From: Eubacteriales bacterium
GTDB taxonomy: Bacteria > Bacillota > Clostridia > Oscillospirales > QAKW01
Direction of reading: 5' to 3'
Assembly: GCA_045539335.1 (NCBI GenBank)
Contig: JAZQFD010000038.1
Coordinates: 40-64,039 of the forward strand
Length of the DNA: 64,000 nucleotides
The translations under genes were made by a program, and so were the position numbers. The notes beneath the pieces are model-generated. The model ran no database searches, was not told the DNA's origin, and worked only from the letters and a program-made list of their open reading frames with translations. Shown here piece by piece: positions 1 to 64,000 of the stretch (its first letter is position 1; each line of letters opens with the position of its first letter).

Positions 1-239
1 GTGTTAGATTTTTGTCATTGCATTTAAACGAAAAATCTGTGTCTCAAAACTGCCTTTGGCACCTTAAAATGGCGCAGTTTGGATGCAAGTCAAGGCGAAA
101 GGCGCAGGCATCCTGACGGATGGCAAGCATTTTTAACGCAGAATTGCGCCGAAATGCACCGTTTTAAGGCGAATATTCCCTAACTGAGGGTGCCCAATGT
201 GCCTCTTTTTTGTTCTGCGCCATTTTCAGCGGGTTATTC

Positions 240-1805
240 TTATTCAATAGCGCCGGCCTTTACAGCCTCAAAATCTTCTTCGATCTCTTTGGAGGGGGCC
301 TTGGTCAGCAAGGATACCACAACAATGCAGATGGAGGAGAAGATAAAGGCGGGAAGCAACTCATAGATGGCAAGCACACCGCCAAGGGGAGCGATCACCA
401 GCTTCCAGAAGAAGACCATAGCGGCACCGCCCACCATACCGACGATAGCACCGGCACGAGTGGTGCGCTTCCAGAAGAGGGAGAAGAGCATCAAGGGGCC
501 AAAGGTGGCACCAAAGCCTGCCCATGCAAAGGACACGATCTCGAAGATCACACTCTTTTCATCCAAAGCCAGCACAATACCGATCAACGCCAGTACCAAA
601 AGGGTGATGCGAGTCACCCACATGACTTGCTTTTCGGTGGCATTCTTTTTGCAAACACCATGGTATACATTCTTTGCCAGAGCGGAAGCAGCAATCAAAA
701 GATAAGAGTCGGAGGAGCTGATGGTGGCAGCCAGAATGCCGGCCATCACAAAGCCTGCCAGAATGGGAGGCAAGAAGCTTTGAGACATGGTGATGAAGAT
801 ACTCTCAGCAGCCGATTTGGTAAGATGCTCCACAGGGAACAAAGCACGGCCCACAATACCGATAAAGACGGCAACAGCCAGAGAAATGCAGACCCAGATC
901 ATAGCGATACGACGGGAACGCTTCAATTCCTCTTCCTTCCGGATGGCCATAAAGCGCAGGAGTACCTGAGGCATACCAAAATAACCCAGTCCCCACGCCA
1001 TCATGGAGCAAACGGAAAGAATTCCATAGGGAGCGGCAGCACCGAATTGAGGTACACCGTCTACCACCTGCTGAACACCTTCGGCATCCAAAGCGGGGGT
1101 GGCAAGGCCAAAGAATTCAAAGAAGCCATCAATGCTCTTGGCATTTTCCATCACTGCACCAAAGCCGCCGGCATGAACCACACCCAGCACTACAATAATG
1201 GTCAGAGCAACGATCATCACAATGGCCTGCATAAAGTCTGATGCGCTCTCAGCCAAGAAGCCGCCCAGAATGGTATACAGCAACACAAATGCAGCACCCA
1301 AGATCATCATCAGCTTATAATCCAGACCAAAGAGGGTGGAAAACAATTTGCCGCAGGTCACAAAGCAGCTTGCTGCATAAACGGTAAAGAAGATCAAGAT
1401 AAAGGCTGCGGACAAGATCATGATAATCTTATTTTTCTCACGGAAACGATTGGAGAAAAACTCCGGCAGAGTAATAGAGTTATTGGCTCTTACGCTATAG
1501 CGACGAAGTCTTTTGGAAACGATCAGCCAGTTCACATAAGTACCCACTGCCAGACCCAAGGCCGTCCAAAACGCATCAGCCAGACCACACCAATAGGCAA
1601 CACCGGGCAGACCCATCAAAAGCCAGCCGCTCATATCCGAGGCCTCGGCACTCATTGCGGTAACCCATGGGCCCAGGGAACGACCGCCTAAAAAATATTC
1701 TTCGGAACTCTTATTGGCACGCTTTGCATAAAGCACACCGATCAGAATGACCGCCGCCATATAGATGACCATAGCGATCAGGGTTTGCAATTCTTTGCTT
1801 CCCAT
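240..1805 (-). CDS. putP: Sodium:solute symporter family protein, PutP-like sodium/proline symporter
   Basis: 521-aa polytopic membrane ORF. N-terminal block YFLGGRSLGPWVTAMSAEASDMSGWLLMGLPG is typical of SSS/PutP. AAGGAGGG RBS lies 7 nt upstream of the ATG. Confidence 0.85.
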   Translation of the reverse strand: MGSKELQTLIAMVIYMAAVILIGVLYAKRANKSSEEYFLGGRSLGPWVTAMSAEASDMSGWLLMGLPGVAYWCGLADAFWTALGLAVGTYVNWLIVSKRLRRYSVRANNSITLPEFFSNRFREKNKIIMILSAAFILIFFTVYAASCFVTCGKLFSTLFGLDYKLMMILGAAFVLLYTILGGFLAESASDFMQAIVMIVALTIIVVLGVVHAGGFGAVMENAKSIDGFFEFFGLATPALDAEGVQQVVDGVPQFGAAAPYGILSVCSMMAWGLGYFGMPQVLLRFMAIRKEEELKRSRRIAMIWVCISLAVAVFIGIVGRALFPVEHLTKSAAESIFITMSQSFLPPILAGFVMAGILAATISSSDSYLLIAASALAKNVYHGVCKKNATEKQVMWVTRITLLVLALIGIVLALDEKSVIFEIVSFAWAGFGATFGPLMLFSLFWKRTTRAGAIVGMVGGAAMVFFWKLVIAPLGGVLAIYELLPAFIFSSICIVVVSLLTKAPSKEIEEDFEAVKAGAIE

Positions 1806-1840
1806 ATCCGATTCCCTCCTTCATTTATAAAATAATATGT

Positions 1841-1869
1841 ATTATATCAAATTTCTTGTCACATTGCAA
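1841..1869 (-). promoter_or_regulatory. Sigma-70-type promoter for putP (TTGCAA-17 nt-TATAAT on minus strand)
   Basis: Read directly: -10 TATAAT is plus 1841-1846 and -35 TTGCAA is plus 1864-1869, with an exact 17-nt spacer about 35 nt upstream of the putP start. Confidence 0.55.
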
Positions 1870-1925
1870 GTATTTTAACGCAGCAGAGGAAAAAAGGTCC
1901 TGTAAAAATCGGGTTTGGATACTAC

Positions 1926-1966
1926 TATAAATAAAAGATGCCGAAAGCCAAAGGGCTTTCGGCATC
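1926..1966 (-). terminator. Rho-independent terminator after the 2286-aa exoprotein gene
   Basis: 13-bp perfect stem GATGCCGAAAGCC/GGCTTTCGGCATC (1937-1949 / 1954-1966), followed on the minus strand by TTTTATTTAT. Confidence 0.8.
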
Positions 1967-1982
1967 TTGGTTTTATTGGGAA

Positions 1983-4900
1983 TTAACCGAGAACGGCATT
2001 CAGAACCTCTGCAGAGCAGGGAACCATGTCTCTCATGTACTCGATTACATAAGGAGTGATCAGCTCATAACCATTGGCATTGGCATGAGTACCATCCTTG
2101 GTATTCTTCTCATAGATGGTTCCGATATCGCTCATGTTGAGTGCATTATTCAGGTCCTCATTATTGTAGAGATCCAGGTAAGCAATGCCCCACTTCTCGC
2201 AGACCTCTTCGGCAGCTGCGTACATTTGAGCATGCTTGGTGGTATCTGCCTTCAGCTTATAGGTGCTCATGAAGCCGATGGCCGCATTGTCACCATAAAG
2301 CTTGATGGCCTTATAGATGGTGTACTCCAACGCACCGGTGAAGGTGGATTGATCGAAGGTAGCGGGATCGAAGGAATCGGTAATGGTTCCGATACCGGAG
2401 ATCTTGCTTGCATCGTTGGTACCACCCTGCAGCAGTACATACTGATAATCATTAGCCGTGTACTTATCCAGCAGCTTATGAATGGAATCATACTTATCGG
2501 TGGTTGCATTACAGAAGTACCATCCGCTGGTACCGGCGTTGGTAGCGGCCAAACCGGTATCACGCTGCACACGCAGAGCCCAACCGCCGGGCTGAGTCTG
2601 AGTTGCCATGGTGTCATGGCTATAGAGACCATGGTTGATGGAGTCGCCTGCGAAGAGGCCGGCTTTGTTGAACAAAGCATCTGCTACTGCAGCATTGGAA
2701 ATGCCGGTCTGAGCAGTATAGTCTGCCACACCAAAGACCTTATTCTTCATCACCAGATACTTGCCGATCATGGAGGCAGGAACGTTCACACGAACGGACT
2801 CAACGCCGGCAGGAACCTTATAAGAATAAACCTTCAGACCCTTGGCGAAGGATTCGCCCTCCGTCATATTAACGGCGTTGATCAGTTCAACAGCCTTGCC
2901 GGAAGCATCAAAGGCATAGCCCAAAACAACCTGTGCGGTAGATGCAGGACCGATGGTGAGGACATCGCCTTCGGTTACATTAATCGCATGAGTCAGATTG
3001 TAGGAAACAGAGGAGGTGATAGCACCCTTCCAATCGACGGTTTCGGAGGTATGATCCAAAACGCCATCATAGAGGTTGATACCATCCTGCTTGCTCCAGT
3101 AAGCATAATAATCTTCAGTGGTCATCTTCTGACCCAAGGAGATCAGGAAGCGATCTGCATAGTTTGCAGAAGCATTCACCATAACGGTACCGGCCTCGGG
3201 AGCGGTATAAGAATAGATCTTATAGTTGCCGCCGAAGGAGGAAACCTCGGTCACACCTGCCACGCCAATGGTATCAGCGCCGGAGGTGGCACCGGTGAAG
3301 ACCAGCATATCAGCCTGAGATGCAGCGGTGGGACCAAACCATACGGTCTCGCCTGCCTTCACCGAGAAGGCAACGCCTGCATTCTGCAGATGGCTGGTGG
3401 AATTCTTAGAGCCAACAGGCTTCAGAATGGAACCGGGATGAGCCAGATGCCAGAGGATCATCTGAGCATCCACAACGGTGAGACCGGCCTTACCATCCAG
3501 TTCGCCGGCGGCGGGCTGGGTCATGGTGGGAGTGGCCAAACCAACGGTATCCTGCATAACCAGAACGGCATCGTCAGACAATACGCTGTTGGACTTGTTC
3601 ACATCGCCCCACAGGAAGTCATCGCCTTCTACAACGATGGCGCACTTGCCGTCGGCATAAGCGGTCACATTCTTGTTCTCATCGATAACATCCATGGTAG
3701 AGATGGTAACAGCATCGGGATAATTACCAAAGCCTACCGTGTCTTTCACCTTCAGGGTCAGCACGAATGCAGCATCATTGGCAGTCACCACGGTGGGATT
3801 GGCAACGATAACCTTAAAGGGTGCAATGGGAGCGGCGGCGCCGGTATTGTAGCCCATGAAGTAACGGAACAGGCCGGTGCCCTCTACATCGATGACAGAG
3901 AACTTATCAAAATCAAGATTTACATTGAAGGTAGCACCCTTCAGACCGGGATTGTTATCAAAGCCAACTTCAACCTTTACAAAGTCGCCGGGCTTCGCAA
4001 CACCCACAGGATTCACAGTGATATTACCCAGCACCATGGCAACCACGGTGGTATCCTCGGTAAAAATCACATTGGTAATATCGCCCTTCACATCCCAATA
4101 ACCATTCAAAATGGTGGTATCGGGCTGATAGAGATTACCGTTGATATCGGTATAACCGGTGGCAACAGCATTTCCATCCTTCTCGAAGGTAATGGTATGC
4201 TTCTCCTGCTTGCCGGCCAAAACCAGAGCGGGATATCCGGTCTTACCATTCATATTCCACTTAGCGGTAGCATCCACCAAAGCGGTGTTCATGGCATCCA
4301 CGGAGGTATAACCATTATTGCCATAGGTCTTTGCATTGGTAACGGCAACGGTTCCGTTGAACAAAGCGGCCATCTTATTGTTGCCGGTGAAGACATTGGA
4401 TGCGGTAACGGTGCCGGTTCCCAAGGTGGCAACGGCGGCAACGGCATTGCCCAGAGCGCCGAACACGCCAACATTATTGATCACAACAGCAGCATCGCCT
4501 GCATTGCCGATCAGCAAACCGGTGGTGGCATTGGCATTTACGGTGTAATCCACGGCTTCACTGTTCTTCACGGTAAGCTTACCGGTTGCGGTGCCCACCA
4601 AAGCAGCAACACCGGTGGAATTCAGAACAGAAATACCATCAATGGTAACATCGCCGGCAGTAGCATTCACCAAAACGGCGGCATCTGCTACTTGGGCATT
4701 CTCGAAGTTTACATTCTTCAGAGAAGCACCGGCATAATTCATAAAGAAGGAATGATCTGCAACAAAGTTTGCTACAGTATGGCCCAAACCATCAAAGGAA
4801 GCAACCATATCCTGGATGCCGGCAAAGTTCACGCCGGAGAGATTGATATCGGCATTGAGGTAAACCGTCTGCTCAGCAGGCAGGTACATTCCCAATACGG

Positions 4901-7900
4901 CCAGATACTCCAGATCGTCGCCATTATTAATGGTGTAGCCGGGAGCATCCTCATAGAGGAATGCCTCACCGATAGCGGGTAACTTGGTAACATCCTTCAC
5001 ATATACCATCAAATCGGCCAGAGCCTTGGCATCTGCATCAACAGCAGCCTGGGTGGTATATTCGGCATTCATAACCTTTTCCACCAAAGCATCAATGGCT
5101 TCGGCATTTTCAAAGTGAGCGCTATCCTTCAAAAGGAAGTAGAAGAGATTTTCCGTCAGCTCGGTGTAATCCAAGGGATTGACGGTTGCGGTCATGTTGA
5201 TCACTCGGGTGTAGTCTGCATCTGTTACAGGCTTCACGGTCAGTACATCACCGGACAGGCTTGCCAGATCCTTGCTATCGTCCTTCAGGACATAGCCGCT
5301 GACAAAGAGAATATCCAATACGGTCTCGGCATTGCCGGCCACATAGAGATACTCGGTGGTTCCATCATTCAGAGCCACAGCAACCTTGCGAAGCTGAACA
5401 GCCTTTTGCTCATCCAAGGTATTGGGATCGGTATTGTCGGCCAGAGCCAACAGACCGTCTTTCATGGTGAACCAGTTGCGCTCCACCAGATCGGTGCGCA
5501 CATAATTCTGGTTGATCAAATATCCAACCTCACCGGTATAATAGGCATCCTCTTCCAGGATCTTACCGGCAAAGGCAGCATCTTTGCTCATCAGCTTATC
5601 GCCAACGCCGTAAACATTCTTAAGACCATTGGCTGCGCCGCCCTTTTCATAGCCACCGACTACATAGCCGGACATGCCATAGGTGCAAAGGAGAGTACCG
5701 GCACCGAAGCTATTGTAAACAGTTGCTTCACCGTTCACCAGATCGGAAACCAGATCGCCGCCGAAGATGGTGCCCACATTATAGCAGGAATCCAATACAG
5801 CACCGGCATCGGCATAACCAACCAAACCAGCCACAGGGTTCTCATAAGCAGGGGCTTTGAGAGAAACAACCGAAACATCTGCAGCATTCCAAGCCTGCAG
5901 AACTTTTGCACTGGGACCGGCATGACCAATCAAGGCAGCAACGCCATAATCATCCAGATCCACATTATAGAATACATTTACTGCACCGCTGGCCACGCCC
6001 ACATCACGAACGGTGCCCAGCAAAACACTGATCATACCAACAGGAGCGCCATTGGTGGTAACAGCAAGATTCAAATTCTCAAAAGCATGACCATGACCAT
6101 TGAGGGTACCCTCTAAAATGGGCAGCGGCATAATCTCGGCATACTCCAAATCGATGCTGTCCACCAAGTGGAGGGTGATACCGGCGAAGGTTTCATCGTC
6201 ACGACCTTCATTGATCGCCTCAAACCAGTCATCCTTGGTGCCGATGGCATAATCGGTGGTTTTGCCGAACTGCTCATACAGATCACGCTGAGAATAAGGA
6301 ACGTAATTCGGATAAGTATTGACCAACTGCAGGTCCAGATTGTTGGCCAGCTTCACCAAATCCAAAATTTCATCATTGATGATGGCAAGATCGGCGCTGG
6401 GCTGGCCTTCCAGAGGACCATAGCTATCCACAAGGTCTTTTGCATCGGCAATCGCTACCTTAGCGGGATCGCTGTCCACAAAGAGATCCAGGTCATATTT
6501 TTGCAGTTTTTCGGAAACATTATTTACGGGGAGAAGATTTACTACCGTATTATTATATTGGACAACCACTTCCTTACCGGGCATCACAAAGGTATTGGTT
6601 TCATCGGTACCGGCAGGCAAGGTGGAACGATCCATCACAAACCCTTCATAATCGGGGGCGGTTACTTTAGAACCGGGAACATAGTAGATACTGCTCAGTT
6701 CTGCAGCTTCCTCGCCTCTGATTGCCATAATGGTGCGGAAAGGAGCAGGAACCTGAGAAGCAGTACCGGGAGCCACATGACCATCCTTGGTCAAGGTGTA
6801 AGTACCCTTGCCCATTTGGGTCAGCAGGTAAGCAAACTCACCACTGCCGGAAACCTTAACCATACTATTGGCCAAGGCCAGGTCCATATTCGCATTGAGG
6901 ACGCTGGGTTTTTCGGTAGCTGCATACATCACATTGGTGATGCGCTCCATGGCAACTGCGGCGGTGCCACGAACATAGCCCACCGGGCCGGCCTTGAAGG
7001 TAGAGCCGTCTGCCATCACAACATTGGCATCGCACCAGCTATCGCTGATGTTGAATGCGGGCATCTGAGCGTTACCGATCAGACCGCCGACGGTGGATTT
7101 TTCAACCGTCTCATTGACGCTGTTCATGTAGTAAACCGTACCGGAAACCGTACAGTTCATAACGGTGGCAGAGCCATAAGCTGCACCGACCAGCAGGCCG
7201 ACGCTGACATCACGCTTGCCCTCTTCACGGGTGGAGTAATCGTTGATATCATGCCAACGGGTTACTTTTGCACCCACCAGATTGATGTTGCGAACGGTGC
7301 CGCCGTTGATCTGGCCGACCAAGCCGGAGTTACCAACGTCACCGTTGTTGGGAGAATAAACATTCCAGTTATAAATTGTGTGGCCGTTACCTTCCAGCAC
7401 CACGTTGGCAAAACCATAGTTCTGCGAGGTTTGGTTACTGGTACCGCCCAAGGGGAAGCAGTAGGGAACGCCATTTGCATCACGAGGGATATTGGGCAAG
7501 GTGACATCCTTCATGTCGATATCGGCTGTGATATCAACCTTGGTGATATCATAGTCACTACCGGGGTTGTTCCAGCCCTGCCAGATCAGACCCAGAAGGT
7601 ACAGATCGTCAGCACTGTCAACGGTGACGGTGCCAACATTGATATAACCGCCGTTGTAGGAAGGCAGGAAGCGAGCATATACATCGCTGGCGCCCATCCA
7701 TGCAGCGCTGTCGCCATTGATGTTGGCGGAGGTATGAGGCAAACGACGAACGGCAACCTCTCCGTTCTTGGAGTAGGTCAGCACAGGATAATCATATCCG
7801 TCCACATTGGCGTAAGCCACAGTATAACCGTCTACTGCACCCAGCGTGTTAACATCGGTATCGGCAGTTGCGCCTGCATTCAGTTCAGCAGCCACCGTAC

Positions 7901-8843
7901 CGTCGGCAAATGCCATGGGAGCACGGGCACGATCGGTGTTGTAGTGGTCATAACCGAGAGTGTTGCGATAGAAGCTGTTGGCAGTGCCGGCAGTTTCCAC
8001 ATCTGCAGCAGACTGAGTAGACACACGATAGAGTGCGGTATAGAGATAACCGGTTGCACCGGCATTGTAGTAAGAATAGCGCAGGTCACCGGCATTATAA
8101 CTGTTCTTAAACTCGATGGTCGCATCGGCTTTACCTGCCATACCTGCGGCAAAGTAGATACCGCTGCAGACCAGACCTAAGTTATAGCAGTTATAGAACT
8201 TACAGCCTGCACCGGTGCTTCCTGAAATACTGGAAGCACAACCGCTGGAACGGCTACCGCCGATGGTGGTGGAAGCAACCCAGCAGTTGATGAACGAAGT
8301 ATTGGCGGAGTAACCGCTGATGGCAGCAGCAAAGAAACCACCGGCTACCAGACCGCTGGCGATACCCACGTTCTTAAAGGTGGCTCCGCTACTGTTGCCA
8401 AACAGACCGGAGGATTGAACGCCATAGACAAACAGATTGGTGATGACAAAGCCATTTCCGTCGAAAGTGCCGGAGAAGGTGCTCTTCGTCTTCACGCTGA
8501 CAATGCCGATCCCTTCAAAGGGAGCGGTGCCCATGTCGATATCGGCCATCTGATAGAAGGTGTAGCCCGCAAAGGTTTTAGCCTCAAAGTTTACAAGATC
8601 AGCCAGCTTATTCATACCGGCACGGTCGGTGATCTTGTAGGCCTTGGCATCGTCTAACAGGCCGTTCTTGATATCCGGCAATGCGGACGCATCATACAGA
8701 CCGGTCTCCGACACGATCTCGCCGTTAACCACATCCGTCGTGGCTGCGCCGGCAGGCAGCGCAAAGCAAGTCAGCAGAGAGACCAGCATCATGAGCGCAC
8801 ACAACGCGGATAATGCACGAGTCTTCTTTTTGGTGAACATCAT
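1983..8843 (-). CDS. Giant secreted multidomain protein: four beta-helix (GLUG-like) modules, cohesin-like module, dockerin-like module, C-terminal SGNH/GDSL hydrolase
   Basis: 2286-aa ORF with signal peptide MMFTKKKTRALSALCALMMLVSLLTCFALPAGA. Four copies of F/L-x-G-x-F/L-D/N-G-x-G-F/H-x-I/V/F-x-N occur at about aa 123, 478, 910 and 1346. See the sub-features for the C-terminal modules. GGAGGA RBS is present. Confidence 0.85.
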   Translation of the reverse strand: MMFTKKKTRALSALCALMMLVSLLTCFALPAGAATTDVVNGEIVSETGLYDASALPDIKNGLLDDAKAYKITDRAGMNKLADLVNFEAKTFAGYTFYQMADIDMGTAPFEGIGIVSVKTKSTFSGTFDGNGFVITNLFVYGVQSSGLFGNSSGATFKNVGIASGLVAGGFFAAAISGYSANTSFINCWVASTTIGGSRSSGCASSISGSTGAGCKFYNCYNLGLVCSGIYFAAGMAGKADATIEFKNSYNAGDLRYSYYNAGATGYLYTALYRVSTQSAADVETAGTANSFYRNTLGYDHYNTDRARAPMAFADGTVAAELNAGATADTDVNTLGAVDGYTVAYANVDGYDYPVLTYSKNGEVAVRRLPHTSANINGDSAAWMGASDVYARFLPSYNGGYINVGTVTVDSADDLYLLGLIWQGWNNPGSDYDITKVDITADIDMKDVTLPNIPRDANGVPYCFPLGGTSNQTSQNYGFANVVLEGNGHTIYNWNVYSPNNGDVGNSGLVGQINGGTVRNINLVGAKVTRWHDINDYSTREEGKRDVSVGLLVGAAYGSATVMNCTVSGTVYYMNSVNETVEKSTVGGLIGNAQMPAFNISDSWCDANVVMADGSTFKAGPVGYVRGTAAVAMERITNVMYAATEKPSVLNANMDLALANSMVKVSGSGEFAYLLTQMGKGTYTLTKDGHVAPGTASQVPAPFRTIMAIRGEEAAELSSIYYVPGSKVTAPDYEGFVMDRSTLPAGTDETNTFVMPGKEVVVQYNNTVVNLLPVNNVSEKLQKYDLDLFVDSDPAKVAIADAKDLVDSYGPLEGQPSADLAIINDEILDLVKLANNLDLQLVNTYPNYVPYSQRDLYEQFGKTTDYAIGTKDDWFEAINEGRDDETFAGITLHLVDSIDLEYAEIMPLPILEGTLNGHGHAFENLNLAVTTNGAPVGMISVLLGTVRDVGVASGAVNVFYNVDLDDYGVAALIGHAGPSAKVLQAWNAADVSVVSLKAPAYENPVAGLVGYADAGAVLDSCYNVGTIFGGDLVSDLVNGEATVYNSFGAGTLLCTYGMSGYVVGGYEKGGAANGLKNVYGVGDKLMSKDAAFAGKILEEDAYYTGEVGYLINQNYVRTDLVERNWFTMKDGLLALADNTDPNTLDEQKAVQLRKVAVALNDGTTEYLYVAGNAETVLDILFVSGYVLKDDSKDLASLSGDVLTVKPVTDADYTRVINMTATVNPLDYTELTENLFYFLLKDSAHFENAEAIDALVEKVMNAEYTTQAAVDADAKALADLMVYVKDVTKLPAIGEAFLYEDAPGYTINNGDDLEYLAVLGMYLPAEQTVYLNADINLSGVNFAGIQDMVASFDGLGHTVANFVADHSFFMNYAGASLKNVNFENAQVADAAVLVNATAGDVTIDGISVLNSTGVAALVGTATGKLTVKNSEAVDYTVNANATTGLLIGNAGDAAVVINNVGVFGALGNAVAAVATLGTGTVTASNVFTGNNKMAALFNGTVAVTNAKTYGNNGYTSVDAMNTALVDATAKWNMNGKTGYPALVLAGKQEKHTITFEKDGNAVATGYTDINGNLYQPDTTILNGYWDVKGDITNVIFTEDTTVVAMVLGNITVNPVGVAKPGDFVKVEVGFDNNPGLKGATFNVNLDFDKFSVIDVEGTGLFRYFMGYNTGAAAPIAPFKVIVANPTVVTANDAAFVLTLKVKDTVGFGNYPDAVTISTMDVIDENKNVTAYADGKCAIVVEGDDFLWGDVNKSNSVLSDDAVLVMQDTVGLATPTMTQPAAGELDGKAGLTVVDAQMILWHLAHPGSILKPVGSKNSTSHLQNAGVAFSVKAGETVWFGPTAASQADMLVFTGATSGADTIGVAGVTEVSSFGGNYKIYSYTAPEAGTVMVNASANYADRFLISLGQKMTTEDYYAYWSKQDGINLYDGVLDHTSETVDWKGAITSSVSYNLTHAINVTEGDVLTIGPASTAQVVLGYAFDASGKAVELINAVNMTEGESFAKGLKVYSYKVPAGVESVRVNVPASMIGKYLVMKNKVFGVADYTAQTGISNAAVADALFNKAGLFAGDSINHGLYSHDTMATQTQPGGWALRVQRDTGLAATNAGTSGWYFCNATTDKYDSIHKLLDKYTANDYQYVLLQGGTNDASKISGIGTITDSFDPATFDQSTFTGALEYTIYKAIKLYGDNAAIGFMSTYKLKADTTKHAQMYAAAEEVCEKWGIAYLDLYNNEDLNNALNMSDIGTIYEKNTKDGTHANANGYELITPYVIEYMRDMVPCSAEVLNAVLG
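1986..2666 (-). other. SGNH/GDSL hydrolase domain of the giant protein (aa ~2060-2286)
   Basis: Ordered blocks are FAGDSINHG (block I Ser), LLQGGTNDA (block III) and DGTHANANGY (block V Asp-x-x-His). Confidence 0.7.
3438..3614 (-). other. Dockerin-like module of the giant protein (aa ~1744-1802)
   Basis: Two Ca-loop/helix segments, GDVNKSNSVLSDDAVLVMQ and GELDGKAGLTVVDAQMILWHL. The reading frame was checked against the DNA at 3600-3602 (Val1748). Confidence 0.55.
3618..4028 (-). other. Cohesin-like module of the giant protein (aa ~1606-1742)
   Basis: ITVNPVGVAKPGDFVKVEVGFDNNPGLKGATFNVNLDFDKFSVIDVEG... fits the cohesin N-terminal strand pattern (v.v..v.a.pGd.v.v.v......l.g..f.l.yD...l). Confidence 0.55.
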
Positions 8844-8932
8844 ACAGTTCCTCCTTCAATAGGGTTTTATAACTGGAGCGTTTACCTCGAAATTTATGAT
8901 AAAAATCGATATAGACGCTATTATATAGATAT

Positions 8933-8941
8933 ATTATAGCA
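8933..8941 (-). promoter_or_regulatory. Possible extended -10 element (TGcTATAAT) upstream of the giant gene
   Basis: Minus-strand TGCTATAAT sits about 90 nt upstream of the start codon in an AT-rich spacer. The -35 is weak (TTTCAA). Confidence 0.35.
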
Positions 8942-9010
8942 CACCGCTTTTTACATTGAAACTATCTTATGTTGTTTTTTTTGCACGATATGTGAAATAT
9001 TTCGATTTTT

Positions 9011-9988
9011 TCATTTAAAGCAAAAAGAGGTGACGGAGCGGAAGGGTTCCCCTGCCTTCAGGGTTGCAGAGGGGAACTGAGGCTGATTGGGAGAGTCGGG
9101 ATAGAATTGAGTTTCCAAGCAAAACCCATGACGCTTTTCATAAACCGGCTCCAAAAAGTTGCCCGAATAGAGCTGTACGCCGGGCAGATCAGTCCAGCAT
9201 TCCATTTTGATGCCGGTGGCGGGAGAGACGGCCTCTGCCGCCTTGCGGAAGCCGGTGCCTCGCACCGCAAAGGTATGGTCATAACCGCCGCCAATGAGCA
9301 GCTGCTCCTCTTTTTGGTCAATTTCTGCTCCGATCGCCTTGGGCGTATTAAAATCAAAGGGAGTGCCGGCCACAGGGCGCAGCTGCCCCAAGGGGATCAG
9401 CACATCATTTACCGGCACAAAGGCATCGGCTTCGATGGCGAGAAGATGGTTTTCCACCGAGCCGTTTCCCACACCGTTGAGATTAAAATAACTATGATTG
9501 GTGGGATTAAAGACGGTATCCCGATCCGAGCAGGCTTCATAAGTAATGGAAAGGGTGTTGTGTTCCACCCCAAAGGTCACCGAGACCTCCAGCCTTCCGG
9601 GATAGCCCTCTTCTCCGTCTGCCAAGGTATGGCAAAGGCGCAATCGGTTTTCCTGCAGGTCGGCTATCGCCCACATTTTATGGCTGAGCCCCACCTTTCC
9701 CCCATGAAGATGCCCTCGGCCTTTTTCATTACAACCCACATCATAAAGAGTGCCGTTTAAAACGAACCGACCGCCGTTAATGCGATTGGCATAGCGGCCC
9801 ACGGTGGCACCTAAATATCCACTCTTCGTCTGATAATCCTCCAAGGTGGGATGCCCCAATGCAACCTCTATGCCTTTATAGCGCACCGCTTGAACGGTGG
9901 CACCGTATGTAAGAACAGAAACTTCCAGATCGCCGTTGGTAATGGTGATTTTTTCAGCTGTGCCGAAGGGTTCTTTTCGAATACTCAT
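9011..9988 (-). CDS. galM: Aldose 1-epimerase (galactose mutarotase)
   Basis: Mutarotase-like sequence ([20 protein letters not shown]..., GRYANRI, HLHGG, NHSYFNL). The ATG at 9988 overlaps the ung stop (ATGA) and has a TGGAG RBS. The ORF-track start at 10000 is a TTG extension. Confidence 0.85.
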
Positions 9989-10641
9989 GTTAAACTCCAA
10001 TCGATAGGTTGATTTAAAAATTCATTAACTTTTTTGAAATGTCCGCAGCCGAAAAAGCCGCTATAGGCCGAAAGAGGACTTGGGTGCGCCGCCTCCAGCA
10101 CCAAATGGGCAGGATTGGTGATCCGTTCCTTTTTAGCTCGGGCATGGCTGCCCCAAAGCAAAAAGACCATGGGCTCCTGCCGCTGATTCAGCAAATCGAT
10201 GATCCGATCGGTAAAAAGCTCCCAACCCTTACCCCGATGGGAGGCGGGGGCGGAATCCCGCACGGTCAGTACGGTGTTCAGCAACAACACCCCTTGCTCT
10301 GCCCACCGGCTCAGATCCCCATGGTCGGGGATTTCAAAGCCTAATTCCGCCTGCAATTCTTTATAAATGTTCTTTAAAGACGGCGGCGGGACCACTCCTT
10401 TTTGCACCGAAAAGCAAAGGCCATGGGCCTGCCCCGGCTGATGATAAGGATCCTGCCCCAAAATCACCACTCGTACCTTTTCATAGGGGGTTTTCTTCAG
10501 GGCGTTAAAAATATCATACATGGAAGGATACACCGTGTGTTGGCGATATTCTCCCTTAAGAAATTCCCGCAATTCTTTATAGTAGGGTGCTTCAAACTGA
10601 TCCGCCAGCAGCGCATCCCAACTATTGCCCAATTGCACCAT
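9985..10641 (-). CDS. ung: Uracil-DNA glycosylase, family 1
   Basis: Motifs VILGQDPYH...[10 protein letters not shown] and the C-terminal HPSPLSA leucine-loop region. GAGGTG RBS is present. Confidence 0.92.
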
Positions 10642-10650
10642 TTTTTCACC

Positions 10651-11031
10651 TCATTCCCATTTTTCGCATAGCCTGCGGATTCCTCGGCATACAAACCGAA
10701 TGGGCACTCCCAAAAGAAACCACAAGCAGCTATACGGCAAGCAGATCTGCCCCATAAAATGAAAGGGCTTTTTGGAATAATCCCACACATTCTGCTTTAA
10801 ACATATATTGAAGATAAAACCAAAAACCAGCTCAATGCCGGTGATGACCGCCGCCGTTTTGCAGCAGATCCAGCGAGCTCCTTTTTTCCCGCAAAGGGGA
10901 TAGAGCAACAGCCCCGCCACACCCCCTGCCAGCGCCATGCTCCAATGGGTTCTCCCCCGCCAGAGCAGCTCCAAAAGAGGGTAGCCCACAAAGCCCACAG
11001 TAAAGACTGCCATTTTTTCACTTTTTTTCAT
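10651..11031 (-). CDS. Small polytopic membrane protein (CmpB / 'putative ABC-transporter type IV'-like, DUF1113-like)
   Basis: Four hydrophobic segments and a VWDYSKKPFHFMGQICLPYSCLWF block typical of that family. The ATG at 11031 has an AGAGGTG RBS. The track start at 11061 is TTG. Confidence 0.6.
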   Translation of the reverse strand: MKKSEKMAVFTVGFVGYPLLELLWRGRTHWSMALAGGVAGLLLYPLCGKKGARWICCKTAAVITGIELVFGFIFNICLKQNVWDYSKKPFHFMGQICLPYSCLWFLLGVPIRFVCRGIRRLCEKWE

Positions 11032-11072
11032 TTTGAACACCTCTTGCTTTAGGGTGTTCAAAATTCATAGAA

Positions 11073-11408
11073 TTAGCCGCCTATTTTGGTGCGATCCACC
11101 CAGACAATACAGGCGATATAGCCCAAGATCGTCCATCCCAGCAGCAAATTAACCAGCAAAAAGGTCTTTCTCTTTTTCATCGCCTTGCGAAAAGCAAAAT
11201 AAGACGGTAGTGTATAGATGGGGAAAAAGACCATGGACGCCACCATCACCACCAAATAGGCCGCCGGAGGGGTCATGCCGGTAAAGCCGGTATTCAGGCT
11301 GAAAAAGGCCACCATCGCCGCAATCATGGCGGTGGAAAAGCAAAAGGCCCAAAGGATCTTCCAAAACAGATAGATCGGATTTTCTTTTCGGGGCACCGGA
11401 TACTCCAT
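11073..11408 (-). CDS. Superinfection-immunity-like small membrane protein (Imm_superinfect-type C-terminus)
   Basis: 111 aa with three TM segments. C-terminal IYTLPSYFAFRKAMKKRKTFLLVNLLLGWTILGYIACIVWV matches the NlllGWT..G...a.vW pattern. Confidence 0.55.
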   Translation of the reverse strand: MEYPVPRKENPIYLFWKILWAFCFSTAMIAAMVAFFSLNTGFTGMTPPAAYLVVMVASMVFFPIYTLPSYFAFRKAMKKRKTFLLVNLLLGWTILGYIACIVWVDRTKIGG

Positions 11409-11572
11409 GGGGCTCCTCCTTTTTTTAAAACTAAGAGGGCGGAAAGAACCTCTTTTCGCCCCATCCTCATCTTAACATATTATTTAAAATTTTTCCATTG
11501 AAATTTTTACCAAAAAAGATATAATAGAATTGGTAGTTGTAACAATAGTTTTGGAAAGGAGCATAGGATCCC

Positions 11573-12457
11573 ATGGGAAAAAGTGCCTTGGTAATTGTAA
11601 ACCCCTTGGCAGGGCAGAAAAAATCAAAAAAAATCATGTTTGACATTGTGGATGCTCTATCCCATGCAGGATATCAGGTTTCCGCCCAAACCACCACCAA
11701 GCGTGGAGATGCCACCGAACTGATCCAGGAATACGGCAAAAAGCAGCAGTTGATTGTTTGCTGCGGAGGAGACGGCACTCTCAACGAAGTCATCAACGGT
11801 ATGCTGGAAGCGGGCTGCACGGCTCGGCTGGGCTATATTCCAGCCGGCACTACCAATGATTTTGCTCGTACCCTTAAATTGCCTAAAAAAACCGAAAAAT
11901 GCATTTCTCATATCATCAACGGCGGTGCTCGGCGGTTGGATATCGGTGCCTTTAACGGCCGAAACTTTACCTATATTGCCTCCTTAGGGGCTTTTACCAA
12001 AATCTCTTATTCCACCCCTCAAAAGCTGAAGAATATTTTCGGCCATTCGGCCTATCTCATGGAAGGGGTTAAAGAAATCGGTAAGATTGATCCCTTTAAA
12101 GCAGTAGTGGAGGTGGACGGAGAGACCATTGAGGGAGAATTTGTATTCGGATCGGTCACCAATTCCACCTCTGTGGCAGGGCTTTTTAAGCTCAATGAGT
12201 TGGATGTGCGCTTGGACGATGGTGAGCTGGAACTGACCCTGATCCGCAACCCCAAAAACGCCAATGCACTGGTGCAGATTCTGCGGGGCTTGGTCTATTG
12301 CCGCTATAATCCGGAATATGTGGTTTTCAAGCACGCCAAAGAAGTGATCATTAAAACCGAACTCCCCCAACGCTGGACGCTGGACGGTGAGCGAGGCAGC
12401 AAGGTCACCGAAGCCCACATCAAAGTGATCGACGGTGCAATCCGCTTCATTATGTAA
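11573..12457 (+). CDS. dagK: Diacylglycerol/lipid kinase, YegS/BmrU/DagK family
   Basis: Family motifs NP.AG, GGDGTLNEVINGM and GTTNDFAR. AGGAG RBS is present. Confidence 0.85.
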   Translation: MGKSALVIVNPLAGQKKSKKIMFDIVDALSHAGYQVSAQTTTKRGDATELIQEYGKKQQLIVCCGGDGTLNEVINGMLEAGCTARLGYIPAGTTNDFARTLKLPKKTEKCISHIINGGARRLDIGAFNGRNFTYIASLGAFTKISYSTPQKLKNIFGHSAYLMEGVKEIGKIDPFKAVVEVDGETIEGEFVFGSVTNSTSVAGLFKLNELDVRLDDGELELTLIRNPKNANALVQILRGLVYCRYNPEYVVFKHAKEVIIKTELPQRWTLDGERGSKVTEAHIKVIDGAIRFIM

Positions 12458-12460
12458 TAA

Positions 12461-12497
12461 AAAAATCCCGAAACCATGCGGTTTTCGGGATTTTTTG
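12461..12497 (+). terminator. Rho-independent terminator after dagK
   Basis: TCCCGAAACC/GGTTTTCGGGA stem followed by T6. Confidence 0.8.
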
Positions 12498-12578
12498 TTT
12501 TTTTCTTTTCACTGTACGGTTTTTTGGACACCGTTCTTGTTACAATGCAATTGTAATCAAAAGAAAGGAGAAGAAAAA

Positions 12579-12734
12579 ATGAGCATTATTTGGTATGTAT
12601 CGGTGTGCGCCGTGTTCTTTGGTGTTGCTTACGCCTTCTCCAAAAGAGAAGAAAACAAACGCCTGCGTGCCCAGCTTTCCGCCACCCTGCAAGAGGCGGA
12701 GTTTCCTCGCCGATTTGTGAACCTGAGCGCATGA
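12579..12734 (+). CDS. Hypothetical 51-aa single-TM protein
   Basis: MSIIWYVSVCAVFFGVAYAF... is preceded by AAAGGAG at an 8-nt spacing and followed by a strong hairpin terminator. No homolog was recognised. Confidence 0.45.
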   Translation: MSIIWYVSVCAVFFGVAYAFSKREENKRLRAQLSATLQEAEFPRRFVNLSA

Positions 12735-12736
12735 AA

Positions 12737-12772
12737 AGAGCCTCCAAGGAGTTTTTCCTTGGAGGCTTCTTT
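12737..12772. terminator. Bidirectional terminator between the small ORF (+) and EEP lipoprotein P1 (-)
   Basis: 12-bp stem AGCCTCCAAGGA/TCCTTGGAGGCT flanked by an A-run and a T-run. Confidence 0.75.
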
Positions 12773-14148
12773 TATCGATACATGAAATAGGGACCGTTTT
12801 CGCCGTAATCATAGGGCTCACGCCAGTATTGAGAATAATCCGGCGTGGTGCCGATCCGCAAGCGAACCAAAACCGCCCAGTGATCCGAAATCATACCCTT
12901 GGCGATCCCCTCTTCCGGATAGTCATAGAGGGTATAGTCCATGCCATAATAATCCACGCAAACATTGGGATGGGGCTTCATGGTAATATGGTCGATCTGG
13001 GTTTTGCCGCCCAGCTCCGATTCGGGAGGAATCTGACCTTTATTAAAATGAGAGCCGTTGTAGGAGCCGTTCAAGGGGCCCAGCTCGCAAAGACCATCGT
13101 CATTAAGATACATAGCCATATCCCGCAGGTCAATGATCTTATCCCATTCGATCATGGTATTATAATCCTCTCCTCGATAGGTGGCATTATAGTCGCCGCC
13201 CACAAAGGCATAGGCATCGGGCTCCATCTTTTCAAACCGCTGATAGAACAGCTGCATGGCGCCTACGCAAGCCTCCAGATTATCGGAGCCATGATAGGTA
13301 TGCAGACAGTGGATATATACGATCTCGCCGGTTTCCTTCACCTGCAGCTTTGCCCAAGTGGAAACATCCGCACCGGCCTGACCACTGAAGCCGGGGCCCT
13401 CCTGCCAGGGGGTGGGAGAGATCCAGAAATGGCCGGTATCCAGGGTCTTAAAGGTGGCGTTTTTCCAAATGACCGGCTCACTCATCAAATGGCCGTCCAA
13501 GGTGGAGTGGCGATCATGATACACATAATCATAAACCTGCTCCAGATAGGGATCTTCATTAAAGAAGTTTTTAAAGGTGATCTTGGCTTCGTTAAAGAAA
13601 ATGACATCGGGGTCTTGTTTCTTGATCATGGTCTTCAGGCGGCGAAGACGATTGTAAATGTTATTATTGGTGCCGTCCCCCTTTTCGCCATACGCCGCAT
13701 AGCCCGCATGCTTTACATTCTGAGAGATCATGGTCAAGGCAGTACCGCTGGACTCTTTTTCCATCTTGACCCATTCTTTTTCCCCATCCTCGGGGTTCTT
13801 GGTATCCTCAGGATCTTTGGTATCCTCAGGCTCCTTAGAGTCTTCAGGGTCTTTGGTATCCTCCGGGTCTTTCGTGTCCTCAGGATCTTTGGTATCCTCG
13901 GGCTCTTTGGAGTCTTCAGGATCTTTGGTATCCTCGGGCTCTTTGGAGTCTTCAGGGTCTTTGGTATCCTCCGGGTCTTTGGTGTCCTCAGGATTCTTGG
14001 TGGGCTCCTTCTTATCGTCGCCGGACTCCTCTTCCAGCACATCGGCAACGCCGAAGCCTTCCTCCTCTTCCTTCCCCTTACAGCTTGCCAGCATGGTAAG
14101 GCTCATGGTCAATATCAGTAATAAACAAATCCATCTGAATTTCTTCAT
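12772..14148 (-). CDS. EEP-family (endonuclease/exonuclease/phosphatase fold) lipoprotein, paralog P1, with (PEDTKD)n acidic spacer
   Basis: Lipobox MKKFRWICLLLILTMSLTMLASC. EEP blocks are SQNVKH, FFNEA, CLHT, GGDYN, QIDH and SDHW. The ATG at 14148 has a GAGGAT RBS. The upstream extension to 14187 runs through the P2 terminator. Confidence 0.85.
   Translation of the reverse strand: MKKFRWICLLLILTMSLTMLASCKGKEEEEGFGVADVLEEESGDDKKEPTKNPEDTKDPEDTKDPEDSKEPEDTKDPEDSKEPEDTKDPEDTKDPEDTKDPEDSKEPEDTKDPEDTKNPEDGEKEWVKMEKESSGTALTMISQNVKHAGYAAYGEKGDGTNNNIYNRLRRLKTMIKKQDPDVIFFNEAKITFKNFFNEDPYLEQVYDYVYHDRHSTLDGHLMSEPVIWKNATFKTLDTGHFWISPTPWQEGPGFSGQAGADVSTWAKLQVKETGEIVYIHCLHTYHGSDNLEACVGAMQLFYQRFEKMEPDAYAFVGGDYNATYRGEDYNTMIEWDKIIDLRDMAMYLNDDGLCELGPLNGSYNGSHFNKGQIPPESELGGKTQIDHITMKPHPNVCVDYYGMDYTLYDYPEEGIAKGMISDHWAVLVRLRIGTTPDYSQYWREPYDYGENGPYFMYR
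13793..14008 (-). repeat. In-frame 18-bp tandem repeat (~12 units) encoding (P-E-D-T/S-K-D/E)n in P1
   Basis: The unit GGATCTTTGGTATCCTCA and close variants are read directly on the plus strand. Confidence 0.9.
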
Positions 14149-14166
14149 CGGTATATCCTCATCTTT

Positions 14167-14201
14167 TGAAAAAAGCCTGCCGATCACATCAAGCAGGCTT
14201 T
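14167..14201 (-). terminator. Terminator after P2
   Basis: AGCCTGC/GCAGGCT stem followed by T6 on the minus strand. Confidence 0.6.
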
Positions 14202-14211
14202 TTATTCTTAA

Positions 14212-15648
14212 TTATCCAAGTACCTTGGCAGGCACATTGCTTTCACGCCAATACAAAGGACCATCACCATAATCATGGGGCATCATGTACTGGGAATAAT
14301 CCACATTGGTATCAATGCGGACATCCACGATCAACGCATAGTGGTCGGAGATCCAGCCTTCTTGGGCACCCTCTTCGGGGCAAGCATAACGACCATAATC
14401 ATTTCCATAATAATCAATGGTCATTTTGGGATTGTATTTTGCCATCAGATGGTCGATCTGCCTACTGCCGCCGGGATTGGCTACATTGGCCACATTGTTA
14501 TCAAAAGCGGAGCCGATAAAGGAACCGTTCATTTCGCCCAGTTCGCACAGATCATGCTCCCAAAGGTTCAAAGCCACGTCACGCAGGTCAACGATCAAGC
14601 TCCAATCCATCATGGTATAGTACTTCTCGGTACGGTACTGCACATTATAGTCGCCGCCGGCAAAAAGATATTCATCCGGCTTCATCTTCTCTACGATCCG
14701 CAGATACTGCTGGAAAGACTTGATCTGGGACACCTGACCGGTATGGGCATAGTGAACACAATAAGCGGTAAAGACCGAGCCGGTCTGCTTATCCTTTACC
14801 TTTACCCAGCAGTTTACATCGCCATAATCGGCATCGGCATCATAAGACTTGGAGGGACGGTCGGGGGTTTCCGAGGTCCACATATAACCCTTCTCCAATT
14901 CCTTATACTTGGAGGTCTTCCAAAGGATGGGCTCGGTCTGACGACCGCCATCCATGCTGGGGCTGGGGTTTCTCCAGGTCCAGCAAATATCATAAACCTG
15001 AGAGAAATAAGGGTTATTTTCAAAGAAATCAATGGTGGCCGCACGGGCTTCCTGCTCCATGATGATATCGGGATCGTACTTCTTCACCATGGTGGTAAAA
15101 CGGTTCAGACGGTTGATCTTAGAGATGCTGGTACCGTCACCCACCACGCCGTAGCTACCGCCGGAGTGCTTAATGTTCTGAGAAAGGAAGCGGATCTTGG
15201 TGCCGCTGCCGTCATCCTTTACCGGCTCTGCCGTTTTAGGATCAAACTGCTCCAACTCATCATCCTCAAAGATCGGCTCATCGGAAGGTTCCTCCTCAGA
15301 AGGATCATCGGAGGGGTCCTCATTGGAAGGATCGTCGGAAGGATTCTTGGAGGGATCCTCATTGGAAGGATCGTCCTTATCATCCGGTTCATCGGCAGGG
15401 TCATCCTTATCGTCGGGCTCGTCGGTAGGGTCATCCTTATCGTCGGGCTCGTCGGTAGGATCATCCTTATCGTCAGGCTCGTCGACAGGGTCATCCTTAT
15501 CGTCGGGCTCTTTGGTATCATCGTCTTCTACCTCGACCCACTCGCCGGCGGTTGCGCCCTCTTCTTCATCAACGGTTTTGCAACTTGCCAGCATGGTAAC
15601 GCTCATAATCACAACCAACAGCAAGCACAGCCATCTCAAATGCTTCAT
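14212..15648 (-). CDS. EEP-family lipoprotein, paralog P2, with (DDKDDPxDEP)n acidic spacer
   Basis: Lipobox MKHLRWLCLLLVVIMSVTMLASC. EEP blocks are SQNIKH, MEQEA, CVHY, GGDYN, QIDH and SDHY. The ATG at 15648 has a GGAGGA RBS. Confidence 0.85.
   Translation of the reverse strand: MKHLRWLCLLLVVIMSVTMLASCKTVDEEEGATAGEWVEVEDDDTKEPDDKDDPVDEPDDKDDPTDEPDDKDDPTDEPDDKDDPADEPDDKDDPSNEDPSKNPSDDPSNEDPSDDPSEEEPSDEPIFEDDELEQFDPKTAEPVKDDGSGTKIRFLSQNIKHSGGSYGVVGDGTSISKINRLNRFTTMVKKYDPDIIMEQEARAATIDFFENNPYFSQVYDICWTWRNPSPSMDGGRQTEPILWKTSKYKELEKGYMWTSETPDRPSKSYDADADYGDVNCWVKVKDKQTGSVFTAYCVHYAHTGQVSQIKSFQQYLRIVEKMKPDEYLFAGGDYNVQYRTEKYYTMMDWSLIVDLRDVALNLWEHDLCELGEMNGSFIGSAFDNNVANVANPGGSRQIDHLMAKYNPKMTIDYYGNDYGRYACPEEGAQEGWISDHYALIVDVRIDTNVDYSQYMMPHDYGDGPLYWRESNVPAKVLG
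15370..15510 (-). repeat. In-frame 30-bp tandem repeat (~4.7 units) in P2
   Basis: The unit GTCATCCTTATCGTCGGGCTCGTCGGTAGG is repeated head-to-tail. Confidence 0.9.
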
Positions 15649-15738
15649 AATCAGGTCCTCCTTGCGGAAAAGATATATATACACATTAATAATAACATAT
15701 TAATTGATAAATGCAAACCTTTTTTGCATTTTTTTAAC

Positions 15739-15770
15739 AAAAAAAATCCCCAAAGAGATTCTTTGGGGAT
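15739..15770 (-). terminator. Terminator after P3
   Basis: TCCCCAAAG/CTTTGGGGA stem followed by T8 on the minus strand. Confidence 0.75.
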
Positions 15771-15780
15771 TTTAAAGACA

Positions 15781-17130
15781 TCATCGCCAGTAAATAGGAT
15801 TATTGCCGTAGTCATGCTCGGTTTGATAATAGGTATAGTCGGCATCGGTATCCAGCCGCAACTTTACCACCAAACCATAGTGGTCGGCAATATAGCCGCT
15901 TTGAATATCATCGGCAGGGTAGGTATAGTGGGTATAGTCAAAGCCATAATAGTCGATGGCCATATGGGGGTTGGGCTTTGCCATCAGATAGTCGATCTGA
16001 TGCTTATTTCCGGGGGTGGGATCTTCTTCATTTTTATCGAAACGACCGGCGGTGCCGCTGCCGTACATGCCACCCAATTCGGTCAGTCCGTCGGTATACA
16101 TATTCATGGCCACATCCCGCAGATCCATCAGCTTATCCCATTCCATCATCATCATATAATCATCGCTGCGATAGAGCACATTCCAGTCGCCGCCGATAAA
16201 GGCATAGGTGCCATCCTTCAGATCCGCAACGGTATTGCTCAGCTGCTCTTGGGATTTGAGCTGGCCGGTTTCACCAAAGCCGAAATGGTTGGAATAGGCA
16301 TAGAACTCCACGCCGGTGGCTTTATCCTTCAGCTGCACCCAAGTAATGATACGACCGTATGCCGATTCATCATCATAAGAGGTAGAGGGCATTTTGGGGG
16401 TTTCGGAAAGCCAGAAAAAGCCACTGTTTAGCTTGGTATATTTCTTGGTTTTCCAAAGAAGGGGGGTACACTCATCGCCGCCGGGTACATCGCCGGGGCC
16501 TCGCTTTTGCCAGATGACGGTATAATCCGCAAACAGCTCACTTTCAAAGGCTTTGGTCCAGCCGATACGCCCTTCTTGCCCTAAGATCACATCGGGATCA
16601 TGGGCATCCACCATGGCACGGAAACGGCGAATACGGTTATAAATGTTGTTGCCGGTGCCGTCGTTTTTCTCACCTAAACTGACGCCGGCGTGCTTTAAGT
16701 TCTGAACCAAAATAGTTACCGGAGTGCCGCTGCTTTCTTTTTCCACAGGGCCGGGCACAGAAGGCTCATCCTCCGAAGGCTCATCCTTAGAGGGTTCGTC
16801 AGAAGGCTCCTCATTGGAGGGCTCATCCTTCGAAGGCTCGTCCTTGGAGGGTTCGTCTTCCGAAGGCTCATCCTCAGTGGGATCCTTATCGGAGGGCGCC
16901 TCAGAGGGCTCCTCATCGGAAGGTTCGTCCTTCGAAGGCTCATCCTCAGTGGGATCCTCATCGGAGGGCTCCTCTTCAGACGGCTTTTTATCGCCGTTGT
17001 CTTTATCAAAATTACCGTCCAGGGTCTCGGTGAAGCCCAATTCTTCCTCCTCCGAGCTCTTGCAGCTTGCCAGCATGGTGACACTCATCACCAAAATCAG
17101 CAGCAAACTAATCCATCTTAAATGCTTCAT
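15781..17130 (-). CDS. EEP-family lipoprotein, paralog P3, with (EPSxD/E)n acidic spacer
   Basis: Lipobox MKHLRWISLLLILVMSVTMLASC. EEP blocks are VQNLKH, GQEG, SNHF, GGDWN, QIDY and ADHY. The start at 17130 lies only 16 nt after the P4 stop. Confidence 0.85.
   Translation of the reverse strand: MKHLRWISLLLILVMSVTMLASCKSSEEEELGFTETLDGNFDKDNGDKKPSEEEPSDEDPTEDEPSKDEPSDEEPSEAPSDKDPTEDEPSEDEPSKDEPSKDEPSNEEPSDEPSKDEPSEDEPSVPGPVEKESSGTPVTILVQNLKHAGVSLGEKNDGTGNNIYNRIRRFRAMVDAHDPDVILGQEGRIGWTKAFESELFADYTVIWQKRGPGDVPGGDECTPLLWKTKKYTKLNSGFFWLSETPKMPSTSYDDESAYGRIITWVQLKDKATGVEFYAYSNHFGFGETGQLKSQEQLSNTVADLKDGTYAFIGGDWNVLYRSDDYMMMMEWDKLMDLRDVAMNMYTDGLTELGGMYGSGTAGRFDKNEEDPTPGNKHQIDYLMAKPNPHMAIDYYGFDYTHYTYPADDIQSGYIADHYGLVVKLRLDTDADYTYYQTEHDYGNNPIYWR
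16761..16985 (-). repeat. Imperfect in-frame short tandem repeats encoding the Pro/Ser/Asp/Glu spacer of P3
   Basis: Reiterated GAAGGCTCATCCT/GAGGGTTCGTC-type units. Confidence 0.7.
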
Positions 17131-17146
17131 CTTCTTTTCTTCCTTT

Positions 17147-18460
17147 TTATGTTTCAAAATACATGGGGCCATCCCCATAATCATAAGGCTCTTCCTGATA
17201 TTGGGAATAATCGGCATCGGTGGCGATCCGCACCTTGACCACCAAGCCGAAATGGTCGGAAATATGCCCCGGCTTTACGTCGTCGGCGGGGTAATCATAG
17301 GTGGTGTAGTCAAAGCCGTAATAATCCACCGCCACATGGGGGTCGGGCTTCATCATCACATAGTCGATTTGACTCCCTTCCTTTTTGACCTCCGGCATCA
17401 AATGCACATCCTCGGTGGCGGCATCATAATTCACATTGGTGCCGGTATACATTCCGCCCAATTCCGTCAGCCCATCATCATACATATAAAGGGCCACATC
17501 CCGAAGATCCACCACCTTCTCCCAGTCCATCATGCTTTCATAGGCAAATTTGCGGTAATGGGAATTGAAATCTCCGCCAAAAAAGGTATAGATTCCTTCT
17601 TCCATTTCATCCGCCACCTGATGATATTGCAGCATGGAGGGAACCACAATATCGGCATCATTTCCCGGTCGAAAATGGGTAGAGGCGCAATAGAGCTTTT
17701 CGCCGCTGGCTTTTTCCTGCAAAATTGCCCAGCTGACGATGGTTTCTCCACCATCATAGCTGGAGGGGACATGCGGAGTTTTACTCAGCCAGAAAAAGCC
17801 TTGATCAACCGCCTTAAAACGGGCCGTTTTCCAAAGAAGCGGCTCTGCCTGCACTCCGTTTTCATACCGATAGTGGGTGGTGTAGGTCTCCATAAAATAC
17901 CGATCCTGCTCCGTCAAAAAGGAGATAGCGCCCTTGCGGGCTTCGCTATAAAAAATAATATCGGGATCATGGGTCTGCACCAAGGATTTAAAGCGGCGCA
18001 TTCGGTTATAGATATCGTTGCCGGTGCCATCCCCTTTAACGCCCATTCGAGTGCCGGAATGGCGCACATTCTGGGAAAGAAAGGTGATGGCCACTCCGCT
18101 ATCCTCTTTTTCCACCGGCTTTGGCTTTTGCTCCGGTTCCGAAGGCGGTTCCTCTTGGGGAGGCTCCTCATCAGGCTTCTCCGAGGGGAGTTGCTCCTCC
18201 TTGGGTTCTTCCGAAGCATCCGGCGTTTCTTGGGGCGGTTGCTCCACATCCGGTTCTTTATTTGTTGGGTCGGAAGAGGGCTCTTTTGGAGAATCCTCTT
18301 CCTTCTCCGGCTCTTTTTCCGGCATTTTTTCTTCTTCCTGCTCCAGCACATCGGCAATGCCGAGATTCTCCTCTTCGGGGGCTTTGCAGCCTTCCGAAAG
18401 AGTCAGACACAGAGCCAAAAGTAACAAAAAACTAATCCATCTTAATTGTTTCATTCTCAT
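17147..18460 (-). CDS. EEP-family secreted protein, paralog P4 (atypical lipobox, non-repetitive Pro/Glu spacer)
   Basis: Signal peptide MRMKQLRWISFLLLLALCLTLSEGC has Glu at -2 of the lipobox. EEP blocks are SQNVRH, YSEA, STHF, GGDFN, QIDY and SDHF. Confidence 0.8.
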   Translation of the reverse strand: MRMKQLRWISFLLLLALCLTLSEGCKAPEEENLGIADVLEQEEEKMPEKEPEKEEDSPKEPSSDPTNKEPDVEQPPQETPDASEEPKEEQLPSEKPDEEPPQEEPPSEPEQKPKPVEKEDSGVAITFLSQNVRHSGTRMGVKGDGTGNDIYNRMRRFKSLVQTHDPDIIFYSEARKGAISFLTEQDRYFMETYTTHYRYENGVQAEPLLWKTARFKAVDQGFFWLSKTPHVPSSYDGGETIVSWAILQEKASGEKLYCASTHFRPGNDADIVVPSMLQYHQVADEMEEGIYTFFGGDFNSHYRKFAYESMMDWEKVVDLRDVALYMYDDGLTELGGMYTGTNVNYDAATEDVHLMPEVKKEGSQIDYVMMKPDPHVAVDYYGFDYTTYDYPADDVKPGHISDHFGLVVKVRIATDADYSQYQEEPYDYGDGPMYFET

Positions 18461-18463
18461 TTA

Positions 18464-18495
18464 CCAAAAAGGCGCCTTCACAAGGGAAGACGCCT
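18464..18495 (-). terminator. Terminator after P5
   Basis: AGGCGTCTTC/GAAGGCGCCT stem (one mismatch) followed by T5 on the minus strand. Confidence 0.6.
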
Positions 18496-18502
18496 GATTT
18501 TA

Positions 18503-19909
18503 TTAACTGTTGTAGTACTTCATTTCAAAGTTGAAATAGCGAGGCTTATCGCCGAATTCATAGGGTCCTTGCTGATATTGAGAATAATCGGCATCGGTAT
18601 TGATGCGAACCTTCACCACCAAGCCCCAGTGATCGGAAATATGGCCGTGGGCAATGCCTTCGGCTTTATAATCATAGACCGTATAGTCAAAGCCATAATG
18701 ATCCACCGCCACATGAGCGTTAGGCTTCATCATCACATAGTCGATCTGATGAGAGGTGCCAATGGCATCGGGATCGGATACACTGGGTTCCGGCTCATTT
18801 CTACCAAAGGCAAGGTTATGGCCGCTGCCCATGCCGCCGAAGGTGGTTAGGTTATGGTCGCCCATCCAAAGGGCCACATCCCGCAGATCTACGATCTTAT
18901 CCCATTCCAGCATCTGAATGTATGTATCGCTGCGATAATAGCAGTTATAGTCGCCGCCTACGAAAGCATAAGCGTCCTTTTCAATCTTTTCAAAACGGTC
19001 ATAGTAAAGCTGCATAGCACCGATATCCGCCTCGGGATTGCCGGGGTCGGTATGGAGGCAGTAGGCATAGATGATCTCACCGCTCTTCTTCACCTTCAGC
19101 TTTACCCAGGTAGAAACGTCGGCACCCTTCTGACCGCCAAAGCCCGGACCCTCTTGATTGGGGGTGGGAGAGATCCAGAAATGGCCTCTTTCCAACTCCT
19201 TGAACATGGAGGTTTTCCAAAGGACCGGCTCACTCATCAAGTGACCGGCCAAGGTAGAATGGCGATCCTGCCACACAAAATCATAAGTCTGGCTCATATA
19301 AGGATCTTCGTTGAAAAACCGCTTAGCGGTTTCTTTTGCTTCATTATAGAAAATGATATCGGGATCATTGACCGTCACCATGGTTTTGAACCGACGCAAA
19401 CGGTTATAAATATTCATATCAGTGCCGTCGCCTTTTTCCCCATAAGGAGTATAGCCGGCGTGCTTTACGTTTTGAGACACAAAGGTAATGGCGGTGCCGC
19501 TGTTTTCTTTTTCTACCGGCTTAACCTCTACCGGCTTCTCATCATCCCCCTGCTCAGGATCCTTATCGGGCTCTGTGCCCTCATCAGGCTCCTTGGTATC
19601 CTCAGGGTCTTTGGTATCCTCAGGATCCTTGGTGTCCTCGGGATCCTTGGTATCGTCGGGATCTTTGGTATCGTCGGGATCCTTGGTGTCATCAGGATCT
19701 TTGGTATCGTCGGGATCCTTGGTTTCATCAGGATCTTCAGAATCGTCGGGATCGTCTTTGGAGGAGTTATCATCCTCATCCTTATTAAAGTTATTATCCA
19801 GCGTCTCGGTAAAGCCCAGGTCTTCTTCCTCGGGGCCCTTGCAGCTTGCCAGCATGGTGATGCTCATCATTACAATCAGCAAAAGGCTGATCCATCTAAG
19901 ATGCTTCAT
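18503..19909 (-). CDS. EEP-family lipoprotein, paralog P5, with (DPD/EDTK)n acidic spacer; closest to P1
   Basis: Lipobox MKHLRWISLLLIVMMSITMLASC. EEP blocks are SQNVKH, FYNEA, CLHT, GGDYN, QIDY and SDHW. AGGAGA RBS is present. Confidence 0.85.
   Translation of the reverse strand: MKHLRWISLLLIVMMSITMLASCKGPEEEDLGFTETLDNNFNKDEDDNSSKDDPDDSEDPDETKDPDDTKDPDDTKDPDDTKDPDDTKDPEDTKDPEDTKDPEDTKEPDEGTEPDKDPEQGDDEKPVEVKPVEKENSGTAITFVSQNVKHAGYTPYGEKGDGTDMNIYNRLRRFKTMVTVNDPDIIFYNEAKETAKRFFNEDPYMSQTYDFVWQDRHSTLAGHLMSEPVLWKTSMFKELERGHFWISPTPNQEGPGFGGQKGADVSTWVKLKVKKSGEIIYAYCLHTDPGNPEADIGAMQLYYDRFEKIEKDAYAFVGGDYNCYYRSDTYIQMLEWDKIVDLRDVALWMGDHNLTTFGGMGSGHNLAFGRNEPEPSVSDPDAIGTSHQIDYVMMKPNAHVAVDHYGFDYTVYDYKAEGIAHGHISDHWGLVVKVRINTDADYSQYQQGPYEFGDKPRYFNFEMKYYNS
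19586..19756 (-). repeat. In-frame 18-bp tandem repeat (~9 units) in P5
   Basis: The unit GGATCCTTGGTATCGTCG and variants. Confidence 0.9.
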
Positions 19910-19935
19910 AGTATTTCTCCTTTTTTGCAGGTTCT

Positions 19936-19972
19936 AGAAAAAAGACCCGTGAAAAGATCTATTCACGGGTCT
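19936..19972 (-). terminator. Terminator after P6
   Basis: 11-bp stem AGACCCGTGAA/TTCACGGGTCT followed by T6 on the minus strand. Confidence 0.8.
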
Positions 19973-19985
19973 GATTTTAATTGGA

Positions 19986-21425
19986 TTACTCAGCCATATC
20001 CATATTGAACCAAACGTCTCTACCCTTTGCCTTATAGTCATAAGGATCACGGTAGTACTGAGAATAATCAGGCTCGGTATCGATACGAACCTTTACCACC
20101 AACCCCCAGTGGTCAGAGATCTGGCCCTTTTGAACCTTATCTTCCGGTGCATCGTATACTTTATAATCAAAACCATAATGGTCGATGGCCATATGAGCCA
20201 TGGGCTTTGCCATTACAAAGTCGATCTGAGAGCCCTTGCCCACCACATCGGGATTTACAACCTTGGGAAAGCCCTTGGGATCGGGATCATAATTATAGTT
20301 ATGTCCGCTGGCCATGCCGCCCAAAGTGCAAAGACCATCGTCATTAAAGTACATAGCGGCATCACGCAGGTCGCAAACCAAGCTCCAATCCTTCATCATA
20401 TCGCTATAGCGAGTAGACTTGGAGTTCATGTCACGATAGTAAGCGTTGAAATCGCCGCCCAGGAAGTAATACTCATTGTCGGCCGTCTTCTTAATACGAT
20501 CATAGTAGATCTGCATGGTCTTGGGGCAAACCTCCTCACCGGAGGGGCTGGTATGTACCGAAGCGGCATAGAAGACAACGCCGGTCTTCTTATCCTGCAG
20601 CTTTGCCCAAGTATTGATATCGCCGTATGCTGCATCAGAGTCCCAAGACTTACCGGGAGCGTTCTGCTTATCGTTCAGCCAGATAAAGCCGCTTTCCAGT
20701 TCCTTAAAGCGGGAGGTCTTATAAAGCAGAGGCTCTGCCTGGTCACCGCCCAGAATGGAGTTGCCGGATTCGAACCAACGATATTTCCAAAGCAGCTTAT
20801 AGGTTTGAGCAAAATAAGGATCCTCCGACAGAAAGGCAATGTTGCCGGAACGAGCCTCATTATAGAAGATGATATCGGGATCATTGGCCTTTACCATGGA
20901 TCTGAAACGACGCATCTTATTATACACGCCCAAACCGGTACCATCGCCGGCAGCGCCCACAGAACTACCGTCATGACGGATGTTCTGCGCCATAAAGGTG
21001 ATGGCGGTACCGCTGCTTTCCTTCTCCATCTTTACCCATTCTTTTTCTTCATCGGGCTCCTTGGAGGGCTCATCAGAAGGATCATCCGAGGGATCATCGG
21101 AAGGATCATCGGAAGGGTCATCCGAGGGATCGTCAGCAGGGTCATCGGAAGGATCGTCCGAGGGCTCATCCGAAGGCTCATCGGAAGGGTCATCCGAGGG
21201 ATCATCCGAAGGATCGTCTGAAGGATCATCGGAATCGTCGGGCTCACGGGTCTCGTCGCCTTCATAAGGGACGGTAACGCTATCCGGCTTATCTTCAACC
21301 TCAACAACGTCAACATTACCGGCACGATCCGGATATGTTGCACCGCCTGCGCAGGATGCCAGCATGGTGCTGAGCATCGCCACAACAACGATTAAGGTTG
21401 CTGCTTTCATCCATTTCATTTTCAT
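19986..21425 (-). CDS. EEP-family lipoprotein, paralog P6, with (DDPS)n acidic spacer
   Basis: Lipobox MKMKWMKAATLIVVVAMLSTMLASC. EEP blocks are AQNIRH, FYNEA, SVHT, GGDFN, QIDF and SDHW. GGAGGA RBS is present. Confidence 0.85.
   Translation of the reverse strand: MKMKWMKAATLIVVVAMLSTMLASCAGGATYPDRAGNVDVVEVEDKPDSVTVPYEGDETREPDDSDDPSDDPSDDPSDDPSDEPSDEPSDDPSDDPADDPSDDPSDDPSDDPSDDPSDEPSKEPDEEKEWVKMEKESSGTAITFMAQNIRHDGSSVGAAGDGTGLGVYNKMRRFRSMVKANDPDIIFYNEARSGNIAFLSEDPYFAQTYKLLWKYRWFESGNSILGGDQAEPLLYKTSRFKELESGFIWLNDKQNAPGKSWDSDAAYGDINTWAKLQDKKTGVVFYAASVHTSPSGEEVCPKTMQIYYDRIKKTADNEYYFLGGDFNAYYRDMNSKSTRYSDMMKDWSLVCDLRDAAMYFNDDGLCTLGGMASGHNYNYDPDPKGFPKVVNPDVVGKGSQIDFVMAKPMAHMAIDHYGFDYKVYDAPEDKVQKGQISDHWGLVVKVRIDTEPDYSQYYRDPYDYKAKGRDVWFNMDMAE
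21064..21240 (-). repeat. In-frame 12-bp tandem repeat (~15 units) in P6
   Basis: The unit GGATCATCCGAG and variants. Confidence 0.9.
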
Positions 21426-21644
21426 GGGGGTTCCTCCTTCCGCTTTTGAGCAGAATAATACATAGAGATATTTTTAGATATTAATATTATAGCATCTCTT
21501 CGTCCATCTTTTAATAGCATAATGTTGTTTTTATATTACACGGTGTTGCCAATTCCCCTCTTTTCAAAAAATCCACAATTTGCTTGAATAAATGGTTTTA
21601 TTGATATAAAATAAGATTAAATCACTTTTTTGGAGGCTCTTTTT

Positions 21645-23138
21645 ATGACACAACGGCGCAGCGGCATTCTGCTGCACATTTCATCCTTGCCCGGTCCCTT
21701 CGGCATCGGCGTATTTGGCGAGGAGGCCTTGGGCTTTCTCACCTTTTTAAAAGCCGGCGGGTTCGGCAGTTGGCAGGTATTGCCCTTTACCCTTCCCGAT
21801 ATTTGCAATTCTCCTTATAAAAGCGTCAGCGCCTTTGCGGGCAACCCCCTTTTCATCGATCCCCGCCCCCTAAAAGAGGCCGGTCTGATCACCGAAAGCG
21901 AGCTGGCAGGCTGCAAGGTGGGCTCCTCCTATCGAGTGGATTACCCCGCCCTTTATGCGCAGCGAAAAGACCTTTTTGATGCCGCCTTTTCCCGCCTGAC
22001 CCCTGCTTGGAAAGAAAAGATCGCCGCTTGGCGCAAGGAGCAGGCTTGGCTGGAGGATTTTGCTCTCTATACCGCTCTGCAGGAAGAAACCGGCACCGAT
22101 TGGGCCGATTGGGATGCGCCCCTTCGCAAGCGGGAACCTGCCGCTCTGCGTGTCGCCAAGGAGCGCTTGGCCAAGGAGATGGAGAAAACCATCTTTTTGC
22201 AATATCTTTTCTTTACTCAATGGAAAAAAATCCGAGATTATGCCGAGGATCTGGGAATTGAGATCATCGGCGATATGCCGATCTATGTTTCTTATGAAAG
22301 TGCCGATGTTTGGGCCAATCAGCATCTTTTTGATCTGGATGAGGAGGGCAGACCCTCTGCGGTGGCAGGGGTTCCTCCCGATTACTTTAGCGAAGACGGT
22401 CAGTGCTGGGGAAATCCTCTCTACGATTGGAAGGCCATGAAGCAGGAGGGCTATGATTGGTGGATCAAGCGGGTGCGCCATGGGGCCTCTCTCTTTGATC
22501 GGATCCGCATTGACCATTTCCGAGGCTTTTCCGCCTATTGGTCGGTGCCTGCCGAGGCCGAAACCGCCAAGGAAGGAAAATGGCTGGAAGGCCCCGGCAT
22601 GGATCTGCTGACCGCCCTCTTTGAGGCCGTTTCCCAAAAGACCCTCATTGCCGAGGATCTGGGAGTCCGAGACGAAGCCTTAGAACAGCTTTTGGCCGAT
22701 TCTCACCTGCCGGGCATGCGGGTTTTGCAATTTGCCTTTTTGAGTCGGGACGATGGCATGCACCTTCCCCACCATTATCCCGTCAATTCCATCGCCTATA
22801 CCGGCACCCATGATAATAATACCCTTTTGGGTTATCTTTGGGAACTGACCCCCGAGGATCGCCGCTATTGCTTTGATTATTGCGGCTATACGGCCGAGGA
22901 ATGGCAAAGCGGCGGGGTGGAAAATCCTGCCATTCGCAGCATTTTGCGCACCCTTTGGATGTCCCCTGCGGCAACGGTGATTGTGCCCATCCAAGATCTT
23001 TTGGGCTATGGCTCCGACTGCAAGATGAACAGCCCCGGCATTGCCAAAGGCAACTGGGAATATCGCCTCTCCGATGAAGCCTTCCAATCCTTAGATGCCT
23101 GCATCTATCGCCAACTGAATCAATTATACGGACGATAA
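21645..23138 (+). CDS. malQ: 4-alpha-glucanotransferase (amylomaltase, GH77)
   Basis: RRSGILLHISSLPGPFGIGVFG... N-terminus and the GDMPIYV and DHFRGF blocks. The ATG at 21645 lies 8 nt after GGAGG. The track start at 21630 is TTG. Confidence 0.9.
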   Translation: MTQRRSGILLHISSLPGPFGIGVFGEEALGFLTFLKAGGFGSWQVLPFTLPDICNSPYKSVSAFAGNPLFIDPRPLKEAGLITESELAGCKVGSSYRVDYPALYAQRKDLFDAAFSRLTPAWKEKIAAWRKEQAWLEDFALYTALQEETGTDWADWDAPLRKREPAALRVAKERLAKEMEKTIFLQYLFFTQWKKIRDYAEDLGIEIIGDMPIYVSYESADVWANQHLFDLDEEGRPSAVAGVPPDYFSEDGQCWGNPLYDWKAMKQEGYDWWIKRVRHGASLFDRIRIDHFRGFSAYWSVPAEAETAKEGKWLEGPGMDLLTALFEAVSQKTLIAEDLGVRDEALEQLLADSHLPGMRVLQFAFLSRDDGMHLPHHYPVNSIAYTGTHDNNTLLGYLWELTPEDRRYCFDYCGYTAEEWQSGGVENPAIRSILRTLWMSPAATVIVPIQDLLGYGSDCKMNSPGIAKGNWEYRLSDEAFQSLDACIYRQLNQLYGR

Positions 23139-23168
23139 AAAAGAACCCCTGCAGGGGTTCTTTTTTAT
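23137..23168. terminator. Bidirectional terminator between malQ and ispE
   Basis: Perfect palindrome GAACCCCTGCAGGGGTTC flanked by A6 and T6. Confidence 0.85.
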
Positions 23169-24052
23169 TCAAGTTTTGTACGCATGGGGCGGCAAACAGG
23201 GCGGGTAATATAAACATTTCGGGTATACGCCCTCAAATTCCGCATGGCCTTGCGGGCGGCCCGCTCCTCCTCAAAAAGGCCGAACACACAGCTTCCGCTG
23301 CCGCTCATCAGAGCATGGATGGCGCCCTCTTTGATCATGGCTTCTTTGATCTGGGCCACCTGAGGTCTTAGCGCAAAGGTAGCCCCCTCCAATACATTTT
23401 CGCTTGCCTCATGCAAAGCAGCAAGATTTCCCTCTTCCAGCGCCGCCAAGACCTTGGGCGTGTCGGGGTGGCGAGGAATCCCCACCTCTGCCAGCTTTTC
23501 ATAGATCATTTTGGTGGATGCTCCTACCTTGGGTTTGGCCAACACAATATAGCAATCCTTCAAGGGCGGCGCAGGACTCAGCACCTCGCCGATGCCTTCG
23601 GCCAGCATGGTTCCTCCATATAGAAAGAAAGGAATGTCCGCTCCCAAGGGGGTTAAAATTCTAATGGCTTCTTCGGTGGAAAAGGAGACTCCATACAGGC
23701 GGCAAAGGGCAGAAAACACCGCTGCACCGTTGGAACTGCCGCCTCCCAGACCTGCTCCCGAGGGGATGGTCTTTTTCAGATCGATGGTCACTTGATAATC
23801 GGCAATTTCCGCCGCCTTAAAAAAGGCGGTGGCGGTTTTATGAACGATATTGCGCTCATCGGTGGGAATAAAGGGTAAATTGCAATGGATGGTGATGCCG
23901 CCGTTGCCATTCTCCCGCTTCACCCGAATGCCATCATAAAGGGAAATTTGCTGAAAGACCGAGGAGAGCAGATGGTAGCCATCCTCCCGCACGCCGGTCA
24001 CATCCAGACTCAGATTGATTTTTGCATAGGAACGTAAGGTAACCGTATTCAT
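23165..24052 (-). CDS. ispE: 4-diphosphocytidyl-2-C-methyl-D-erythritol kinase
   Basis: AKINLSLDV.G.R.DGYH N-terminus and the GHMP-kinase loop IPSGAGLGGGSSNGAA. Confidence 0.9.
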   Translation of the reverse strand: MNTVTLRSYAKINLSLDVTGVREDGYHLLSSVFQQISLYDGIRVKRENGNGGITIHCNLPFIPTDERNIVHKTATAFFKAAEIADYQVTIDLKKTIPSGAGLGGGSSNGAAVFSALCRLYGVSFSTEEAIRILTPLGADIPFFLYGGTMLAEGIGEVLSPAPPLKDCYIVLAKPKVGASTKMIYEKLAEVGIPRHPDTPKVLAALEEGNLAALHEASENVLEGATFALRPQVAQIKEAMIKEGAIHALMSGSGSCVFGLFEEERAARKAMRNLRAYTRNVYITRPVCRPMRTKLE

Positions 24053-24119
24053 AAAAGTACCTCATAAAACACTTAATATTTTTATTTTATCAATAATCCT
24101 CTTATTTTTCAAGAAAGGA

Positions 24120-24147
24120 TTGATTTTTCCTATAAAAATGATAAAAT
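24120..24147 (+). promoter_or_regulatory. Candidate promoter for the ACT/UPF0210 pair (TTGATT-16 nt-TAAAAT)
   Basis: Hexamers read directly, about 35 nt upstream of the ATG at 24183. Confidence 0.45.
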
Positions 24148-24182
24148 AGAGGCAGAATTTTTTAGAAAAGAGGATTAGATCG

Positions 24183-24455
24183 ATGAACGCTGTTGTATCG
24201 GTTATCGGCAAGGATCGGGTGGGTATCATTGCTCGCTTGTCCAATATCTGCGCCGATAATAATGTGAATATTAATGATATTACTCAGAAAGTACTCCATG
24301 AGACCTTCACCATGATCATGTGGGTCAGCATGGATGAAAAAACCGAGAAAGATTTTGTGTCCTTTGCTCATCTGATGGAAGAGGCCGGCGCCGAGATGGG
24401 GCTGGTGATCCATGTGATGCACGAGGATGTTTTCAACTCCATGCATCGGGTATAA
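24183..24455 (+). CDS. ACT domain-containing protein (UPF0237 family)
   Basis: 90 aa. AVVSVIGKDRVGIIARLS is an ACT beta-alpha start. It has the conserved pairing with the following UPF0210 gene. Confidence 0.8.
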   Translation: MNAVVSVIGKDRVGIIARLSNICADNNVNINDITQKVLHETFTMIMWVSMDEKTEKDFVSFAHLMEEAGAEMGLVIHVMHEDVFNSMHRV

Positions 24456-24467
24456 GGAGCTTGAATC

Positions 24468-25826
24468 ATGCTAAGACATCGTGACATAATCGAAACCATT
24501 AAAATGATCGACGAGGAGCATCTGGACGTCCGCACCATCACCATGGGTATTTCCCTGTTTGATTGCGTGGATCGGGATGTGGATGCTTTTTGTGAGAGGG
24601 TTTATGAGAAGATCACCCGTCTGGCGGGCAATCTGGTGCAGACCGGTGAGGACATCTCTGCCGCCTTCGGTATTCCCATCATCAATAAGCGGGTATCGGT
24701 AACCCCCATTGCCTTGGTCACCCCCGGCTATTCGGTGGAGGATATGGTTCAGGTGGCCAAAACCTTGGAGCAGGCCGCCATTACCTGCGGGATCAACTTT
24801 GTGGGTGGTTTTTCCGCCTTGGTGCATAAAGCCGCCACCCAAAGCGATCTGAATCTGATTCGCTCTCTGCCCCGTGCATTGAAGGAGACCTCTCGGGTTT
24901 GCTCCTCCATCAATGTGGCCACCACCAAGGCCGGCATCAATCTGGATGCAGTGAAGTTGATGGGCGAAATTATTAAAGAGTGTGCCGAAGCCACCGCCGA
25001 GGAGGATTCCATCGGCTGTGCCAAGCTGGTAGTCTTTGCCAATGTGCCGGAGGATAACCCCTTTATGGCCGGCGCCTTTCACGGCGTGGGCGAAGGCGAA
25101 TGCGTCATCAATGTAGGCGTTTCCGGCCCCGGCGTGGTGGCAAACGCCATTGCCAAGCATCCGGAAGCCAATATTACCGAGATTGCCGACATTGTGAAAA
25201 AGACCGCCTTTAAGATCACCCGTATGGGTCAGATGGTGGCCAATGAAGCCTGCAAGCGGCTGGATGTACCTTATGGCATTGTGGACCTTTCCTTGGCCCC
25301 CACCCCCGCCGTTGGCGATTCGGTGGCTCATATTCTGGAGGAAATGGGTTTGGAGCGTTGCGGCACCCATGGCACCACCGCTTGCCTTGCCCTGCTCAAT
25401 GACGCTGTGAAAAAGGGCGGCACCATGGCCTCCTCCCATGTGGGCGGCCTTTCCGGCGCCTTTATCCCCGTGTCGGAGGGTGCGGGCATGATCCGTGCCG
25501 CCTCCGAGGGAGTTTTGACCCTTGATAAGTTGGAAGCCATGACCGCCGTTTGCTCGGTGGGCTTGGATATGATCGCCATCCCCGGCGACACTTCCGCCGC
25601 CACCATTTCCGCCATTATTGCCGATGAGATCAGCATTGGCGTGATCAACAACAAAACCACCGCCGTGCGGGTGATCCCCGCCATCGGCAAGGGCGTTGGA
25701 GATACGGTATTCTTCGGCGGCCTGCTGGGCGAAGCACCCATTATGCCGGTGCACAACGAAAGCAGCGAGGCCTTTATCAACCGTGGCGGAAGAATTCCCG
25801 CTCCTATTCATTCTCTGAGAAACTAA
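24468..25826 (+). CDS. PFL-like UPF0210 (DUF711) family protein
   Basis: 452 aa. [24 protein letters not shown] is the characteristic N-terminus. AAGGAG RBS is present. Confidence 0.8.
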
Positions 25827-25832
25827 ATAAGA

Positions 25833-25866
25833 AAAGTCGCAATTCATCCGAATGCGACTTTTCCCA
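25833..25866 (+). terminator. Terminator after the UPF0210 gene
   Basis: AAAGTCGCA/TGCGACTTT stem with a following T-run. Confidence 0.6.
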
Positions 25867-25889
25867 TTCTTCATATGGGAGGCTCAACC

Positions 25890-26537
25890 ATGCATGCTCT
25901 CTTTTTAATCTTAGAACTCATCGGAGTGGTCGCCTTTTCCGTTTCGGGGGCGATGGTCTCGGTAAAAAAGAATATGGACATTTTCGGCATCGTCCTTTTA
26001 GGGCTTCTCACCGCCTTCGGCGGCGGCATTTTAAGAGATTGCCTTTTGGGGAGCACTCCGCCGGCATTCTTCACCAATTATTGGATGATTTTGGCCGGAA
26101 CGGTGGCGGCGATTGCCGTTTTTATGGTAGCCCGCCTTTTGAAAGAGCGGTATTTTTCCAATGAACTGGCCATTGAACGGATCAACAATGTGTTTGATGC
26201 TTTGGGCTTGGGAGCCTTTGCCGTTACCGGCTCTCGCATCGCCATGGATGCAGGCTTTGAGCGCCAATGGTTTTTGGTGCTCTCCATGGGACTGGTCACC
26301 GCCATCGGCGGCGGTTTGATCCGTGATCTGATGCTGCGGGAGATCCCCTTTGTGCTTAACCGCCGCATTTACGCCATCGCTGCCCTGCAGGGAGCCGGCG
26401 CCTATTATCTTTTGCAATTGGCAGGGGCTGAGGAATTCCTTGCCGCCTCTTTAGGCATCGCCTTAACCTTCCTTTTGCGGATGCTGGCCACCAAGTATAA
26501 GTGGAATCTGCCCCATCCCAAAAGGGAAAAGCAGTAA
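25890..26537 (+). CDS. Trimeric intracellular cation channel-like membrane protein (UPF0126/YadS family)
   Basis: Two internal repeats each end in GGG(I/L)(L/I)RD. The ATG at 25890 lies 8 nt after GGGAGG. An alternative ATG is at 25875. Confidence 0.8.
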   Translation: MHALFLILELIGVVAFSVSGAMVSVKKNMDIFGIVLLGLLTAFGGGILRDCLLGSTPPAFFTNYWMILAGTVAAIAVFMVARLLKERYFSNELAIERINNVFDALGLGAFAVTGSRIAMDAGFERQWFLVLSMGLVTAIGGGLIRDLMLREIPFVLNRRIYAIAALQGAGAYYLLQLAGAEEFLAASLGIALTFLLRMLATKYKWNLPHPKREKQ

Positions 26538-26569
26538 TAATGGCCGCTTTTCATAAAAGTGGGACTATA

Positions 26570-26597
26570 AAAAAGCACGGTACCCCGTGCTTTTTTA
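26570..26597. terminator. Bidirectional terminator
   Basis: GCACGG-TACC-CCGTGC stem flanked by A5 and T6. Confidence 0.65.
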
Positions 26598-27008
26598 TTT
26601 TTCTTTATGAATGCTCACCAAGAGTTCCTTGATACACGGCTCTTCTTCTATTTCTTGAAAAGTTAACGGCAACACAATCGGCACTGCAAGGTTCATCACC
26701 AAGAACTTGCCTTTTGTCTCCAAAGGAAATCGATACTCTACACAACGAAAGCCATGTTCCAAATAAGCAATACGAACCCCTTCTAACCCCCTTAGTTTCA
26801 CCGAATCAAGCGGCTCCTCAATGACGAATCCATCTTCTTCCGGCGAAATAAGAAATCGTTCGTCGGTCGTCTTAATATAAATCTGCCAATCTCGTTTCGA
26901 CATAAGCGTCATCTCGAATATAAAACCTCTTTTTACATCTGCCGAAAAATATATCCCGTTTGGAATCGAAAACGCTATATTTTCACACCGAATTTGAAGT
27001 TCCAGCAT
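26595..27008 (-). CDS. Hypothetical protein (137 aa), visibly AT-richer than its surroundings
   Basis: Strong GGAGGGGAG RBS and an uninterrupted ORF. No family was recognised. Confidence 0.6.
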   Translation of the reverse strand: MLELQIRCENIAFSIPNGIYFSADVKRGFIFEMTLMSKRDWQIYIKTTDERFLISPEEDGFVIEEPLDSVKLRGLEGVRIAYLEHGFRCVEYRFPLETKGKFLVMNLAVPIVLPLTFQEIEEEPCIKELLVSIHKEK

Positions 27009-27023
27009 CTTACTCCCCTCCGT

Positions 27024-27042
27024 TTACACTATATTACACTAT
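27024..27042. promoter_or_regulatory. Tandem direct 9-mers TTACACTAT-A-TTACACTAT in the divergent promoter region (candidate operator)
   Basis: Read directly. The 10-bp period places them between the divergent hypothetical gene and the RHH gene. Confidence 0.35.
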
Positions 27043-27104
27043 TTTATCGTGTGTTTCAATATTTAACATCGTTTTGCATTATACTTTTTTATGAGGTGAA
27101 GTAA

Positions 27105-27260
27105 ATGAAACCGTTAAAAGAAAGCGTAAGCATTACATTAGATGCGGATCTATTGAAAAAGATTCGTGACATTGCAGAATATGACGATCGCTCCTTATCC
27201 CAGTATATCAATGTGGTATTAAAGAAGCATTTAAAGGAATTGGATGAAAAGAAAAAATAA
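27105..27260 (+). CDS. Ribbon-helix-helix (CopG/antitoxin-like) 51-aa protein
   Basis: Not in the ORF track (<60 aa). I translated it as MKPLKESVSITLDADLLKKIRDIAEYDDRSLSQYINVVLKKHLKELDEKKK. The S.t.d..L...ld..a......sRS..I pattern is RHH-like. AGGTGA RBS is present and a terminator follows. Confidence 0.55.
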   Translation: MKPLKESVSITLDADLLKKIRDIAEYDDRSLSQYINVVLKKHLKELDEKKK

Positions 27261-27273
27261 AAAGGGCTACATT

Positions 27274-27307
27274 GCGAGACTTCTCATAAGGAAGTCTCGC
27301 AGTTTTA
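27274..27307 (+). terminator. Terminator after the RHH gene
   Basis: 10-bp stem GCGAGACTTC/GAAGTCTCGC followed by a T-run. Confidence 0.7.
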
Positions 27308-27321
27308 TTCGCCAAAGGCGA

Positions 27322-27474
27322 GTGATATTGCTTCGCAGTTATATGATGCTTTCGCATCGTGATATTTTCCTACGGACAGTTTTTAGGGCGAATAAAATAT
27401 CACTACGACCAGAGGGAGTAATATCACTTTCACAAAGTGAAAATATCACTCTTTGCACAGCAAAGAATATCACT
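27322..27474. repeat. Array of AATATCAC(T) 8/9-mers: two inverted copies, then four direct copies at a 22-24-nt period, each separated by a short palindrome
   Basis: GTGATATT is at 27322 and 27359. AATATCAC is at 27396, 27420, 27442 and 27466. The intervening palindromes are TTCGCCAAAGGCGA, TTCACAAAGTGAA and CTTTGCACAGCAAAG. Confidence 0.8.
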
Positions 27475-27562
27475 TATCTTTCTTGTTTGTTGTTAAAAGG
27501 GTTTGGGTATCACCCAAAATGAAGCATTTGTACTCACAAATGCGATGCTGGTTCTTTCCGAT

Positions 27563-27598
27563 AAGCATAAGAAAAGCCTCGATGAATTTCATCGAGGC
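27563..27598 (-). terminator. Orphan hairpin plus U-tract oriented on the minus strand
   Basis: 11-bp palindrome GCCTCGATGAA-T-TTCATCGAGGC followed on the minus strand by TTTTCTTATGC. No annotated minus-strand gene lies upstream. Confidence 0.4.
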
Positions 27599-27654
27599 TT
27601 TAATCATCCTTATGAGAAGTAGTCTTTTGTAGCTCTTTTTTATTTGATTTTTTT

Positions 27655-29214
27655 ATGTTTTCCCAATATTCGTCCATTGTTTTCAACGGGAGGGCGGGCT
27701 ATAATGAAACCATGAACAGTAAAATAATTAAAAAAACGAATAAAAACTTGGTGCCTGACAAGGTCAACCCCTCCCCCGACTACTATTGCACCTGGCAGAC
27801 CCAGCTTTACGCCACCTGCGACGGAAAGCCGGCGGGTCAGCGTGCCATCATCGGAGAGAAGGGCATGTTTTCCAAAGAAAAGCCCTTTGGCTGGGCATAC
27901 TTTTATGAGAACGCCCGAGAAGATCTTTATTTTGTGATGGACGACAGTTGGGATGTGCCCTTAGAGGACGACCCTGCCTACTACGGCAGTCTCCTTTTAA
28001 ATCAGGAAAAATTCCCCGCCTCCTATGCCAAAACCCAAGACCCCACCGAGGCTTTAAAAACTCTGACCCGCCGCATGAAGGAACTGGGCTGGAAGGGCTT
28101 GGGCGGATGGGTTTGTGCTCAGGAATCGGAGCGCTTTTTAAAAGGGCGCACCCCCGAGGAATACTGGAAGGATCAACTGACGGCCGCCCATGAGGCCGGC
28201 TTTTCCTATTGGAAGGTAGACTGGGGCAAAAAGGATACCGATCTGACCTTTCGCCGGATGTTGACCGATTTGGGGCGGCAATACGCCCCCGGGCTCATAA
28301 TTGAACACGCCAAATGCCCTGAGGCAGTGCCCTATGGGGATAGCTACCGCACCTATGACGTGCCGGCCATTATGTCCATCCCCATGACCCTGCAAAAGCT
28401 CAAGGAGCTGAGCCATACGCCCGCCGCCCAAGGGGGTGCCGGCATGATCAACTGCGAGGACGAGGCCTACATCGCCGCCGCAGGAGGCTTCTCCATGGGC
28501 ATTATGCGCCACCCTTATACGGGAGATTTTATCAACGGCAAGGCAGATGTTTCCTTCCCCGCCTTTCATCGCAACATTAAATCCAAGCTTACCGAGATCA
28601 CCCGTGCCGTCCGTTGGCATCGCTTGGCCCCTGCCTTTGGAGTAGACGGCACGCCTTTCTATATCGACCCCCAAGAGCTAACCGACACTTGGCGCTTTGA
28701 ACGTCCGGAAGAAGAATTGGAGGACTGGTGGTTCCGCAAGCCCTTTATTAAAAACTGCATTGCCGAGGGAGTGCTGACCAAAACCGCTCCTGCCCGCATT
28801 GCAAGGGGATGCCCGCCCGCTCAGGTGACTCCCGATTCCGAGGGCAATCTACCCTATACTCTTACCTGCAGTCATCCCAATGGAGCCTTCTCTATTGTAA
28901 CGGCAGGGCGAACGGCTGACCGCTCTTATTTCCTGCCCCGCTGCGCCATCTGCGCTCAAAGCGGAGCCGCCACCACCATCGGCATCTTCGGTTGCTATGA
29001 GACGCTGACTCTGCAAACGGATTTTTCCGCCATCAAGGAAGTATGGATGCAGGACCTTGCCGACGATGCCGCCTATGATATTACCGATGTCGTACCCTTT
29101 GAGCAGGGAAATTTGACCCTCTCGGGGTCGCTGATTCAAAAAATCGGCACCTCTGCCCAGCCGGAAGGCGATACCTCCGAGCCGGGGGTGGTGGTGTTCA
29201 TCAAGACCCCTTGA
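27655..29214 (+). CDS. Hypothetical cytoplasmic protein, possibly a TIM-barrel glycoside hydrolase (clan GH-D-like)
   Basis: Long clean ORF. The GFSYWKVDWGKKD block resembles the (D/Y)(Y/L)K.DW motif of melibiase-type enzymes, and there is no signal peptide. The start is uncertain (27655 or 27712) and neither candidate has a well-placed RBS. Confidence 0.6.
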   Translation: MFSQYSSIVFNGRAGYNETMNSKIIKKTNKNLVPDKVNPSPDYYCTWQTQLYATCDGKPAGQRAIIGEKGMFSKEKPFGWAYFYENAREDLYFVMDDSWDVPLEDDPAYYGSLLLNQEKFPASYAKTQDPTEALKTLTRRMKELGWKGLGGWVCAQESERFLKGRTPEEYWKDQLTAAHEAGFSYWKVDWGKKDTDLTFRRMLTDLGRQYAPGLIIEHAKCPEAVPYGDSYRTYDVPAIMSIPMTLQKLKELSHTPAAQGGAGMINCEDEAYIAAAGGFSMGIMRHPYTGDFINGKADVSFPAFHRNIKSKLTEITRAVRWHRLAPAFGVDGTPFYIDPQELTDTWRFERPEEELEDWWFRKPFIKNCIAEGVLTKTAPARIARGCPPAQVTPDSEGNLPYTLTCSHPNGAFSIVTAGRTADRSYFLPRCAICAQSGAATTIGIFGCYETLTLQTDFSAIKEVWMQDLADDAAYDITDVVPFEQGNLTLSGSLIQKIGTSAQPEGDTSEPGVVVFIKTP

Positions 29215-29273
29215 ATTTTGGCTGCTCCTGTGTTATAATAATAGCACTATCTGTTGAAAGGTTTTAGTTTGTT

Positions 29274-29639
29274 ATGCGTTTACAGGAATCCGGCGAAATG
29301 TATCTGGAAACCATCTATGTTCTCTCCAAAAAAAGTAAGGACGTTCATTCGGTAGATGTGGGAGAATATATGGGCTATTCCAAGCCCAGCGTCAGTCGAG
29401 CCATCGGGCTTTTAAAGCAGGGCGGCTTTGTGCTGATGAATAAAGACGGTGCCCTGACCTTAACCGAGGAGGGCTTGCAGGTGGCTCAAAAGATCTATGA
29501 TCGCCACACCCTGCTGACCCGCTTTTTGACCCACATCGGGGTGGATAATGAAACCGCCGCCGAGGATGCCTGCAAAATGGAGCACGATATCAGCGATGCC
29601 ACCTTTGAGGCCATCAAGACCTTTATGGAGCAAGCATAA
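29274..29639 (+). CDS. DtxR/MntR-family metal-dependent transcriptional repressor (short, no SH3 domain)
   Basis: ESGEMYLETIYVL...VHSVDVGEYMGYSKPSVSRAIGLLKQGGFV winged-helix region and the metal-site region HxLxxFL...E..A...EH. Confidence 0.8.
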   Translation: MRLQESGEMYLETIYVLSKKSKDVHSVDVGEYMGYSKPSVSRAIGLLKQGGFVLMNKDGALTLTEEGLQVAQKIYDRHTLLTRFLTHIGVDNETAAEDACKMEHDISDATFEAIKTFMEQA

Positions 29640-29677
29640 CCCAAAAGCTTTATGCCGTTCCAAACATTTTTCTAAAA

Positions 29678-29718
29678 GAAAGAGCTGTGAAAAAACCATG
29701 TTTTTCACAGCTCTTTTT
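29678..29718. terminator. Bidirectional terminator between the repressor gene and the MBL-fold gene
   Basis: 14-bp stem AGAGCTGTGAAAAA/TTTTTCACAGCTCT. Confidence 0.8.
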
Positions 29719-29720
29719 AC

Positions 29721-30404
29721 TTATTGTAATAATTCTTTCACAGAATACTCTTTGTCGAATTCCAACACCTTGCTGCCTTCCACTTTTTCGGTGAATTTGC
29801 AGGGATCCTCGGTATTGGAGGCAAACATATCATAATGATTGGGGATGCTGACCTTGGCGCCGATGGCATGGGCGGTAGTCACCGCTTCCTCCACCGTCAT
29901 ATTCCCCAGCTTACCGTTGATGCAAAGAAAGGCCAAGTCCGGCTTTTCCTCGGCAATCTCAAACAGCCGCTCATCAAAGAGGGTGTCGCTGCTGAAATAA
30001 AGGGTATACCCTTCTGCCCGCACCAAAAGACCAAAGGCCTCGCAGGTATGGCAGGCGTAGACCGCCTGAAGGATGAAATCTCCTACCCGAAGGGTATCCC
30101 CCAGAGAGAGCGCAGTCACATGAATCTGCCCCAATTCGGCCAGATGAGCCTTGCCCTCTCGGGTCGTGATAAAAAACTGATCCTTGGGCATTGCTGCGGC
30201 GGCTTCGGGGTCCAAATGATCCATATGATCATGGGTGCAGATTACGGCATCCGCCTGAATCTTAGCCGGATCCAAGGGAGACGGTAAGGAGCGTTCTCTG
30301 CCGGCCACCTTGTTCACAATATCCGACAAATAGGGATCTAAAATCAGCTCTGTGGCGCCGCTTTTTAAAACATAGCCGCTTTGGCCGATGGGTCGAATGA
30401 TCAT
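29721..30404 (-). CDS. MBL-fold metallo-hydrolase (UlaG/COG2220-like; candidate lactonase)
   Basis: THDHMDHLD metal motif in a 227-aa protein. The start overlaps the SDR stop (ATGA). Confidence 0.75.
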   Translation of the reverse strand: MIIRPIGQSGYVLKSGATELILDPYLSDIVNKVAGRERSLPSPLDPAKIQADAVICTHDHMDHLDPEAAAAMPKDQFFITTREGKAHLAELGQIHVTALSLGDTLRVGDFILQAVYACHTCEAFGLLVRAEGYTLYFSSDTLFDERLFEIAEEKPDLAFLCINGKLGNMTVEEAVTTAHAIGAKVSIPNHYDMFASNTEDPCKFTEKVEGSKVLEFDKEYSVKELLQ

Positions 30405-31132
30405 TGGACGCTTTTGCCTCCGTCTACATAGATATTCTGACCGGTGATGTACCGCCCTTCCTCACTGCATAAAAGCGTCACGATGCCGGCGCAATCCTCG
30501 GGAGTGCCATAAAAGCCAACGGGGATGCTGTCCCGCACCTTTTGGGCATAGGCCTCATCCGACAAGGCCTCTGCATTGCGGTCGGTATCGATGACTCCGG
30601 GAGCCACGTTATTGACGGTGATGCCGTCTTTGGCCAGTTGCAGGGCCAAAGATTGCACCATATTGGTCTGAGCCGCCTTGGAGGCGGAATAGACCAGCAT
30701 ATCGGGATGGGGCTTGGCCTCCTGCACCGAACCAATGGTCACAATACGGCCCCATTTTTTGACCTGCATGGCCGGAGCCAGCAGTTGAATCAGCCGCATG
30801 GAGGACACAAAATTGCAATTAAGCTGCTCATAGCAGGCCTCCACCGTAATCTCCTTCCAAGGAGTGCGATACTGCAAAGAGGCATTGAGGACCAACACAT
30901 CCACCTGTCCTACCTGCTGAGCCAATCCTTCCGTTTCCTGAAGGTTGCAAAGATTGCCCCAAACGGTCTCGGCCTTGCCGCCCTTCTGCTCAATGAGGGC
31001 TTTGACCTCTGCCGCCTTGGGATTGCCTTCCTTAACGCTATGAACATATACCATAAAGCCCTGCTCAGCCAATGCCAAGGCCAAGGCTCTGCCGATCCCT
31101 CGAGAGGAACCGGTGATCAATGCTTTTTTCAT
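30401..31132 (-). CDS. Short-chain dehydrogenase/reductase (classical SDR)
   Basis: TGSSRGIGRA cofactor motif and the NAS...S...YSASK catalytic set. The start overlaps the GH10-like stop. Confidence 0.85.
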   Translation of the reverse strand: MKKALITGSSRGIGRALALALAEQGFMVYVHSVKEGNPKAAEVKALIEQKGGKAETVWGNLCNLQETEGLAQQVGQVDVLVLNASLQYRTPWKEITVEACYEQLNCNFVSSMRLIQLLAPAMQVKKWGRIVTIGSVQEAKPHPDMLVYSASKAAQTNMVQSLALQLAKDGITVNNVAPGVIDTDRNAEALSDEAYAQKVRDSIPVGFYGTPEDCAGIVTLLCSEEGRYITGQNIYVDGGKSVQ

Positions 31133-32445
31133 GCTTTATCTTCCTTTTGAATTGAAAACTCTTTTGAAAAACCCTCTGCGGTGGCAATATAATCGCCATA
31201 AAAGCCTCGGAAGGAGACCTCGCCCTTTTCATCGGCGGTTAAGGTCAGATCCGTGTGCCACTTATGGTGAACCAGATCATACAACCGATCTGCCGCCTTT
31301 TTGGGGGTCAGATCCCGATGGAAAAGGCCGCCCCGACAGTTATTTTCATTGCGGCCGGGCTCCACAAAGGCATAGCCATCGCAGCTATTCCAATAAACAA
31401 TGGCATCCACGCCGGGATGAGAGAACCAAAGAGAATACAGCTTCTCCAGCAGATCTGCCTGCAGCTCCTCCCCTGCCTCATCCTCGGTGAAGGTGGGCAC
31501 CGTTACCTCGGTGATCTCAATGGACTTGCCGAACTCGGCCAAAAGATCCAGATCCCGATAATTCTGATAGGCATCATAATATTTCAGCCCATCCAGCACC
31601 GACCGCTCATAAGCCTCCTGCTCCATGGCACGAACGCCGGTAAACTGATGGCGCTGAATGCCGATGCGATCGATTTTTGCCCCTTGCTTTAAAAGACTGT
31701 CCAGATACAGATAATAGGGGCTCATATCCTCTCTGGTCAATACCGTGTTACTGCCGGTCTCATTGATGGTCAACTGATCGGCAGGGAAATACTTCTCCGC
31801 CATATCAAAGCAATGCTTCACAATATCCCGCTTGCGGCTCATGGCCGTCTTGCGGTCGCCGACGCAGAAATGCTCATTGACCACCTCTACCTCAAACATC
31901 TTGCCGGCATACCGCTCTGCGATCTGGGAAAAACGCTTCTCTAATTTTTCAAGGCAGGTCTCCAGATCGGCATCGTACAGCCACTTGGGAGAAAACTTAT
32001 CGTAATACAGCACATGAAGCTTGGGCTCTACTCCATACTCTTGGCAATAATTGAAGCAAAGATCGGTGGCAGGGCGGCGATAGATATTAGGACTGTCGGC
32101 ATCATAGCGAGGACTCCCCTCCTCCGGCTCCAAGGTATCCCAATAAAAGGGAATGGTTCCCAAATTGAAATGCTTGGCAAAAAGTTCCCGATACTCCAGA
32201 TTTTTCTCGGGGGTATCCAGCTGATCCAGCAGCAGGAGATTGGCGCCGAATTTAAAGGCATGGCTCTTTTGGGTAATATGCACGGTTTTGCCCGCCATCT
32301 CTTTGCCCAGCTTCAGGGTGCAATCTCCCTTGCGGTATTGCTCAATGCCCTGCTCTATTTTTTGGTCCAGTCCTTCATATTCCGCCCATTTGGCTTCATA
32401 TAAAGCCCGAACTTCCTCTAATTTTTCGGTTTGAAAGTTTTTCAT
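31129..32445 (-). CDS. Intracellular GH10-like glycoside hydrolase (beta-1,4-xylanase family fold)
   Basis: IPFYWDTLEPEEG, VVNEHF (acid/base Asn-Glu) and IEITEVTV (nucleophile Glu) occur in GH10 order. There is no signal peptide. AGGAG RBS is present. Confidence 0.6.
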   Translation of the reverse strand: MKNFQTEKLEEVRALYEAKWAEYEGLDQKIEQGIEQYRKGDCTLKLGKEMAGKTVHITQKSHAFKFGANLLLLDQLDTPEKNLEYRELFAKHFNLGTIPFYWDTLEPEEGSPRYDADSPNIYRRPATDLCFNYCQEYGVEPKLHVLYYDKFSPKWLYDADLETCLEKLEKRFSQIAERYAGKMFEVEVVNEHFCVGDRKTAMSRKRDIVKHCFDMAEKYFPADQLTINETGSNTVLTREDMSPYYLYLDSLLKQGAKIDRIGIQRHQFTGVRAMEQEAYERSVLDGLKYYDAYQNYRDLDLLAEFGKSIEITEVTVPTFTEDEAGEELQADLLEKLYSLWFSHPGVDAIVYWNSCDGYAFVEPGRNENNCRGGLFHRDLTPKKAADRLYDLVHHKWHTDLTLTADEKGEVSFRGFYGDYIATAEGFSKEFSIQKEDKA

Positions 32446-32470
32446 CGGTTACTCCTTTGAATATATGCAA

Positions 32471-32765
32471 AAGCGCCAAAAATCCGCCTTTATCTGTAAG
32501 GAAAAGATTCCAAAATTCTGCCGTTATCTGTAAGGAAAAGATTCCAAAAATCTCCTTTATCTGTAAGGAAAAGTTTGAGAATATTTTTCGTCTTCTTCGA
32601 ACGAAGGCGTATACCGATACGCCGAGAGAGAAAAGGCGGAAAAGATTCCAAAATCCCTCTTATTGGTAAGGCGAAGTTTCGGATGATTTTTTCGTTTCTC
32701 CGAACGAAGGCGTATGTCGATACGCCGAGGGCGGAAAACGGGAAAAGCGCCGAAAATCCGCCTTA
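32471..32765. repeat. Modular intergenic repeat: three 33-34-bp units followed by two ~105-bp units carrying a GGCGTAT-n4-ATACGCC hairpin
   Basis: TTATCTGTAAGGAAAAGATTCCAAAA occurs at 32490, 32524 and 32557. CGAACGAAGGCGTAT(AC/GT)CGATACGCCGAG occurs at ~32598 and ~32701. Flanking AAAAGCGCC(A/G)AAAATCCGCC occurs at 32469 and 32744. Confidence 0.85.
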
Positions 32766-33677
32766 CAGGGCTGTCTGTGTGTCGTTGGGATCCCCGTTTC
32801 TAGCCAGCTCATATTCTTTGGACCAATCAAGATCCCGATACTCCGCACCTCTCGGATCATTCTTGATCCAGTCGGTCAGCAGATCCAGCATTTCTTCGGT
32901 CCAGGTGTTGCGGTCGATCTGAGCGGTAGTAAATCGACCTTGGGCGATCATTTCGAAACCGAAATCATCTTTAACGTGGGTTTTGGCTGCTCCTTCTACC
33001 ACCTCAGCCACCAAATGGCTGGGGATAAAGAGCACACCGCCGCCGGCACCAAAGACCACATCGCCGGGCAGGCAGACAGCGCCGCCGAAATAGGTAATAT
33101 CGTTCCAATCCTTCATGACAAACTCCCGAATGGGGGTGGGATCGATGCCACGATAATAGACCTGCACATCGGGAACCTGCTTCATCTGCTCCACATCACG
33201 GATGCCGCCCCATACCACAGCGCCGCCGGTTTTGGTGCGCTTTTGGAGAGCGGTGGTGAGGTTGCCGCCTAAAAAGGTTCCTTTGTATATTTTATCATAC
33301 ATGTCAACAACCACAACGTCCCGTTCCACCAAGCTATCGATGACCCATTGGTTGTAGTTTCCGCTACGACCGTCCTCCGCACCTTTTTCAAACTGCACCT
33401 CATGGAGATCGGGGCGGGTGGGGCAATAACTGCAGGTAACCGCACGGCCCACCAGCTTTCTGCCGTCATCATGGAGGGTATGCAGGGGTGCTAAGCCCCC
33501 GCCCACAAACTGATGCTCATAGCCCAGCACATAGATGGGCTTCCAAACCTCCTCCAAGGTCATATCCTTTAAGGCGTCTAAGTATTTATCCTCTACTTTA
33601 GGTCTGCCGTCGGGCAGGCGCTCCCCTTTCCATTGGGGGGTCAAGGCAATAATGCGTTCACGATCATTAAAATTCAT
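32763..33677 (-). CDS. RraA-like / HMG-CHA-aldolase-fold protein
   Basis: GGNLTTALQKRTKTGGAVVWGGIRDVEQM matches the RraA/dimethylmenaquinone-methyltransferase-family core. The ATG at 33677 has a TGGAG RBS. The track start at 33692 is TTG. Confidence 0.7.
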   Translation of the reverse strand: MNFNDRERIIALTPQWKGERLPDGRPKVEDKYLDALKDMTLEEVWKPIYVLGYEHQFVGGGLAPLHTLHDDGRKLVGRAVTCSYCPTRPDLHEVQFEKGAEDGRSGNYNQWVIDSLVERDVVVVDMYDKIYKGTFLGGNLTTALQKRTKTGGAVVWGGIRDVEQMKQVPDVQVYYRGIDPTPIREFVMKDWNDITYFGGAVCLPGDVVFGAGGGVLFIPSHLVAEVVEGAAKTHVKDDFGFEMIAQGRFTTAQIDRNTWTEEMLDLLTDWIKNDPRGAEYRDLDWSKEYELARNGDPNDTQTAL

Positions 33678-33682
33678 AACGG

Positions 33683-35020
33683 TCAACTCCAAATTCTATC
33701 GTTTGAAAATTCTTGATTCCACTGATCGGTAGGCTCAAAATAGCCGGGGATCTGGGGATTGATATGGGCACGAAGCACCTCTTCATTCAGATCGTCAAAT
33801 CCAAGGCCGGGCTTCTCAGGCACTTTAATAAAGCCATTTTCAAAAATGGGATTGGCAATGCCCGTTACCATATCGGCCCACCAAGGCACATCCACCGAAT
33901 GGAACTCCAGCGCCAGTACGCTATGCATAGCAGCAGCCGCATGAACGGCGGCCAAGCAAGCAACCGGGCTTTCGGCCATATGAATGGCAGTAGCCACGCC
34001 ATGCTCATCGGCATAATCGGCAATCTTTTTCAGCTCCAAAGCGCCGCCGCAGGTGAGAATATCGGGATGGATCACCGAAACGCCGCCGGCATCGATTAAG
34101 TTCTTGAAGCCTTCCTTTAAATAGATATCTTCACCGGTGCAAACGGGAACGGTGGTATTATTCTTCAGCCGCACATACTGATCGGTATAGATCCAAGGCA
34201 CCATATCCTCGATCCATGCCAGATTATAGGGCTCCATTCTCTTGGCAAAGCGGATGCAATCCTCTACGCAAACATGGCCGAAATGATCAATGGCCAAAGG
34301 CACCTCATAGCCAATGACCTCCCGCACCTCTTTCACATAGTTTTCCAAATAATCCAAGCCCTTTTCGGTCAGATGAATGCCGGTGAAGGGATGGGCGGTG
34401 GTAACGATATCATAGCTCTTTTGATGCTTGAGCATATCGGAGGTCACACTGCCGCCCTGCACATTCAGAATGTGGGAGGCATATTTTTTCATCTCATCAA
34501 TATAACCCAAGGGGGCATTGATGGTGCCGGGCTCGTCCAAGAGCAGGCCGATGCCCAAATCCATTTTCAGGAAGGTAAAGCCCATTTCCATTCTCTTTTT
34601 CAGGGCAAGACCCATATCATGACCGGTATGCTTACCGTCTACATCGGTATCACAATAGACCCGAATCTCATCACGGAACTTTCCGCCCAGCAGTTGATAA
34701 AGGGGAACGCCATAGGCCTTTCCTGCCAGATCCCAAAGAGCGATCTCGATACCCGAGACGCCGCCGCCCTGACGGGAGGGACCGCCAAACTGCTTAATCT
34801 TGCGGAAAATCTTATCCACATTACAAGGGTTTTCGCCGATGATGCGGCTTTTGAGCATCAAGGCATAGGTCTTGCTGGAGGCATCCCGCACTTCGCCGAA
34901 GCCGGAAATGCCTTGGTTGGTATCGATCCGCAGGATGGTACAGCGCTTGGGAGCGCCATCAATATCCACAAAGCGAAGATCGGTGATCCGAAGATCAGAA
35001 GGATTGGAACAAGTATTCAT
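33683..35020 (-). CDS. Enolase-superfamily dehydratase (mandelate racemase/muconate lactonizing family, acid-sugar dehydratase-like)
   Basis: ITDLRF...ILRIDTNQGISGFGEV capping domain and barrel blocks LAIDHFGH, WIEDM and TGEDIY carrying the metal-ligand D/E/E pattern. The ATG at 35020 has an AGAGGTG RBS. Confidence 0.8.
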   Translation of the reverse strand: MNTCSNPSDLRITDLRFVDIDGAPKRCTILRIDTNQGISGFGEVRDASSKTYALMLKSRIIGENPCNVDKIFRKIKQFGGPSRQGGGVSGIEIALWDLAGKAYGVPLYQLLGGKFRDEIRVYCDTDVDGKHTGHDMGLALKKRMEMGFTFLKMDLGIGLLLDEPGTINAPLGYIDEMKKYASHILNVQGGSVTSDMLKHQKSYDIVTTAHPFTGIHLTEKGLDYLENYVKEVREVIGYEVPLAIDHFGHVCVEDCIRFAKRMEPYNLAWIEDMVPWIYTDQYVRLKNNTTVPVCTGEDIYLKEGFKNLIDAGGVSVIHPDILTCGGALELKKIADYADEHGVATAIHMAESPVACLAAVHAAAAMHSVLALEFHSVDVPWWADMVTGIANPIFENGFIKVPEKPGLGFDDLNEEVLRAHINPQIPGYFEPTDQWNQEFSNDRIWS

Positions 35021-35132
35021 ATCAGCACCTCTTGACAATTAAACTTTTTTATTTTATACTACACCAAACGCCTTATATTTTCATCAACTATATTATCCTT
35101 TTTACAAACTATTTTAAGATTTAGAGGTTTTT

Positions 35133-35987
35133 ATGATTCAATCCATCGGTGCACTTCATTCCCCCGGCGGTGCCACGCTCCTGAAAATGTGGAAGGTGCG
35201 GGTGCCGGCCGGCAAGCGGCCGTTGCAACGGCATTTTCATACTCGCTTTGAGATTACCTTCATCCTATCGGGCGGCGGTACCTACACCACCGACAGTGGC
35301 GAGCACCCTATGGAGGCGGGAGACGCCTTTGTGTTTGCCGGCAATGAATTTCATTGCATCTCTCAGGTGGCCGAGGAAGGGCTCACCATTATGAACCTGC
35401 ACTTTGAGCCTTATTTTTTGGAAGGGTTCAGCGAGGAGCATCTGAATGTATGCTATGCCCACTCCCCCGCCTTTTCCAATCGGATTCCCGCAAAAGATGC
35501 GGCCGATCTGCGCCCCTCCTTTTTCGCCATTCAAGCCGAGCTGGAGCAGCAGGGCGAGGAGTATCCCATGGCCATTCGCAGCCATCTGCAGCAGTTGATG
35601 ATCGCCCTTTTGAGAAACCATGGCTATGCGGACTCTCAAGCCCCTCGTCCTCAGATGCAAACGCTGATGGAGAGCCTTCGCTATATTGATTCCCATTTTA
35701 CCCAACCTCTGACCTTGGAGGATTTATCGAAGATCGCAGGACTGACGCCCCCTTATTATTCCGCCGCCTTTAAGCATGCCTTCAATCGCACCCCTTGGGA
35801 CTATATTTTAAATAAGCGGGTGGAATATGCCATTCATCTGCTTCTTTCTCAGCGGGATCAGAATATGCTGGAGATCGCCACTTTGGCCGGCTTCAACAAC
35901 ACCGCCAATTTCAATAAGCAATTCAAACGGCTCACCGGCATGACCCCCACGGCCTATCGCAATTCCAAGGGGCAGATCGTTCACTAA
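35133..35987 (+). CDS. AraC-family transcriptional regulator (cupin sensor plus HTH)
   Basis: N-terminal cupin (HFHTRFEITFILSG), C-terminal AraC HTH (IATLAGFNNTANFNKQFKRLTGMTPTAYR). It is divergent from the dehydratase operon. Confidence 0.85.
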   Translation: MIQSIGALHSPGGATLLKMWKVRVPAGKRPLQRHFHTRFEITFILSGGGTYTTDSGEHPMEAGDAFVFAGNEFHCISQVAEEGLTIMNLHFEPYFLEGFSEEHLNVCYAHSPAFSNRIPAKDAADLRPSFFAIQAELEQQGEEYPMAIRSHLQQLMIALLRNHGYADSQAPRPQMQTLMESLRYIDSHFTQPLTLEDLSKIAGLTPPYYSAAFKHAFNRTPWDYILNKRVEYAIHLLLSQRDQNMLEIATLAGFNNTANFNKQFKRLTGMTPTAYRNSKGQIVH

Positions 35988-36054
35988 AAATGCCTTGATT
36001 TTTTACCCCAACAGGTGTAGAATAACCTTCTACATATTATAAAGGAAGGAGTGG

Positions 36055-36717
36055 ATGCCATTGGATCTCATTTATCTGCCTCGGCTGGCGCTGGCGGCAG
36101 GTTTGGGTGTTTTGATCGGGATAGAGCGCAGTTTTCGCCGCAAGGAAGCGGGCGTGCGCACTCATGCCCTCTTTGCTCTTGCATCCGCTCTTTTTATGGT
36201 GCTCTCCAAATATGCCTTTTTTGATTTGGCGGGAGCGCTGGATGCAGACCCCACCATGATCGCTTGCCAGATCGTGATGGGCTTTAACTTTTTAGCGGCA
36301 GGGCTGATTTTCCGCACCCAAACCCCCGTTGCCTCCGGCATTCATACCGCCGCAGGACTTTGGGCAACCGTTGCCATCGGCATGGCTTGCGGCGGCGGAA
36401 TGGAGGGACTGGCCCTTCTTTCCACCCTCCTCCTCATCGCCCTGCAAATCTGGATCTACCGCTTTAATATCGGGCGTTCTGCCTATCCGGTGCAGGAGCT
36501 TCGCCTCACCGCCCGCAATACCTCCGCCGTCTGGAAAGCCTTCAGCCTTTGGCAGCATAAACACAAATTGGAGATCCTGGCCGCCCATTATCGGCGGGAT
36601 GAGAAATCCAATACCGTTACGATGACCCTGCAGACCCGCAGTCCCAAAGCCATCACCATGGAAGAAGCCTTGCGGTTCTATGATAAGAACGAAGAAGTTT
36701 TAGAAATCTCGGTTTAA
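36055..36717 (+). CDS. MgtC/SapB family membrane protein
   Basis: LGVLIGIERSFRRKEAGVRTHALFAL MgtC signature plus a C-terminal ACT-like soluble domain. Confidence 0.8.
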   Translation: MPLDLIYLPRLALAAGLGVLIGIERSFRRKEAGVRTHALFALASALFMVLSKYAFFDLAGALDADPTMIACQIVMGFNFLAAGLIFRTQTPVASGIHTAAGLWATVAIGMACGGGMEGLALLSTLLLIALQIWIYRFNIGRSAYPVQELRLTARNTSAVWKAFSLWQHKHKLEILAAHYRRDEKSNTVTMTLQTRSPKAITMEEALRFYDKNEEVLEISV

Positions 36718-36732
36718 AAAGGAGCAGATACC

Positions 36733-37452
36733 ATGACCGCACTCATTCAAACCATCACCGCCGCTTTTGACGGTCAAAATTTACTGGGCTATTTTCTACG
36801 CATTGCCGTTGCCACCCTTTGCGGGGTGCTTATCGGCTTGGAGCGCACCAAGCGTTCCAAAGAGGCAGGCGTGCGCACCCATAGTATCATCGCTTGCGCC
36901 TCAGCGCTGATTATGATTATCTCTAAATACGGCTTTGCCGATATGATCGATGCCGCCGGCAACGCTTTAGCGGGCACCCGAGGGGTGGATCCCTCCCGTA
37001 TTGCGGCGCAGGTCGTCAGCGGCATCAGCTTTTTGGGCGCCGGCGTGATCTTTAAAAACGGCAACACCGTGAAGGGCCTGACCACCGCCGCCGGCATTTG
37101 GGCAACGGCAGGTATCGGTCTTGCCTGCGGCGCCGGCATGTATTCGGTGGCCTTGATTGTGACGGTGCTGATCATTTTAGTTCAACTGCTGATGCATAAA
37201 TTCAGCATTGGCAACGATGCTTATTTCAACGGTGAGATCCGCATCTCCATGGTGGACTCCCCCGAAATTCGTGCGGCCCTGAAAGCCAAGCAAAAGGAAC
37301 TGGGGATCACCGTGACCAACACCCGCATTTCCGCCGGAGAGGGCGGCATCCTTTCCTTGGTATTGCAGGTGCGCTTAAAGCAGGACATTCCCTTTAAAGA
37401 GATTATGAAGTTTATGGATGAGCATCCCGAAATCAAATCCTTAAGCATTTAA
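36733..37452 (+). CDS. MgtC/SapB family membrane protein (tandem paralog)
   Basis: GVLIGLERTKRSKEAGVRTHSIIA signature. Same architecture as the preceding gene. Confidence 0.8.
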   Translation: MTALIQTITAAFDGQNLLGYFLRIAVATLCGVLIGLERTKRSKEAGVRTHSIIACASALIMIISKYGFADMIDAAGNALAGTRGVDPSRIAAQVVSGISFLGAGVIFKNGNTVKGLTTAAGIWATAGIGLACGAGMYSVALIVTVLIILVQLLMHKFSIGNDAYFNGEIRISMVDSPEIRAALKAKQKELGITVTNTRISAGEGGILSLVLQVRLKQDIPFKEIMKFMDEHPEIKSLSI

Positions 37453-37481
37453 GGGCTGTAAAAATATTCATCGCAAAAATT

Positions 37482-37522
37482 AAAAGAGCGACCAAGGGCA
37501 GCCCTTGGTCGCTCTTTTTTTA
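37482..37522. terminator. Bidirectional terminator between mgtC-like (+) and dockerin-EEP D1 (-)
   Basis: 14-bp stem AGAGCGACCAAGGG/CCCTTGGTCGCTCT flanked by A4 and T7. Confidence 0.85.
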
Positions 37523-38875
37523 TGTAATAACAAATTCGGCAAAGACGCCTAAATGATCGGAAACCCAATAGCCATTCCACTTTTCATCTGCGATGGTATA
37601 GTTGGGATTATAGCCGCCGAAATTCTCCAGTTCGTTGAGATTTTCGTCGTAGGTTTCTTCCATAACATTGTAGCGCACGCAGGTGGCATGCTGGATATCG
37701 TCGGTGAAAAAGATATCGCCACGAACCGGAATGGTGCCATCCTCTTGCACATTTCTGCCCCAGCGGGGGAAGGTGCCCTGCAACTGGCCCATCAGTTCGC
37801 CCACATCGGTAAAGGTGGTGGCCAGTTCATTGAAGAAGGGGGCATCGGATGGATTGCAATAATCCAGATTCATATCGCCCCCCATCACAATGGGGGCATC
37901 GCCGTATTTGGCAGTAAGCTCTGCCTGTTTGTTGTTCAGAAGATCTGCCACCGCCTTACCATAAAGAGTGGCTTCTGCATCGTCGAGATTGGGGCCATGG
38001 CAGTTGATGAAGTAAAACTCCTCGCCGGTATGGTTATCATGGAGCTTGACCCAAACGGCTTGGCGCTGGTTGCCGTCATAATAAAGACCTTCCTCATTGG
38101 CGGTAACCTCCGGAGCACCGAAATAGTGGCTCATAACATCGGGGGTCTCAGAAAACCAAAAATTACCTTTAACGGGATTACCATCGGCATCGGTGCAAAG
38201 GTCAAAGCGCTCATCATTCCAGAAAACGGCGGCATATTCTTCGATATAAAGCGGCATCTCCGCAGAAGAACCCGCCCCCTCCCGCTCATTCAGCGAAAGA
38301 TCCACACGGCAAACAATATGGTTTTCATACTCGCCGGCAGGGAAAATGGTCTGCTCAAACAAGGTGCGCCAGTCGGTCCAGCGATATTCCTGCAGACCGA
38401 TTACATCGGGCTGATACTTTTCCATCAAGAGGGGCATCCGTTGCATGCGGTATTTCTTAGCATCCAGCGGCCGAGAACCACCGCCGCCATGAAGAATGTT
38501 TTGGATCATAAATTTGACCCGATAATTCTCAAAATGATAAATGCCGGTCTTATCATGGGTAGCCACCACCGCATCGTCGGGAGCGGCTTCCAGTTCTACC
38601 TCCCAGCCTGCGGCCTTGCGAAGCAGCAGCACCGCATCGCTCATATCGGCGGCACCGTCCCCGGAAACAAACATGTTCTTTTCTTGCTTGACGCCGGCAT
38701 AAGATTGACCTGCCAACAGTCTTAAAGTAACGGCCGCATCCAAAATATCAATGGTCCCGTCTTGATTCACATCACCGGGGGTTATGGCAGCCGCCGAAGC
38801 AGCAGGCGCTCCCAGCCATGTTCCCATAAAGATCGCAAACGCCAGCAAAGTGGCCGTCAACTTCTTTCTTTTCAT
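37520..38875 (-). CDS. Secreted dockerin-like plus EEP-family phosphoesterase, paralog D1
   Basis: Signal peptide ...WLGAPAASAAA and dockerin-like GDVNQDGTIDILDAAVTLRLLAG. EEP blocks are IQNILH, LQEY, NCHG, GGDMN, RGDIFF and SDHL. The ATG is at 38875 (GTG at 38878 is possible). Confidence 0.85.
   Translation of the reverse strand: MKRKKLTATLLAFAIFMGTWLGAPAASAAAITPGDVNQDGTIDILDAAVTLRLLAGQSYAGVKQEKNMFVSGDGAADMSDAVLLLRKAAGWEVELEAAPDDAVVATHDKTGIYHFENYRVKFMIQNILHGGGGSRPLDAKKYRMQRMPLLMEKYQPDVIGLQEYRWTDWRTLFEQTIFPAGEYENHIVCRVDLSLNEREGAGSSAEMPLYIEEYAAVFWNDERFDLCTDADGNPVKGNFWFSETPDVMSHYFGAPEVTANEEGLYYDGNQRQAVWVKLHDNHTGEEFYFINCHGPNLDDAEATLYGKAVADLLNNKQAELTAKYGDAPIVMGGDMNLDYCNPSDAPFFNELATTFTDVGELMGQLQGTFPRWGRNVQEDGTIPVRGDIFFTDDIQHATCVRYNVMEETYDENLNELENFGGYNPNYTIADEKWNGYWVSDHLGVFAEFVIT
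38603..38776 (-). other. Dockerin-like module of D1 (aa ~35-92)
   Basis: The first repeat is canonical (D-V-N-Q-D-G-T-I-D-I-L-D plus helix). The second, VSGDGAADMSDAVLLLRKAAGW, is degenerate. Confidence 0.6.
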
Positions 38876-38897
38876 CACGATAATCCTTTCTATAAAC

Positions 38898-38928
38898 CAT
38901 TACTGCCTGCAAAAAGCAGGCAGTAATG
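38898..38928 (-). terminator. Hairpin between D2 and D1 (weak terminator)
   Basis: 13-bp stem CATTACTGCCTGC/GCAGGCAGTAATG. The minus-strand downstream tract is only GTTTAT. Confidence 0.4.
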
Positions 38929-38936
38929 AAAAAAGA

Positions 38937-40316
38937 TTAGGTTAATACAATATCGGCGCAGATTCCCAAGTGATCGGAAACCCAATAGCCGAAGCAACGG
39001 TCTTCCCCGTCCACGGTACCTTCAGGGTTAAAGCCGCCGAAGTTTTCCAGCTCATTAAGATTCTCGTCGTAGGTTTCTTCCAATACCTTATAATTGGCAA
39101 TCGATAAATCATCGTCGTTAAAGGTAAAGAAATAGTCGATACGGGCTTTAATGGTACCATCCGGCTGTACATTGCGGCTAAAATTGGGGAAGGTGCCCTG
39201 CATATTGCCGGTAGCCACTGCCAGATCCGTAAAGCCGTAGTTCACAAACTGGTCATAGGCAACTCGGTCGCAGGCCAGGGCATAATTTAAGTTAAAGTCG
39301 CCGCCCATAATAACGGGGGCTTCGCCGTACTTTTCAAAATACAACTGCACCCGATCATTGAGCAGCTTTACGGCGGGGATCAAACTCGCTTCTACACCGG
39401 CCGCCGTATCGCTGGCGTTGGGGCCGTGAACGGCATAGTAATAAAATTCTTTGCCGGTATGATTGTCGTGGAGTTTGACCCACACGCATTGGCGCTGACG
39501 GCCATCAATGTAGTTCCCTTCATCATCTTGCCCCACAGATTGGGTACAACCGAAATAAGTAGACATCACATCGGGAGTCTCGGAAAACCAGAAGTTGCCC
39601 TTAATGGCATTGCCCTCGCTATCCAGGCAAAGGTCAAACCGCTCGTCCTTCCAAAAGATTGCCATCTTTTCTTCGATGTACAAGGGCATCTCAGGGGTGG
39701 ATCCTGCGCCCTCCCGCTCGTTTAAAGAAAGGTCCACACGGCAAACGATATGGTTTTCATGAGTGCTGGCAGGGAAAATGGTATTTTCAAACAGGTTGTA
39801 CCAGTCACTCCACCGATACTCCTGCACGCTGCAAATATCCGGCTGATATTTGCCCATCAAAACCGGCATCCGCTGCATGCGGTATTTCTTTTTGTCCAAC
39901 GCTCTGGCGCCGCCGCCTGCATGAAGAATATTCTGATTAAGCACCCGCATGGAATAATCATCGTAGTAATAGAACAGTGATTCCTCATGCTGGGCAACCG
40001 TTGCGTCCGATTGGGCCGCCTGCATTTCTACATCCCATCCGGCGGCATTGCGGAGCATCAGCACCACATCGGCCATATTGGCAACGCCGTCACCACTAAC
40101 AAACATACCCTTCTCTTGCTTGGTGCCATTATAAGCGGCACCGGAAAGCAACCGCAGGCTGACGGCAACATCCAAAATATTGGATACGCCATCTCCGTTT
40201 ACATCGCCGGGTACGATGGTAGCTGCTTGAGCCGGCAATTGAGCGACGCCCAAGGTGCCAACCAGCATCACTCCCGCCAAAAGCCCGCAGATTTTTCTTT
40301 TCATGGTGCCCATCAT
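38937..40316 (-). CDS. Secreted dockerin-like plus EEP-family phosphoesterase, paralog D2
   Basis: The start at 40316 (GGAGGA RBS, MMGTMKRKICGLLAG...) avoids overlap with D3. Dockerin-like GDVNGDGVSNILDVAVSLRLLSG. EEP blocks are NQNILH, VQEY, AVHG, GGDFN, RIDYFF and SDHL. Confidence 0.85.
   Translation of the reverse strand: MMGTMKRKICGLLAGVMLVGTLGVAQLPAQAATIVPGDVNGDGVSNILDVAVSLRLLSGAAYNGTKQEKGMFVSGDGVANMADVVLMLRNAAGWDVEMQAAQSDATVAQHEESLFYYYDDYSMRVLNQNILHAGGGARALDKKKYRMQRMPVLMGKYQPDICSVQEYRWSDWYNLFENTIFPASTHENHIVCRVDLSLNEREGAGSTPEMPLYIEEKMAIFWKDERFDLCLDSEGNAIKGNFWFSETPDVMSTYFGCTQSVGQDDEGNYIDGRQRQCVWVKLHDNHTGKEFYYYAVHGPNASDTAAGVEASLIPAVKLLNDRVQLYFEKYGEAPVIMGGDFNLNYALACDRVAYDQFVNYGFTDLAVATGNMQGTFPNFSRNVQPDGTIKARIDYFFTFNDDDLSIANYKVLEETYDENLNELENFGGFNPEGTVDGEDRCFGYWVSDHLGICADIVLT
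40032..40208 (-). other. Dockerin-like module of D2
   Basis: GDVNGDGVSNILDVAVSLRLLSG ... VSGDGVANMADVVLMLRNAAGW. Confidence 0.6.
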
Positions 40317-40335
40317 GGGATCCTCCACTTTCTTC

Positions 40336-41676
40336 TTATTCAAAGACCATTTCCGAAACGATTCCATAGTGGTCTGAGCAAACACCCTCTACCGTTACCG
40401 TTTGGCCGGTGGTAGAATCGGTATAGGTTGCAGGGGCCACATCCTTCACAACCTTATAGCTGACCACATTGGGCTTGCCGTTGGTAAAGAAATAGTCGAT
40501 GCGGTTCAGTGCGGTTCCGGGCTGCCCGTTCTTGTAATCGTTATAAGCACTGAAGGTGCCGCCTTCATCGCCCATCAGTACCGCCACGTCGGTAAGGTTT
40601 TCTCCTAAGGGCACATACGCCTCAGTGGTGGGATACAGGTTAAAGTCACCACTGATTACGGCCGGATAATCTCCTGCAATGCTCTTTAAGCGATCCACTA
40701 CCAACTGAGAAGATTTGGTGCGGGATTCAATGGTCGTGGAGGCATTCAAATGAGTGTCGAAATAATAGAAGATGTCACCGGTCAAATTATCCTTCAGCTT
40801 TACCCAGATACACAGACGGTTGCGGTTATCCACATAGTAGCTGACGGTGGTATCGTTGTAGGTGCCGGTTGCAATATCACTGTCCGTCAAGGTGGTATCA
40901 TGGGGCGCAGAGTTCACATCGGGAGTGGCGCTGAGCCAATAATGTCCCTGATCCAGGCAGGTGAACCGACTGGTCTTCCAGAAAATTGCCAAACGCTCAT
41001 CGGGCTGATAGGCCTCCTCGGGAACGCCGGTACCGCCACGGGCATAAGCCAAAGCCTTCGCCTCGGTTTCGGTATCCCGAGCAGGATCGGCACGGGTTAC
41101 CACATACTTACTGTAGACCGAAGGGTCTAGAATGGTGGTCGATGCATTAGTGCCTTCCCAAGCGGCGAACCAAGTACTATGCCGATACTCCTGCACACCG
41201 ATCACATCGGGGCTATACAGGGGGATGATTTTTTGGAATCGCTGAATACGGGCGGCGCGGCTATTGGGGTCTGCATCGTTGGAATGGCGGATGTTTTGGC
41301 TCATAAATTTCACATAGGCGCCGTAGTAGAAGACATGGTTATCCTCATTCTCCTCCACGGTAACACCGGAGGGGATACCGGACAATTCCACATCCCAACC
41401 GGCGGCCTTGCGAAGCAACAGAACTGCATCGCTCATATCAGCCACATTATCACCACTGACAAAAAGGCTCTCCTTTTGAACGGTACCGCCATAAGAAGCG
41501 CCGGAATACAGCCGCAAGGAAATGGCGGCATCCAACACGTTGACCTTACCGTCTTTATTCACATCACCGGGGGTCACAGTTGCCGCATGAGAGGAAAATT
41601 GCGTCATTCCCATCATACAAACCACCGTTACCACTCCGCAAAGAGCAGAAATTTTACGAATCCATGTGTTTTTCAT
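40336..41676 (-). CDS. Secreted dockerin-like plus EEP-family phosphoesterase, paralog D3 (most divergent)
   Basis: Signal peptide ...MTQFSSHAA and dockerin-like GDVNKDGKVNVLDAAISLRLYSG. EEP blocks are SQNIRH, VQEY, DTHL, SGDFN, RIDYFF and SDHY. GGAGG RBS is present. Confidence 0.85.
   Translation of the reverse strand: MKNTWIRKISALCGVVTVVCMMGMTQFSSHAATVTPGDVNKDGKVNVLDAAISLRLYSGASYGGTVQKESLFVSGDNVADMSDAVLLLRKAAGWDVELSGIPSGVTVEENEDNHVFYYGAYVKFMSQNIRHSNDADPNSRAARIQRFQKIIPLYSPDVIGVQEYRHSTWFAAWEGTNASTTILDPSVYSKYVVTRADPARDTETEAKALAYARGGTGVPEEAYQPDERLAIFWKTSRFTCLDQGHYWLSATPDVNSAPHDTTLTDSDIATGTYNDTTVSYYVDNRNRLCIWVKLKDNLTGDIFYYFDTHLNASTTIESRTKSSQLVVDRLKSIAGDYPAVISGDFNLYPTTEAYVPLGENLTDVAVLMGDEGGTFSAYNDYKNGQPGTALNRIDYFFTNGKPNVVSYKVVKDVAPATYTDSTTGQTVTVEGVCSDHYGIVSEMVFE
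41395..41568 (-). other. Dockerin-like module of D3
   Basis: GDVNKDGKVNVLDAAISLRLYSG ... VSGDNVADMSDAVLLLRKAAGW. Confidence 0.6.
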
Positions 41677-41777
41677 AATGCCTCCAACCTACAGTTTCAA
41701 AATTGTAGTAAATACTTACACATTGTGTATTTTACCACTTTATTTCCAAGATTGCAATAGTTTTTATGTAATTATAT

Positions 41778-41816
41778 ATAAAGAAAAGGCGTCTTTTTTC
41801 GATAAAAGACGCCTTT
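41778..41816 (-). terminator. Terminator closing the FAD-oxidoreductase/LbH operon
   Basis: 13-bp stem AAAGGCGTCTTTT/AAAAGACGCCTTT followed on the minus strand by TTTCTTTATAT. Confidence 0.75.
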
Positions 41817-41833
41817 GTGATCTGCAATTTATG

Positions 41834-41968
41834 CTATTGCAAGAACCGTTTGATGTTATTATGATAAATGTCCTCCAGCATGGAATCAGGAAGCCCCAAA
41901 GGGTGAAGCTCCATTCCCTCCACCGAAATGAGGGAAGAAATGTGAATATGGGCATCCAGTTTTTTCAT
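41834..41968 (-). CDS. 44-aa ORF translationally coupled (ATGA) to the LbH gene; possible remnant of an amidohydrolase
   Basis: I translated it as MKKLDAHIHISSLISVEGMELHPLGLPDSMLEDIYHNNIKRFLQ. It lies between the LbH stop and the terminator and is not in the ORF track. Confidence 0.3.
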   Translation of the reverse strand: MKKLDAHIHISSLISVEGMELHPLGLPDSMLEDIYHNNIKRFLQ

Positions 41969-42639
41969 TCTTTTTTCCTCTTTTCCACAATCTCGCCCTG
42001 CTTTTTATAGATGGAATCCGCCGCCACGGTGCCCCGCACCATGGACAAAGGATACACCACCGTGTTGCGGCCGATCACCGTGCCGGGATTGAGCACACTA
42101 TTGCAGCCGATATCGGCGCCATCCCCTAAGATAGCACCGAATTTCCGAAGGCCGGTTTCCACCCGCTCCCCCTGATGGTGAACGGGAACCGGACCATGGT
42201 CACTGCGGAAATTGGAAAGCACCACCCCTGCGCCGGTATGGGCTTTATAGCCCAAAATAGAGTCTCCCACATAATTGAAATGGGGCACCTCCACCTCATC
42301 AAACAGGATGGCATTTTTCACCTCGGTGGAGTTTCCCACCACCGCCCCTTTGCCGATGAGGGCACTCTCTCGCAGATAGGCGCAATGACGCACCCGGGCA
42401 TGGGCGCCGATGATGATCCCCTCCCCCAAAAATGCAGTCGGCGCCACCGAAGCGGTCTTATGAACCCAAACGGTAGGCAGGGGTTGGTCATACTCCTCCA
42501 AGGAAAGGCTTTTTCCCAGCTCCAAGATAAATTCTTTTAATGGAGCAAGGGCTTCCCAAGGGAAACCCGCCCGCTCCAATAAGGAGCGGGCGTCGGTTTT
42601 TTCAAGATTTAATAAACTGGTGACATAAAGATTGTTCAT
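41965..42639 (-). CDS. Left-handed beta-helix (hexapeptide-repeat) protein, GlmU C-terminal-like acyltransferase
   Basis: Reiterated [LIV]-G-x-x-x-x hexapeptides (IGAHARVRHCAYLRESALIGKGAVVGNSTEVKNAILFDEVEV...). The start overlaps the upstream stop. Confidence 0.7.
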   Translation of the reverse strand: MNNLYVTSLLNLEKTDARSLLERAGFPWEALAPLKEFILELGKSLSLEEYDQPLPTVWVHKTASVAPTAFLGEGIIIGAHARVRHCAYLRESALIGKGAVVGNSTEVKNAILFDEVEVPHFNYVGDSILGYKAHTGAGVVLSNFRSDHGPVPVHHQGERVETGLRKFGAILGDGADIGCNSVLNPGTVIGRNTVVYPLSMVRGTVAADSIYKKQGEIVEKRKKE

Positions 42640-44033
42640 TCGTTCTCCGAAAGCTTTCTTCCCATTAATACACCCATCACCGAAGCCATCATCAGGCCAC
42701 GAGTCCAGCCGCTGGAGTCACCCAAACAATGCAAACCTTCTACGCTGGTGTTGAAATCGGTATCCATGGTCACTCGATTGCTGTAGAACTTCAGCTCGGG
42801 GGAATAAAGCAGGGTCTCGGTAGAGGCAAAGCCCGGCACCACATGGTCCAGCGCCTGAATGAAGTTGATGATATTCATCATGGCACGGTAGGGAATGGCG
42901 GCGGTGATGTCTCCTGCCACTGCATCGGGCAATGTGGGCTTTAAGTTGGACCGCGCCAGTTCTTTTTGCCAAGTGCGCTTTCCGTCTAAAATATCGCCGA
43001 AACGTTGCACCAAAATGTGCCCGTTGGCCAGCATATTGGACAGTTCGCCCACCTTTTGGGCATAGGCAATGGGTTGGTTAAAGGGATTGGTAAAATTATG
43101 GGACACTAAAATTGCGAGGTTGGTATTATTGCTCTTGAGTTCTTTATAAGAATGGCCGTTGACCACCGCCAGATCATTATCATAATTCTCTTGGCTGACA
43201 AAGCCGCCGGGATTCTGGCAGAAGGTACGCACCTTATTCTTAAAGGGCTGAGGATAACCCACCAACTTAGACTCATACAGCACCTCATTGACCTTTTCCA
43301 TCACCTCATTGCGAACCTCAACACGAACGCCGATATCCACAGTACCGGGCATATGCTGAATCTGATGCTCGGTGCAAAGGTGCTCCAGCCATTCGGCACC
43401 CCGCCGGCCGGTAGCAACGATGGTATGCTCTGCATAAATCTCTTCGGTGGTCTTACCGTTGCTGATATAGCCACCCAAACATTTTTGATCCTCAATGATC
43501 AGGTTGGTGCACTCCTCATTGAAGCGCATCTCCACCCCATGCTCCAGCAAATACTGCTCGATGGCATAGTAAATATCCTGCGCTTTTTCGGTGCCCAGAT
43601 GTCGAATCGGGCAATCCACCAACTTCAAGCCTGCCTGAATGGCACGCTTACGGATATCCTTGACCGCCTCGGGATTGCTGACGCCCTCCACATGGGTATC
43701 GGCACCGAATTCCAGATAAATGCTATCGGTATAATTGATGGTCTCCTGCGCCAGATCCTCTCCGATGAGGGTGGGCAGATCCCCGCCCACATCACTGCTC
43801 AAGGAAAGCTTACCATCGGAAAAAGCGCCGGCACCGGAAAAGCCGGTGGTAATATGGCAATATGGCTTACAGCTGACGCATTGCTTGGTCTTGGCCTTGG
43901 GGCAACGGCGCTTTTCCACCGGCAGCCCTTTTTCCACAATCAAGATTTTTTGCTTACTGCCCTTACGAATCATTTCAAGAGCCGTAAAGATACCGGCAGG
44001 GCCGGCACCAATGATCAGTACATCATATTTCAT
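42636..44033 (-). CDS. FAD-dependent oxidoreductase (COG2509-like uncharacterised flavoprotein)
   Basis: MKYDVLIIGAGPAGIFTALEM Rossmann GxGxxG motif at the N-terminus of a 465-aa protein. Confidence 0.75.
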   Translation of the reverse strand: MKYDVLIIGAGPAGIFTALEMIRKGSKQKILIVEKGLPVEKRRCPKAKTKQCVSCKPYCHITTGFSGAGAFSDGKLSLSSDVGGDLPTLIGEDLAQETINYTDSIYLEFGADTHVEGVSNPEAVKDIRKRAIQAGLKLVDCPIRHLGTEKAQDIYYAIEQYLLEHGVEMRFNEECTNLIIEDQKCLGGYISNGKTTEEIYAEHTIVATGRRGAEWLEHLCTEHQIQHMPGTVDIGVRVEVRNEVMEKVNEVLYESKLVGYPQPFKNKVRTFCQNPGGFVSQENYDNDLAVVNGHSYKELKSNNTNLAILVSHNFTNPFNQPIAYAQKVGELSNMLANGHILVQRFGDILDGKRTWQKELARSNLKPTLPDAVAGDITAAIPYRAMMNIINFIQALDHVVPGFASTETLLYSPELKFYSNRVTMDTDFNTSVEGLHCLGDSSGWTRGLMMASVMGVLMGRKLSENE

Positions 44034-44056
44034 AGTCTATACATCCTTTCGGGAAA

Positions 44057-44098
44057 TATGCCACCACTAAGCATATTAAGTGATGGCATACTTTTTTT
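44057..44098. terminator. Hairpin between the ABC permease gene and the flavoprotein gene
   Basis: 12-bp stem TATGCCACCACT/AGTGATGGCATA (one mismatch). The good T7 tract is on the plus strand and only TTTCCC on the minus strand, so the orientation is ambiguous. Confidence 0.4.
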
Positions 44099-45086
44099 AT
44101 CGTTCTTCACGGAAATAAGGAAGCCCCAAACTCTCAGGCGGCTGATGTTCTCTCTTTTTACGCATGCTGGTGATAATCAATACCACCAAGGTTACCACAT
44201 ACGGCAGCATCTTAAAGAGCTCTTGGGTTTCGGTGCCCAAGCCCTGCACATAATTGTTTGCATTGCAAAGGGCGCCGAATAGGAAGGAACCCAAAATAGC
44301 CATAGAAGGCTTCCAAAGGGCGAAAATAACCAAAGCGATGGCCATCCAGCCACGATCGCCAAAGGCGTTGTTGGACCACACGCCGTCGGCATACGCCATC
44401 ACATACTGCAAGCCGCCCAAGCCTGCTACCGCACTGCCAATGCAGGTGGCAACATACTTATAGCGAGTTACATTGATACCGGCAGCATCGGCGGTGGCAG
44501 GGTTTTCACCCACAGCCCGCAGATTCAGCCCTACTCTGGTCTTGCTCAACACAAAGGTGGCGATCAACGCAATGGCGATGGCCGCATAGGTCAAAAAGTC
44601 ATGGGACAGGAAGATCTGGCCGAACCAGCCCAGATCATCGGCAAAGGGAAGCTCTGCTTTAAAGAACTTACTGGTCTTGGTCAACGCAATGGAGGGCAGA
44701 TCGCTATCCACCAATTTAGCCAAGGAGCCGCCGAAAAAGTTGCCAAGGCCAATACCAAAGGTGGTCAGCGCAAGGCCGGTTACATTCTGGTTGGCCCGCA
44801 GGGTAACCGTCATAAAGCTATAGATCAAACCCATCAAGACCGAAAACAGAATAGAGGTCATCAGCGGAATCAAAATAGCCAAGGCGGGACTCATATTCTC
44901 CGCCACATTGCCACAAGCATTTTCATAAAGGAAAGCGCCGATCACGCCGCCGATGGCGCCGCCGTACATAATACCGGGGATACCCAGATTCAGATGGCCC
45001 GCTTTTTCGGTGAGGATCTCACCGGTGGAACCGTAGAGAAGCGGAACACTCAAAAGAATGGCTCTGCTGATAAATTCAACAATCAT
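44097..45086 (-). CDS. ABC transporter permease (BMP/nucleoside-type, NupQ-like)
   Basis: 329-aa polytopic protein, the last gene of the SBP-ATPase-permease-permease set. Confidence 0.8.
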   Translation of the reverse strand: MIVEFISRAILLSVPLLYGSTGEILTEKAGHLNLGIPGIMYGGAIGGVIGAFLYENACGNVAENMSPALAILIPLMTSILFSVLMGLIYSFMTVTLRANQNVTGLALTTFGIGLGNFFGGSLAKLVDSDLPSIALTKTSKFFKAELPFADDLGWFGQIFLSHDFLTYAAIAIALIATFVLSKTRVGLNLRAVGENPATADAAGINVTRYKYVATCIGSAVAGLGGLQYVMAYADGVWSNNAFGDRGWMAIALVIFALWKPSMAILGSFLFGALCNANNYVQGLGTETQELFKMLPYVVTLVVLIITSMRKKREHQPPESLGLPYFREER

Positions 45087-46192
45087 GCTTCTACCCCCTT
45101 CTTGGTACGACGCAGCCGAACCGAATACTGAATAAAGAACTCACAGCCCACCAGCATCAAAATAACCAGACCCACAGAGATGTCTGAGAAGGAACTGTTC
45201 AAAAAGCTATGGTCGGCCACCTTGGCGGTGCCGGTCTTCAAAAAGACGATCAAGGAAGACATAGCTGCCATCACAAAGGGGTTAAATTTACCCAGCCAAG
45301 CCACCATAATGGCGGTAAAGCCTTGGCCGCCCACCGTATTGGTATTGATGGAATGGTCGGTGCCCGCCACCAAAAGCATACCGGTAATACCGCAAACGGC
45401 ACCGGAGAGCATCATGGTGCGCAATACCACCTTTTTTACATTGATGCCAATATAGCGGGCAGTATTTTGGCTTTCACCCACCACTGCGATCTCATAGCCT
45501 TGCTTGCTGTATTTCAGGTAAATGTACATAGCCACCGTCAGCGCCACAACGATCAGGATATTCAATAAGTATTGCATATTGCCGATGGTGGGCAGAGCAC
45601 CGGTCCGCACCGGATTGATGACATTGGAGCCGCCGCCCACGATATACACATAATAAGCGATCAACTGGGTTGCCACATAGTTCATCATCAGGGTAAACAA
45701 GGTCTCATTGGTGTTCCAACGAGCTTTGAAGATGGCGGGGATCAAGCCCCAGATAGCACCGGCAATAATACTGGCTGCGATCACAATGGGAACCAGCAAG
45801 AATTCAGAGATCTTGCCGCCGAATTCGATCATACAAAACATGGCCGCCAAGCCGCCGATCAGCGCCTGACCTTCAGCGCCGCAGTTCCAGAATTTCATCT
45901 TAAAGGCAGGAGCCACCGCAAGGCCGAGGCAAAGGAGAATCACCGTATCCTGCCCGAATTTCCAGAGCATATTGGTCTTGCCCTCAAAGATGCGGCCAAA
46001 CACGCCACGAAACATGATATTATAAACTTCAAAGAAACTTTCGCCGGTAAGGATGGCAGAAACAACCCCTACCAAAAGAACGCCGATCACAATGGCCGCC
46101 AGCCGGATTCCCCAAGCTTGCCAGCCCATCAGATCGTCCCGCTTCACGATATGGATCAGCGGCTCATGATGCTTTTTCACCTTTTGGCTCAT
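45083..46192 (-). CDS. ABC transporter permease (BMP/nucleoside-type, NupP-like)
   Basis: 369-aa polytopic protein with overlapping stop/start codons at both neighbours. Confidence 0.8.
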   Translation of the reverse strand: MSQKVKKHHEPLIHIVKRDDLMGWQAWGIRLAAIVIGVLLVGVVSAILTGESFFEVYNIMFRGVFGRIFEGKTNMLWKFGQDTVILLCLGLAVAPAFKMKFWNCGAEGQALIGGLAAMFCMIEFGGKISEFLLVPIVIAASIIAGAIWGLIPAIFKARWNTNETLFTLMMNYVATQLIAYYVYIVGGGSNVINPVRTGALPTIGNMQYLLNILIVVALTVAMYIYLKYSKQGYEIAVVGESQNTARYIGINVKKVVLRTMMLSGAVCGITGMLLVAGTDHSINTNTVGGQGFTAIMVAWLGKFNPFVMAAMSSLIVFLKTGTAKVADHSFLNSSFSDISVGLVILMLVGCEFFIQYSVRLRRTKKGVEA

Positions 46193-47724
46193 TCTTCTGC
46201 ACCTCCTTCGGTTTTGGTCATTAACAAGCCCACCTGCTCCTTAGTGGCGGTGCGGCCGTCCACAATGCCGGTGACCTTACCGCCGCCGATAACCAGGATT
46301 CGGTCGCAAAGTTCCAAAAGAACATCCAGATCTTCGCCCACGAAGATCACGGCAACGCCTTTTTCCTTCTGTTGATTCAACAGATTATAAATGGTATAGG
46401 AGGAGTTGATGTCCAGACCACGGACGGGATACGCCGCCATCAACACGGTGGGAGAGGCTGCGATCTCACGGCCCACCAATACCTTCTGCACATTACCACC
46501 GGACAAACGGCGTACAGGAGTGGATGCAGAGGGGGTTACCACCTCTAAATCTTCAATGATATGCTCCGCCAAATCCTTGGGGGCCTTGCGCTCCAAGAAG
46601 GCGCCATGACCCTTACGGTAACTGCGCAACATCATATTATCGGTAATATCCATATTCCCCACAAGACCCATACCCAAGCGATCCTCCGGCACAAAAGAAA
46701 GGCGGACTCCCAGTTCACGGATCTGCAGGGGGGTCTTATTTTGCAGGTTATCTACATTGCCGGTTTTAGGATTGTGGTACAGCACGGCGCCACTGTCGCT
46801 CTTCTGCAGGCCGGCGATCACTTCCAAAAGTTCTCGCTGACCGGAGCCGGCGATACCGGCAACGCCCAGAATCTCTCCGGCGTTTACATGGAAGGATACA
46901 TCATCCAGCACCAAGGAACCTTCCCGATTGGTGCAATCCACATGGTGCACCTCCAGCCGAACCTGAGGATCCTTGGGCTCACTCCGCTCAATGTTGAGGG
47001 AGATCTTCTTGCCCACCATCATTTCAGTCAGCTCGCTTTCGGTGGTTTGAGCCGTCTCCACCGTGCCGATATATTCGCCTTTTCTAAGCACTGCCACCCG
47101 ATCAGAAAGGGAGAGCACTTCATGCAGCTTATGGGTGATAATGATGATGCACTTTCCATCGTCCCGCATGCGGCGAAGCACTGCAAACAATTTTTGGGTC
47201 TCCTGCGGAGTCAGCACCGCAGTAGGCTCATCCAGAATCAAAATATCAGCACCCCGATAAAGCACTTTGATAATTTCCACCGTCTGCTTTTCGGAAACCG
47301 CCATGGTATAGATCTTCTTTTTGGGGTCCAGCTCAAAGCCGTACTGCTCACAGATGGCACTGATCCGCCCTTCAGCAGCCTTAATATTATAGCGGCCCTC
47401 TTCCTCCAGCCCCAACACAATGTTTTCGGCGGCGCTGAAGACATCCACCAGCTTAAAATGCTGATGAATCATGCCGATCTTATAATCGAATGCATCTCGA
47501 GGCGATGCAATAACCGCCGGTTTTTCATCAATGAAGATTTCACCTTCATCGGGGAAATAGATGCCGGAGATCATATTCATCAAAGTGGTTTTTCCGCTTC
47601 CGTTCTCCCCGAGAATGGAGAGAATTTCGCCACGGTTCGCCGTAAGGTTCACGTTTTTGTTTGCCACCACGCTGCCAAAGGTCTTGGTGATGTTTTTCAG
47701 CTCAATTGCTGCTTGATTAGCCAC
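46189..47724 (-). CDS. ABC transporter ATP-binding protein with duplicated ATPase domains (NupO/RnsB-like)
   Basis: Walker A GENGSGKTT, signature VSEKQTVEI and Walker B ILILDEPT in domain 1. GIAGSGQRE, LSGGNVQK and the second Walker B are in domain 2. GTG start with a GGAGGAGG RBS. Confidence 0.9.
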   Translation of the reverse strand: MANQAAIELKNITKTFGSVVANKNVNLTANRGEILSILGENGSGKTTLMNMISGIYFPDEGEIFIDEKPAVIASPRDAFDYKIGMIHQHFKLVDVFSAAENIVLGLEEEGRYNIKAAEGRISAICEQYGFELDPKKKIYTMAVSEKQTVEIIKVLYRGADILILDEPTAVLTPQETQKLFAVLRRMRDDGKCIIIITHKLHEVLSLSDRVAVLRKGEYIGTVETAQTTESELTEMMVGKKISLNIERSEPKDPQVRLEVHHVDCTNREGSLVLDDVSFHVNAGEILGVAGIAGSGQRELLEVIAGLQKSDSGAVLYHNPKTGNVDNLQNKTPLQIRELGVRLSFVPEDRLGMGLVGNMDITDNMMLRSYRKGHGAFLERKAPKDLAEHIIEDLEVVTPSASTPVRRLSGGNVQKVLVGREIAASPTVLMAAYPVRGLDINSSYTIYNLLNQQKEKGVAVIFVGEDLDVLLELCDRILVIGGGKVTGIVDGRTATKEQVGLLMTKTEGGAEE

Positions 47725-47870
47725 GCTCTGCCTCCTCCTTTTATTTCAACAGTTAAAATGATCCCACCCTTTTACAGGCCGATCTTTTCCGCCGCTTTAT
47801 TGAACTCTCTTAAGCCCTAAAACGCTCAAAGCCGCCCTGCTTTGGCAGCAGTGCGGGTTTCAGTCTTTTA

Positions 47871-47912
47871 GAAAAAATGACTAAGGCGGGGCGCGTTTGG
47901 GCCCCGCCTTAG
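47871..47912 (-). terminator. Intra-operon terminator/attenuator after the substrate-binding-protein gene
   Basis: 12-bp GC-rich stem CTAAGGCGGGGC/GCCCCGCCTTAG followed on the minus strand by TCATTTTTTC. Confidence 0.75.
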
Positions 47913-47923
47913 CTTAGAATGGA

Positions 47924-49111
47924 TTAACCGTAGTTACGATCCAACAGGGTAATACCGTCGATCTCCAGATTGAAGTAAGGAGCGGAACGATATTTGGATT
48001 CCTCAACAATACCATCGGCAATAACCTCGGTATCGGGGGTGAACTTATCATCGGTATTAACGTCGGCCATGAAGGAGGTAACCTTCTCGTTGCCAACGGT
48101 GAAGTTCGCAGTATCAAATACCTTGATGGTGCCATCCTTCAGACCCTTTTCAACCTCGGCCAGTTTCTCTGCAGTGCCTTCAGCAACATTCTTGCCCAGC
48201 TCGGTCAGAGCAACAGAACCGTTGTCCAGATTGCCGGCCCAGTCTACATCAATAGCGGCGCCGTTCTTCACCTGAGTGATCATGTACTCGAAATAGGGAG
48301 TCCAGTTGATGCGGGAAGAGATCAGGAAGGTCTCGGGGCAAGCGGTGGCGGTGGAACCATTGTAGGAAACATTGGGAACACCGGCAGTCTCGCAAGCAGT
48401 GGGAGCGCCCATAGAGTCAGCATGCTGGCTGATCAGCACACAACCGCCGGCGATCAAAGCCTGAGCTGCTTCTTTTTCCTTCTGCTCATCATACCAAGAA
48501 CCGGTGAACTTAACGTCCATGGTCACGGTGGGGCATACGGACTTAGCGCCCAGATAGAAAGAGGTATAACCGGACATTACTTCTGCGAAGGTGAATGCGC
48601 CGACATAACCCATCTTAGCCTGATCAGCAGTGATTTTACCGGCAGCAATCATCTCATTGAGCTTCATGCCGGCAACAACGCCTGCCAGATAACGACCCTG
48701 ATAAATGTGAGCAAAAGCGTTATGGAAGTTGTCCAACTCCGCAGTGTGAGCCTGGGTGCCGGTGGCATGGCAGAACTCTACATCAGGATACTCTTCGGCA
48801 GCCTTGAGCAGGAAGTTCTCATGGCCAAAGCTATCTGCAAAGATAATGTCGCAACCGTCGGATTCGATCAGTTCAACAGCAGCATCATAGCATTTGTTGG
48901 ACTCAGGAATCTGGGTCTTCTGAACCATGGTCACGCCCATGTTCTTGCAAGCTTCCACAGCAGCGTCGATAAAGTTCTTATCGTAGGTAGATTGTTCGTC
49001 GTGCAGGAAGATGAAGCCTACCTTCAGTTCATCTTTCTCCTCGTTGGTGCCGCAAGCAGCCATGGTGAACAGCATCATGACAACCAACAGCGCAGCAAGT
49101 AACTTTTTCAT
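47924..49111 (-). CDS. BMP-family (basic membrane protein/PnrA/NupN-like) ABC substrate-binding lipoprotein
   Basis: Lipobox LFTMAAC followed by the BMP-family fold pattern (KVGFIFLHDE..., GYVGA...). Confidence 0.85.
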   Translation of the reverse strand: MKKLLAALLVVMMLFTMAACGTNEEKDELKVGFIFLHDEQSTYDKNFIDAAVEACKNMGVTMVQKTQIPESNKCYDAAVELIESDGCDIIFADSFGHENFLLKAAEEYPDVEFCHATGTQAHTAELDNFHNAFAHIYQGRYLAGVVAGMKLNEMIAAGKITADQAKMGYVGAFTFAEVMSGYTSFYLGAKSVCPTVTMDVKFTGSWYDEQKEKEAAQALIAGGCVLISQHADSMGAPTACETAGVPNVSYNGSTATACPETFLISSRINWTPYFEYMITQVKNGAAIDVDWAGNLDNGSVALTELGKNVAEGTAEKLAEVEKGLKDGTIKVFDTANFTVGNEKVTSFMADVNTDDKFTPDTEVIADGIVEESKYRSAPYFNLEIDGITLLDRNYG

Positions 49112-49162
49112 TGGTCTTTCCCTCCAAAATATTTTTTTATAATAATCCGCCCTTTGCGGTTA

Positions 49163-49735
49163 TTACCCTCTGAATTTCAAGGAATGATCGGTCATCTCAT
49201 CAATGATGGCCAAGGATTCCACCCGAATGCCTTCGGCCCGCAGACCGTCTCCCCCGCCCTGAAAGCCTTTTTCAATGGCGGTGGCACAGCCCACAACGGT
49301 GGCACCGGCCTGCTTCACAATATCGATCAGCCCACGCAGGGCGCAACCGTTGGCAAGAAAATCATCAATGATCAGCACCCGATCCTCGGGCTGCAGATAT
49401 TCCTTACTGACCACCACATGATTGTCCACATTATGAGTATAAGAATGGACCTTTGCGGTATAAACCTCGGCGTCCACATTACTGGTCTTTTTCTTTTTTC
49501 CAAAGACCAACGGCACGCCCATGGCTGCTGCCGCCGCAAAGGCAAGAGCAATGCCGGAGGCCTCCACCGTCATCACTTTATTGGGGCGATCCTCCTCGAA
49601 TAAGCGAGCGATTTCTTCGCCCATCTCCATCATAAAAGGAGCGTCGATCTGATGATTCAGAAAATTGCCGACCTTCAATACATGACCGGGAAGAACTTGT
49701 CCGTCTTTTAAAATTCGCTCCTCTAACGCTCTCAT
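49163..49735 (-). CDS. xpt: Xanthine phosphoribosyltransferase
   Basis: MRALEERILKDGQVLPGHVLKVGNFLNHQID... N-terminus and the PRPP loop VLIIDDFLANG. Confidence 0.9.
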   Translation of the reverse strand: MRALEERILKDGQVLPGHVLKVGNFLNHQIDAPFMMEMGEEIARLFEEDRPNKVMTVEASGIALAFAAAAAMGVPLVFGKKKKTSNVDAEVYTAKVHSYTHNVDNHVVVSKEYLQPEDRVLIIDDFLANGCALRGLIDIVKQAGATVVGCATAIEKGFQGGGDGLRAEGIRVESLAIIDEMTDHSLKFRG

Positions 49736-49770
49736 TCGAACCCCTCAAAATTAAAAAATATTACAGATAC

Positions 49771-49799
49771 ATGATATCAAATCAGGCGTTTTTTGTCAA
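49771..49799 (-). promoter_or_regulatory. Sigma-70-type promoter for xpt (TTGACA-17 nt-TATCAT)
   Basis: -10 is plus 49771-49776 and -35 is plus 49794-49799. The -35 lies inside the loop/arm of the upstream terminator hairpin. Confidence 0.55.
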
Positions 49800-49827
49800 C
49801 AAAAATTGCAACAAAAAACGCCTGATT
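49780..49827 (-). terminator. Hairpin after the 49839-50525 gene
   Basis: 17-bp arms AATCAGGCGTTTTTTGT/ACAAAAAACGCCTGATT with a short downstream U-tract (TTTGAT). Confidence 0.5.
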
Positions 49828-49838
49828 TTTAATGTTTT

Positions 49839-50525
49839 TTACCCGTTTATGTAGTTCCACAAAACTGCGGTCATTTCCGCATTTAAGCCAAAGGTATACT
49901 GGGGGCAGCCGGCATAAGAAATAGCGCCGTTTTCATATAAGGTGAAGAGGAAAAAGTCCCCATTATAGCCCTTCACGATCAGCTCGGTGGATTTTCCGGA
50001 GGGCGCAACAATCTCCGCCTCGCCGAAGGCGGTACCCAGATCGGAAAGCTCCATAGAGGTCATGGGCAAAAAGATAAAACTGTCCCGATCCTTGCTGTAA
50101 CGATAGACAGTAGCAAAGGCATTATGCAGCCCCAAAGGCTCCACAACGGTGCGCCCGATGGTGACGGTGCGGATGGACTCATGGCTGGTCACCAGATAGC
50201 AATGCTGATTTTCCGGCAATACCGCCACCAGCATCACTTTATTGTTTTCGCCCTTAAGGCCATAGACCTGGGTTCCCTCAGGAAAGGTGCCGGTCAACTC
50301 TTTGCCGACGGCGCCGAATTCATTGGTACGATAATCCAGATAGCCCCGATTCTCCACCGTGGGCACAAATACATAAGGAGTTCCCTTGGTAGTATAAGTG
50401 CGATTATTCACCACCACCTCATAATCACCCAGTTCCGGCACGGGAAGACCCTTTTCTTTTTTCTCACAACCATTGCCGCAAAGCAACACACAAAGGAGCA
50501 GCGCCCCTGCCAAAAACCGTTTCAT
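49839..50525 (-). CDS. Hypothetical secreted protein/lipoprotein
   Basis: Signal peptide MKRFLAGALLLCVLLCGNGC (Cys after the h-region). The ATG at 50525 is best spaced from AAAGGA. No family was recognised. Confidence 0.6.
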   Translation of the reverse strand: MKRFLAGALLLCVLLCGNGCEKKEKGLPVPELGDYEVVVNNRTYTTKGTPYVFVPTVENRGYLDYRTNEFGAVGKELTGTFPEGTQVYGLKGENNKVMLVAVLPENQHCYLVTSHESIRTVTIGRTVVEPLGLHNAFATVYRYSKDRDSFIFLPMTSMELSDLGTAFGEAEIVAPSGKSTELIVKGYNGDFFLFTLYENGAISYAGCPQYTFGLNAEMTAVLWNYING

Positions 50526-50625
50526 ATCCATCCGTCCTTTTGAATCAAATATATTTCATTCTACTCGCTCCCCCGTTATTTGTCAATAATAGATAAATTT
50601 TCATTTTCTTTTCACATTCAATGTG

Positions 50626-50655
50626 TTGACACTGCCTTCTTTTTAGTGTTATACT
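50626..50655 (+). promoter_or_regulatory. Candidate promoter for the cohesin / TIM-barrel operon (TTGACA-18 nt-TATACT)
   Basis: Hexamers read directly about 40 nt upstream of the ATG at 50694. Confidence 0.5.
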
Positions 50656-50693
50656 AGTGAAGTAAAATCGTTATTTAAGAAAGGATTTGTTTT

Positions 50694-51920
50694 ATGAAAC
50701 GATTACTCTGTATTATTCTTTGCGTACTGTTGATGATTCCCTCGGTAAGCGCCGCCGGCGAAATGACTCTTACGGTGGATCGTGTGCAGGGCGAAGTGGG
50801 CGAGACGGTAACCATCACCGGTCGGGTAACCAACGCCCCCAAGTGCTCTTCTTTCCGTGTGATCCTCACTTACGATAAAACCTGCCTGGAAATCACCGAT
50901 GCCAGAATCGGCAAGAGCGTTTCCGGCAACTCCTCCGTCAATAAAAATACCACCTATCAAAACAAAAGCGCCGTGGTGGCTCTTTCTGCCAGCACCGGCA
51001 CCGCTCTGAGCGGCAATGCCGAGCTTTTTGTGCTGACCGCCAAGATCATCGGCGTGCCTGCCGACGGCAGCACCTCCACCACCCTGACGGTGGCTCATCA
51101 GGAGTTCTTTGATGTGGATCTTAAGAGGGTTTCTCCTGCCTCGGTTCGTTCCGGTCTGCTGATTTATACCAAGCTGCCCTCCACCGGACCTGCAACCCCC
51201 TCCAATCCCTCTACTCCTTCCACCCCCTCTACCCCTTCCAATCCCTCTACTCCCTCTACTCCTTCTACTCCCTCTACCCCCTCTACCCCCGCTTTGCCTG
51301 AGGGCGATTGGGGTGTCAACGATAAGGGCGATGTGGTTGTAAAGGATGAAAACGGAAACGAGAATAAATTTGAGGCCGACATTCCCGAGGATCTGAAGCC
51401 CGGCGATAAGGTGGATGTAGACCTGAAGGATGAAAACGGCAATGTGGTTGGCTCTGTTACCGTGGAAAAAGACGAGCAGGGCAATGTGATCGTCAAGGAT
51501 CCCGTTTCCAAGCCCTCCACCGAGTCTACCGGCAAGCCCAACAGCAACTGGGTGGTGGCCGGCGATCAGTTTGTTTACATCGATGAAGAAGGCAATACCC
51601 ACCTTTATGATTCCTCCACCGGCGTTCCTCAGAACCCCGGCGACCGTGCTGAGATCGAATTGAAGGATGAAAACGGCAACATCATCGGAAATGTGGTGGT
51701 GGAAAAAGGGGAAGACGGCACCATCCATGTTGTGGAAGATAAAATCAATATCGCCGAAGACGGCGAGGGCAAAAAAGCCATCTGGCCTTGGATCGTCTTC
51801 CCCGCCATCTTTATTTTAGGCGGCGGCGCTGTTGTATTGTGCATCTATCTGAGCAATAAAAAGAATCAGAAACCTGCTGTAAAAAAAGACGAGGAGCCTG
51901 TTGAGGAGCCTGTCGAGTAA
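50694..51920 (+). CDS. Membrane-anchored cohesin-domain protein (signal peptide, one cohesin, Pro/Ser/Thr linker, KDENGN repeat region, C-terminal TM anchor)
   Basis: Signal peptide MKRLLCIILCVLLMIPSVSAA and cohesin pattern LTVDRVQGEVGETVTITGRVTNAPKCSSFRVILTYDKTCLEI. The linker is (PSTPSN)n. The C-terminal anchor is IWPWIVFPAIFILGGGAVVLCIYL followed by a basic-then-acidic tail. Confidence 0.8.
   Translation: MKRLLCIILCVLLMIPSVSAAGEMTLTVDRVQGEVGETVTITGRVTNAPKCSSFRVILTYDKTCLEITDARIGKSVSGNSSVNKNTTYQNKSAVVALSASTGTALSGNAELFVLTAKIIGVPADGSTSTTLTVAHQEFFDVDLKRVSPASVRSGLLIYTKLPSTGPATPSNPSTPSTPSTPSNPSTPSTPSTPSTPSTPALPEGDWGVNDKGDVVVKDENGNENKFEADIPEDLKPGDKVDVDLKDENGNVVGSVTVEKDEQGNVIVKDPVSKPSTESTGKPNSNWVVAGDQFVYIDEEGNTHLYDSSTGVPQNPGDRAEIELKDENGNIIGNVVVEKGEDGTIHVVEDKINIAEDGEGKKAIWPWIVFPAIFILGGGAVVLCIYLSNKKNQKPAVKKDEEPVEEPVE
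50757..51173 (+). other. Cohesin-like module (aa ~22-160)
   Basis: See the parent CDS. The strand pattern ends around LLIYTK. Confidence 0.6.
51196..51290 (+). repeat. 9-bp-period repeat encoding the PSNPSTPSTPSTP... linker
   Basis: CCCTCTACT/CCTTCCACC-type units read directly. Confidence 0.85.
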
Positions 51921-51949
51921 GAGTTACATTCAACCAAAGGAGAACCACT

Positions 51950-52819
51950 ATGAAAATTGCTATCAAAAATGGACTGTTACTGAAAAACTGGTCGGCAGAA
52001 GAAAGCCTGAAAATGATTAAAGACGCCGGCTTCGACGGAGTGGATCTGGATGTGGCCACCATGATGCGGGAAAAATACGATCCCGACGGCCGCTGGAGCG
52101 GCGAGGCTTATTTGGAAGAAGCCAAAAAGCTGGGCGCCTATGCCAAAGAATTGGGGCTGACCATTGTGCAGGCCTCCGGCGTTGGCAACGATCATCACTT
52201 TGATTTTGAAACGGTGATGCTGCCCCAGATTCTGCGCAGTATTGAGATCTCCGCCGCAGTGGGCGCTCCCTATGTGATCATTCCTGCGCTGACCCGTGGT
52301 GCTTATCGGGGCAGTGAAGAAAAGTTCTTTGAGTCCAACATGGAATTCTACGGTCAGCTGGCAGATACCGCCAAGGCCTGCGGCATTAAGATCGCTTTGG
52401 AAAACCAGGTTGCTTTCGATTGGGCGCACTTTGTGCTCAACCATCATGTTTGCTCCCATGCAGAGGAATTCTGCAGATACATCGACACCCTCAACGAAAC
52501 CCACGGAGATCTCTTCGTGGCCTGCGTCAACCCTGCAAGAGCCCCTCTAACCGGTCAGGAGCCCGAGGCCTTGACCAAAGGCTTGGGGGATCGGATGAAG
52601 CTGGTACATATTAACGACAACGATTACCGCAAGGATAATAAGGCCGTTCCCGGCTATGGCGCTCTGGACATCAATCGGATGGTCACCGCTCTGAAGGACG
52701 CTTCCTATAAAGGCTATTTCACCCTGCAGGTAGGCACCACCCTTCCCGCTGAGCTGATGCCTTCCGCTCTGGCTCATATGGCAGAGATTGCTCGCTACTG
52801 GGCAGGAAAGGCAGAGTAA
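51950..52819 (+). CDS. Xylose-isomerase-like TIM-barrel protein (sugar phosphate isomerase/epimerase family), paralog T1, divergent motif residues
   Basis: Family blocks ALENQ and LVHINDND are present. However it has CVNPARA where T2-T4 have C(L/V)D(I/V)GH, and FTLQV where they have (F/Y)(T/A)LE(C/V). Confidence 0.75.
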   Translation: MKIAIKNGLLLKNWSAEESLKMIKDAGFDGVDLDVATMMREKYDPDGRWSGEAYLEEAKKLGAYAKELGLTIVQASGVGNDHHFDFETVMLPQILRSIEISAAVGAPYVIIPALTRGAYRGSEEKFFESNMEFYGQLADTAKACGIKIALENQVAFDWAHFVLNHHVCSHAEEFCRYIDTLNETHGDLFVACVNPARAPLTGQEPEALTKGLGDRMKLVHINDNDYRKDNKAVPGYGALDINRMVTALKDASYKGYFTLQVGTTLPAELMPSALAHMAEIARYWAGKAE

Positions 52820-52825
52820 GCGCCC

Positions 52826-53689
52826 ATGAAAACCGTTGCCAACCTTGGAGGCATTGCCAAGGGCACGCCGGAGGAGAAGCTGGCCATGATTAAGGCCGCC
52901 GGCTTTGATGCCGCCGATATTACCATTTGCGGAGCGGCCCTCTCCCTGCTGGAAGGAGACTATATCGCCAGAGCCAAAGCCCTTCGTGCCAAGGCCGACG
53001 AATTAGGACTTCCCATTCTGCAGGCCCACGCTCCCTTTGACAGCACCACCGCTTACGCCGAAGAAAAATTCGAGCTGACCAAGCGAAGCATTGAGTTTGC
53101 CGCCCTCTGCGGCGCCGAATTCATTGTGGTGCATCCCATTCAGCATCTGAGCTACTTTGACGATCCTAAAAATCCCGAGATCTTATTCGACTATAACATG
53201 GAGTTCTACGGTCGGTTAAAGCCCATTGCCGATGCATACGGCATTAAGATCGCCACCGAGAATATGTGGCGCACCAATAAGATGCGTCAGGTGATCGACC
53301 ATTCGGTCTGCTCCCGTCCGGAGGAATTCTGCCGCTATGTAGACGGCCTGCAGCAACGCTACGGTGATACCTTCACCGGCTGTCTGGACATTGGACACAC
53401 GGTGCTGGTGGGAGTAGACCCCTGCCAAATGATCCGCACCATGGGTTCCCGCATCGGCACCCTCCATGTACACGACAACGATTATCATAAAGACCTGCAT
53501 CTGGCGCCCGGTCTTGGCTCTATGGATTATGATGCCATCACCGCCGCCTTAAAAGAGATCGGATACAAAGGCCCCTTTACCTTGGAATGCCACACCTGCT
53601 CGCTGGATCAGGAGGGCACCGCCCTGTATCTGCAGTTTTTGGCCGGCACCGCCCGGCTGCTTGCCGACAAAAGTGAGGAAACATTATGA
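52826..53689 (+). CDS. Xylose-isomerase-like TIM-barrel protein, paralog T2
   Basis: Family blocks VVHP, ATENMW, CLDIGHT, LHVHDNDYH and FTLECH. Confidence 0.8.
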   Translation: MKTVANLGGIAKGTPEEKLAMIKAAGFDAADITICGAALSLLEGDYIARAKALRAKADELGLPILQAHAPFDSTTAYAEEKFELTKRSIEFAALCGAEFIVVHPIQHLSYFDDPKNPEILFDYNMEFYGRLKPIADAYGIKIATENMWRTNKMRQVIDHSVCSRPEEFCRYVDGLQQRYGDTFTGCLDIGHTVLVGVDPCQMIRTMGSRIGTLHVHDNDYHKDLHLAPGLGSMDYDAITAALKEIGYKGPFTLECHTCSLDQEGTALYLQFLAGTARLLADKSEETL

Positions 53690-54507
53690 GAATTGCCATG
53701 AACACCGGCACCTTGGTGGGCCGGTATACCATTGAAGAAGCCATGCGCTTATCCAAAGCCGCCGGCTTTGACAGCGTGGATATTGCCATGAACGTTTTGA
53801 CCCAACCCGGCTGGGAGGGGGATCAATGCTATGAGCAGGCGGTAAAGATCCGCAAGCTCTCGGAGGAGCTGGATCTGCCGGTCACCCAGACCCATGCCGG
53901 CGGCGATAAGGTTAAAAGCGCCAAGGTTACTGCCCTTTTGGGCTGTCCGGTGATGGTGATCCATCCCCGCATCATCCTGCCTCATGTGGGCTATGAAGAC
54001 AAAAACTACGAAGCCAATATGGAATATTTGGCCGCCTTTGCCCCTCTGGCCGAGGAAAACAATATTAAAATCGCCGTGGAGAATATGTTTAAGTGGGACC
54101 TGAAGCGGGAAGTGATCAACCACAGTACCTGCTCCACCACCGCCGAATTCTGCCGCTATATGAAAGGTCTTCATGAGCGGTTCGGCGATCTTTTCGGCGC
54201 TTGCGTGGATGTGGGACATCTGGCCCTGGTGGGCACCGATCCCGCCGAGACCATTCGTGCCTTGGGCGATGATCTCCTGGCCCTTCATGTACACGATAAT
54301 GACCTGCACACCGATCAACATACCATTCCGGGCGCCGGCGTTATCAACTTTGTGGAAGTATCGAAAGCATTGAAGGATATCAAGTATAAAGGCGATTATG
54401 CACTGGAGGTTGGTCTGCACCATCCCAAAGAGCTGTTGCCGGTGGCTGTGGAGTATCTGGCTCAGGTCTGCCGCTATTTCGCCGATCTTGCATCCAATGA
54501 GGGTTAA
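53686..54507 (+). CDS. Xylose-isomerase-like TIM-barrel protein, paralog T3
   Basis: Family blocks VIHP, AVENMF, CVDVGHL, LHVHDNDLH and YALEVG. ATGA overlap with T2. Confidence 0.8.
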   Translation: MRIAMNTGTLVGRYTIEEAMRLSKAAGFDSVDIAMNVLTQPGWEGDQCYEQAVKIRKLSEELDLPVTQTHAGGDKVKSAKVTALLGCPVMVIHPRIILPHVGYEDKNYEANMEYLAAFAPLAEENNIKIAVENMFKWDLKREVINHSTCSTTAEFCRYMKGLHERFGDLFGACVDVGHLALVGTDPAETIRALGDDLLALHVHDNDLHTDQHTIPGAGVINFVEVSKALKDIKYKGDYALEVGLHHPKELLPVAVEYLAQVCRYFADLASNEG

Positions 54508-54510
54508 ACG

Positions 54511-55350
54511 ATGAAAATTGCCATGAACGCCTCCCGCTTTTGGGGGCACACCTTAGAAGAAATCTTAATGTTTTGCAAAGAGGCCGGTTTTGATGCGGTG
54601 GATATTCCCGTTCAAAATATTTTAGGCCTCCCCGAATGGGATGAGGAGCATTATGTGGAATCCGCCAAAAAGATCAAGGCGCTTTGCGAGGAACTGGATC
54701 TGCCGGTAGTGCAAGCCCATGCCGGCGGCAGAACCTTTGAGGATATTTGCCGTGCCATCCGCATTGCCGCCCTTTTGGGTTCTCCCTCTATTGTGGTGCA
54801 TCCCAAAATTGCCCGCCCCTATAAAGGGCAGGAAGAAAAATATTTCGAGATGAACATGGAGTTCTACGGTTCCTTTGCTCCCCTGCTGAAGGAATTGGGG
54901 ATCAAGATCGCCGTGGAAAACATGTTTGGCTGGGATCTGGAGCGGATGGTTATCTGCCATAATATCGTTTCCCAAACCCAAGAGTTTTTGCGGTATATGG
55001 ACACCTTGGAGGAACGGTATCCCGGTTGCTTCACCGCCTGTGTGGACATTGGGCACATGGCCTTGGTGGGCACCGATCTTTATGAGGTGATCACCGCACT
55101 GGGCAAAAAGAATTATCTCACCGCCCTTCATGTCCATGATAATGATACCCATATGGATATGCACGCACCCATCAATATCGGCACCATCGATTTCAAAAAG
55201 GTGGCCGCCGCCTTAAAGGAAATCAACTATCCCGGCGTCTTCACCTTGGAGGTGGGAATTCACGGAAACATTCCCCATGATCTGTACCCCGCCACCTTCC
55301 GCTATATTGCGAGAGTCACTCGCTTTTACGCCGATCTGGCTTCCAACTAA
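54511..55350 (+). CDS. Xylose-isomerase-like TIM-barrel protein, paralog T4
   Basis: Family blocks VVHP, AVENMF, CVDIGHM, LHVHDNDTH and FTLEVG. Confidence 0.8.
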   Translation: MKIAMNASRFWGHTLEEILMFCKEAGFDAVDIPVQNILGLPEWDEEHYVESAKKIKALCEELDLPVVQAHAGGRTFEDICRAIRIAALLGSPSIVVHPKIARPYKGQEEKYFEMNMEFYGSFAPLLKELGIKIAVENMFGWDLERMVICHNIVSQTQEFLRYMDTLEERYPGCFTACVDIGHMALVGTDLYEVITALGKKNYLTALHVHDNDTHMDMHAPINIGTIDFKKVAAALKEINYPGVFTLEVGIHGNIPHDLYPATFRYIARVTRFYADLASN

Positions 55351-55352
55351 AT

Positions 55353-55387
55353 TAAAAAACCGCAACGCTTTGGCGTTGCGGTTTTTT
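55353..55387. terminator. Bidirectional terminator between T4 (+) and the his operon end (-)
   Basis: 14-bp stem AAAAACCGCAACGC/GCGTTGCGGTTTTT. Confidence 0.85.
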
Positions 55388-56187
55388 CATAGCGCATAAT
55401 ACACTCTACCGGCGGCGGTAAGAGAAGCGGCATGGGTGAAGCCTGCGGCTTTGGCAAGGGCCACCGCCTCTTGGCGGAATGCCCCTAAATAGGTACGGTC
55501 GTGGCAATCTCCATTGAGGATGATCTCGCCGCCTTTTTGTCGAATATAGGTCAAAAGAGGCAACGCCGGATAGGGAGCGGTGCGATACCCACGGGACATG
55601 GCCCCCACATTGATCTCAAAAAGAGCGCCGGTGGGGATCAGCCGATCCACCGCCTTTTGATAGGCGGCCACATAGCGGGGATGGTTGGGATCCAGCCAAG
55701 GCTCCCGCTCCAGATATTTGGTGATCAGATCGATATGGCCGATGATATCCCCCTTCAGGGCACCCACCTGCTCATAATAGGCTTCCGCCAAGGCATACGG
55801 ATCGCCGCCGAAGGCCTTCACCGCCTCCTTGAGATGCTCCAAGGACCAATCCATCTCCCAGCGCTTGCCGGTGGGGTCTTTTACCCCATGGACGCTGGCC
55901 ACCACATACTCATAAGGGGCGGTGGATTCTCGGCAATCGGCATCCTGCTCGATGCCCAAAAGAATCTCCAGACGATCTGCATACTGCTCTTTCAGGCGCA
56001 AGATCTCCCTGCGGTATTCTTCTGCCTTTTGGGCGGGGATAATCCAATCTCCATAATCCACCTCGGGACTGTGCATGGAAAAGCCCAAGACGGAAAAGCC
56101 CTTTTCCAAGGCGGCTTCAATCATCTGCTCCGGCGTGTTTTCTCCGTCGCAAAAGCAGGTATGGACATGAAAATCCGAAAGGATCAT
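55387..56187 (-). CDS. hisJ: Histidinol-phosphatase, PHP family
   Basis: [14 protein letters not shown] motif in a 266-aa protein that is the last gene of the his operon. Confidence 0.85.
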
Positions 56188-56828
56188 ACCATCTTCTCCT
56201 GCTTCACCTTATGGTCGATCACATGGCGGCCGGCCAATTCCTTGCGGATATCCTCCACCGAAATGCCCATTTCCACCATCAGCACCATAATATGATAGGC
56301 AAGGTCTGCGATTTCGTAGACCGTTTCTTTTTTATCCTCCGCCTTGCCGGCAATGATCACCTCGGTAGACTCCTCCCCTACCTTCTTTAAGATCTTATCC
56401 AAGCCCTTTTGGAAAAGATAGGTGGTATAAGAGCCCTCGGGAAGGGTGTCTTTTCTTCCCTGCAGCAGACCGTACAGCCCCTCCAAAGAGAAGGGCTCCT
56501 CGCCGCTTTCATACACCCGCTCATTGAAGCAGGAATCGGTGCCCAAATGGCAGGCGGGGCCGTCTTTTTTTACCAGCACCGTCAGAGCATCCCTATCGCA
56601 ATCGGCGGTAATGGACACAATATGCTGGTAATTGCCGCTGGTCTCCCCTTTGAGCCAAAGCTCCTGACGGGAGCGACTCCAAAAGCAGGTCAGCCCTTTT
56701 TCCATAGAGATGGCAAGGCTTTCTTTATTCATATAAGCAAGGGTCAGCACCTTTTTGGTGTCGGCATCCACCACAATGGCGGGGATGAGCCCCTTATCGT
56801 CGAATTTCAGTTGGTCGATGTTGATCAT
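56184..56828 (-). CDS. hisIE: Bifunctional phosphoribosyl-AMP cyclohydrolase / phosphoribosyl-ATP diphosphatase
   Basis: HisI block [18 protein letters not shown]...DCD and a HisE MazG-like C-terminus. Confidence 0.9.
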
Positions 56829-56830
56829 AG

Positions 56831-57589
56831 TTATAACCTCACATTAATGCCCTGTTCTCTCAGGGTTTGCTTTAAGTCGGCGATCTTCACCTCGCCGAAA
56901 TGGAAGATGGATGCCGCAAGACCGGCGTCTACCTTGGGCAGGGTCTGAAAGAGGGTCACAAAATCCTCCTGACAGCCGGCGCCGCCGGAGGCAATCACCG
57001 GCACATGCACCGCATTGCACACCGCATCCAGCATCTCCAGATCAAAGCCCTTTTTCACCCCATCGGTATCGATGGAATTGAGCACCACCTCACCGGCGCC
57101 TCGCTCCACGCAGGATTTGATCCATTCAATGGCCTCCATGCCGGTATTCTCCCGACCGCCTTTGGCGAAGACTCGGTATACTCCGTCTACCCGCTTTACA
57201 TCGGCAGAGAGCACCACGCACTGATCGCCGTATTTCTTCGCCGCCTCGGTAATCAAGGCGGGATTGCGAATGGCGCCGGAATTGACGCTGACCTTATCGG
57301 CGCCGCATTTGAGCACTCGATCAAAATCCGCCAATGTATTGATGCCGCCCCCAACGGTCAGGGGGATAAAGATGGTTTTGGCCACTTCTGTTAAAATATC
57401 GGTAAAGAGGGCCCGACCCTCGGCAGAGGCGGTAATGTCATAAAACACCAACTCGTCTGCCCCATTATCGCTATAATATTTTCCCAGCTCCACCGGAGAG
57501 GAAACATCGGCAAGGCCTTGGAAATTCACGCCCTTGACCACCCGACCGTCTCGCACATCCAGACAGGGAATAATCCGCTTTGTGATCAT
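56831..57589 (-). CDS. hisF: Imidazole glycerol phosphate synthase cyclase subunit
   Basis: [17 protein letters not shown]-terminus and the TVGGGI and ASGGAG phosphate-binding blocks. Confidence 0.92.
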
Positions 57590-58299
57590 ACTGCCACCTC
57601 AATCGCTTCTTTTAAATCAATGGCGCCGATATAATAGGCTTTGCCGATAATGGCACCGTAAAGATCCATGGCTCTTAAGGCTTTAATATCCTCTATGGAA
57701 GACACGCCCCCCGATGCCACCAGATCAATGGCATACTTTTGGCTCAGATCCTGATACAGCCCCCGATTGGTGCCTTGCATGGCACCATCCTTGGAGATAT
57801 CGGTGCAGATCACCGTTTGAACCCCCAAGCTTTCCATTTTGGCAAAGAAGGCATCGGCGGTCAGTTGGGATTTCTCGGTCCAGCCCTTGATGGCCACATA
57901 CCCATCCTTCAAATCCACGCCCACGGCGATTTTATTTCCGTATTGGGCAAGGGCTTCTTTTAAAAAGGCCTCGTCGGTTACGGCGGCGGTGCCTAAAATC
58001 ACCCGATCTACACCGGCGGAGAGATAGGTCTCCACCGTTTCCATGGTGCGGATTCCGCCCCCCACCTCCACAAACAGTTCCGTGGTGGCCAGTATTTTTT
58101 TAATGGTGGGCAGATTTTCGGGCACGCCGCTTTTGGCGCCCTCCAGATCCACCAGATGCAGGAATTTTGCCCCTGCTTTTTCAAATGCTGCGGCAACGGC
58201 GGCAGGATTTTCGCTATAAACGGTCATTTGATCATAGTCCCCTTTAAAGAGGCGCACCGCCTTGCCGTCTACCAAATCAATGGCAGGAAAAATATTCAT
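57586..58299 (-). CDS. hisA: 1-(5-phosphoribosyl)-5-[(5-phosphoribosylamino)methylideneamino]imidazole-4-carboxamide isomerase
   Basis: MNIFPAIDLVDGKAVRL start at 58299 overlaps the hisH stop (ATGA). The 73-codon upstream extension in the ORF track overlaps hisH and is not credible. Confidence 0.9.
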   Translation of the reverse strand: MNIFPAIDLVDGKAVRLFKGDYDQMTVYSENPAAVAAAFEKAGAKFLHLVDLEGAKSGVPENLPTIKKILATTELFVEVGGGIRTMETVETYLSAGVDRVILGTAAVTDEAFLKEALAQYGNKIAVGVDLKDGYVAIKGWTEKSQLTADAFFAKMESLGVQTVICTDISKDGAMQGTNRGLYQDLSQKYAIDLVASGGVSSIEDIKALRAMDLYGAIIGKAYYIGAIDLKEAIEVAV

Positions 58300-58913
58300 G
58301 ATACTACCTCGCAGAATGCTTTTAAGATGGCAAGTCCCACCTTGCCGCTTTTTTCGGGATGGAATTGACAGCCGAAAAGATTGCCCTTGGCTACTGCGGC
58401 GGTCAGTTCCTTCCCATAGGAAGCGGTGGCGGCCAAGGAATCCTCGCACCCTTCTGCATAGAAGGAATGAACGAAATACACATGGTCTCCCTCTTGAATA
58501 TGGGCAAAGAGCGGGCAATCCGGCTTCTGAAAGGTCAGACTGTTCCAGCCGATATGGGGGATCTTCAGTTCCTTGGGCAAAACCCCCTCCATAGGCACCA
58601 CCTGCCCTTTTAAGAGCCCTAAGCCCTCATGGTCGCCATACTCCAGACTCCGCTCAAAGAGCATCTGCATCCCAAGGCAGATGCCCAAAAGGGGCTTGCC
58701 TGCGGCCGCCTGCTCCTTCACAAACCCATCCAAGCCACTCTCTTTGAGCTTGGCGGCGGCGTCCCCAAAGGCGCCCACCCCGGGCAGAACCAAGCGGTCT
58801 GCTTTTTTCAATTCTTCGGCGTTGCCGGACACAAATACCTTCTCCCCAATAGCCTCAAAGGAGGATTTTAAGGAAAAAAGGTTGCCCACGCCATAATCAA
58901 TAATTCCAATCAT
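58296..58913 (-). CDS. hisH: Imidazole glycerol phosphate synthase glutaminase subunit
   Basis: MIGIIDYGVGNL, LPGVGAF, GICLGMQ (catalytic Cys) and FHPEKS blocks. Confidence 0.92.
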   Translation of the reverse strand: MIGIIDYGVGNLFSLKSSFEAIGEKVFVSGNAEELKKADRLVLPGVGAFGDAAAKLKESGLDGFVKEQAAAGKPLLGICLGMQMLFERSLEYGDHEGLGLLKGQVVPMEGVLPKELKIPHIGWNSLTFQKPDCPLFAHIQEGDHVYFVHSFYAEGCEDSLAATASYGKELTAAVAKGNLFGCQFHPEKSGKVGLAILKAFCEVVS

Positions 58914-59494
58914 TATAATACACCTTTCGTGGAGGGCACGGCATCGCCGCCGGTCAGCGCCACCGCCGCCTTCAGGGAGCGGGCAACGGATTTAAAGGCG
59001 CCTTCCGCAATATGATGGGAATTACTGCCGGAGAGCTTGCGGAGATGCAGGCTCATGGGGCATTGGCGCACAAAGGCCAAGAAAAATTCCTCCACCAATT
59101 CGGTATCGAAGGTGCCGATCTTCTGGGCGGGAATCTCCAACTCATAGCCCAAATAGCTGCGGCCGGAAAGATCTAATGCAGAGAGGATCAGGCTTTCATC
59201 CATAGGCAGGATAAAGAAGCCATAGCGGGCAATGCCCCGCTTCTCGCCCAAGGCCTCCTCCAAGGCTTTGCCCAGGCAAATGCCCACATCCTCCACCGTG
59301 TGGTGATCGTCCACTTGGGTATCGCCCTTGCATTGAACCGAAAGGTCAAAGCCCCCATGGGCGGCAAAAAGGGTCAGCATGTGATCCAAAAAGCCACAGC
59401 CGGTATCCACGGCGCTTTTGCCGCTCCCGTCTAAATTCAAGGTTAAGGAAATATCGGTTTCTGCCGTTTTACGGTTGATGGTCGATGTTCTCAT
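58913..59494 (-). CDS. hisB: Imidazoleglycerol-phosphate dehydratase
   Basis: RKT.ETDI, DDHHTVED and NSHHI.E..FK motifs. Confidence 0.92.
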   Translation of the reverse strand: MRTSTINRKTAETDISLTLNLDGSGKSAVDTGCGFLDHMLTLFAAHGGFDLSVQCKGDTQVDDHHTVEDVGICLGKALEEALGEKRGIARYGFFILPMDESLILSALDLSGRSYLGYELEIPAQKIGTFDTELVEEFFLAFVRQCPMSLHLRKLSGSNSHHIAEGAFKSVARSLKAAVALTGGDAVPSTKGVL

Positions 59495-60546
59495 TTCTTT
59501 AAGATCTCCTTTACGGTTTTGATCAGGGCTTCCATCTGCCCTTGGGTGCCAATGGTGATGCGGTTAAAATCTCGGATCCGCTCCTTGGTGAAGTGGCGGA
59601 CCAAAATGCCCTTCTTTTTCAGTTCCAGATAAAGAGCCTCGCCGCTCAGCTCGGGGGTTTTGGCAAAGAGGAAATTGGCATGGGAGGGCAAGACCTCAAA
59701 GCCCAATTTCTTCAGTTCCTTTGCCGTCCACTCCCGCACACGGATAATTTCTTGGCATTTTTCTTGGTAATAGGCCTCCGCCTCCACCGTTTTCTCCCCC
59801 AGCATCAGGGTCAGGCGGTTGATGTTATAAGGATTGGTGGAATACTTGATCTTCTCCAGATCGGCGATCAGCCCCTTGGGGGCAATGGCATAGCCCAGCC
59901 GTCCCCCCGCCAAACAGCGGGATTTGGAGAAGGTGCGAACCACCAGCAAATTCTCATATTGGTTGATCAAAGGATAAACGCTTTCCCCGCCGAAATCCAC
60001 ATAGGCCTCATCCATCACCACCACTCCATGAGGATTGGCTTTTAAAATCGCCTCGATTTGGGAGAGGGGCAGGCTCATGCCGGTGGGGGCATTGGGATTG
60101 GCAATTACAATAAGTTTATTTTTATTAAGATATTCCTCATAGTTAATGGAAAAATCCGCCCTCAGAGGAATTTCGGTAGCCTCCACCCCATGCAGCTCTG
60201 CAAACACCGGATAAAAGCCATAGGTGATATCGGGATAAACGGCGCCCTGTTCCCCATAGGCCATAAAGGCAAAATTGAGGATATCATCGGAGCCGTTGGA
60301 GAGAAAGATATTCTCCGGCTCCACTCCATAGAGAGCGGCCAGCTTCTCCTTTAAGCCTTTGGCGGTGGGGTCGGAATACAGCCGCAGATTCTCCACCTCC
60401 CCTTCGGTCATGGCCGCCACCACGGAAGGTGCCGGCGGGAAGGGGGATTCATTGGTATTCAGTTTGATATATTCCATATCCCGAGGCTGTTCCCCGGGAG
60501 TATAGGCCTCCATCTTTTCATAGGAGGCTTTTAAAAATCGACTCAT
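59491..60546 (-). CDS. hisC: Histidinol-phosphate aminotransferase
   Basis: Class-II aminotransferase. NTNESPFPP, NPNAPTG and RTFSKS (PLP Lys) blocks. Confidence 0.9.
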   Translation of the reverse strand: MSRFLKASYEKMEAYTPGEQPRDMEYIKLNTNESPFPPAPSVVAAMTEGEVENLRLYSDPTAKGLKEKLAALYGVEPENIFLSNGSDDILNFAFMAYGEQGAVYPDITYGFYPVFAELHGVEATEIPLRADFSINYEEYLNKNKLIVIANPNAPTGMSLPLSQIEAILKANPHGVVVMDEAYVDFGGESVYPLINQYENLLVVRTFSKSRCLAGGRLGYAIAPKGLIADLEKIKYSTNPYNINRLTLMLGEKTVEAEAYYQEKCQEIIRVREWTAKELKKLGFEVLPSHANFLFAKTPELSGEALYLELKKKGILVRHFTKERIRDFNRITIGTQGQMEALIKTVKEILKK

Positions 60547-60548
60547 GG

Positions 60549-61823
60549 TTACTCCTCAAATCGGCTGGTGACGCTCTTGGCATGGGCGGTCAGCCCTTCC
60601 TGCTCGGCAAAGTAGGCCACCTCTTGACCCACTCGATCCAGCGCTTCTTTGGTATAATAGGTATATTGGCTTTTCTTCACAAAATCGTCCACCGACAGGG
60701 GGCTGGAGAACCGTGCGGTTCCGCTGGTGGGCAGAGTGTGGTTGGGGCCGGCATAATAGTCTCCCAAGGCTTCGGGGCAGTAGCGGCCCATAAAGATGGA
60801 GCCGGCGTGTTTGATGCCGTCCAGATAATCAAAGGGGTTGTCTACCATCAGTTCCAGATGCTCGGGAGCGATCTCATTGGCAATATCGATCACCACCCGC
60901 AGATCCTCGGCCACAATGATCTTGCCGTTGCGGTCGATGGATTCTCTGGCGATCTCGCAGCGAGAGAGCAGCGGGATCTGCCGCTCCAATTCTGCCTGCA
61001 CCTTTTGGGCAAGCTCCATGCTATCGGTTACCAATACTGCGCTGGCCAGCTTATCATGCTCTGCTTGGGAGAGCAGATCGGCGGCCACATGGGCGGGATT
61101 GCTCTTACCGTCGGCCACCACCAAGATTTCGCTGGGGCCGGCAATCATATCAATGGACACCTGCCCGTAAACCTGCCGCTTGGCTTCGGCCACAAAGGCA
61201 TTGCCGGGGCCCACGATCTTATCCACCCGAGGCACGCTTTGGGTACCATAGGCAAGGGCTGCCACCGCTTGGGCACCGCCTACCTTGAAGATGCGCTGAA
61301 CACCGGCGATCTTGGCGGCGGCCAGAATCACGGGGTTGACCTTTCCATCCTTGCCGGGCGGGGTGACCATCACAATCTCTCTGCAGCCGGCGATCTTAGC
61401 GGGGACGCTGTCCATCAGCACGGTGGAGGGATAAGCGGCGGTGCCACCGGGCACATAAAGCCCCACCTTTTCAATGGGGGTGATCTTTTGGCCGGTAATG
61501 ACTCCGTCGGTCTCATTGATAATAAAGCTATTGCGCACCTGCTTTTGATGGAAGGCACGAATATTAGCCTCGGCCTTGCGCAAAATCTCTAAAAATTTCG
61601 GTTCTACCGCCTCAAAGGCCTCTTGGATCTCTTCCTCGGTAACCTCCAAGGAAGAAAGGTCACATCCGTCAAACTTTTTATTATAGGCCAAAAGGGCTTG
61701 GTCGCCCTCTTTGCGAACAGTGGCAATAATTTCTGCCACAATCTCGGTAGGATTGAATTTCGCTTCCTCACGGGCGAAAATCTCATCATAGGAAAGTTCC
61801 GAATAGTTTAAAATTTTAATCAT
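60549..61823 (-). CDS. hisD: Histidinol dehydrogenase
   Basis: The start MIKILNYSEL at 61823 overlaps the hisG end by 8 nt. SQAEHD and GDY.AGPNHTLPT blocks are present. The track N-terminal extension is rejected. Confidence 0.9.
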   Translation of the reverse strand: MIKILNYSELSYDEIFAREEAKFNPTEIVAEIIATVRKEGDQALLAYNKKFDGCDLSSLEVTEEEIQEAFEAVEPKFLEILRKAEANIRAFHQKQVRNSFIINETDGVITGQKITPIEKVGLYVPGGTAAYPSTVLMDSVPAKIAGCREIVMVTPPGKDGKVNPVILAAAKIAGVQRIFKVGGAQAVAALAYGTQSVPRVDKIVGPGNAFVAEAKRQVYGQVSIDMIAGPSEILVVADGKSNPAHVAADLLSQAEHDKLASAVLVTDSMELAQKVQAELERQIPLLSRCEIARESIDRNGKIIVAEDLRVVIDIANEIAPEHLELMVDNPFDYLDGIKHAGSIFMGRYCPEALGDYYAGPNHTLPTSGTARFSSPLSVDDFVKKSQYTYYTKEALDRVGQEVAYFAEQEGLTAHAKSVTSRFEE

Positions 61824-62451
61824 GGTTGATTTGCTCCTCCATTCCTGCCCGCAGAGCAAGAATTGCCTCTTTTTTGAATTTATAGGCGGCCTTATTGGCA
61901 ATGAGACGGGCGCTGATAGGCACAATGGTCTCCAAAGGCTCCAGATCATTTTCCAATAAGGTGGTGCCGGTCTCCACAATATCCACAATCACATCCGAAA
62001 GCCCCAAAATCGGCGCAATCTCGATGGAACCGTTTAGTTTAATGATATCGATGTCCCGACATTTTTCATTATAATAAGTGGCGGCGATATTGGGGAATTT
62101 GGTTGCCACCCGCAGGGTCTCCCCCTTGGGATCCCGAAAGCCCTTGGGCCCTGCCACCGCCATGCGGCATTTGCCCATCTTCAGATCCAAAAGTTCATAC
62201 ACATCGGGGCGATACTCCAGCAAGATGTCCTTGCCGGCCACGCCGATATCGGCGGCGCCCCGCTCCACATAGATGGCCACATCCGAGGGCTTCACCCAAA
62301 AGTAGCGAACCCCTTTTTCGGGATTTTCAAAGATGAGTTTTCGATTGTTTTCTTCAATGGAGGGGCACTCAAAGCCCGCTTCCTTAAAAAGGCGGTAAAC
62401 CTTTTCTCCCAATCTTCCTTTGGGCAGGGCGATATTGACCATGGTTTTCAT
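61816..62451 (-). CDS. hisG: ATP phosphoribosyltransferase, short (HisZ-dependent) form
   Basis: 211 aa. ALPKGRL and DIVETGTTL blocks, with no C-terminal regulatory domain. Confidence 0.9.
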   Translation of the reverse strand: MKTMVNIALPKGRLGEKVYRLFKEAGFECPSIEENNRKLIFENPEKGVRYFWVKPSDVAIYVERGAADIGVAGKDILLEYRPDVYELLDLKMGKCRMAVAGPKGFRDPKGETLRVATKFPNIAATYYNEKCRDIDIIKLNGSIEIAPILGLSDVIVDIVETGTTLLENDLEPLETIVPISARLIANKAAYKFKKEAILALRAGMEEQINHD

Positions 62452-63542
62452 GCCTTTTGCCCTCCTTTAAATTCCACCAAGCGGCGATAGCTCAGATCCT
62501 CGGGCACCGCCGTTACCACTCGCACGCTTCCCTCTTGGGAAAGGCGCTGGGCTTCCTTCACCAATGCGGCCGCATCGGCATCGGGGCCATGAATCAGCAG
62601 GGTATCCACATCAAAGTCCTCTGCCTTTTTCTCCAACCGCTCCAAAAGATCCAAATACACGGCAAAGCCGATGGCGCCGCTTTTACGGCCCAGTTTTTTG
62701 AGCAATTTATCATACTGACCGCCGGAGAGAACGCCGGTAGGCACCCCTTCCAGATAGCCCTTAAAAACGACACCGCTATAATATTTCATATCATTGCCCA
62801 CAGAGAAATCCACCTGAACGTTTTCCCCAAGTCCGCTCTCCTCCAAAATGGCGGCCAGCGCTTCAAATTCCGCAAAGGCCTCTTTTTCGGCGGCAGTTTC
62901 CATCAATGGCTTAATGACAGAGAGCACCTTGGCGGGAGCGCCGGAGCACTCGCAGAGGGTCAGCAATTTATCTGCCATCATCCCCTCTTTTTCGCATAAT
63001 GCCTTCAATTCATGGCCGCTCTTTTGATGGATAAAGGTCAGGGCATCCTTTTGCCCCTCTTGGGAAAGTCCGCTCTCCTCCAGCATGGCGGAAAGCAGAC
63101 CCATATGGGAAAGATCCAGCATAAAGCGATCGCTGAGCAGAGAAAGACTCTTTACTGCCAAGAGCACTACCTCGGCGATTTCATAACTGCCCAGATCACC
63201 GATACATTCCAAACCCGCCTGCATGATCTCTTTAAAGGAATGGGTTCCCTTGGCCACACGGAAAACATTTTCATTATAATATACCTTTTGTACCGTGCCG
63301 GCCCGATCCTCGGTATTTTTAATAATGGAGAGGGTCACATCCGGCTTCAGCGCCAAAAGACGGCCGGTATGGTCGGTAAAGGTGATGACCTCATCCGATA
63401 CCAAAAAGTCTTTATTCCGCACATACAGGTCATATTCCTCAAAGCGGCTCATTTTATATTGAGCGTACCCGAATTTACGATAAAGGCTCCGAAGGGCAAA
63501 AATAGCCTGCTCATCTTTTTTCACAACGCTTTGGTCAATCAT
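62448..63542 (-). CDS. hisZ: ATP phosphoribosyltransferase regulatory subunit (HisRS paralog)
   Basis: Class-II aaRS-like core without an anticodon domain, upstream of short hisG. The start MIDQSVV at 63542 overlaps the upstream stop (ATGA). Confidence 0.85.
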   Translation of the reverse strand: MIDQSVVKKDEQAIFALRSLYRKFGYAQYKMSRFEEYDLYVRNKDFLVSDEVITFTDHTGRLLALKPDVTLSIIKNTEDRAGTVQKVYYNENVFRVAKGTHSFKEIMQAGLECIGDLGSYEIAEVVLLAVKSLSLLSDRFMLDLSHMGLLSAMLEESGLSQEGQKDALTFIHQKSGHELKALCEKEGMMADKLLTLCECSGAPAKVLSVIKPLMETAAEKEAFAEFEALAAILEESGLGENVQVDFSVGNDMKYYSGVVFKGYLEGVPTGVLSGGQYDKLLKKLGRKSGAIGFAVYLDLLERLEKKAEDFDVDTLLIHGPDADAAALVKEAQRLSQEGSVRVVTAVPEDLSYRRLVEFKGGQKA

Positions 63543-63838
63543 TGCAGCTTCCCTTCTTTCTTCAAACGGTCGATGACGGTGCGATAGCCCCCATCTCCAT
63601 AATTCAGGCATTTATTGACCCGACAAATGGTGGCGGTGGAGGCGCCGGTCTCTTTATTGATTTCCTGATAGTTGCGGCCCGCATCCAAGGCGCAGGCCAC
63701 TTGAAATCGCTGGGCGATCTCTTGGATTTCCTTAATGGTGCAGGCATCCTCAAAAAAGCGGTAGCACTCCTCCACGCTGGAAAGGGCCAAGATTCCCTCA
63801 AACAGTTGATCAATTTCTTGATTTTTCATTTTACTCAT
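63539..63838 (-). CDS. yerC: TrpR-like YerC/YecD-family DNA-binding protein (predicted his-operon regulator)
   Basis: 99 aa. ...RFQVACALDAGRNYQEINKETGASTATICRVNKCLNYGDGGY is the YerC/YecD HTH signature. It is the first gene of the operon. Confidence 0.8.
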   Translation of the reverse strand: MSKMKNQEIDQLFEGILALSSVEECYRFFEDACTIKEIQEIAQRFQVACALDAGRNYQEINKETGASTATICRVNKCLNYGDGGYRTVIDRLKKEGKLQ

Positions 63839-63883
63839 GTTGCTTCACTCGCTATTTATATATTATATATTACAATGTGGTAC

Positions 63884-63912
63884 ATTTTATCACTTTATCA
63901 CGCTAAAGTCAA
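63884..63912 (-). promoter_or_regulatory. Sigma-70-type promoter of the his operon (TTGACT-17 nt-TAAAAT)
   Basis: -10 is plus 63884-63889 and -35 is plus 63907-63912. Confidence 0.55.
63886..63901 (-). promoter_or_regulatory. Abutting tandem 8-mers GTGATAAA-GTGATAAA overlapping the -10 (candidate operator)
   Basis: Read directly. The plus strand shows TTTATCAC at 63886-63893 and again at 63894-63901. Confidence 0.4.
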
Positions 63913-64000
63913 TAGATTTTTCAGAACTTTTTCATTTCTCTCTTATTCCCCTTCAAAAGCCCGTTTTTGCAACAAAAAAGGGAACGGACAAAAGTGCGTG

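Follow-up and report, generated by a model that had tools for sequence, protein, structure and literature searches.

The gene at 50694..51920 of the window (the whole 64-kb stretch of DNA analyzed here) encodes a secreted protein of 408 amino acids, and domain profiles, hydropathy, and a predicted structure together support its architecture as a single-cohesin protein with a C-terminal transmembrane anchor. On balance, this protein is probably a monovalent anchoring scaffoldin of uncultured gut Clostridia, with three secreted, dockerin-bearing EEP enzymes (Doc-EEPs) as its likeliest nearby partners and the dephosphorylation of sugars or glycans at the cell surface as the joint activity. The open reading frame (ORF), which has a good Shine-Dalgarno sequence, lies exactly where a sequence-only reading of this DNA had placed it, and all of the parts named in that reading (signal peptide, cohesin, Pro/Ser/Thr linker, two repeats, and a C-terminal helix with a charged tail) are present:

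50694..51920 (+): gene for the 408-aa membrane-anchored single-cohesin protein (ORF, Pfam, AlphaFold2 model, Foldseek)
50694..50753 (+): signal peptide, aa 1-20, MKRLLCIILCVLLMIPSVSA, no lipobox (hydropathy; N terminus kept across the family)
50763..51173 (+): cohesin module, aa 24-160 (Pfam, pLDDT, Foldseek)
51186..51284 (+): disordered Pro/Ser/Thr linker, aa 165-197 (pLDDT <50; composition of the sequence)
51294..51509 (+): beta stalk module 1, aa 201-272, a six-stranded uncharacterized domain (pLDDT 91.6)
51537..51749 (+): beta stalk module 2, aa 282-352 (38% identity to module 1)
51783..51857 (+): C-terminal transmembrane helix, aa 364-388 (Kyte-Doolittle 1.7-2.4; model helix 364-390)
51858..51917 (+): charged tail, NKKNQKPAVKKDEEPVEEPVE, predicted to be cytoplasmic by the positive-inside rule (sequence; KKKK-type tail kept in the family)

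The signal peptide is a hydrophobic N-terminal stretch (Kyte-Doolittle >2) that ends ...SVSA/AGE. The module that follows it, at aa 24-160, is a genuine cohesin, a point on which the sequence-only reading had staked its proposal and on which profile and fold agree: PF00963, the Pfam family named in that reading, matched residues 24-131 with 45.5 bits (gathering score, 24.1; E 1.2e-11), and the AlphaFold2 model had pLDDT values of >90 over residues 24-160. Foldseek aligned the model with solved cohesins at E values of 1e-10 to 1e-7 and TM-scores of 0.74-0.81 (normalized to the target structure). The matches (2xdh, 4dh2, 1aoh, 5nrm, and 6kgc) comprised type I and archaeal cohesins, and several of the matched structures had been co-crystallized with dockerins; type II cohesins reached TM-scores of just 0.5-0.6. 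By E value, the top structural match was 2xdh, a non-cellulosomal cohesin of Archaeoglobus.

Beyond the linker, the two stalk repeats (aa 201-272 versus 282-352) align with 38% identity and an E value of 2e-18. Their unit, previously given as ~35 aa, is in fact ~72 aa, the 35-aa motif being only its conserved C-terminal half. Each repeat is predicted to fold into a six-stranded all-beta module for which neither structure searches of PDB and BFVD nor Pfam returned a match; assignments to Ig, FlgD, or cold-shock-like domains were rejected, as these gave sub-threshold sequence matches only and no structural match. The C-terminal helix was confirmed by hydropathy of up to 2.4 and by a helix over residues 364-390 in the AlphaFold2 model, and the tail behind it comprises 20 aa without a signaling domain. 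The protein carries neither of the classical anchors (SLH repeats or a C-terminal LPXTG), as had been claimed: Pfam gave no SLH match even at E values of up to 10, and no LPXTG precedes the transmembrane helix in the target or its family. Since there is no LPXTG beside the helix, the protein should stay in the membrane. An internal LPSTG (aa 171-175), unconserved in homologues and with no transmembrane helix after it, was considered as a sortase site and taken as a chance occurrence. Of the features by which an anchoring scaffoldin is recognized, a secretion signal and an envelope anchor are provided by the signal peptide and by the transmembrane helix with its basic tail.

The protein collection did not contain the exact target sequence. 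Homologues were searched for with the cohesin alone; a full-protein query was swamped by the Pro/Ser/Thr linker. Among the 64 nearest cluster representatives, 22 kept the transmembrane helix and basic tail, and the stalk module was present in 20 of these; it never occurred in relatives with a C-terminal dockerin or sortase signal. The cohesin-stalk-transmembrane architecture was found in at least 20 divergent clusters from uncultured Clostridia, matches in the genome collection came without exception (5/5) from MAGs of uncultured Clostridia/Eubacteriales, and the single source name retrieved for the family was “hypothetical protein.”

The cohesin gene stands at the head of a set of co-directional genes bounded by a promoter and a terminator:

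50626..50655 (+): sigma70-like promoter, TTGACA-18-TATACT with an extended TG (11/12 consensus matches)
50586-50558 (-): divergent promoter for a 230-aa lipoprotein gene, back to back with the cohesin promoter
51950..55350 (+): four AP_endonuc_2 paralogs of the xylose-isomerase-like TIM-barrel type, all co-directional (Pfam match for genes one and four; NCBIfam)
55354..55387 (both strands): strong bidirectional hairpin terminator closing the operon (15-bp stem, flanking A and T runs)

The promoter lies ~40 nt upstream of the cohesin gene, a gap of 29 nt separates the latter from the first AP_endonuc_2 gene, and downstream of the cohesin gene no terminator was detected on the plus strand before 55354; the cohesin gene and the four AP_endonuc_2 genes are probably co-transcribed as a five-gene operon. 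NCBIfam matches of the epimerase/isomerase type were obtained for all four TIM-barrel genes, each of them sub-threshold. Adjacency of the cohesin and AP_endonuc_2 genes is conserved in all related loci, and in distant members a gene for a ManA-class mannose-6-phosphate isomerase adjoins the cohesin gene.

Dockerins in the window were found on EEP enzymes and not on CAZymes, in agreement with the sequence-only reading. A dockerin HMM run over the 131 ORFs of at least 100 aa in the window recovered only the three Doc-EEPs, listed here, and a weak match in a giant protein considered below:

37520..38878 (-): Doc-EEP A, 452 aa; EEP domain preceded by a dockerin at aa 34-87 (nt 38618-38779) (Dockerin_1, 31.6 bits)
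38937..40385 (-): Doc-EEP B; dockerin at aa 59-110 of the listed ORF (nt 40056-40211) (Dockerin_1, 21.8 bits)
40336..41676 (-): Doc-EEP C, 446 aa; signal peptide, N-terminal dockerin at aa 36-89 (nt 41410-41571), EEP (Dockerin_1, 27.0 bits)

For Doc-EEP A and Doc-EEP C, the Dockerin_1 profile (PF00404) scored above its cut-off (31.6 and 27.0 versus 22.9 bits) and was covered from position 1 to 54 of 57, including both F-hand repeats; the dockerin of Doc-EEP A also matched 6kg9/6kgc. That of Doc-EEP B, at 21.8 bits, fell just below the cut-off of 22.9 and was recovered with an E value of 1e-8 by a lineage HMM, built from other dockerins of the lineage. The true start of Doc-EEP B is probably an internal ATG at 40304 (MKRKICGLL...), which would abolish its overlap with Doc-EEP C. 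In the EEP dockerins, the first Asp of the second F-hand is missing (FVSGDG...), which makes these dockerins atypical. Pfam identified Exo_endo_phos in all three enzymes (46.5 bits in Doc-EEP C). Their genes are located 9-13 kb from the cohesin gene, in a cluster divergent from the cohesin promoter region. Six further EEP paralogs in the window are lipoproteins with a lipobox and an acidic linker, for a total of nine EEP domains.

When compared with the structures of BT3783, the EEP profile gave E values of 1.7e-36 (3mpr) and 6.5e-36 (4c1r) over profile positions 117-447, i.e., the full domain, and the catalytic residues N127, E164, D335, N337, D441, and H442 were invariant in 16/16 sequences. 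This profile match places the EEP domains in the BT3783 (mannose-6-phosphatase) subfamily, and BT3783, encoded in the yeast-mannan locus of B. thetaiotaomicron, is their closest characterized relative and has been demonstrated experimentally to be a sugar and glycan phosphatase (PMC4978465). Homology at roughly 20-25% identity suggests that the candidate cargo likely consists of sugar or glycan phosphatases. The published BT3783 construct (3MPR/4C1R) comprises only the ~290-aa EEP domain and no dockerin, whereas the domains here are preceded by an N-terminal dockerin (three proteins) or by a lipobox and acidic linker (six proteins). The stretch from the cohesin gene to the Doc-EEP genes also encodes a Bmp/PnrA-type ABC transporter and a xanthine phosphoribosyltransferase, and for this reason a role of the EEPs as nucleases or in nucleoside scavenging was considered; it was ranked below that of sugar phosphatase, nuclease profiles giving partial matches at ~1e-4 compared to ~1e-36 for BT3783. 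The six lipoprotein paralogs, the five-gene operon, and the BT3783-like identity of the EEPs had not figured in the sequence-only reading.

By the criteria in passages of PMC11557425, a classical cellulosome requires a minimum of one scaffoldin carrying several cohesins (two or more) and one fusion of a dockerin to a glycoside hydrolase (GH). The HMM census of the 131 ORFs bore out the earlier remark that no secreted GH bearing a dockerin had been recognized in the window: a GH10 in the window has no signal peptide, and a GH77 had no dockerin match by Pfam or HMM. No scaffoldin with two or more cohesins was found within the 64-kb window either, and neither this nor a dockerin-GH was seen when ~150 kb of related loci was included. 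By the family cohesin HMM, the target has the only significant cohesin in the window, to which Pfam adds one sub-threshold segment, in the giant protein. Long antisense ORFs, such as those at 50703-51728 on the minus strand and at 14275-16431 on the plus strand (the latter with no family match in a Pfam scan), were rejected as genes, since they lie opposite domain-supported genes.

The giant protein is secreted and consists of 2286 aa:

1983..8843 (-): gene for the 2286-aa secreted protein with repeated GLUG-like modules (Pfam, HMM, hhalign)
3621-3998 (-): cohesin-like segment, aa ~1616-1741 (Pfam 21.2 bits and hhalign E 0.029, sub-threshold)
3447-3617 (-): dockerin-like segment, aa 1743-1799 (lineage dockerin HMMs, E 0.03-0.15)
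2061-2654 (-): C-terminal SGNH esterase, aa 2064-2261 (Lipase_GDSL_2, 47.4 bits)

The SGNH domain ascribed to this protein is clearly present by its Lipase_GDSL_2 match. Four dockerin-like modules had been claimed for the window, of which the three on EEPs stand and the fourth, in the giant, is weakly supported: Pfam gave no Dockerin_1 match there, and a search for homologues of the cohesin-dockerin segment found none. The giant is a possible adaptor or cargo, and its membership in the system is uncertain.

The neighborhood of cohesin and Doc-EEP genes that the sequence-only reading had treated as a system recurs, as a cohesin plus (Doc-)EEP arrangement, in related MAGs/contigs (L003, L007, and L011), and all close relatives with sufficient flanking sequence have dockerins. 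Proximity of the Doc-EEP and cohesin genes in close relatives may reflect mere overall synteny. No dockerin gene was found within 10 kb of the cohesin gene in more distant family members, so the neighborhood does not mark the EEPs as the general partner of the family; the searches yielded only 11 relatives of the Doc-EEPs. The lineage has other partners too, since related MAGs encode further cohesin-dockerin proteins: X-cohesin-dockerin proteins of 776 aa (Pfam Cohesin, 25.7 bits; Dockerin, 32.4 bits), encoded 2.7 kb downstream from the ortholog of the cohesin gene, and an adaptor of 244 aa (P0011) that combines a dockerin with a cohesin of the same subfamily as that of the target. Short cohesin-dockerin relatives are common among the cohesin homologues, and at greater distance the relatives of the cohesin are multi-cohesin scaffoldins that carry C-terminal dockerins.

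The mechanism that we favor would begin with export of the 408-aa protein by Sec and cleavage of the signal peptide after SVSA, the single C-terminal transmembrane helix then retaining the protein in the cytoplasmic membrane with its basic tail inside. Two ~72-aa beta-modules and the ~33-residue Pro/Ser/Thr linker would form an extracellular stalk that projects the N-terminal cohesin across the cell wall or above it, where the binding of a calcium-dependent dockerin would keep a secreted protein at the cell surface. From gene proximity, we infer that the likeliest partners encoded nearby are the three EEP enzymes with N-terminal dockerins, which might be bound directly or via an adaptor; the resulting complex would dephosphorylate phosphorylated sugars or glycans at the surface. 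As the cohesin gene is the first in an operon with genes for cytoplasmic sugar isomerase/epimerase-like proteins, surface display may be tied to carbohydrate use.

Several other arrangements could account for parts of these data. The three-tier model of the sequence-only reading, in which an adaptor is held by its dockerin on the membrane cohesin and recruits the Doc-EEPs through a cohesin of its own, appears unlikely. The adaptor might be the giant or a cohesin-dockerin protein elsewhere in the genome. The X-cohesin-dockerin proteins near the ortholog, the P0011 adaptor, and the common short cohesin-dockerin relatives all speak for such tiers, as do the N-terminal repeats of the giant, homologous to those of the X-cohesin-dockerin proteins, and its cohesin-like and dockerin-like segments, which occur in the same order; however, the signals in the giant are all sub-threshold (Pfam 21.2 bits, HMM E 0.03-0.15, and hhalign E 0.029), its segment yielded no homologues, and no adaptor of the P0011 type is encoded in the window. 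It is quite unlikely that the protein is the membrane anchor of an ordinary, larger cellulosome-like (amylosome- or mucinolysome-like) system in which the EEPs are minor accessory cargo, a reading that supposes multi-cohesin scaffoldins and many dockerin-CAZymes in the rest of the genome. Neither a dockerin-GH nor a multi-cohesin scaffoldin was found in the 64 kb plus ~150 kb of related loci, just 11 Doc-EEP relatives and about 20 clusters with the cohesin-stalk-transmembrane architecture are known from the searches, and the genome-collection matches (5/5) are confined to uncultured Clostridia/Eubacteriales MAGs; what favors a larger system are the multi-cohesin scaffoldins with C-terminal dockerins among distant cohesin relatives, the location of the cohesin gene within a carbohydrate-utilization operon, and published transmembrane-anchored single cohesins that, in passages of PMC11557425 and PMC13463774, belong to genomes with dozens of dockerin proteins.

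We regard it as improbable that the cohesin fold is no dockerin receptor at all and acts instead in adhesion, in the binding of a carbohydrate or other ligand, or in sensing for a membrane protein tied to the AraC-regulated sugar operon. The widest genomic association of the family is indeed with cytoplasmic genes (AraC, ManA-like, and TIM-barrel), the stop codon of one gene often overlapping the start codon of the next, rather than with genes for dockerins, and the best structural match by E value is to the non-cellulosomal 2xdh; against this, every close relative with enough context has dockerins, adaptor-like proteins join a cohesin of this subfamily to a dockerin, as is typical of cohesin-dockerin networks, and the 20-aa cytoplasmic tail bears no signaling domain. 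A more far-reaching version of the anchoring-scaffoldin reading, to which we would give little weight, is that these gut Clostridia possess a dedicated apparatus for surface phospho-glycan dephosphorylation, with nine BT3783-like EEPs, two parallel display routes, and a cohesin co-regulated with mannose-6-phosphate/sugar isomerases. One route would consist of the six lipoproteins on acidic linkers and the other of the three dockerin-tagged enzymes held by the membrane cohesin on its hitherto undescribed beta-module stalk; yeast phosphomannan and teichoic-acid-like polymers are examples of substrates that would be dephosphorylated without backbone cleavage.

ScaE of R. flavefaciens is a sortase-anchored monovalent anchoring scaffoldin. 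Another is cSca5 of the Limousia mucinolysome, an assembly whose target is mucin glycans and not cellulose (PMC12997984). The protein described here resembles both in its N-terminal single cohesin on a stalk, which would fix dockerin partners to a Gram-positive surface, and differs from them in having no LPXTG beside its transmembrane helix, whereas cSca5 and ScaE are linked covalently to peptidoglycan via a C-terminal LPXTG. In OlpA, OlpC, and SdbA of Clostridium thermocellum (3ul4, 4dh2, and 2bm3), one cohesin likewise tethers dockerin proteins at the surface, and the cohesins of OlpC and OlpA align well in structure with that of the target (TM-scores of 0.74-0.80, at identities of only 13-25%); these three proteins are anchored by SLH repeats, which the target lacks. 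ClcC/ClcD of Cellulosilyticum lentocellum (PMC13487519) is comparable as a reduced cohesin-dockerin system around a single-cohesin protein, but ClcC has a cellulose-targeting CBM, no membrane anchor is mentioned for it in PMC13487519, and its partner is a GH5 cellulase from the adjacent gene. Closest in form are transmembrane-anchored single-cohesin scaffoldins already reported in silico, for other gut bacteria, in 2024 and 2026, with examples in passages of PMC11557425 (Lachnoclostridium sp. MSJ-17 WP_216523161.1 and WP_216522914.1, H. luporum, and C. cibarium) and of PMC13463774 (R. difficilis, R. sp. HUN007, JE7B6, zg921, and zg924). [quoted passage not shown] By the same descriptions, the target is set apart by its ~72-aa stalk modules, conserved operon partners, and nearby EEP dockerins, none of which is mentioned in the keyword-matched passages of the two papers.

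Cohesin-dockerin assemblies are increasingly recognized beyond cellulose, e.g., as amylosomes and mucinolysomes, and the present locus bears on how such assemblies are attached to cells without SLH or sortase signals. It offers a compact case: one membrane cohesin, three candidate dockerin enzymes of a non-CAZyme class nearby, and six lipoprotein versions of these enzymes as a built-in comparison. If the proposed pairing were false, the protein would be a further uncharacterized example of an architecture known from in silico catalogues. If it is true, cohesin-dockerin display would extend to sugar or glycan phosphatases, a family-specific stalk domain without a match in PDB, BFVD, or Pfam would be defined, and surface display would be linked to an AraC-type sugar operon.

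The plus-strand ORF at 50694-51920, read from sequence alone as a membrane-anchored single-cohesin protein of 408 aa and candidate receptor, is present and is preceded by a plausible Shine-Dalgarno sequence. Pfam Cohesin (PF00963) matched residues 24-131 at 45.5 bits (E 1.2e-11; gathering score, 24.1). An AlphaFold2 model built from a family alignment of 21 sequences placed residues 24-160 at pLDDT >90, followed by a disordered PST linker (165-197), two confident all-beta modules (201-272 and 282-352) and a C-terminal helix (364-390). The top Foldseek matches of this model in the PDB were cohesins only, the best being a non-cellulosomal cohesin from Archaeoglobus (2xdh, E 1.2e-10); TM scores reached 0.74-0.81 against type I cohesins (1aoh, 4dh2, 5nrm, 6kgc) but just 0.5-0.6 against type II. 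Hydropathy bore out the proposed signal peptide and the C-terminal hydrophobic helix with a charged tail (a TM segment at ~363-388, then a Lys-rich tail). As also claimed, the protein has no SLH domain, and its TM helix is not flanked by a sortase motif. An LPSTG at residues 171-175 (51204-51218), directly after the cohesin, was rejected as a sortase site: it lies ~190 residues from the TM helix, recurs in no homologue and is ascribed to chance. The repeat does occur twice (38% identity, E 2e-18), but its unit is ~72 aa, and the ~35 aa described earlier are its conserved half.

51294-51509 and 51537-51749: the two copies of the beta stalk module (residues 201-272 and 282-352)

With the cohesin by itself as query, an exhaustive phmmer search recovered 365 relatives (E<1e-3). 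The C-terminal endings of the 64 nearest cluster representatives were a TM helix with a basic tail in 22, a dockerin in 15 and, in one, a TM helix behind a sortase-like SPETG; the other 26 were fragments or ended otherwise. The ~72-aa module occurred in one or two copies in 20 of the 22 TM-ended representatives and was absent from the dockerin-ended and sortase-ended ones; within this cohesin subfamily it is confined to TM-anchored members. Modeled by itself, it reached a pLDDT of 91.6, and searches of the PDB (best E 0.35), BFVD (best E 0.11) and Pfam gave no significant match. Possibly it represents a stalk domain not described before. All 5 matches in the genome collection were MAGs of uncultured bacteria labeled “Clostridia bacterium” or “Eubacteriales bacterium,” one from roe-deer rectum, and the sole retrievable source name for a family member was “hypothetical protein.”

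The window encodes nine EEP-domain proteins, of which three, as the sequence-only reading had proposed, carry dockerins (Doc-EEPs A to C), and six, missed by that reading, are lipoproteins:

37520-38878, minus: Doc-EEP A, secreted; Dockerin_1 31.6 bits, Exo_endo_phos
38937-40385, minus: Doc-EEP B, secreted; Dockerin_1 21.8 bits, Exo_endo_phos
40336-41676, minus: Doc-EEP C, secreted; Dockerin_1 27.0 bits, Exo_endo_phos
12772-21425, minus: six tandem EEP paralogs, 437-490 aa, with a lipoprotein signal (…MLASC)

The Dockerin_1 cut-off is 22.9 bits, so that the score of Doc-EEP B falls under it. In all three, the dockerin forms the mature N terminus (GDVNxDGxxxxLDAAxxLRLL ... FVSGDxxADMSDAVLLLRKAAGW) and precedes the EEP domain. 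The GTG at 40385, listed as the start of Doc-EEP B, creates a 50-nt overlap with the end of Doc-EEP C and places 27 extra residues before a typical signal peptide; translation more probably begins at an internal ATG (40304, MKRKICGLL…). The six tandem proteins have long acidic low-complexity linkers (DPEDTK, DDPSD or EPSKD repeats), and none bears a dockerin. They are ~20% identical to the Doc-EEPs and belong with them to a common BT3783-like subfamily, so that one enzyme family would be displayed via two anchoring routes in this genome. A profile of all nine EEPs and their homologues matched BT3783 structures over the entire catalytic domain (3mpr, E 1.7e-36; 4c1r, E 6.5e-36), as against partial alignments at only about 1e-4 for nuclease-type EEPs, and the catalytic residues were invariant. 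Since BT3783 is a phosphatase whose assayed substrates include phosphorylated sugars and a phosphorylated high-mannose N-glycan (PMC4978465), the candidate cargo is best described as sugar- or glycan-phosphatase-like.

The surroundings of the cohesin gene are organized as follows:

41965-50531, minus: co-directional block between the cohesin and Doc-EEP genes
50626-50655, plus: strong sigma70-like promoter of the cohesin gene
51950-55350: four AP_endonuc_2 paralogs after the cohesin gene
55354-55387: strong bidirectional hairpin

With its own promoter and no plus-strand terminator before the hairpin, the cohesin gene is probably the head of a five-gene operon. The block encodes a 230-aa lipoprotein, a xanthine phosphoribosyltransferase, an FAD protein, a hexapeptide transferase and a Bmp/PnrA-type ABC transporter (binding protein, ATPase and two permeases). 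It could hint at nucleoside scavenging, a reading countered by the resemblance of the EEPs to sugar phosphatases rather than nucleases. The region is syntenic in close relatives (loci L002/L011, L003, L004/L010 and L007 of related MAGs), running from the Doc-EEP genes through the hexapeptide transferase, FAD protein, Bmp-type transporter, xanthine phosphoribosyltransferase and 230-aa lipoprotein to the cohesin gene on the opposite strand and 3-4 AP_endonuc_2 genes. Between the window and L003, L007, L010 and L011, the transporter block is 73-95% identical, whereas the lipoprotein (53-62%) and the cohesin (just 40-55%) are less so, which indicates that the surface proteins diverge faster; most TIM-barrel paralogs show 30-75%. 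Doc-EEP number also varies, from three in the window to two in L007 (orthologs of B and C). Elsewhere in the window, a 519-aa ORF without a signal peptide (27655-29214, plus), in a stretch where AT content is slightly raised (GC 0.44 at 26-28 kb), had no match in Pfam (E<=0.01) or NCBIfam (E<=1e-5).

In our view the 408-aa protein is most likely an anchoring scaffoldin of the monovalent kind. After export by Sec, the C-terminal TM helix would hold it in the membrane, with its tail on the cytoplasmic side; the two beta-modules and PST linker would keep the cohesin away from the membrane, and the cohesin would hold a dockerin-bearing protein on the cell surface. Among the candidate partners in hand, the three Doc-EEPs stand first: no other dockerin in the window is significant, their genes are nearby, and related genomes have them together with the cohesin. 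That linkage is confined to near relatives. In distant members (L001, L005 and L013-L017), the genes run in the order AraC regulator, cohesin, ManA-class mannose-6-phosphate isomerase (NCBIfam manA, 117.4 bits; cut-off, 116.2) and AP_endonuc_2 TIM barrel, the stop codon of one gene often overlapping the start of the next, divergently from genes for a cytoplasmic ~1045-aa protein, an inositol-monophosphatase-family protein and GH78. The family-wide linkage is thus to a sugar-catabolism operon, and within 10 kb of these distant cohesins there is no dockerin gene; a function without dockerin binding could account for this arrangement, but we regard it as improbable given the Doc-EEP genes of the near relatives.

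Binding by way of an adaptor, the three-tiered arrangement suggested earlier, is unlikely, though the least so of the alternatives. Two ~775-aa proteins in L002/L011 (13877-18579, minus), 2.7 kb downstream of the cohesin ortholog, clearly combine an uncharacterized N-terminal region with a cohesin and a dockerin, and L006 (2503-3237) encodes, next to groES/groEL, a secreted 244-aa cohesin-dockerin adaptor (P0011) of the same cohesin subfamily. These proteins point to a small multi-component cohesin-dockerin network and make multi-tier assemblies plausible in the lineage. The intermediary proposed for the window, a 2286-aa secreted protein (1983-8843, minus), has a confirmed C-terminal SGNH domain (47.4 bits), but its cohesin-like segment is sub-threshold (Pfam, 21.2 bits; in register with the family across 117 columns by hhalign, yet at E 0.029). 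Of the four dockerin-like modules claimed, the three on EEPs stand and the fourth, on this giant protein, is doubtful, with no Pfam match and E 0.03-0.15 against HMMs of lineage dockerins that excluded the segment itself. A search for homologues of its cohesin-dockerin segment found none. The protein also contains repeated ~190-aa GLUG-like modules (residues ~7-193 and ~1286-1436), homologous to the N termini of the L002 cohesin-dockerin proteins, and two unassigned beta regions. Many long ORFs run antisense to real genes, among them 50703-51728 (minus), 14275-16431 (plus) and 1938-4982 (plus), the longest (1014 aa) lying opposite the giant gene; those tested had no family match, and they are probably by-products of coding-strand composition. 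That the protein belongs to a larger cellulosome-like system specified by other parts of the genome seems less likely again: as the sequence-only reading also noted, the window has no dockerin-bearing glycoside hydrolase, and its GH10 lacks a signal peptide. That reading is, as a whole, partly supported.

Anchoring by a TM helix plus a single cohesin is a known principle. In two genome surveys, such proteins appear as putative non-SLH, non-sortase anchoring scaffoldins in H. luporum, C. cibarium and the non-cellulolytic Lachnoclostridium sp. MSJ-17 (PMC11557425) and in R. difficilis, R. sp. HUN007, JE7B6, zg921 and zg924 (PMC13463774), none with an experimentally defined partner. The mucinolysome protein cSca5 (PMC12997984) is analogous to the 408-aa protein but sortase-anchored, and C. 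thermocellum single-cohesin proteins, whose structures were among its Foldseek matches, are anchored by the SLH domain that it lacks. No paper in the literature searched mentions “dockerin” together with “Exo_endo_phos,” and phosphatases do not figure in the R. flavefaciens dockerin census. The sources searched do not describe the stalk module specific to this family, its association with an operon, or EEP phosphatases as candidate cargo.
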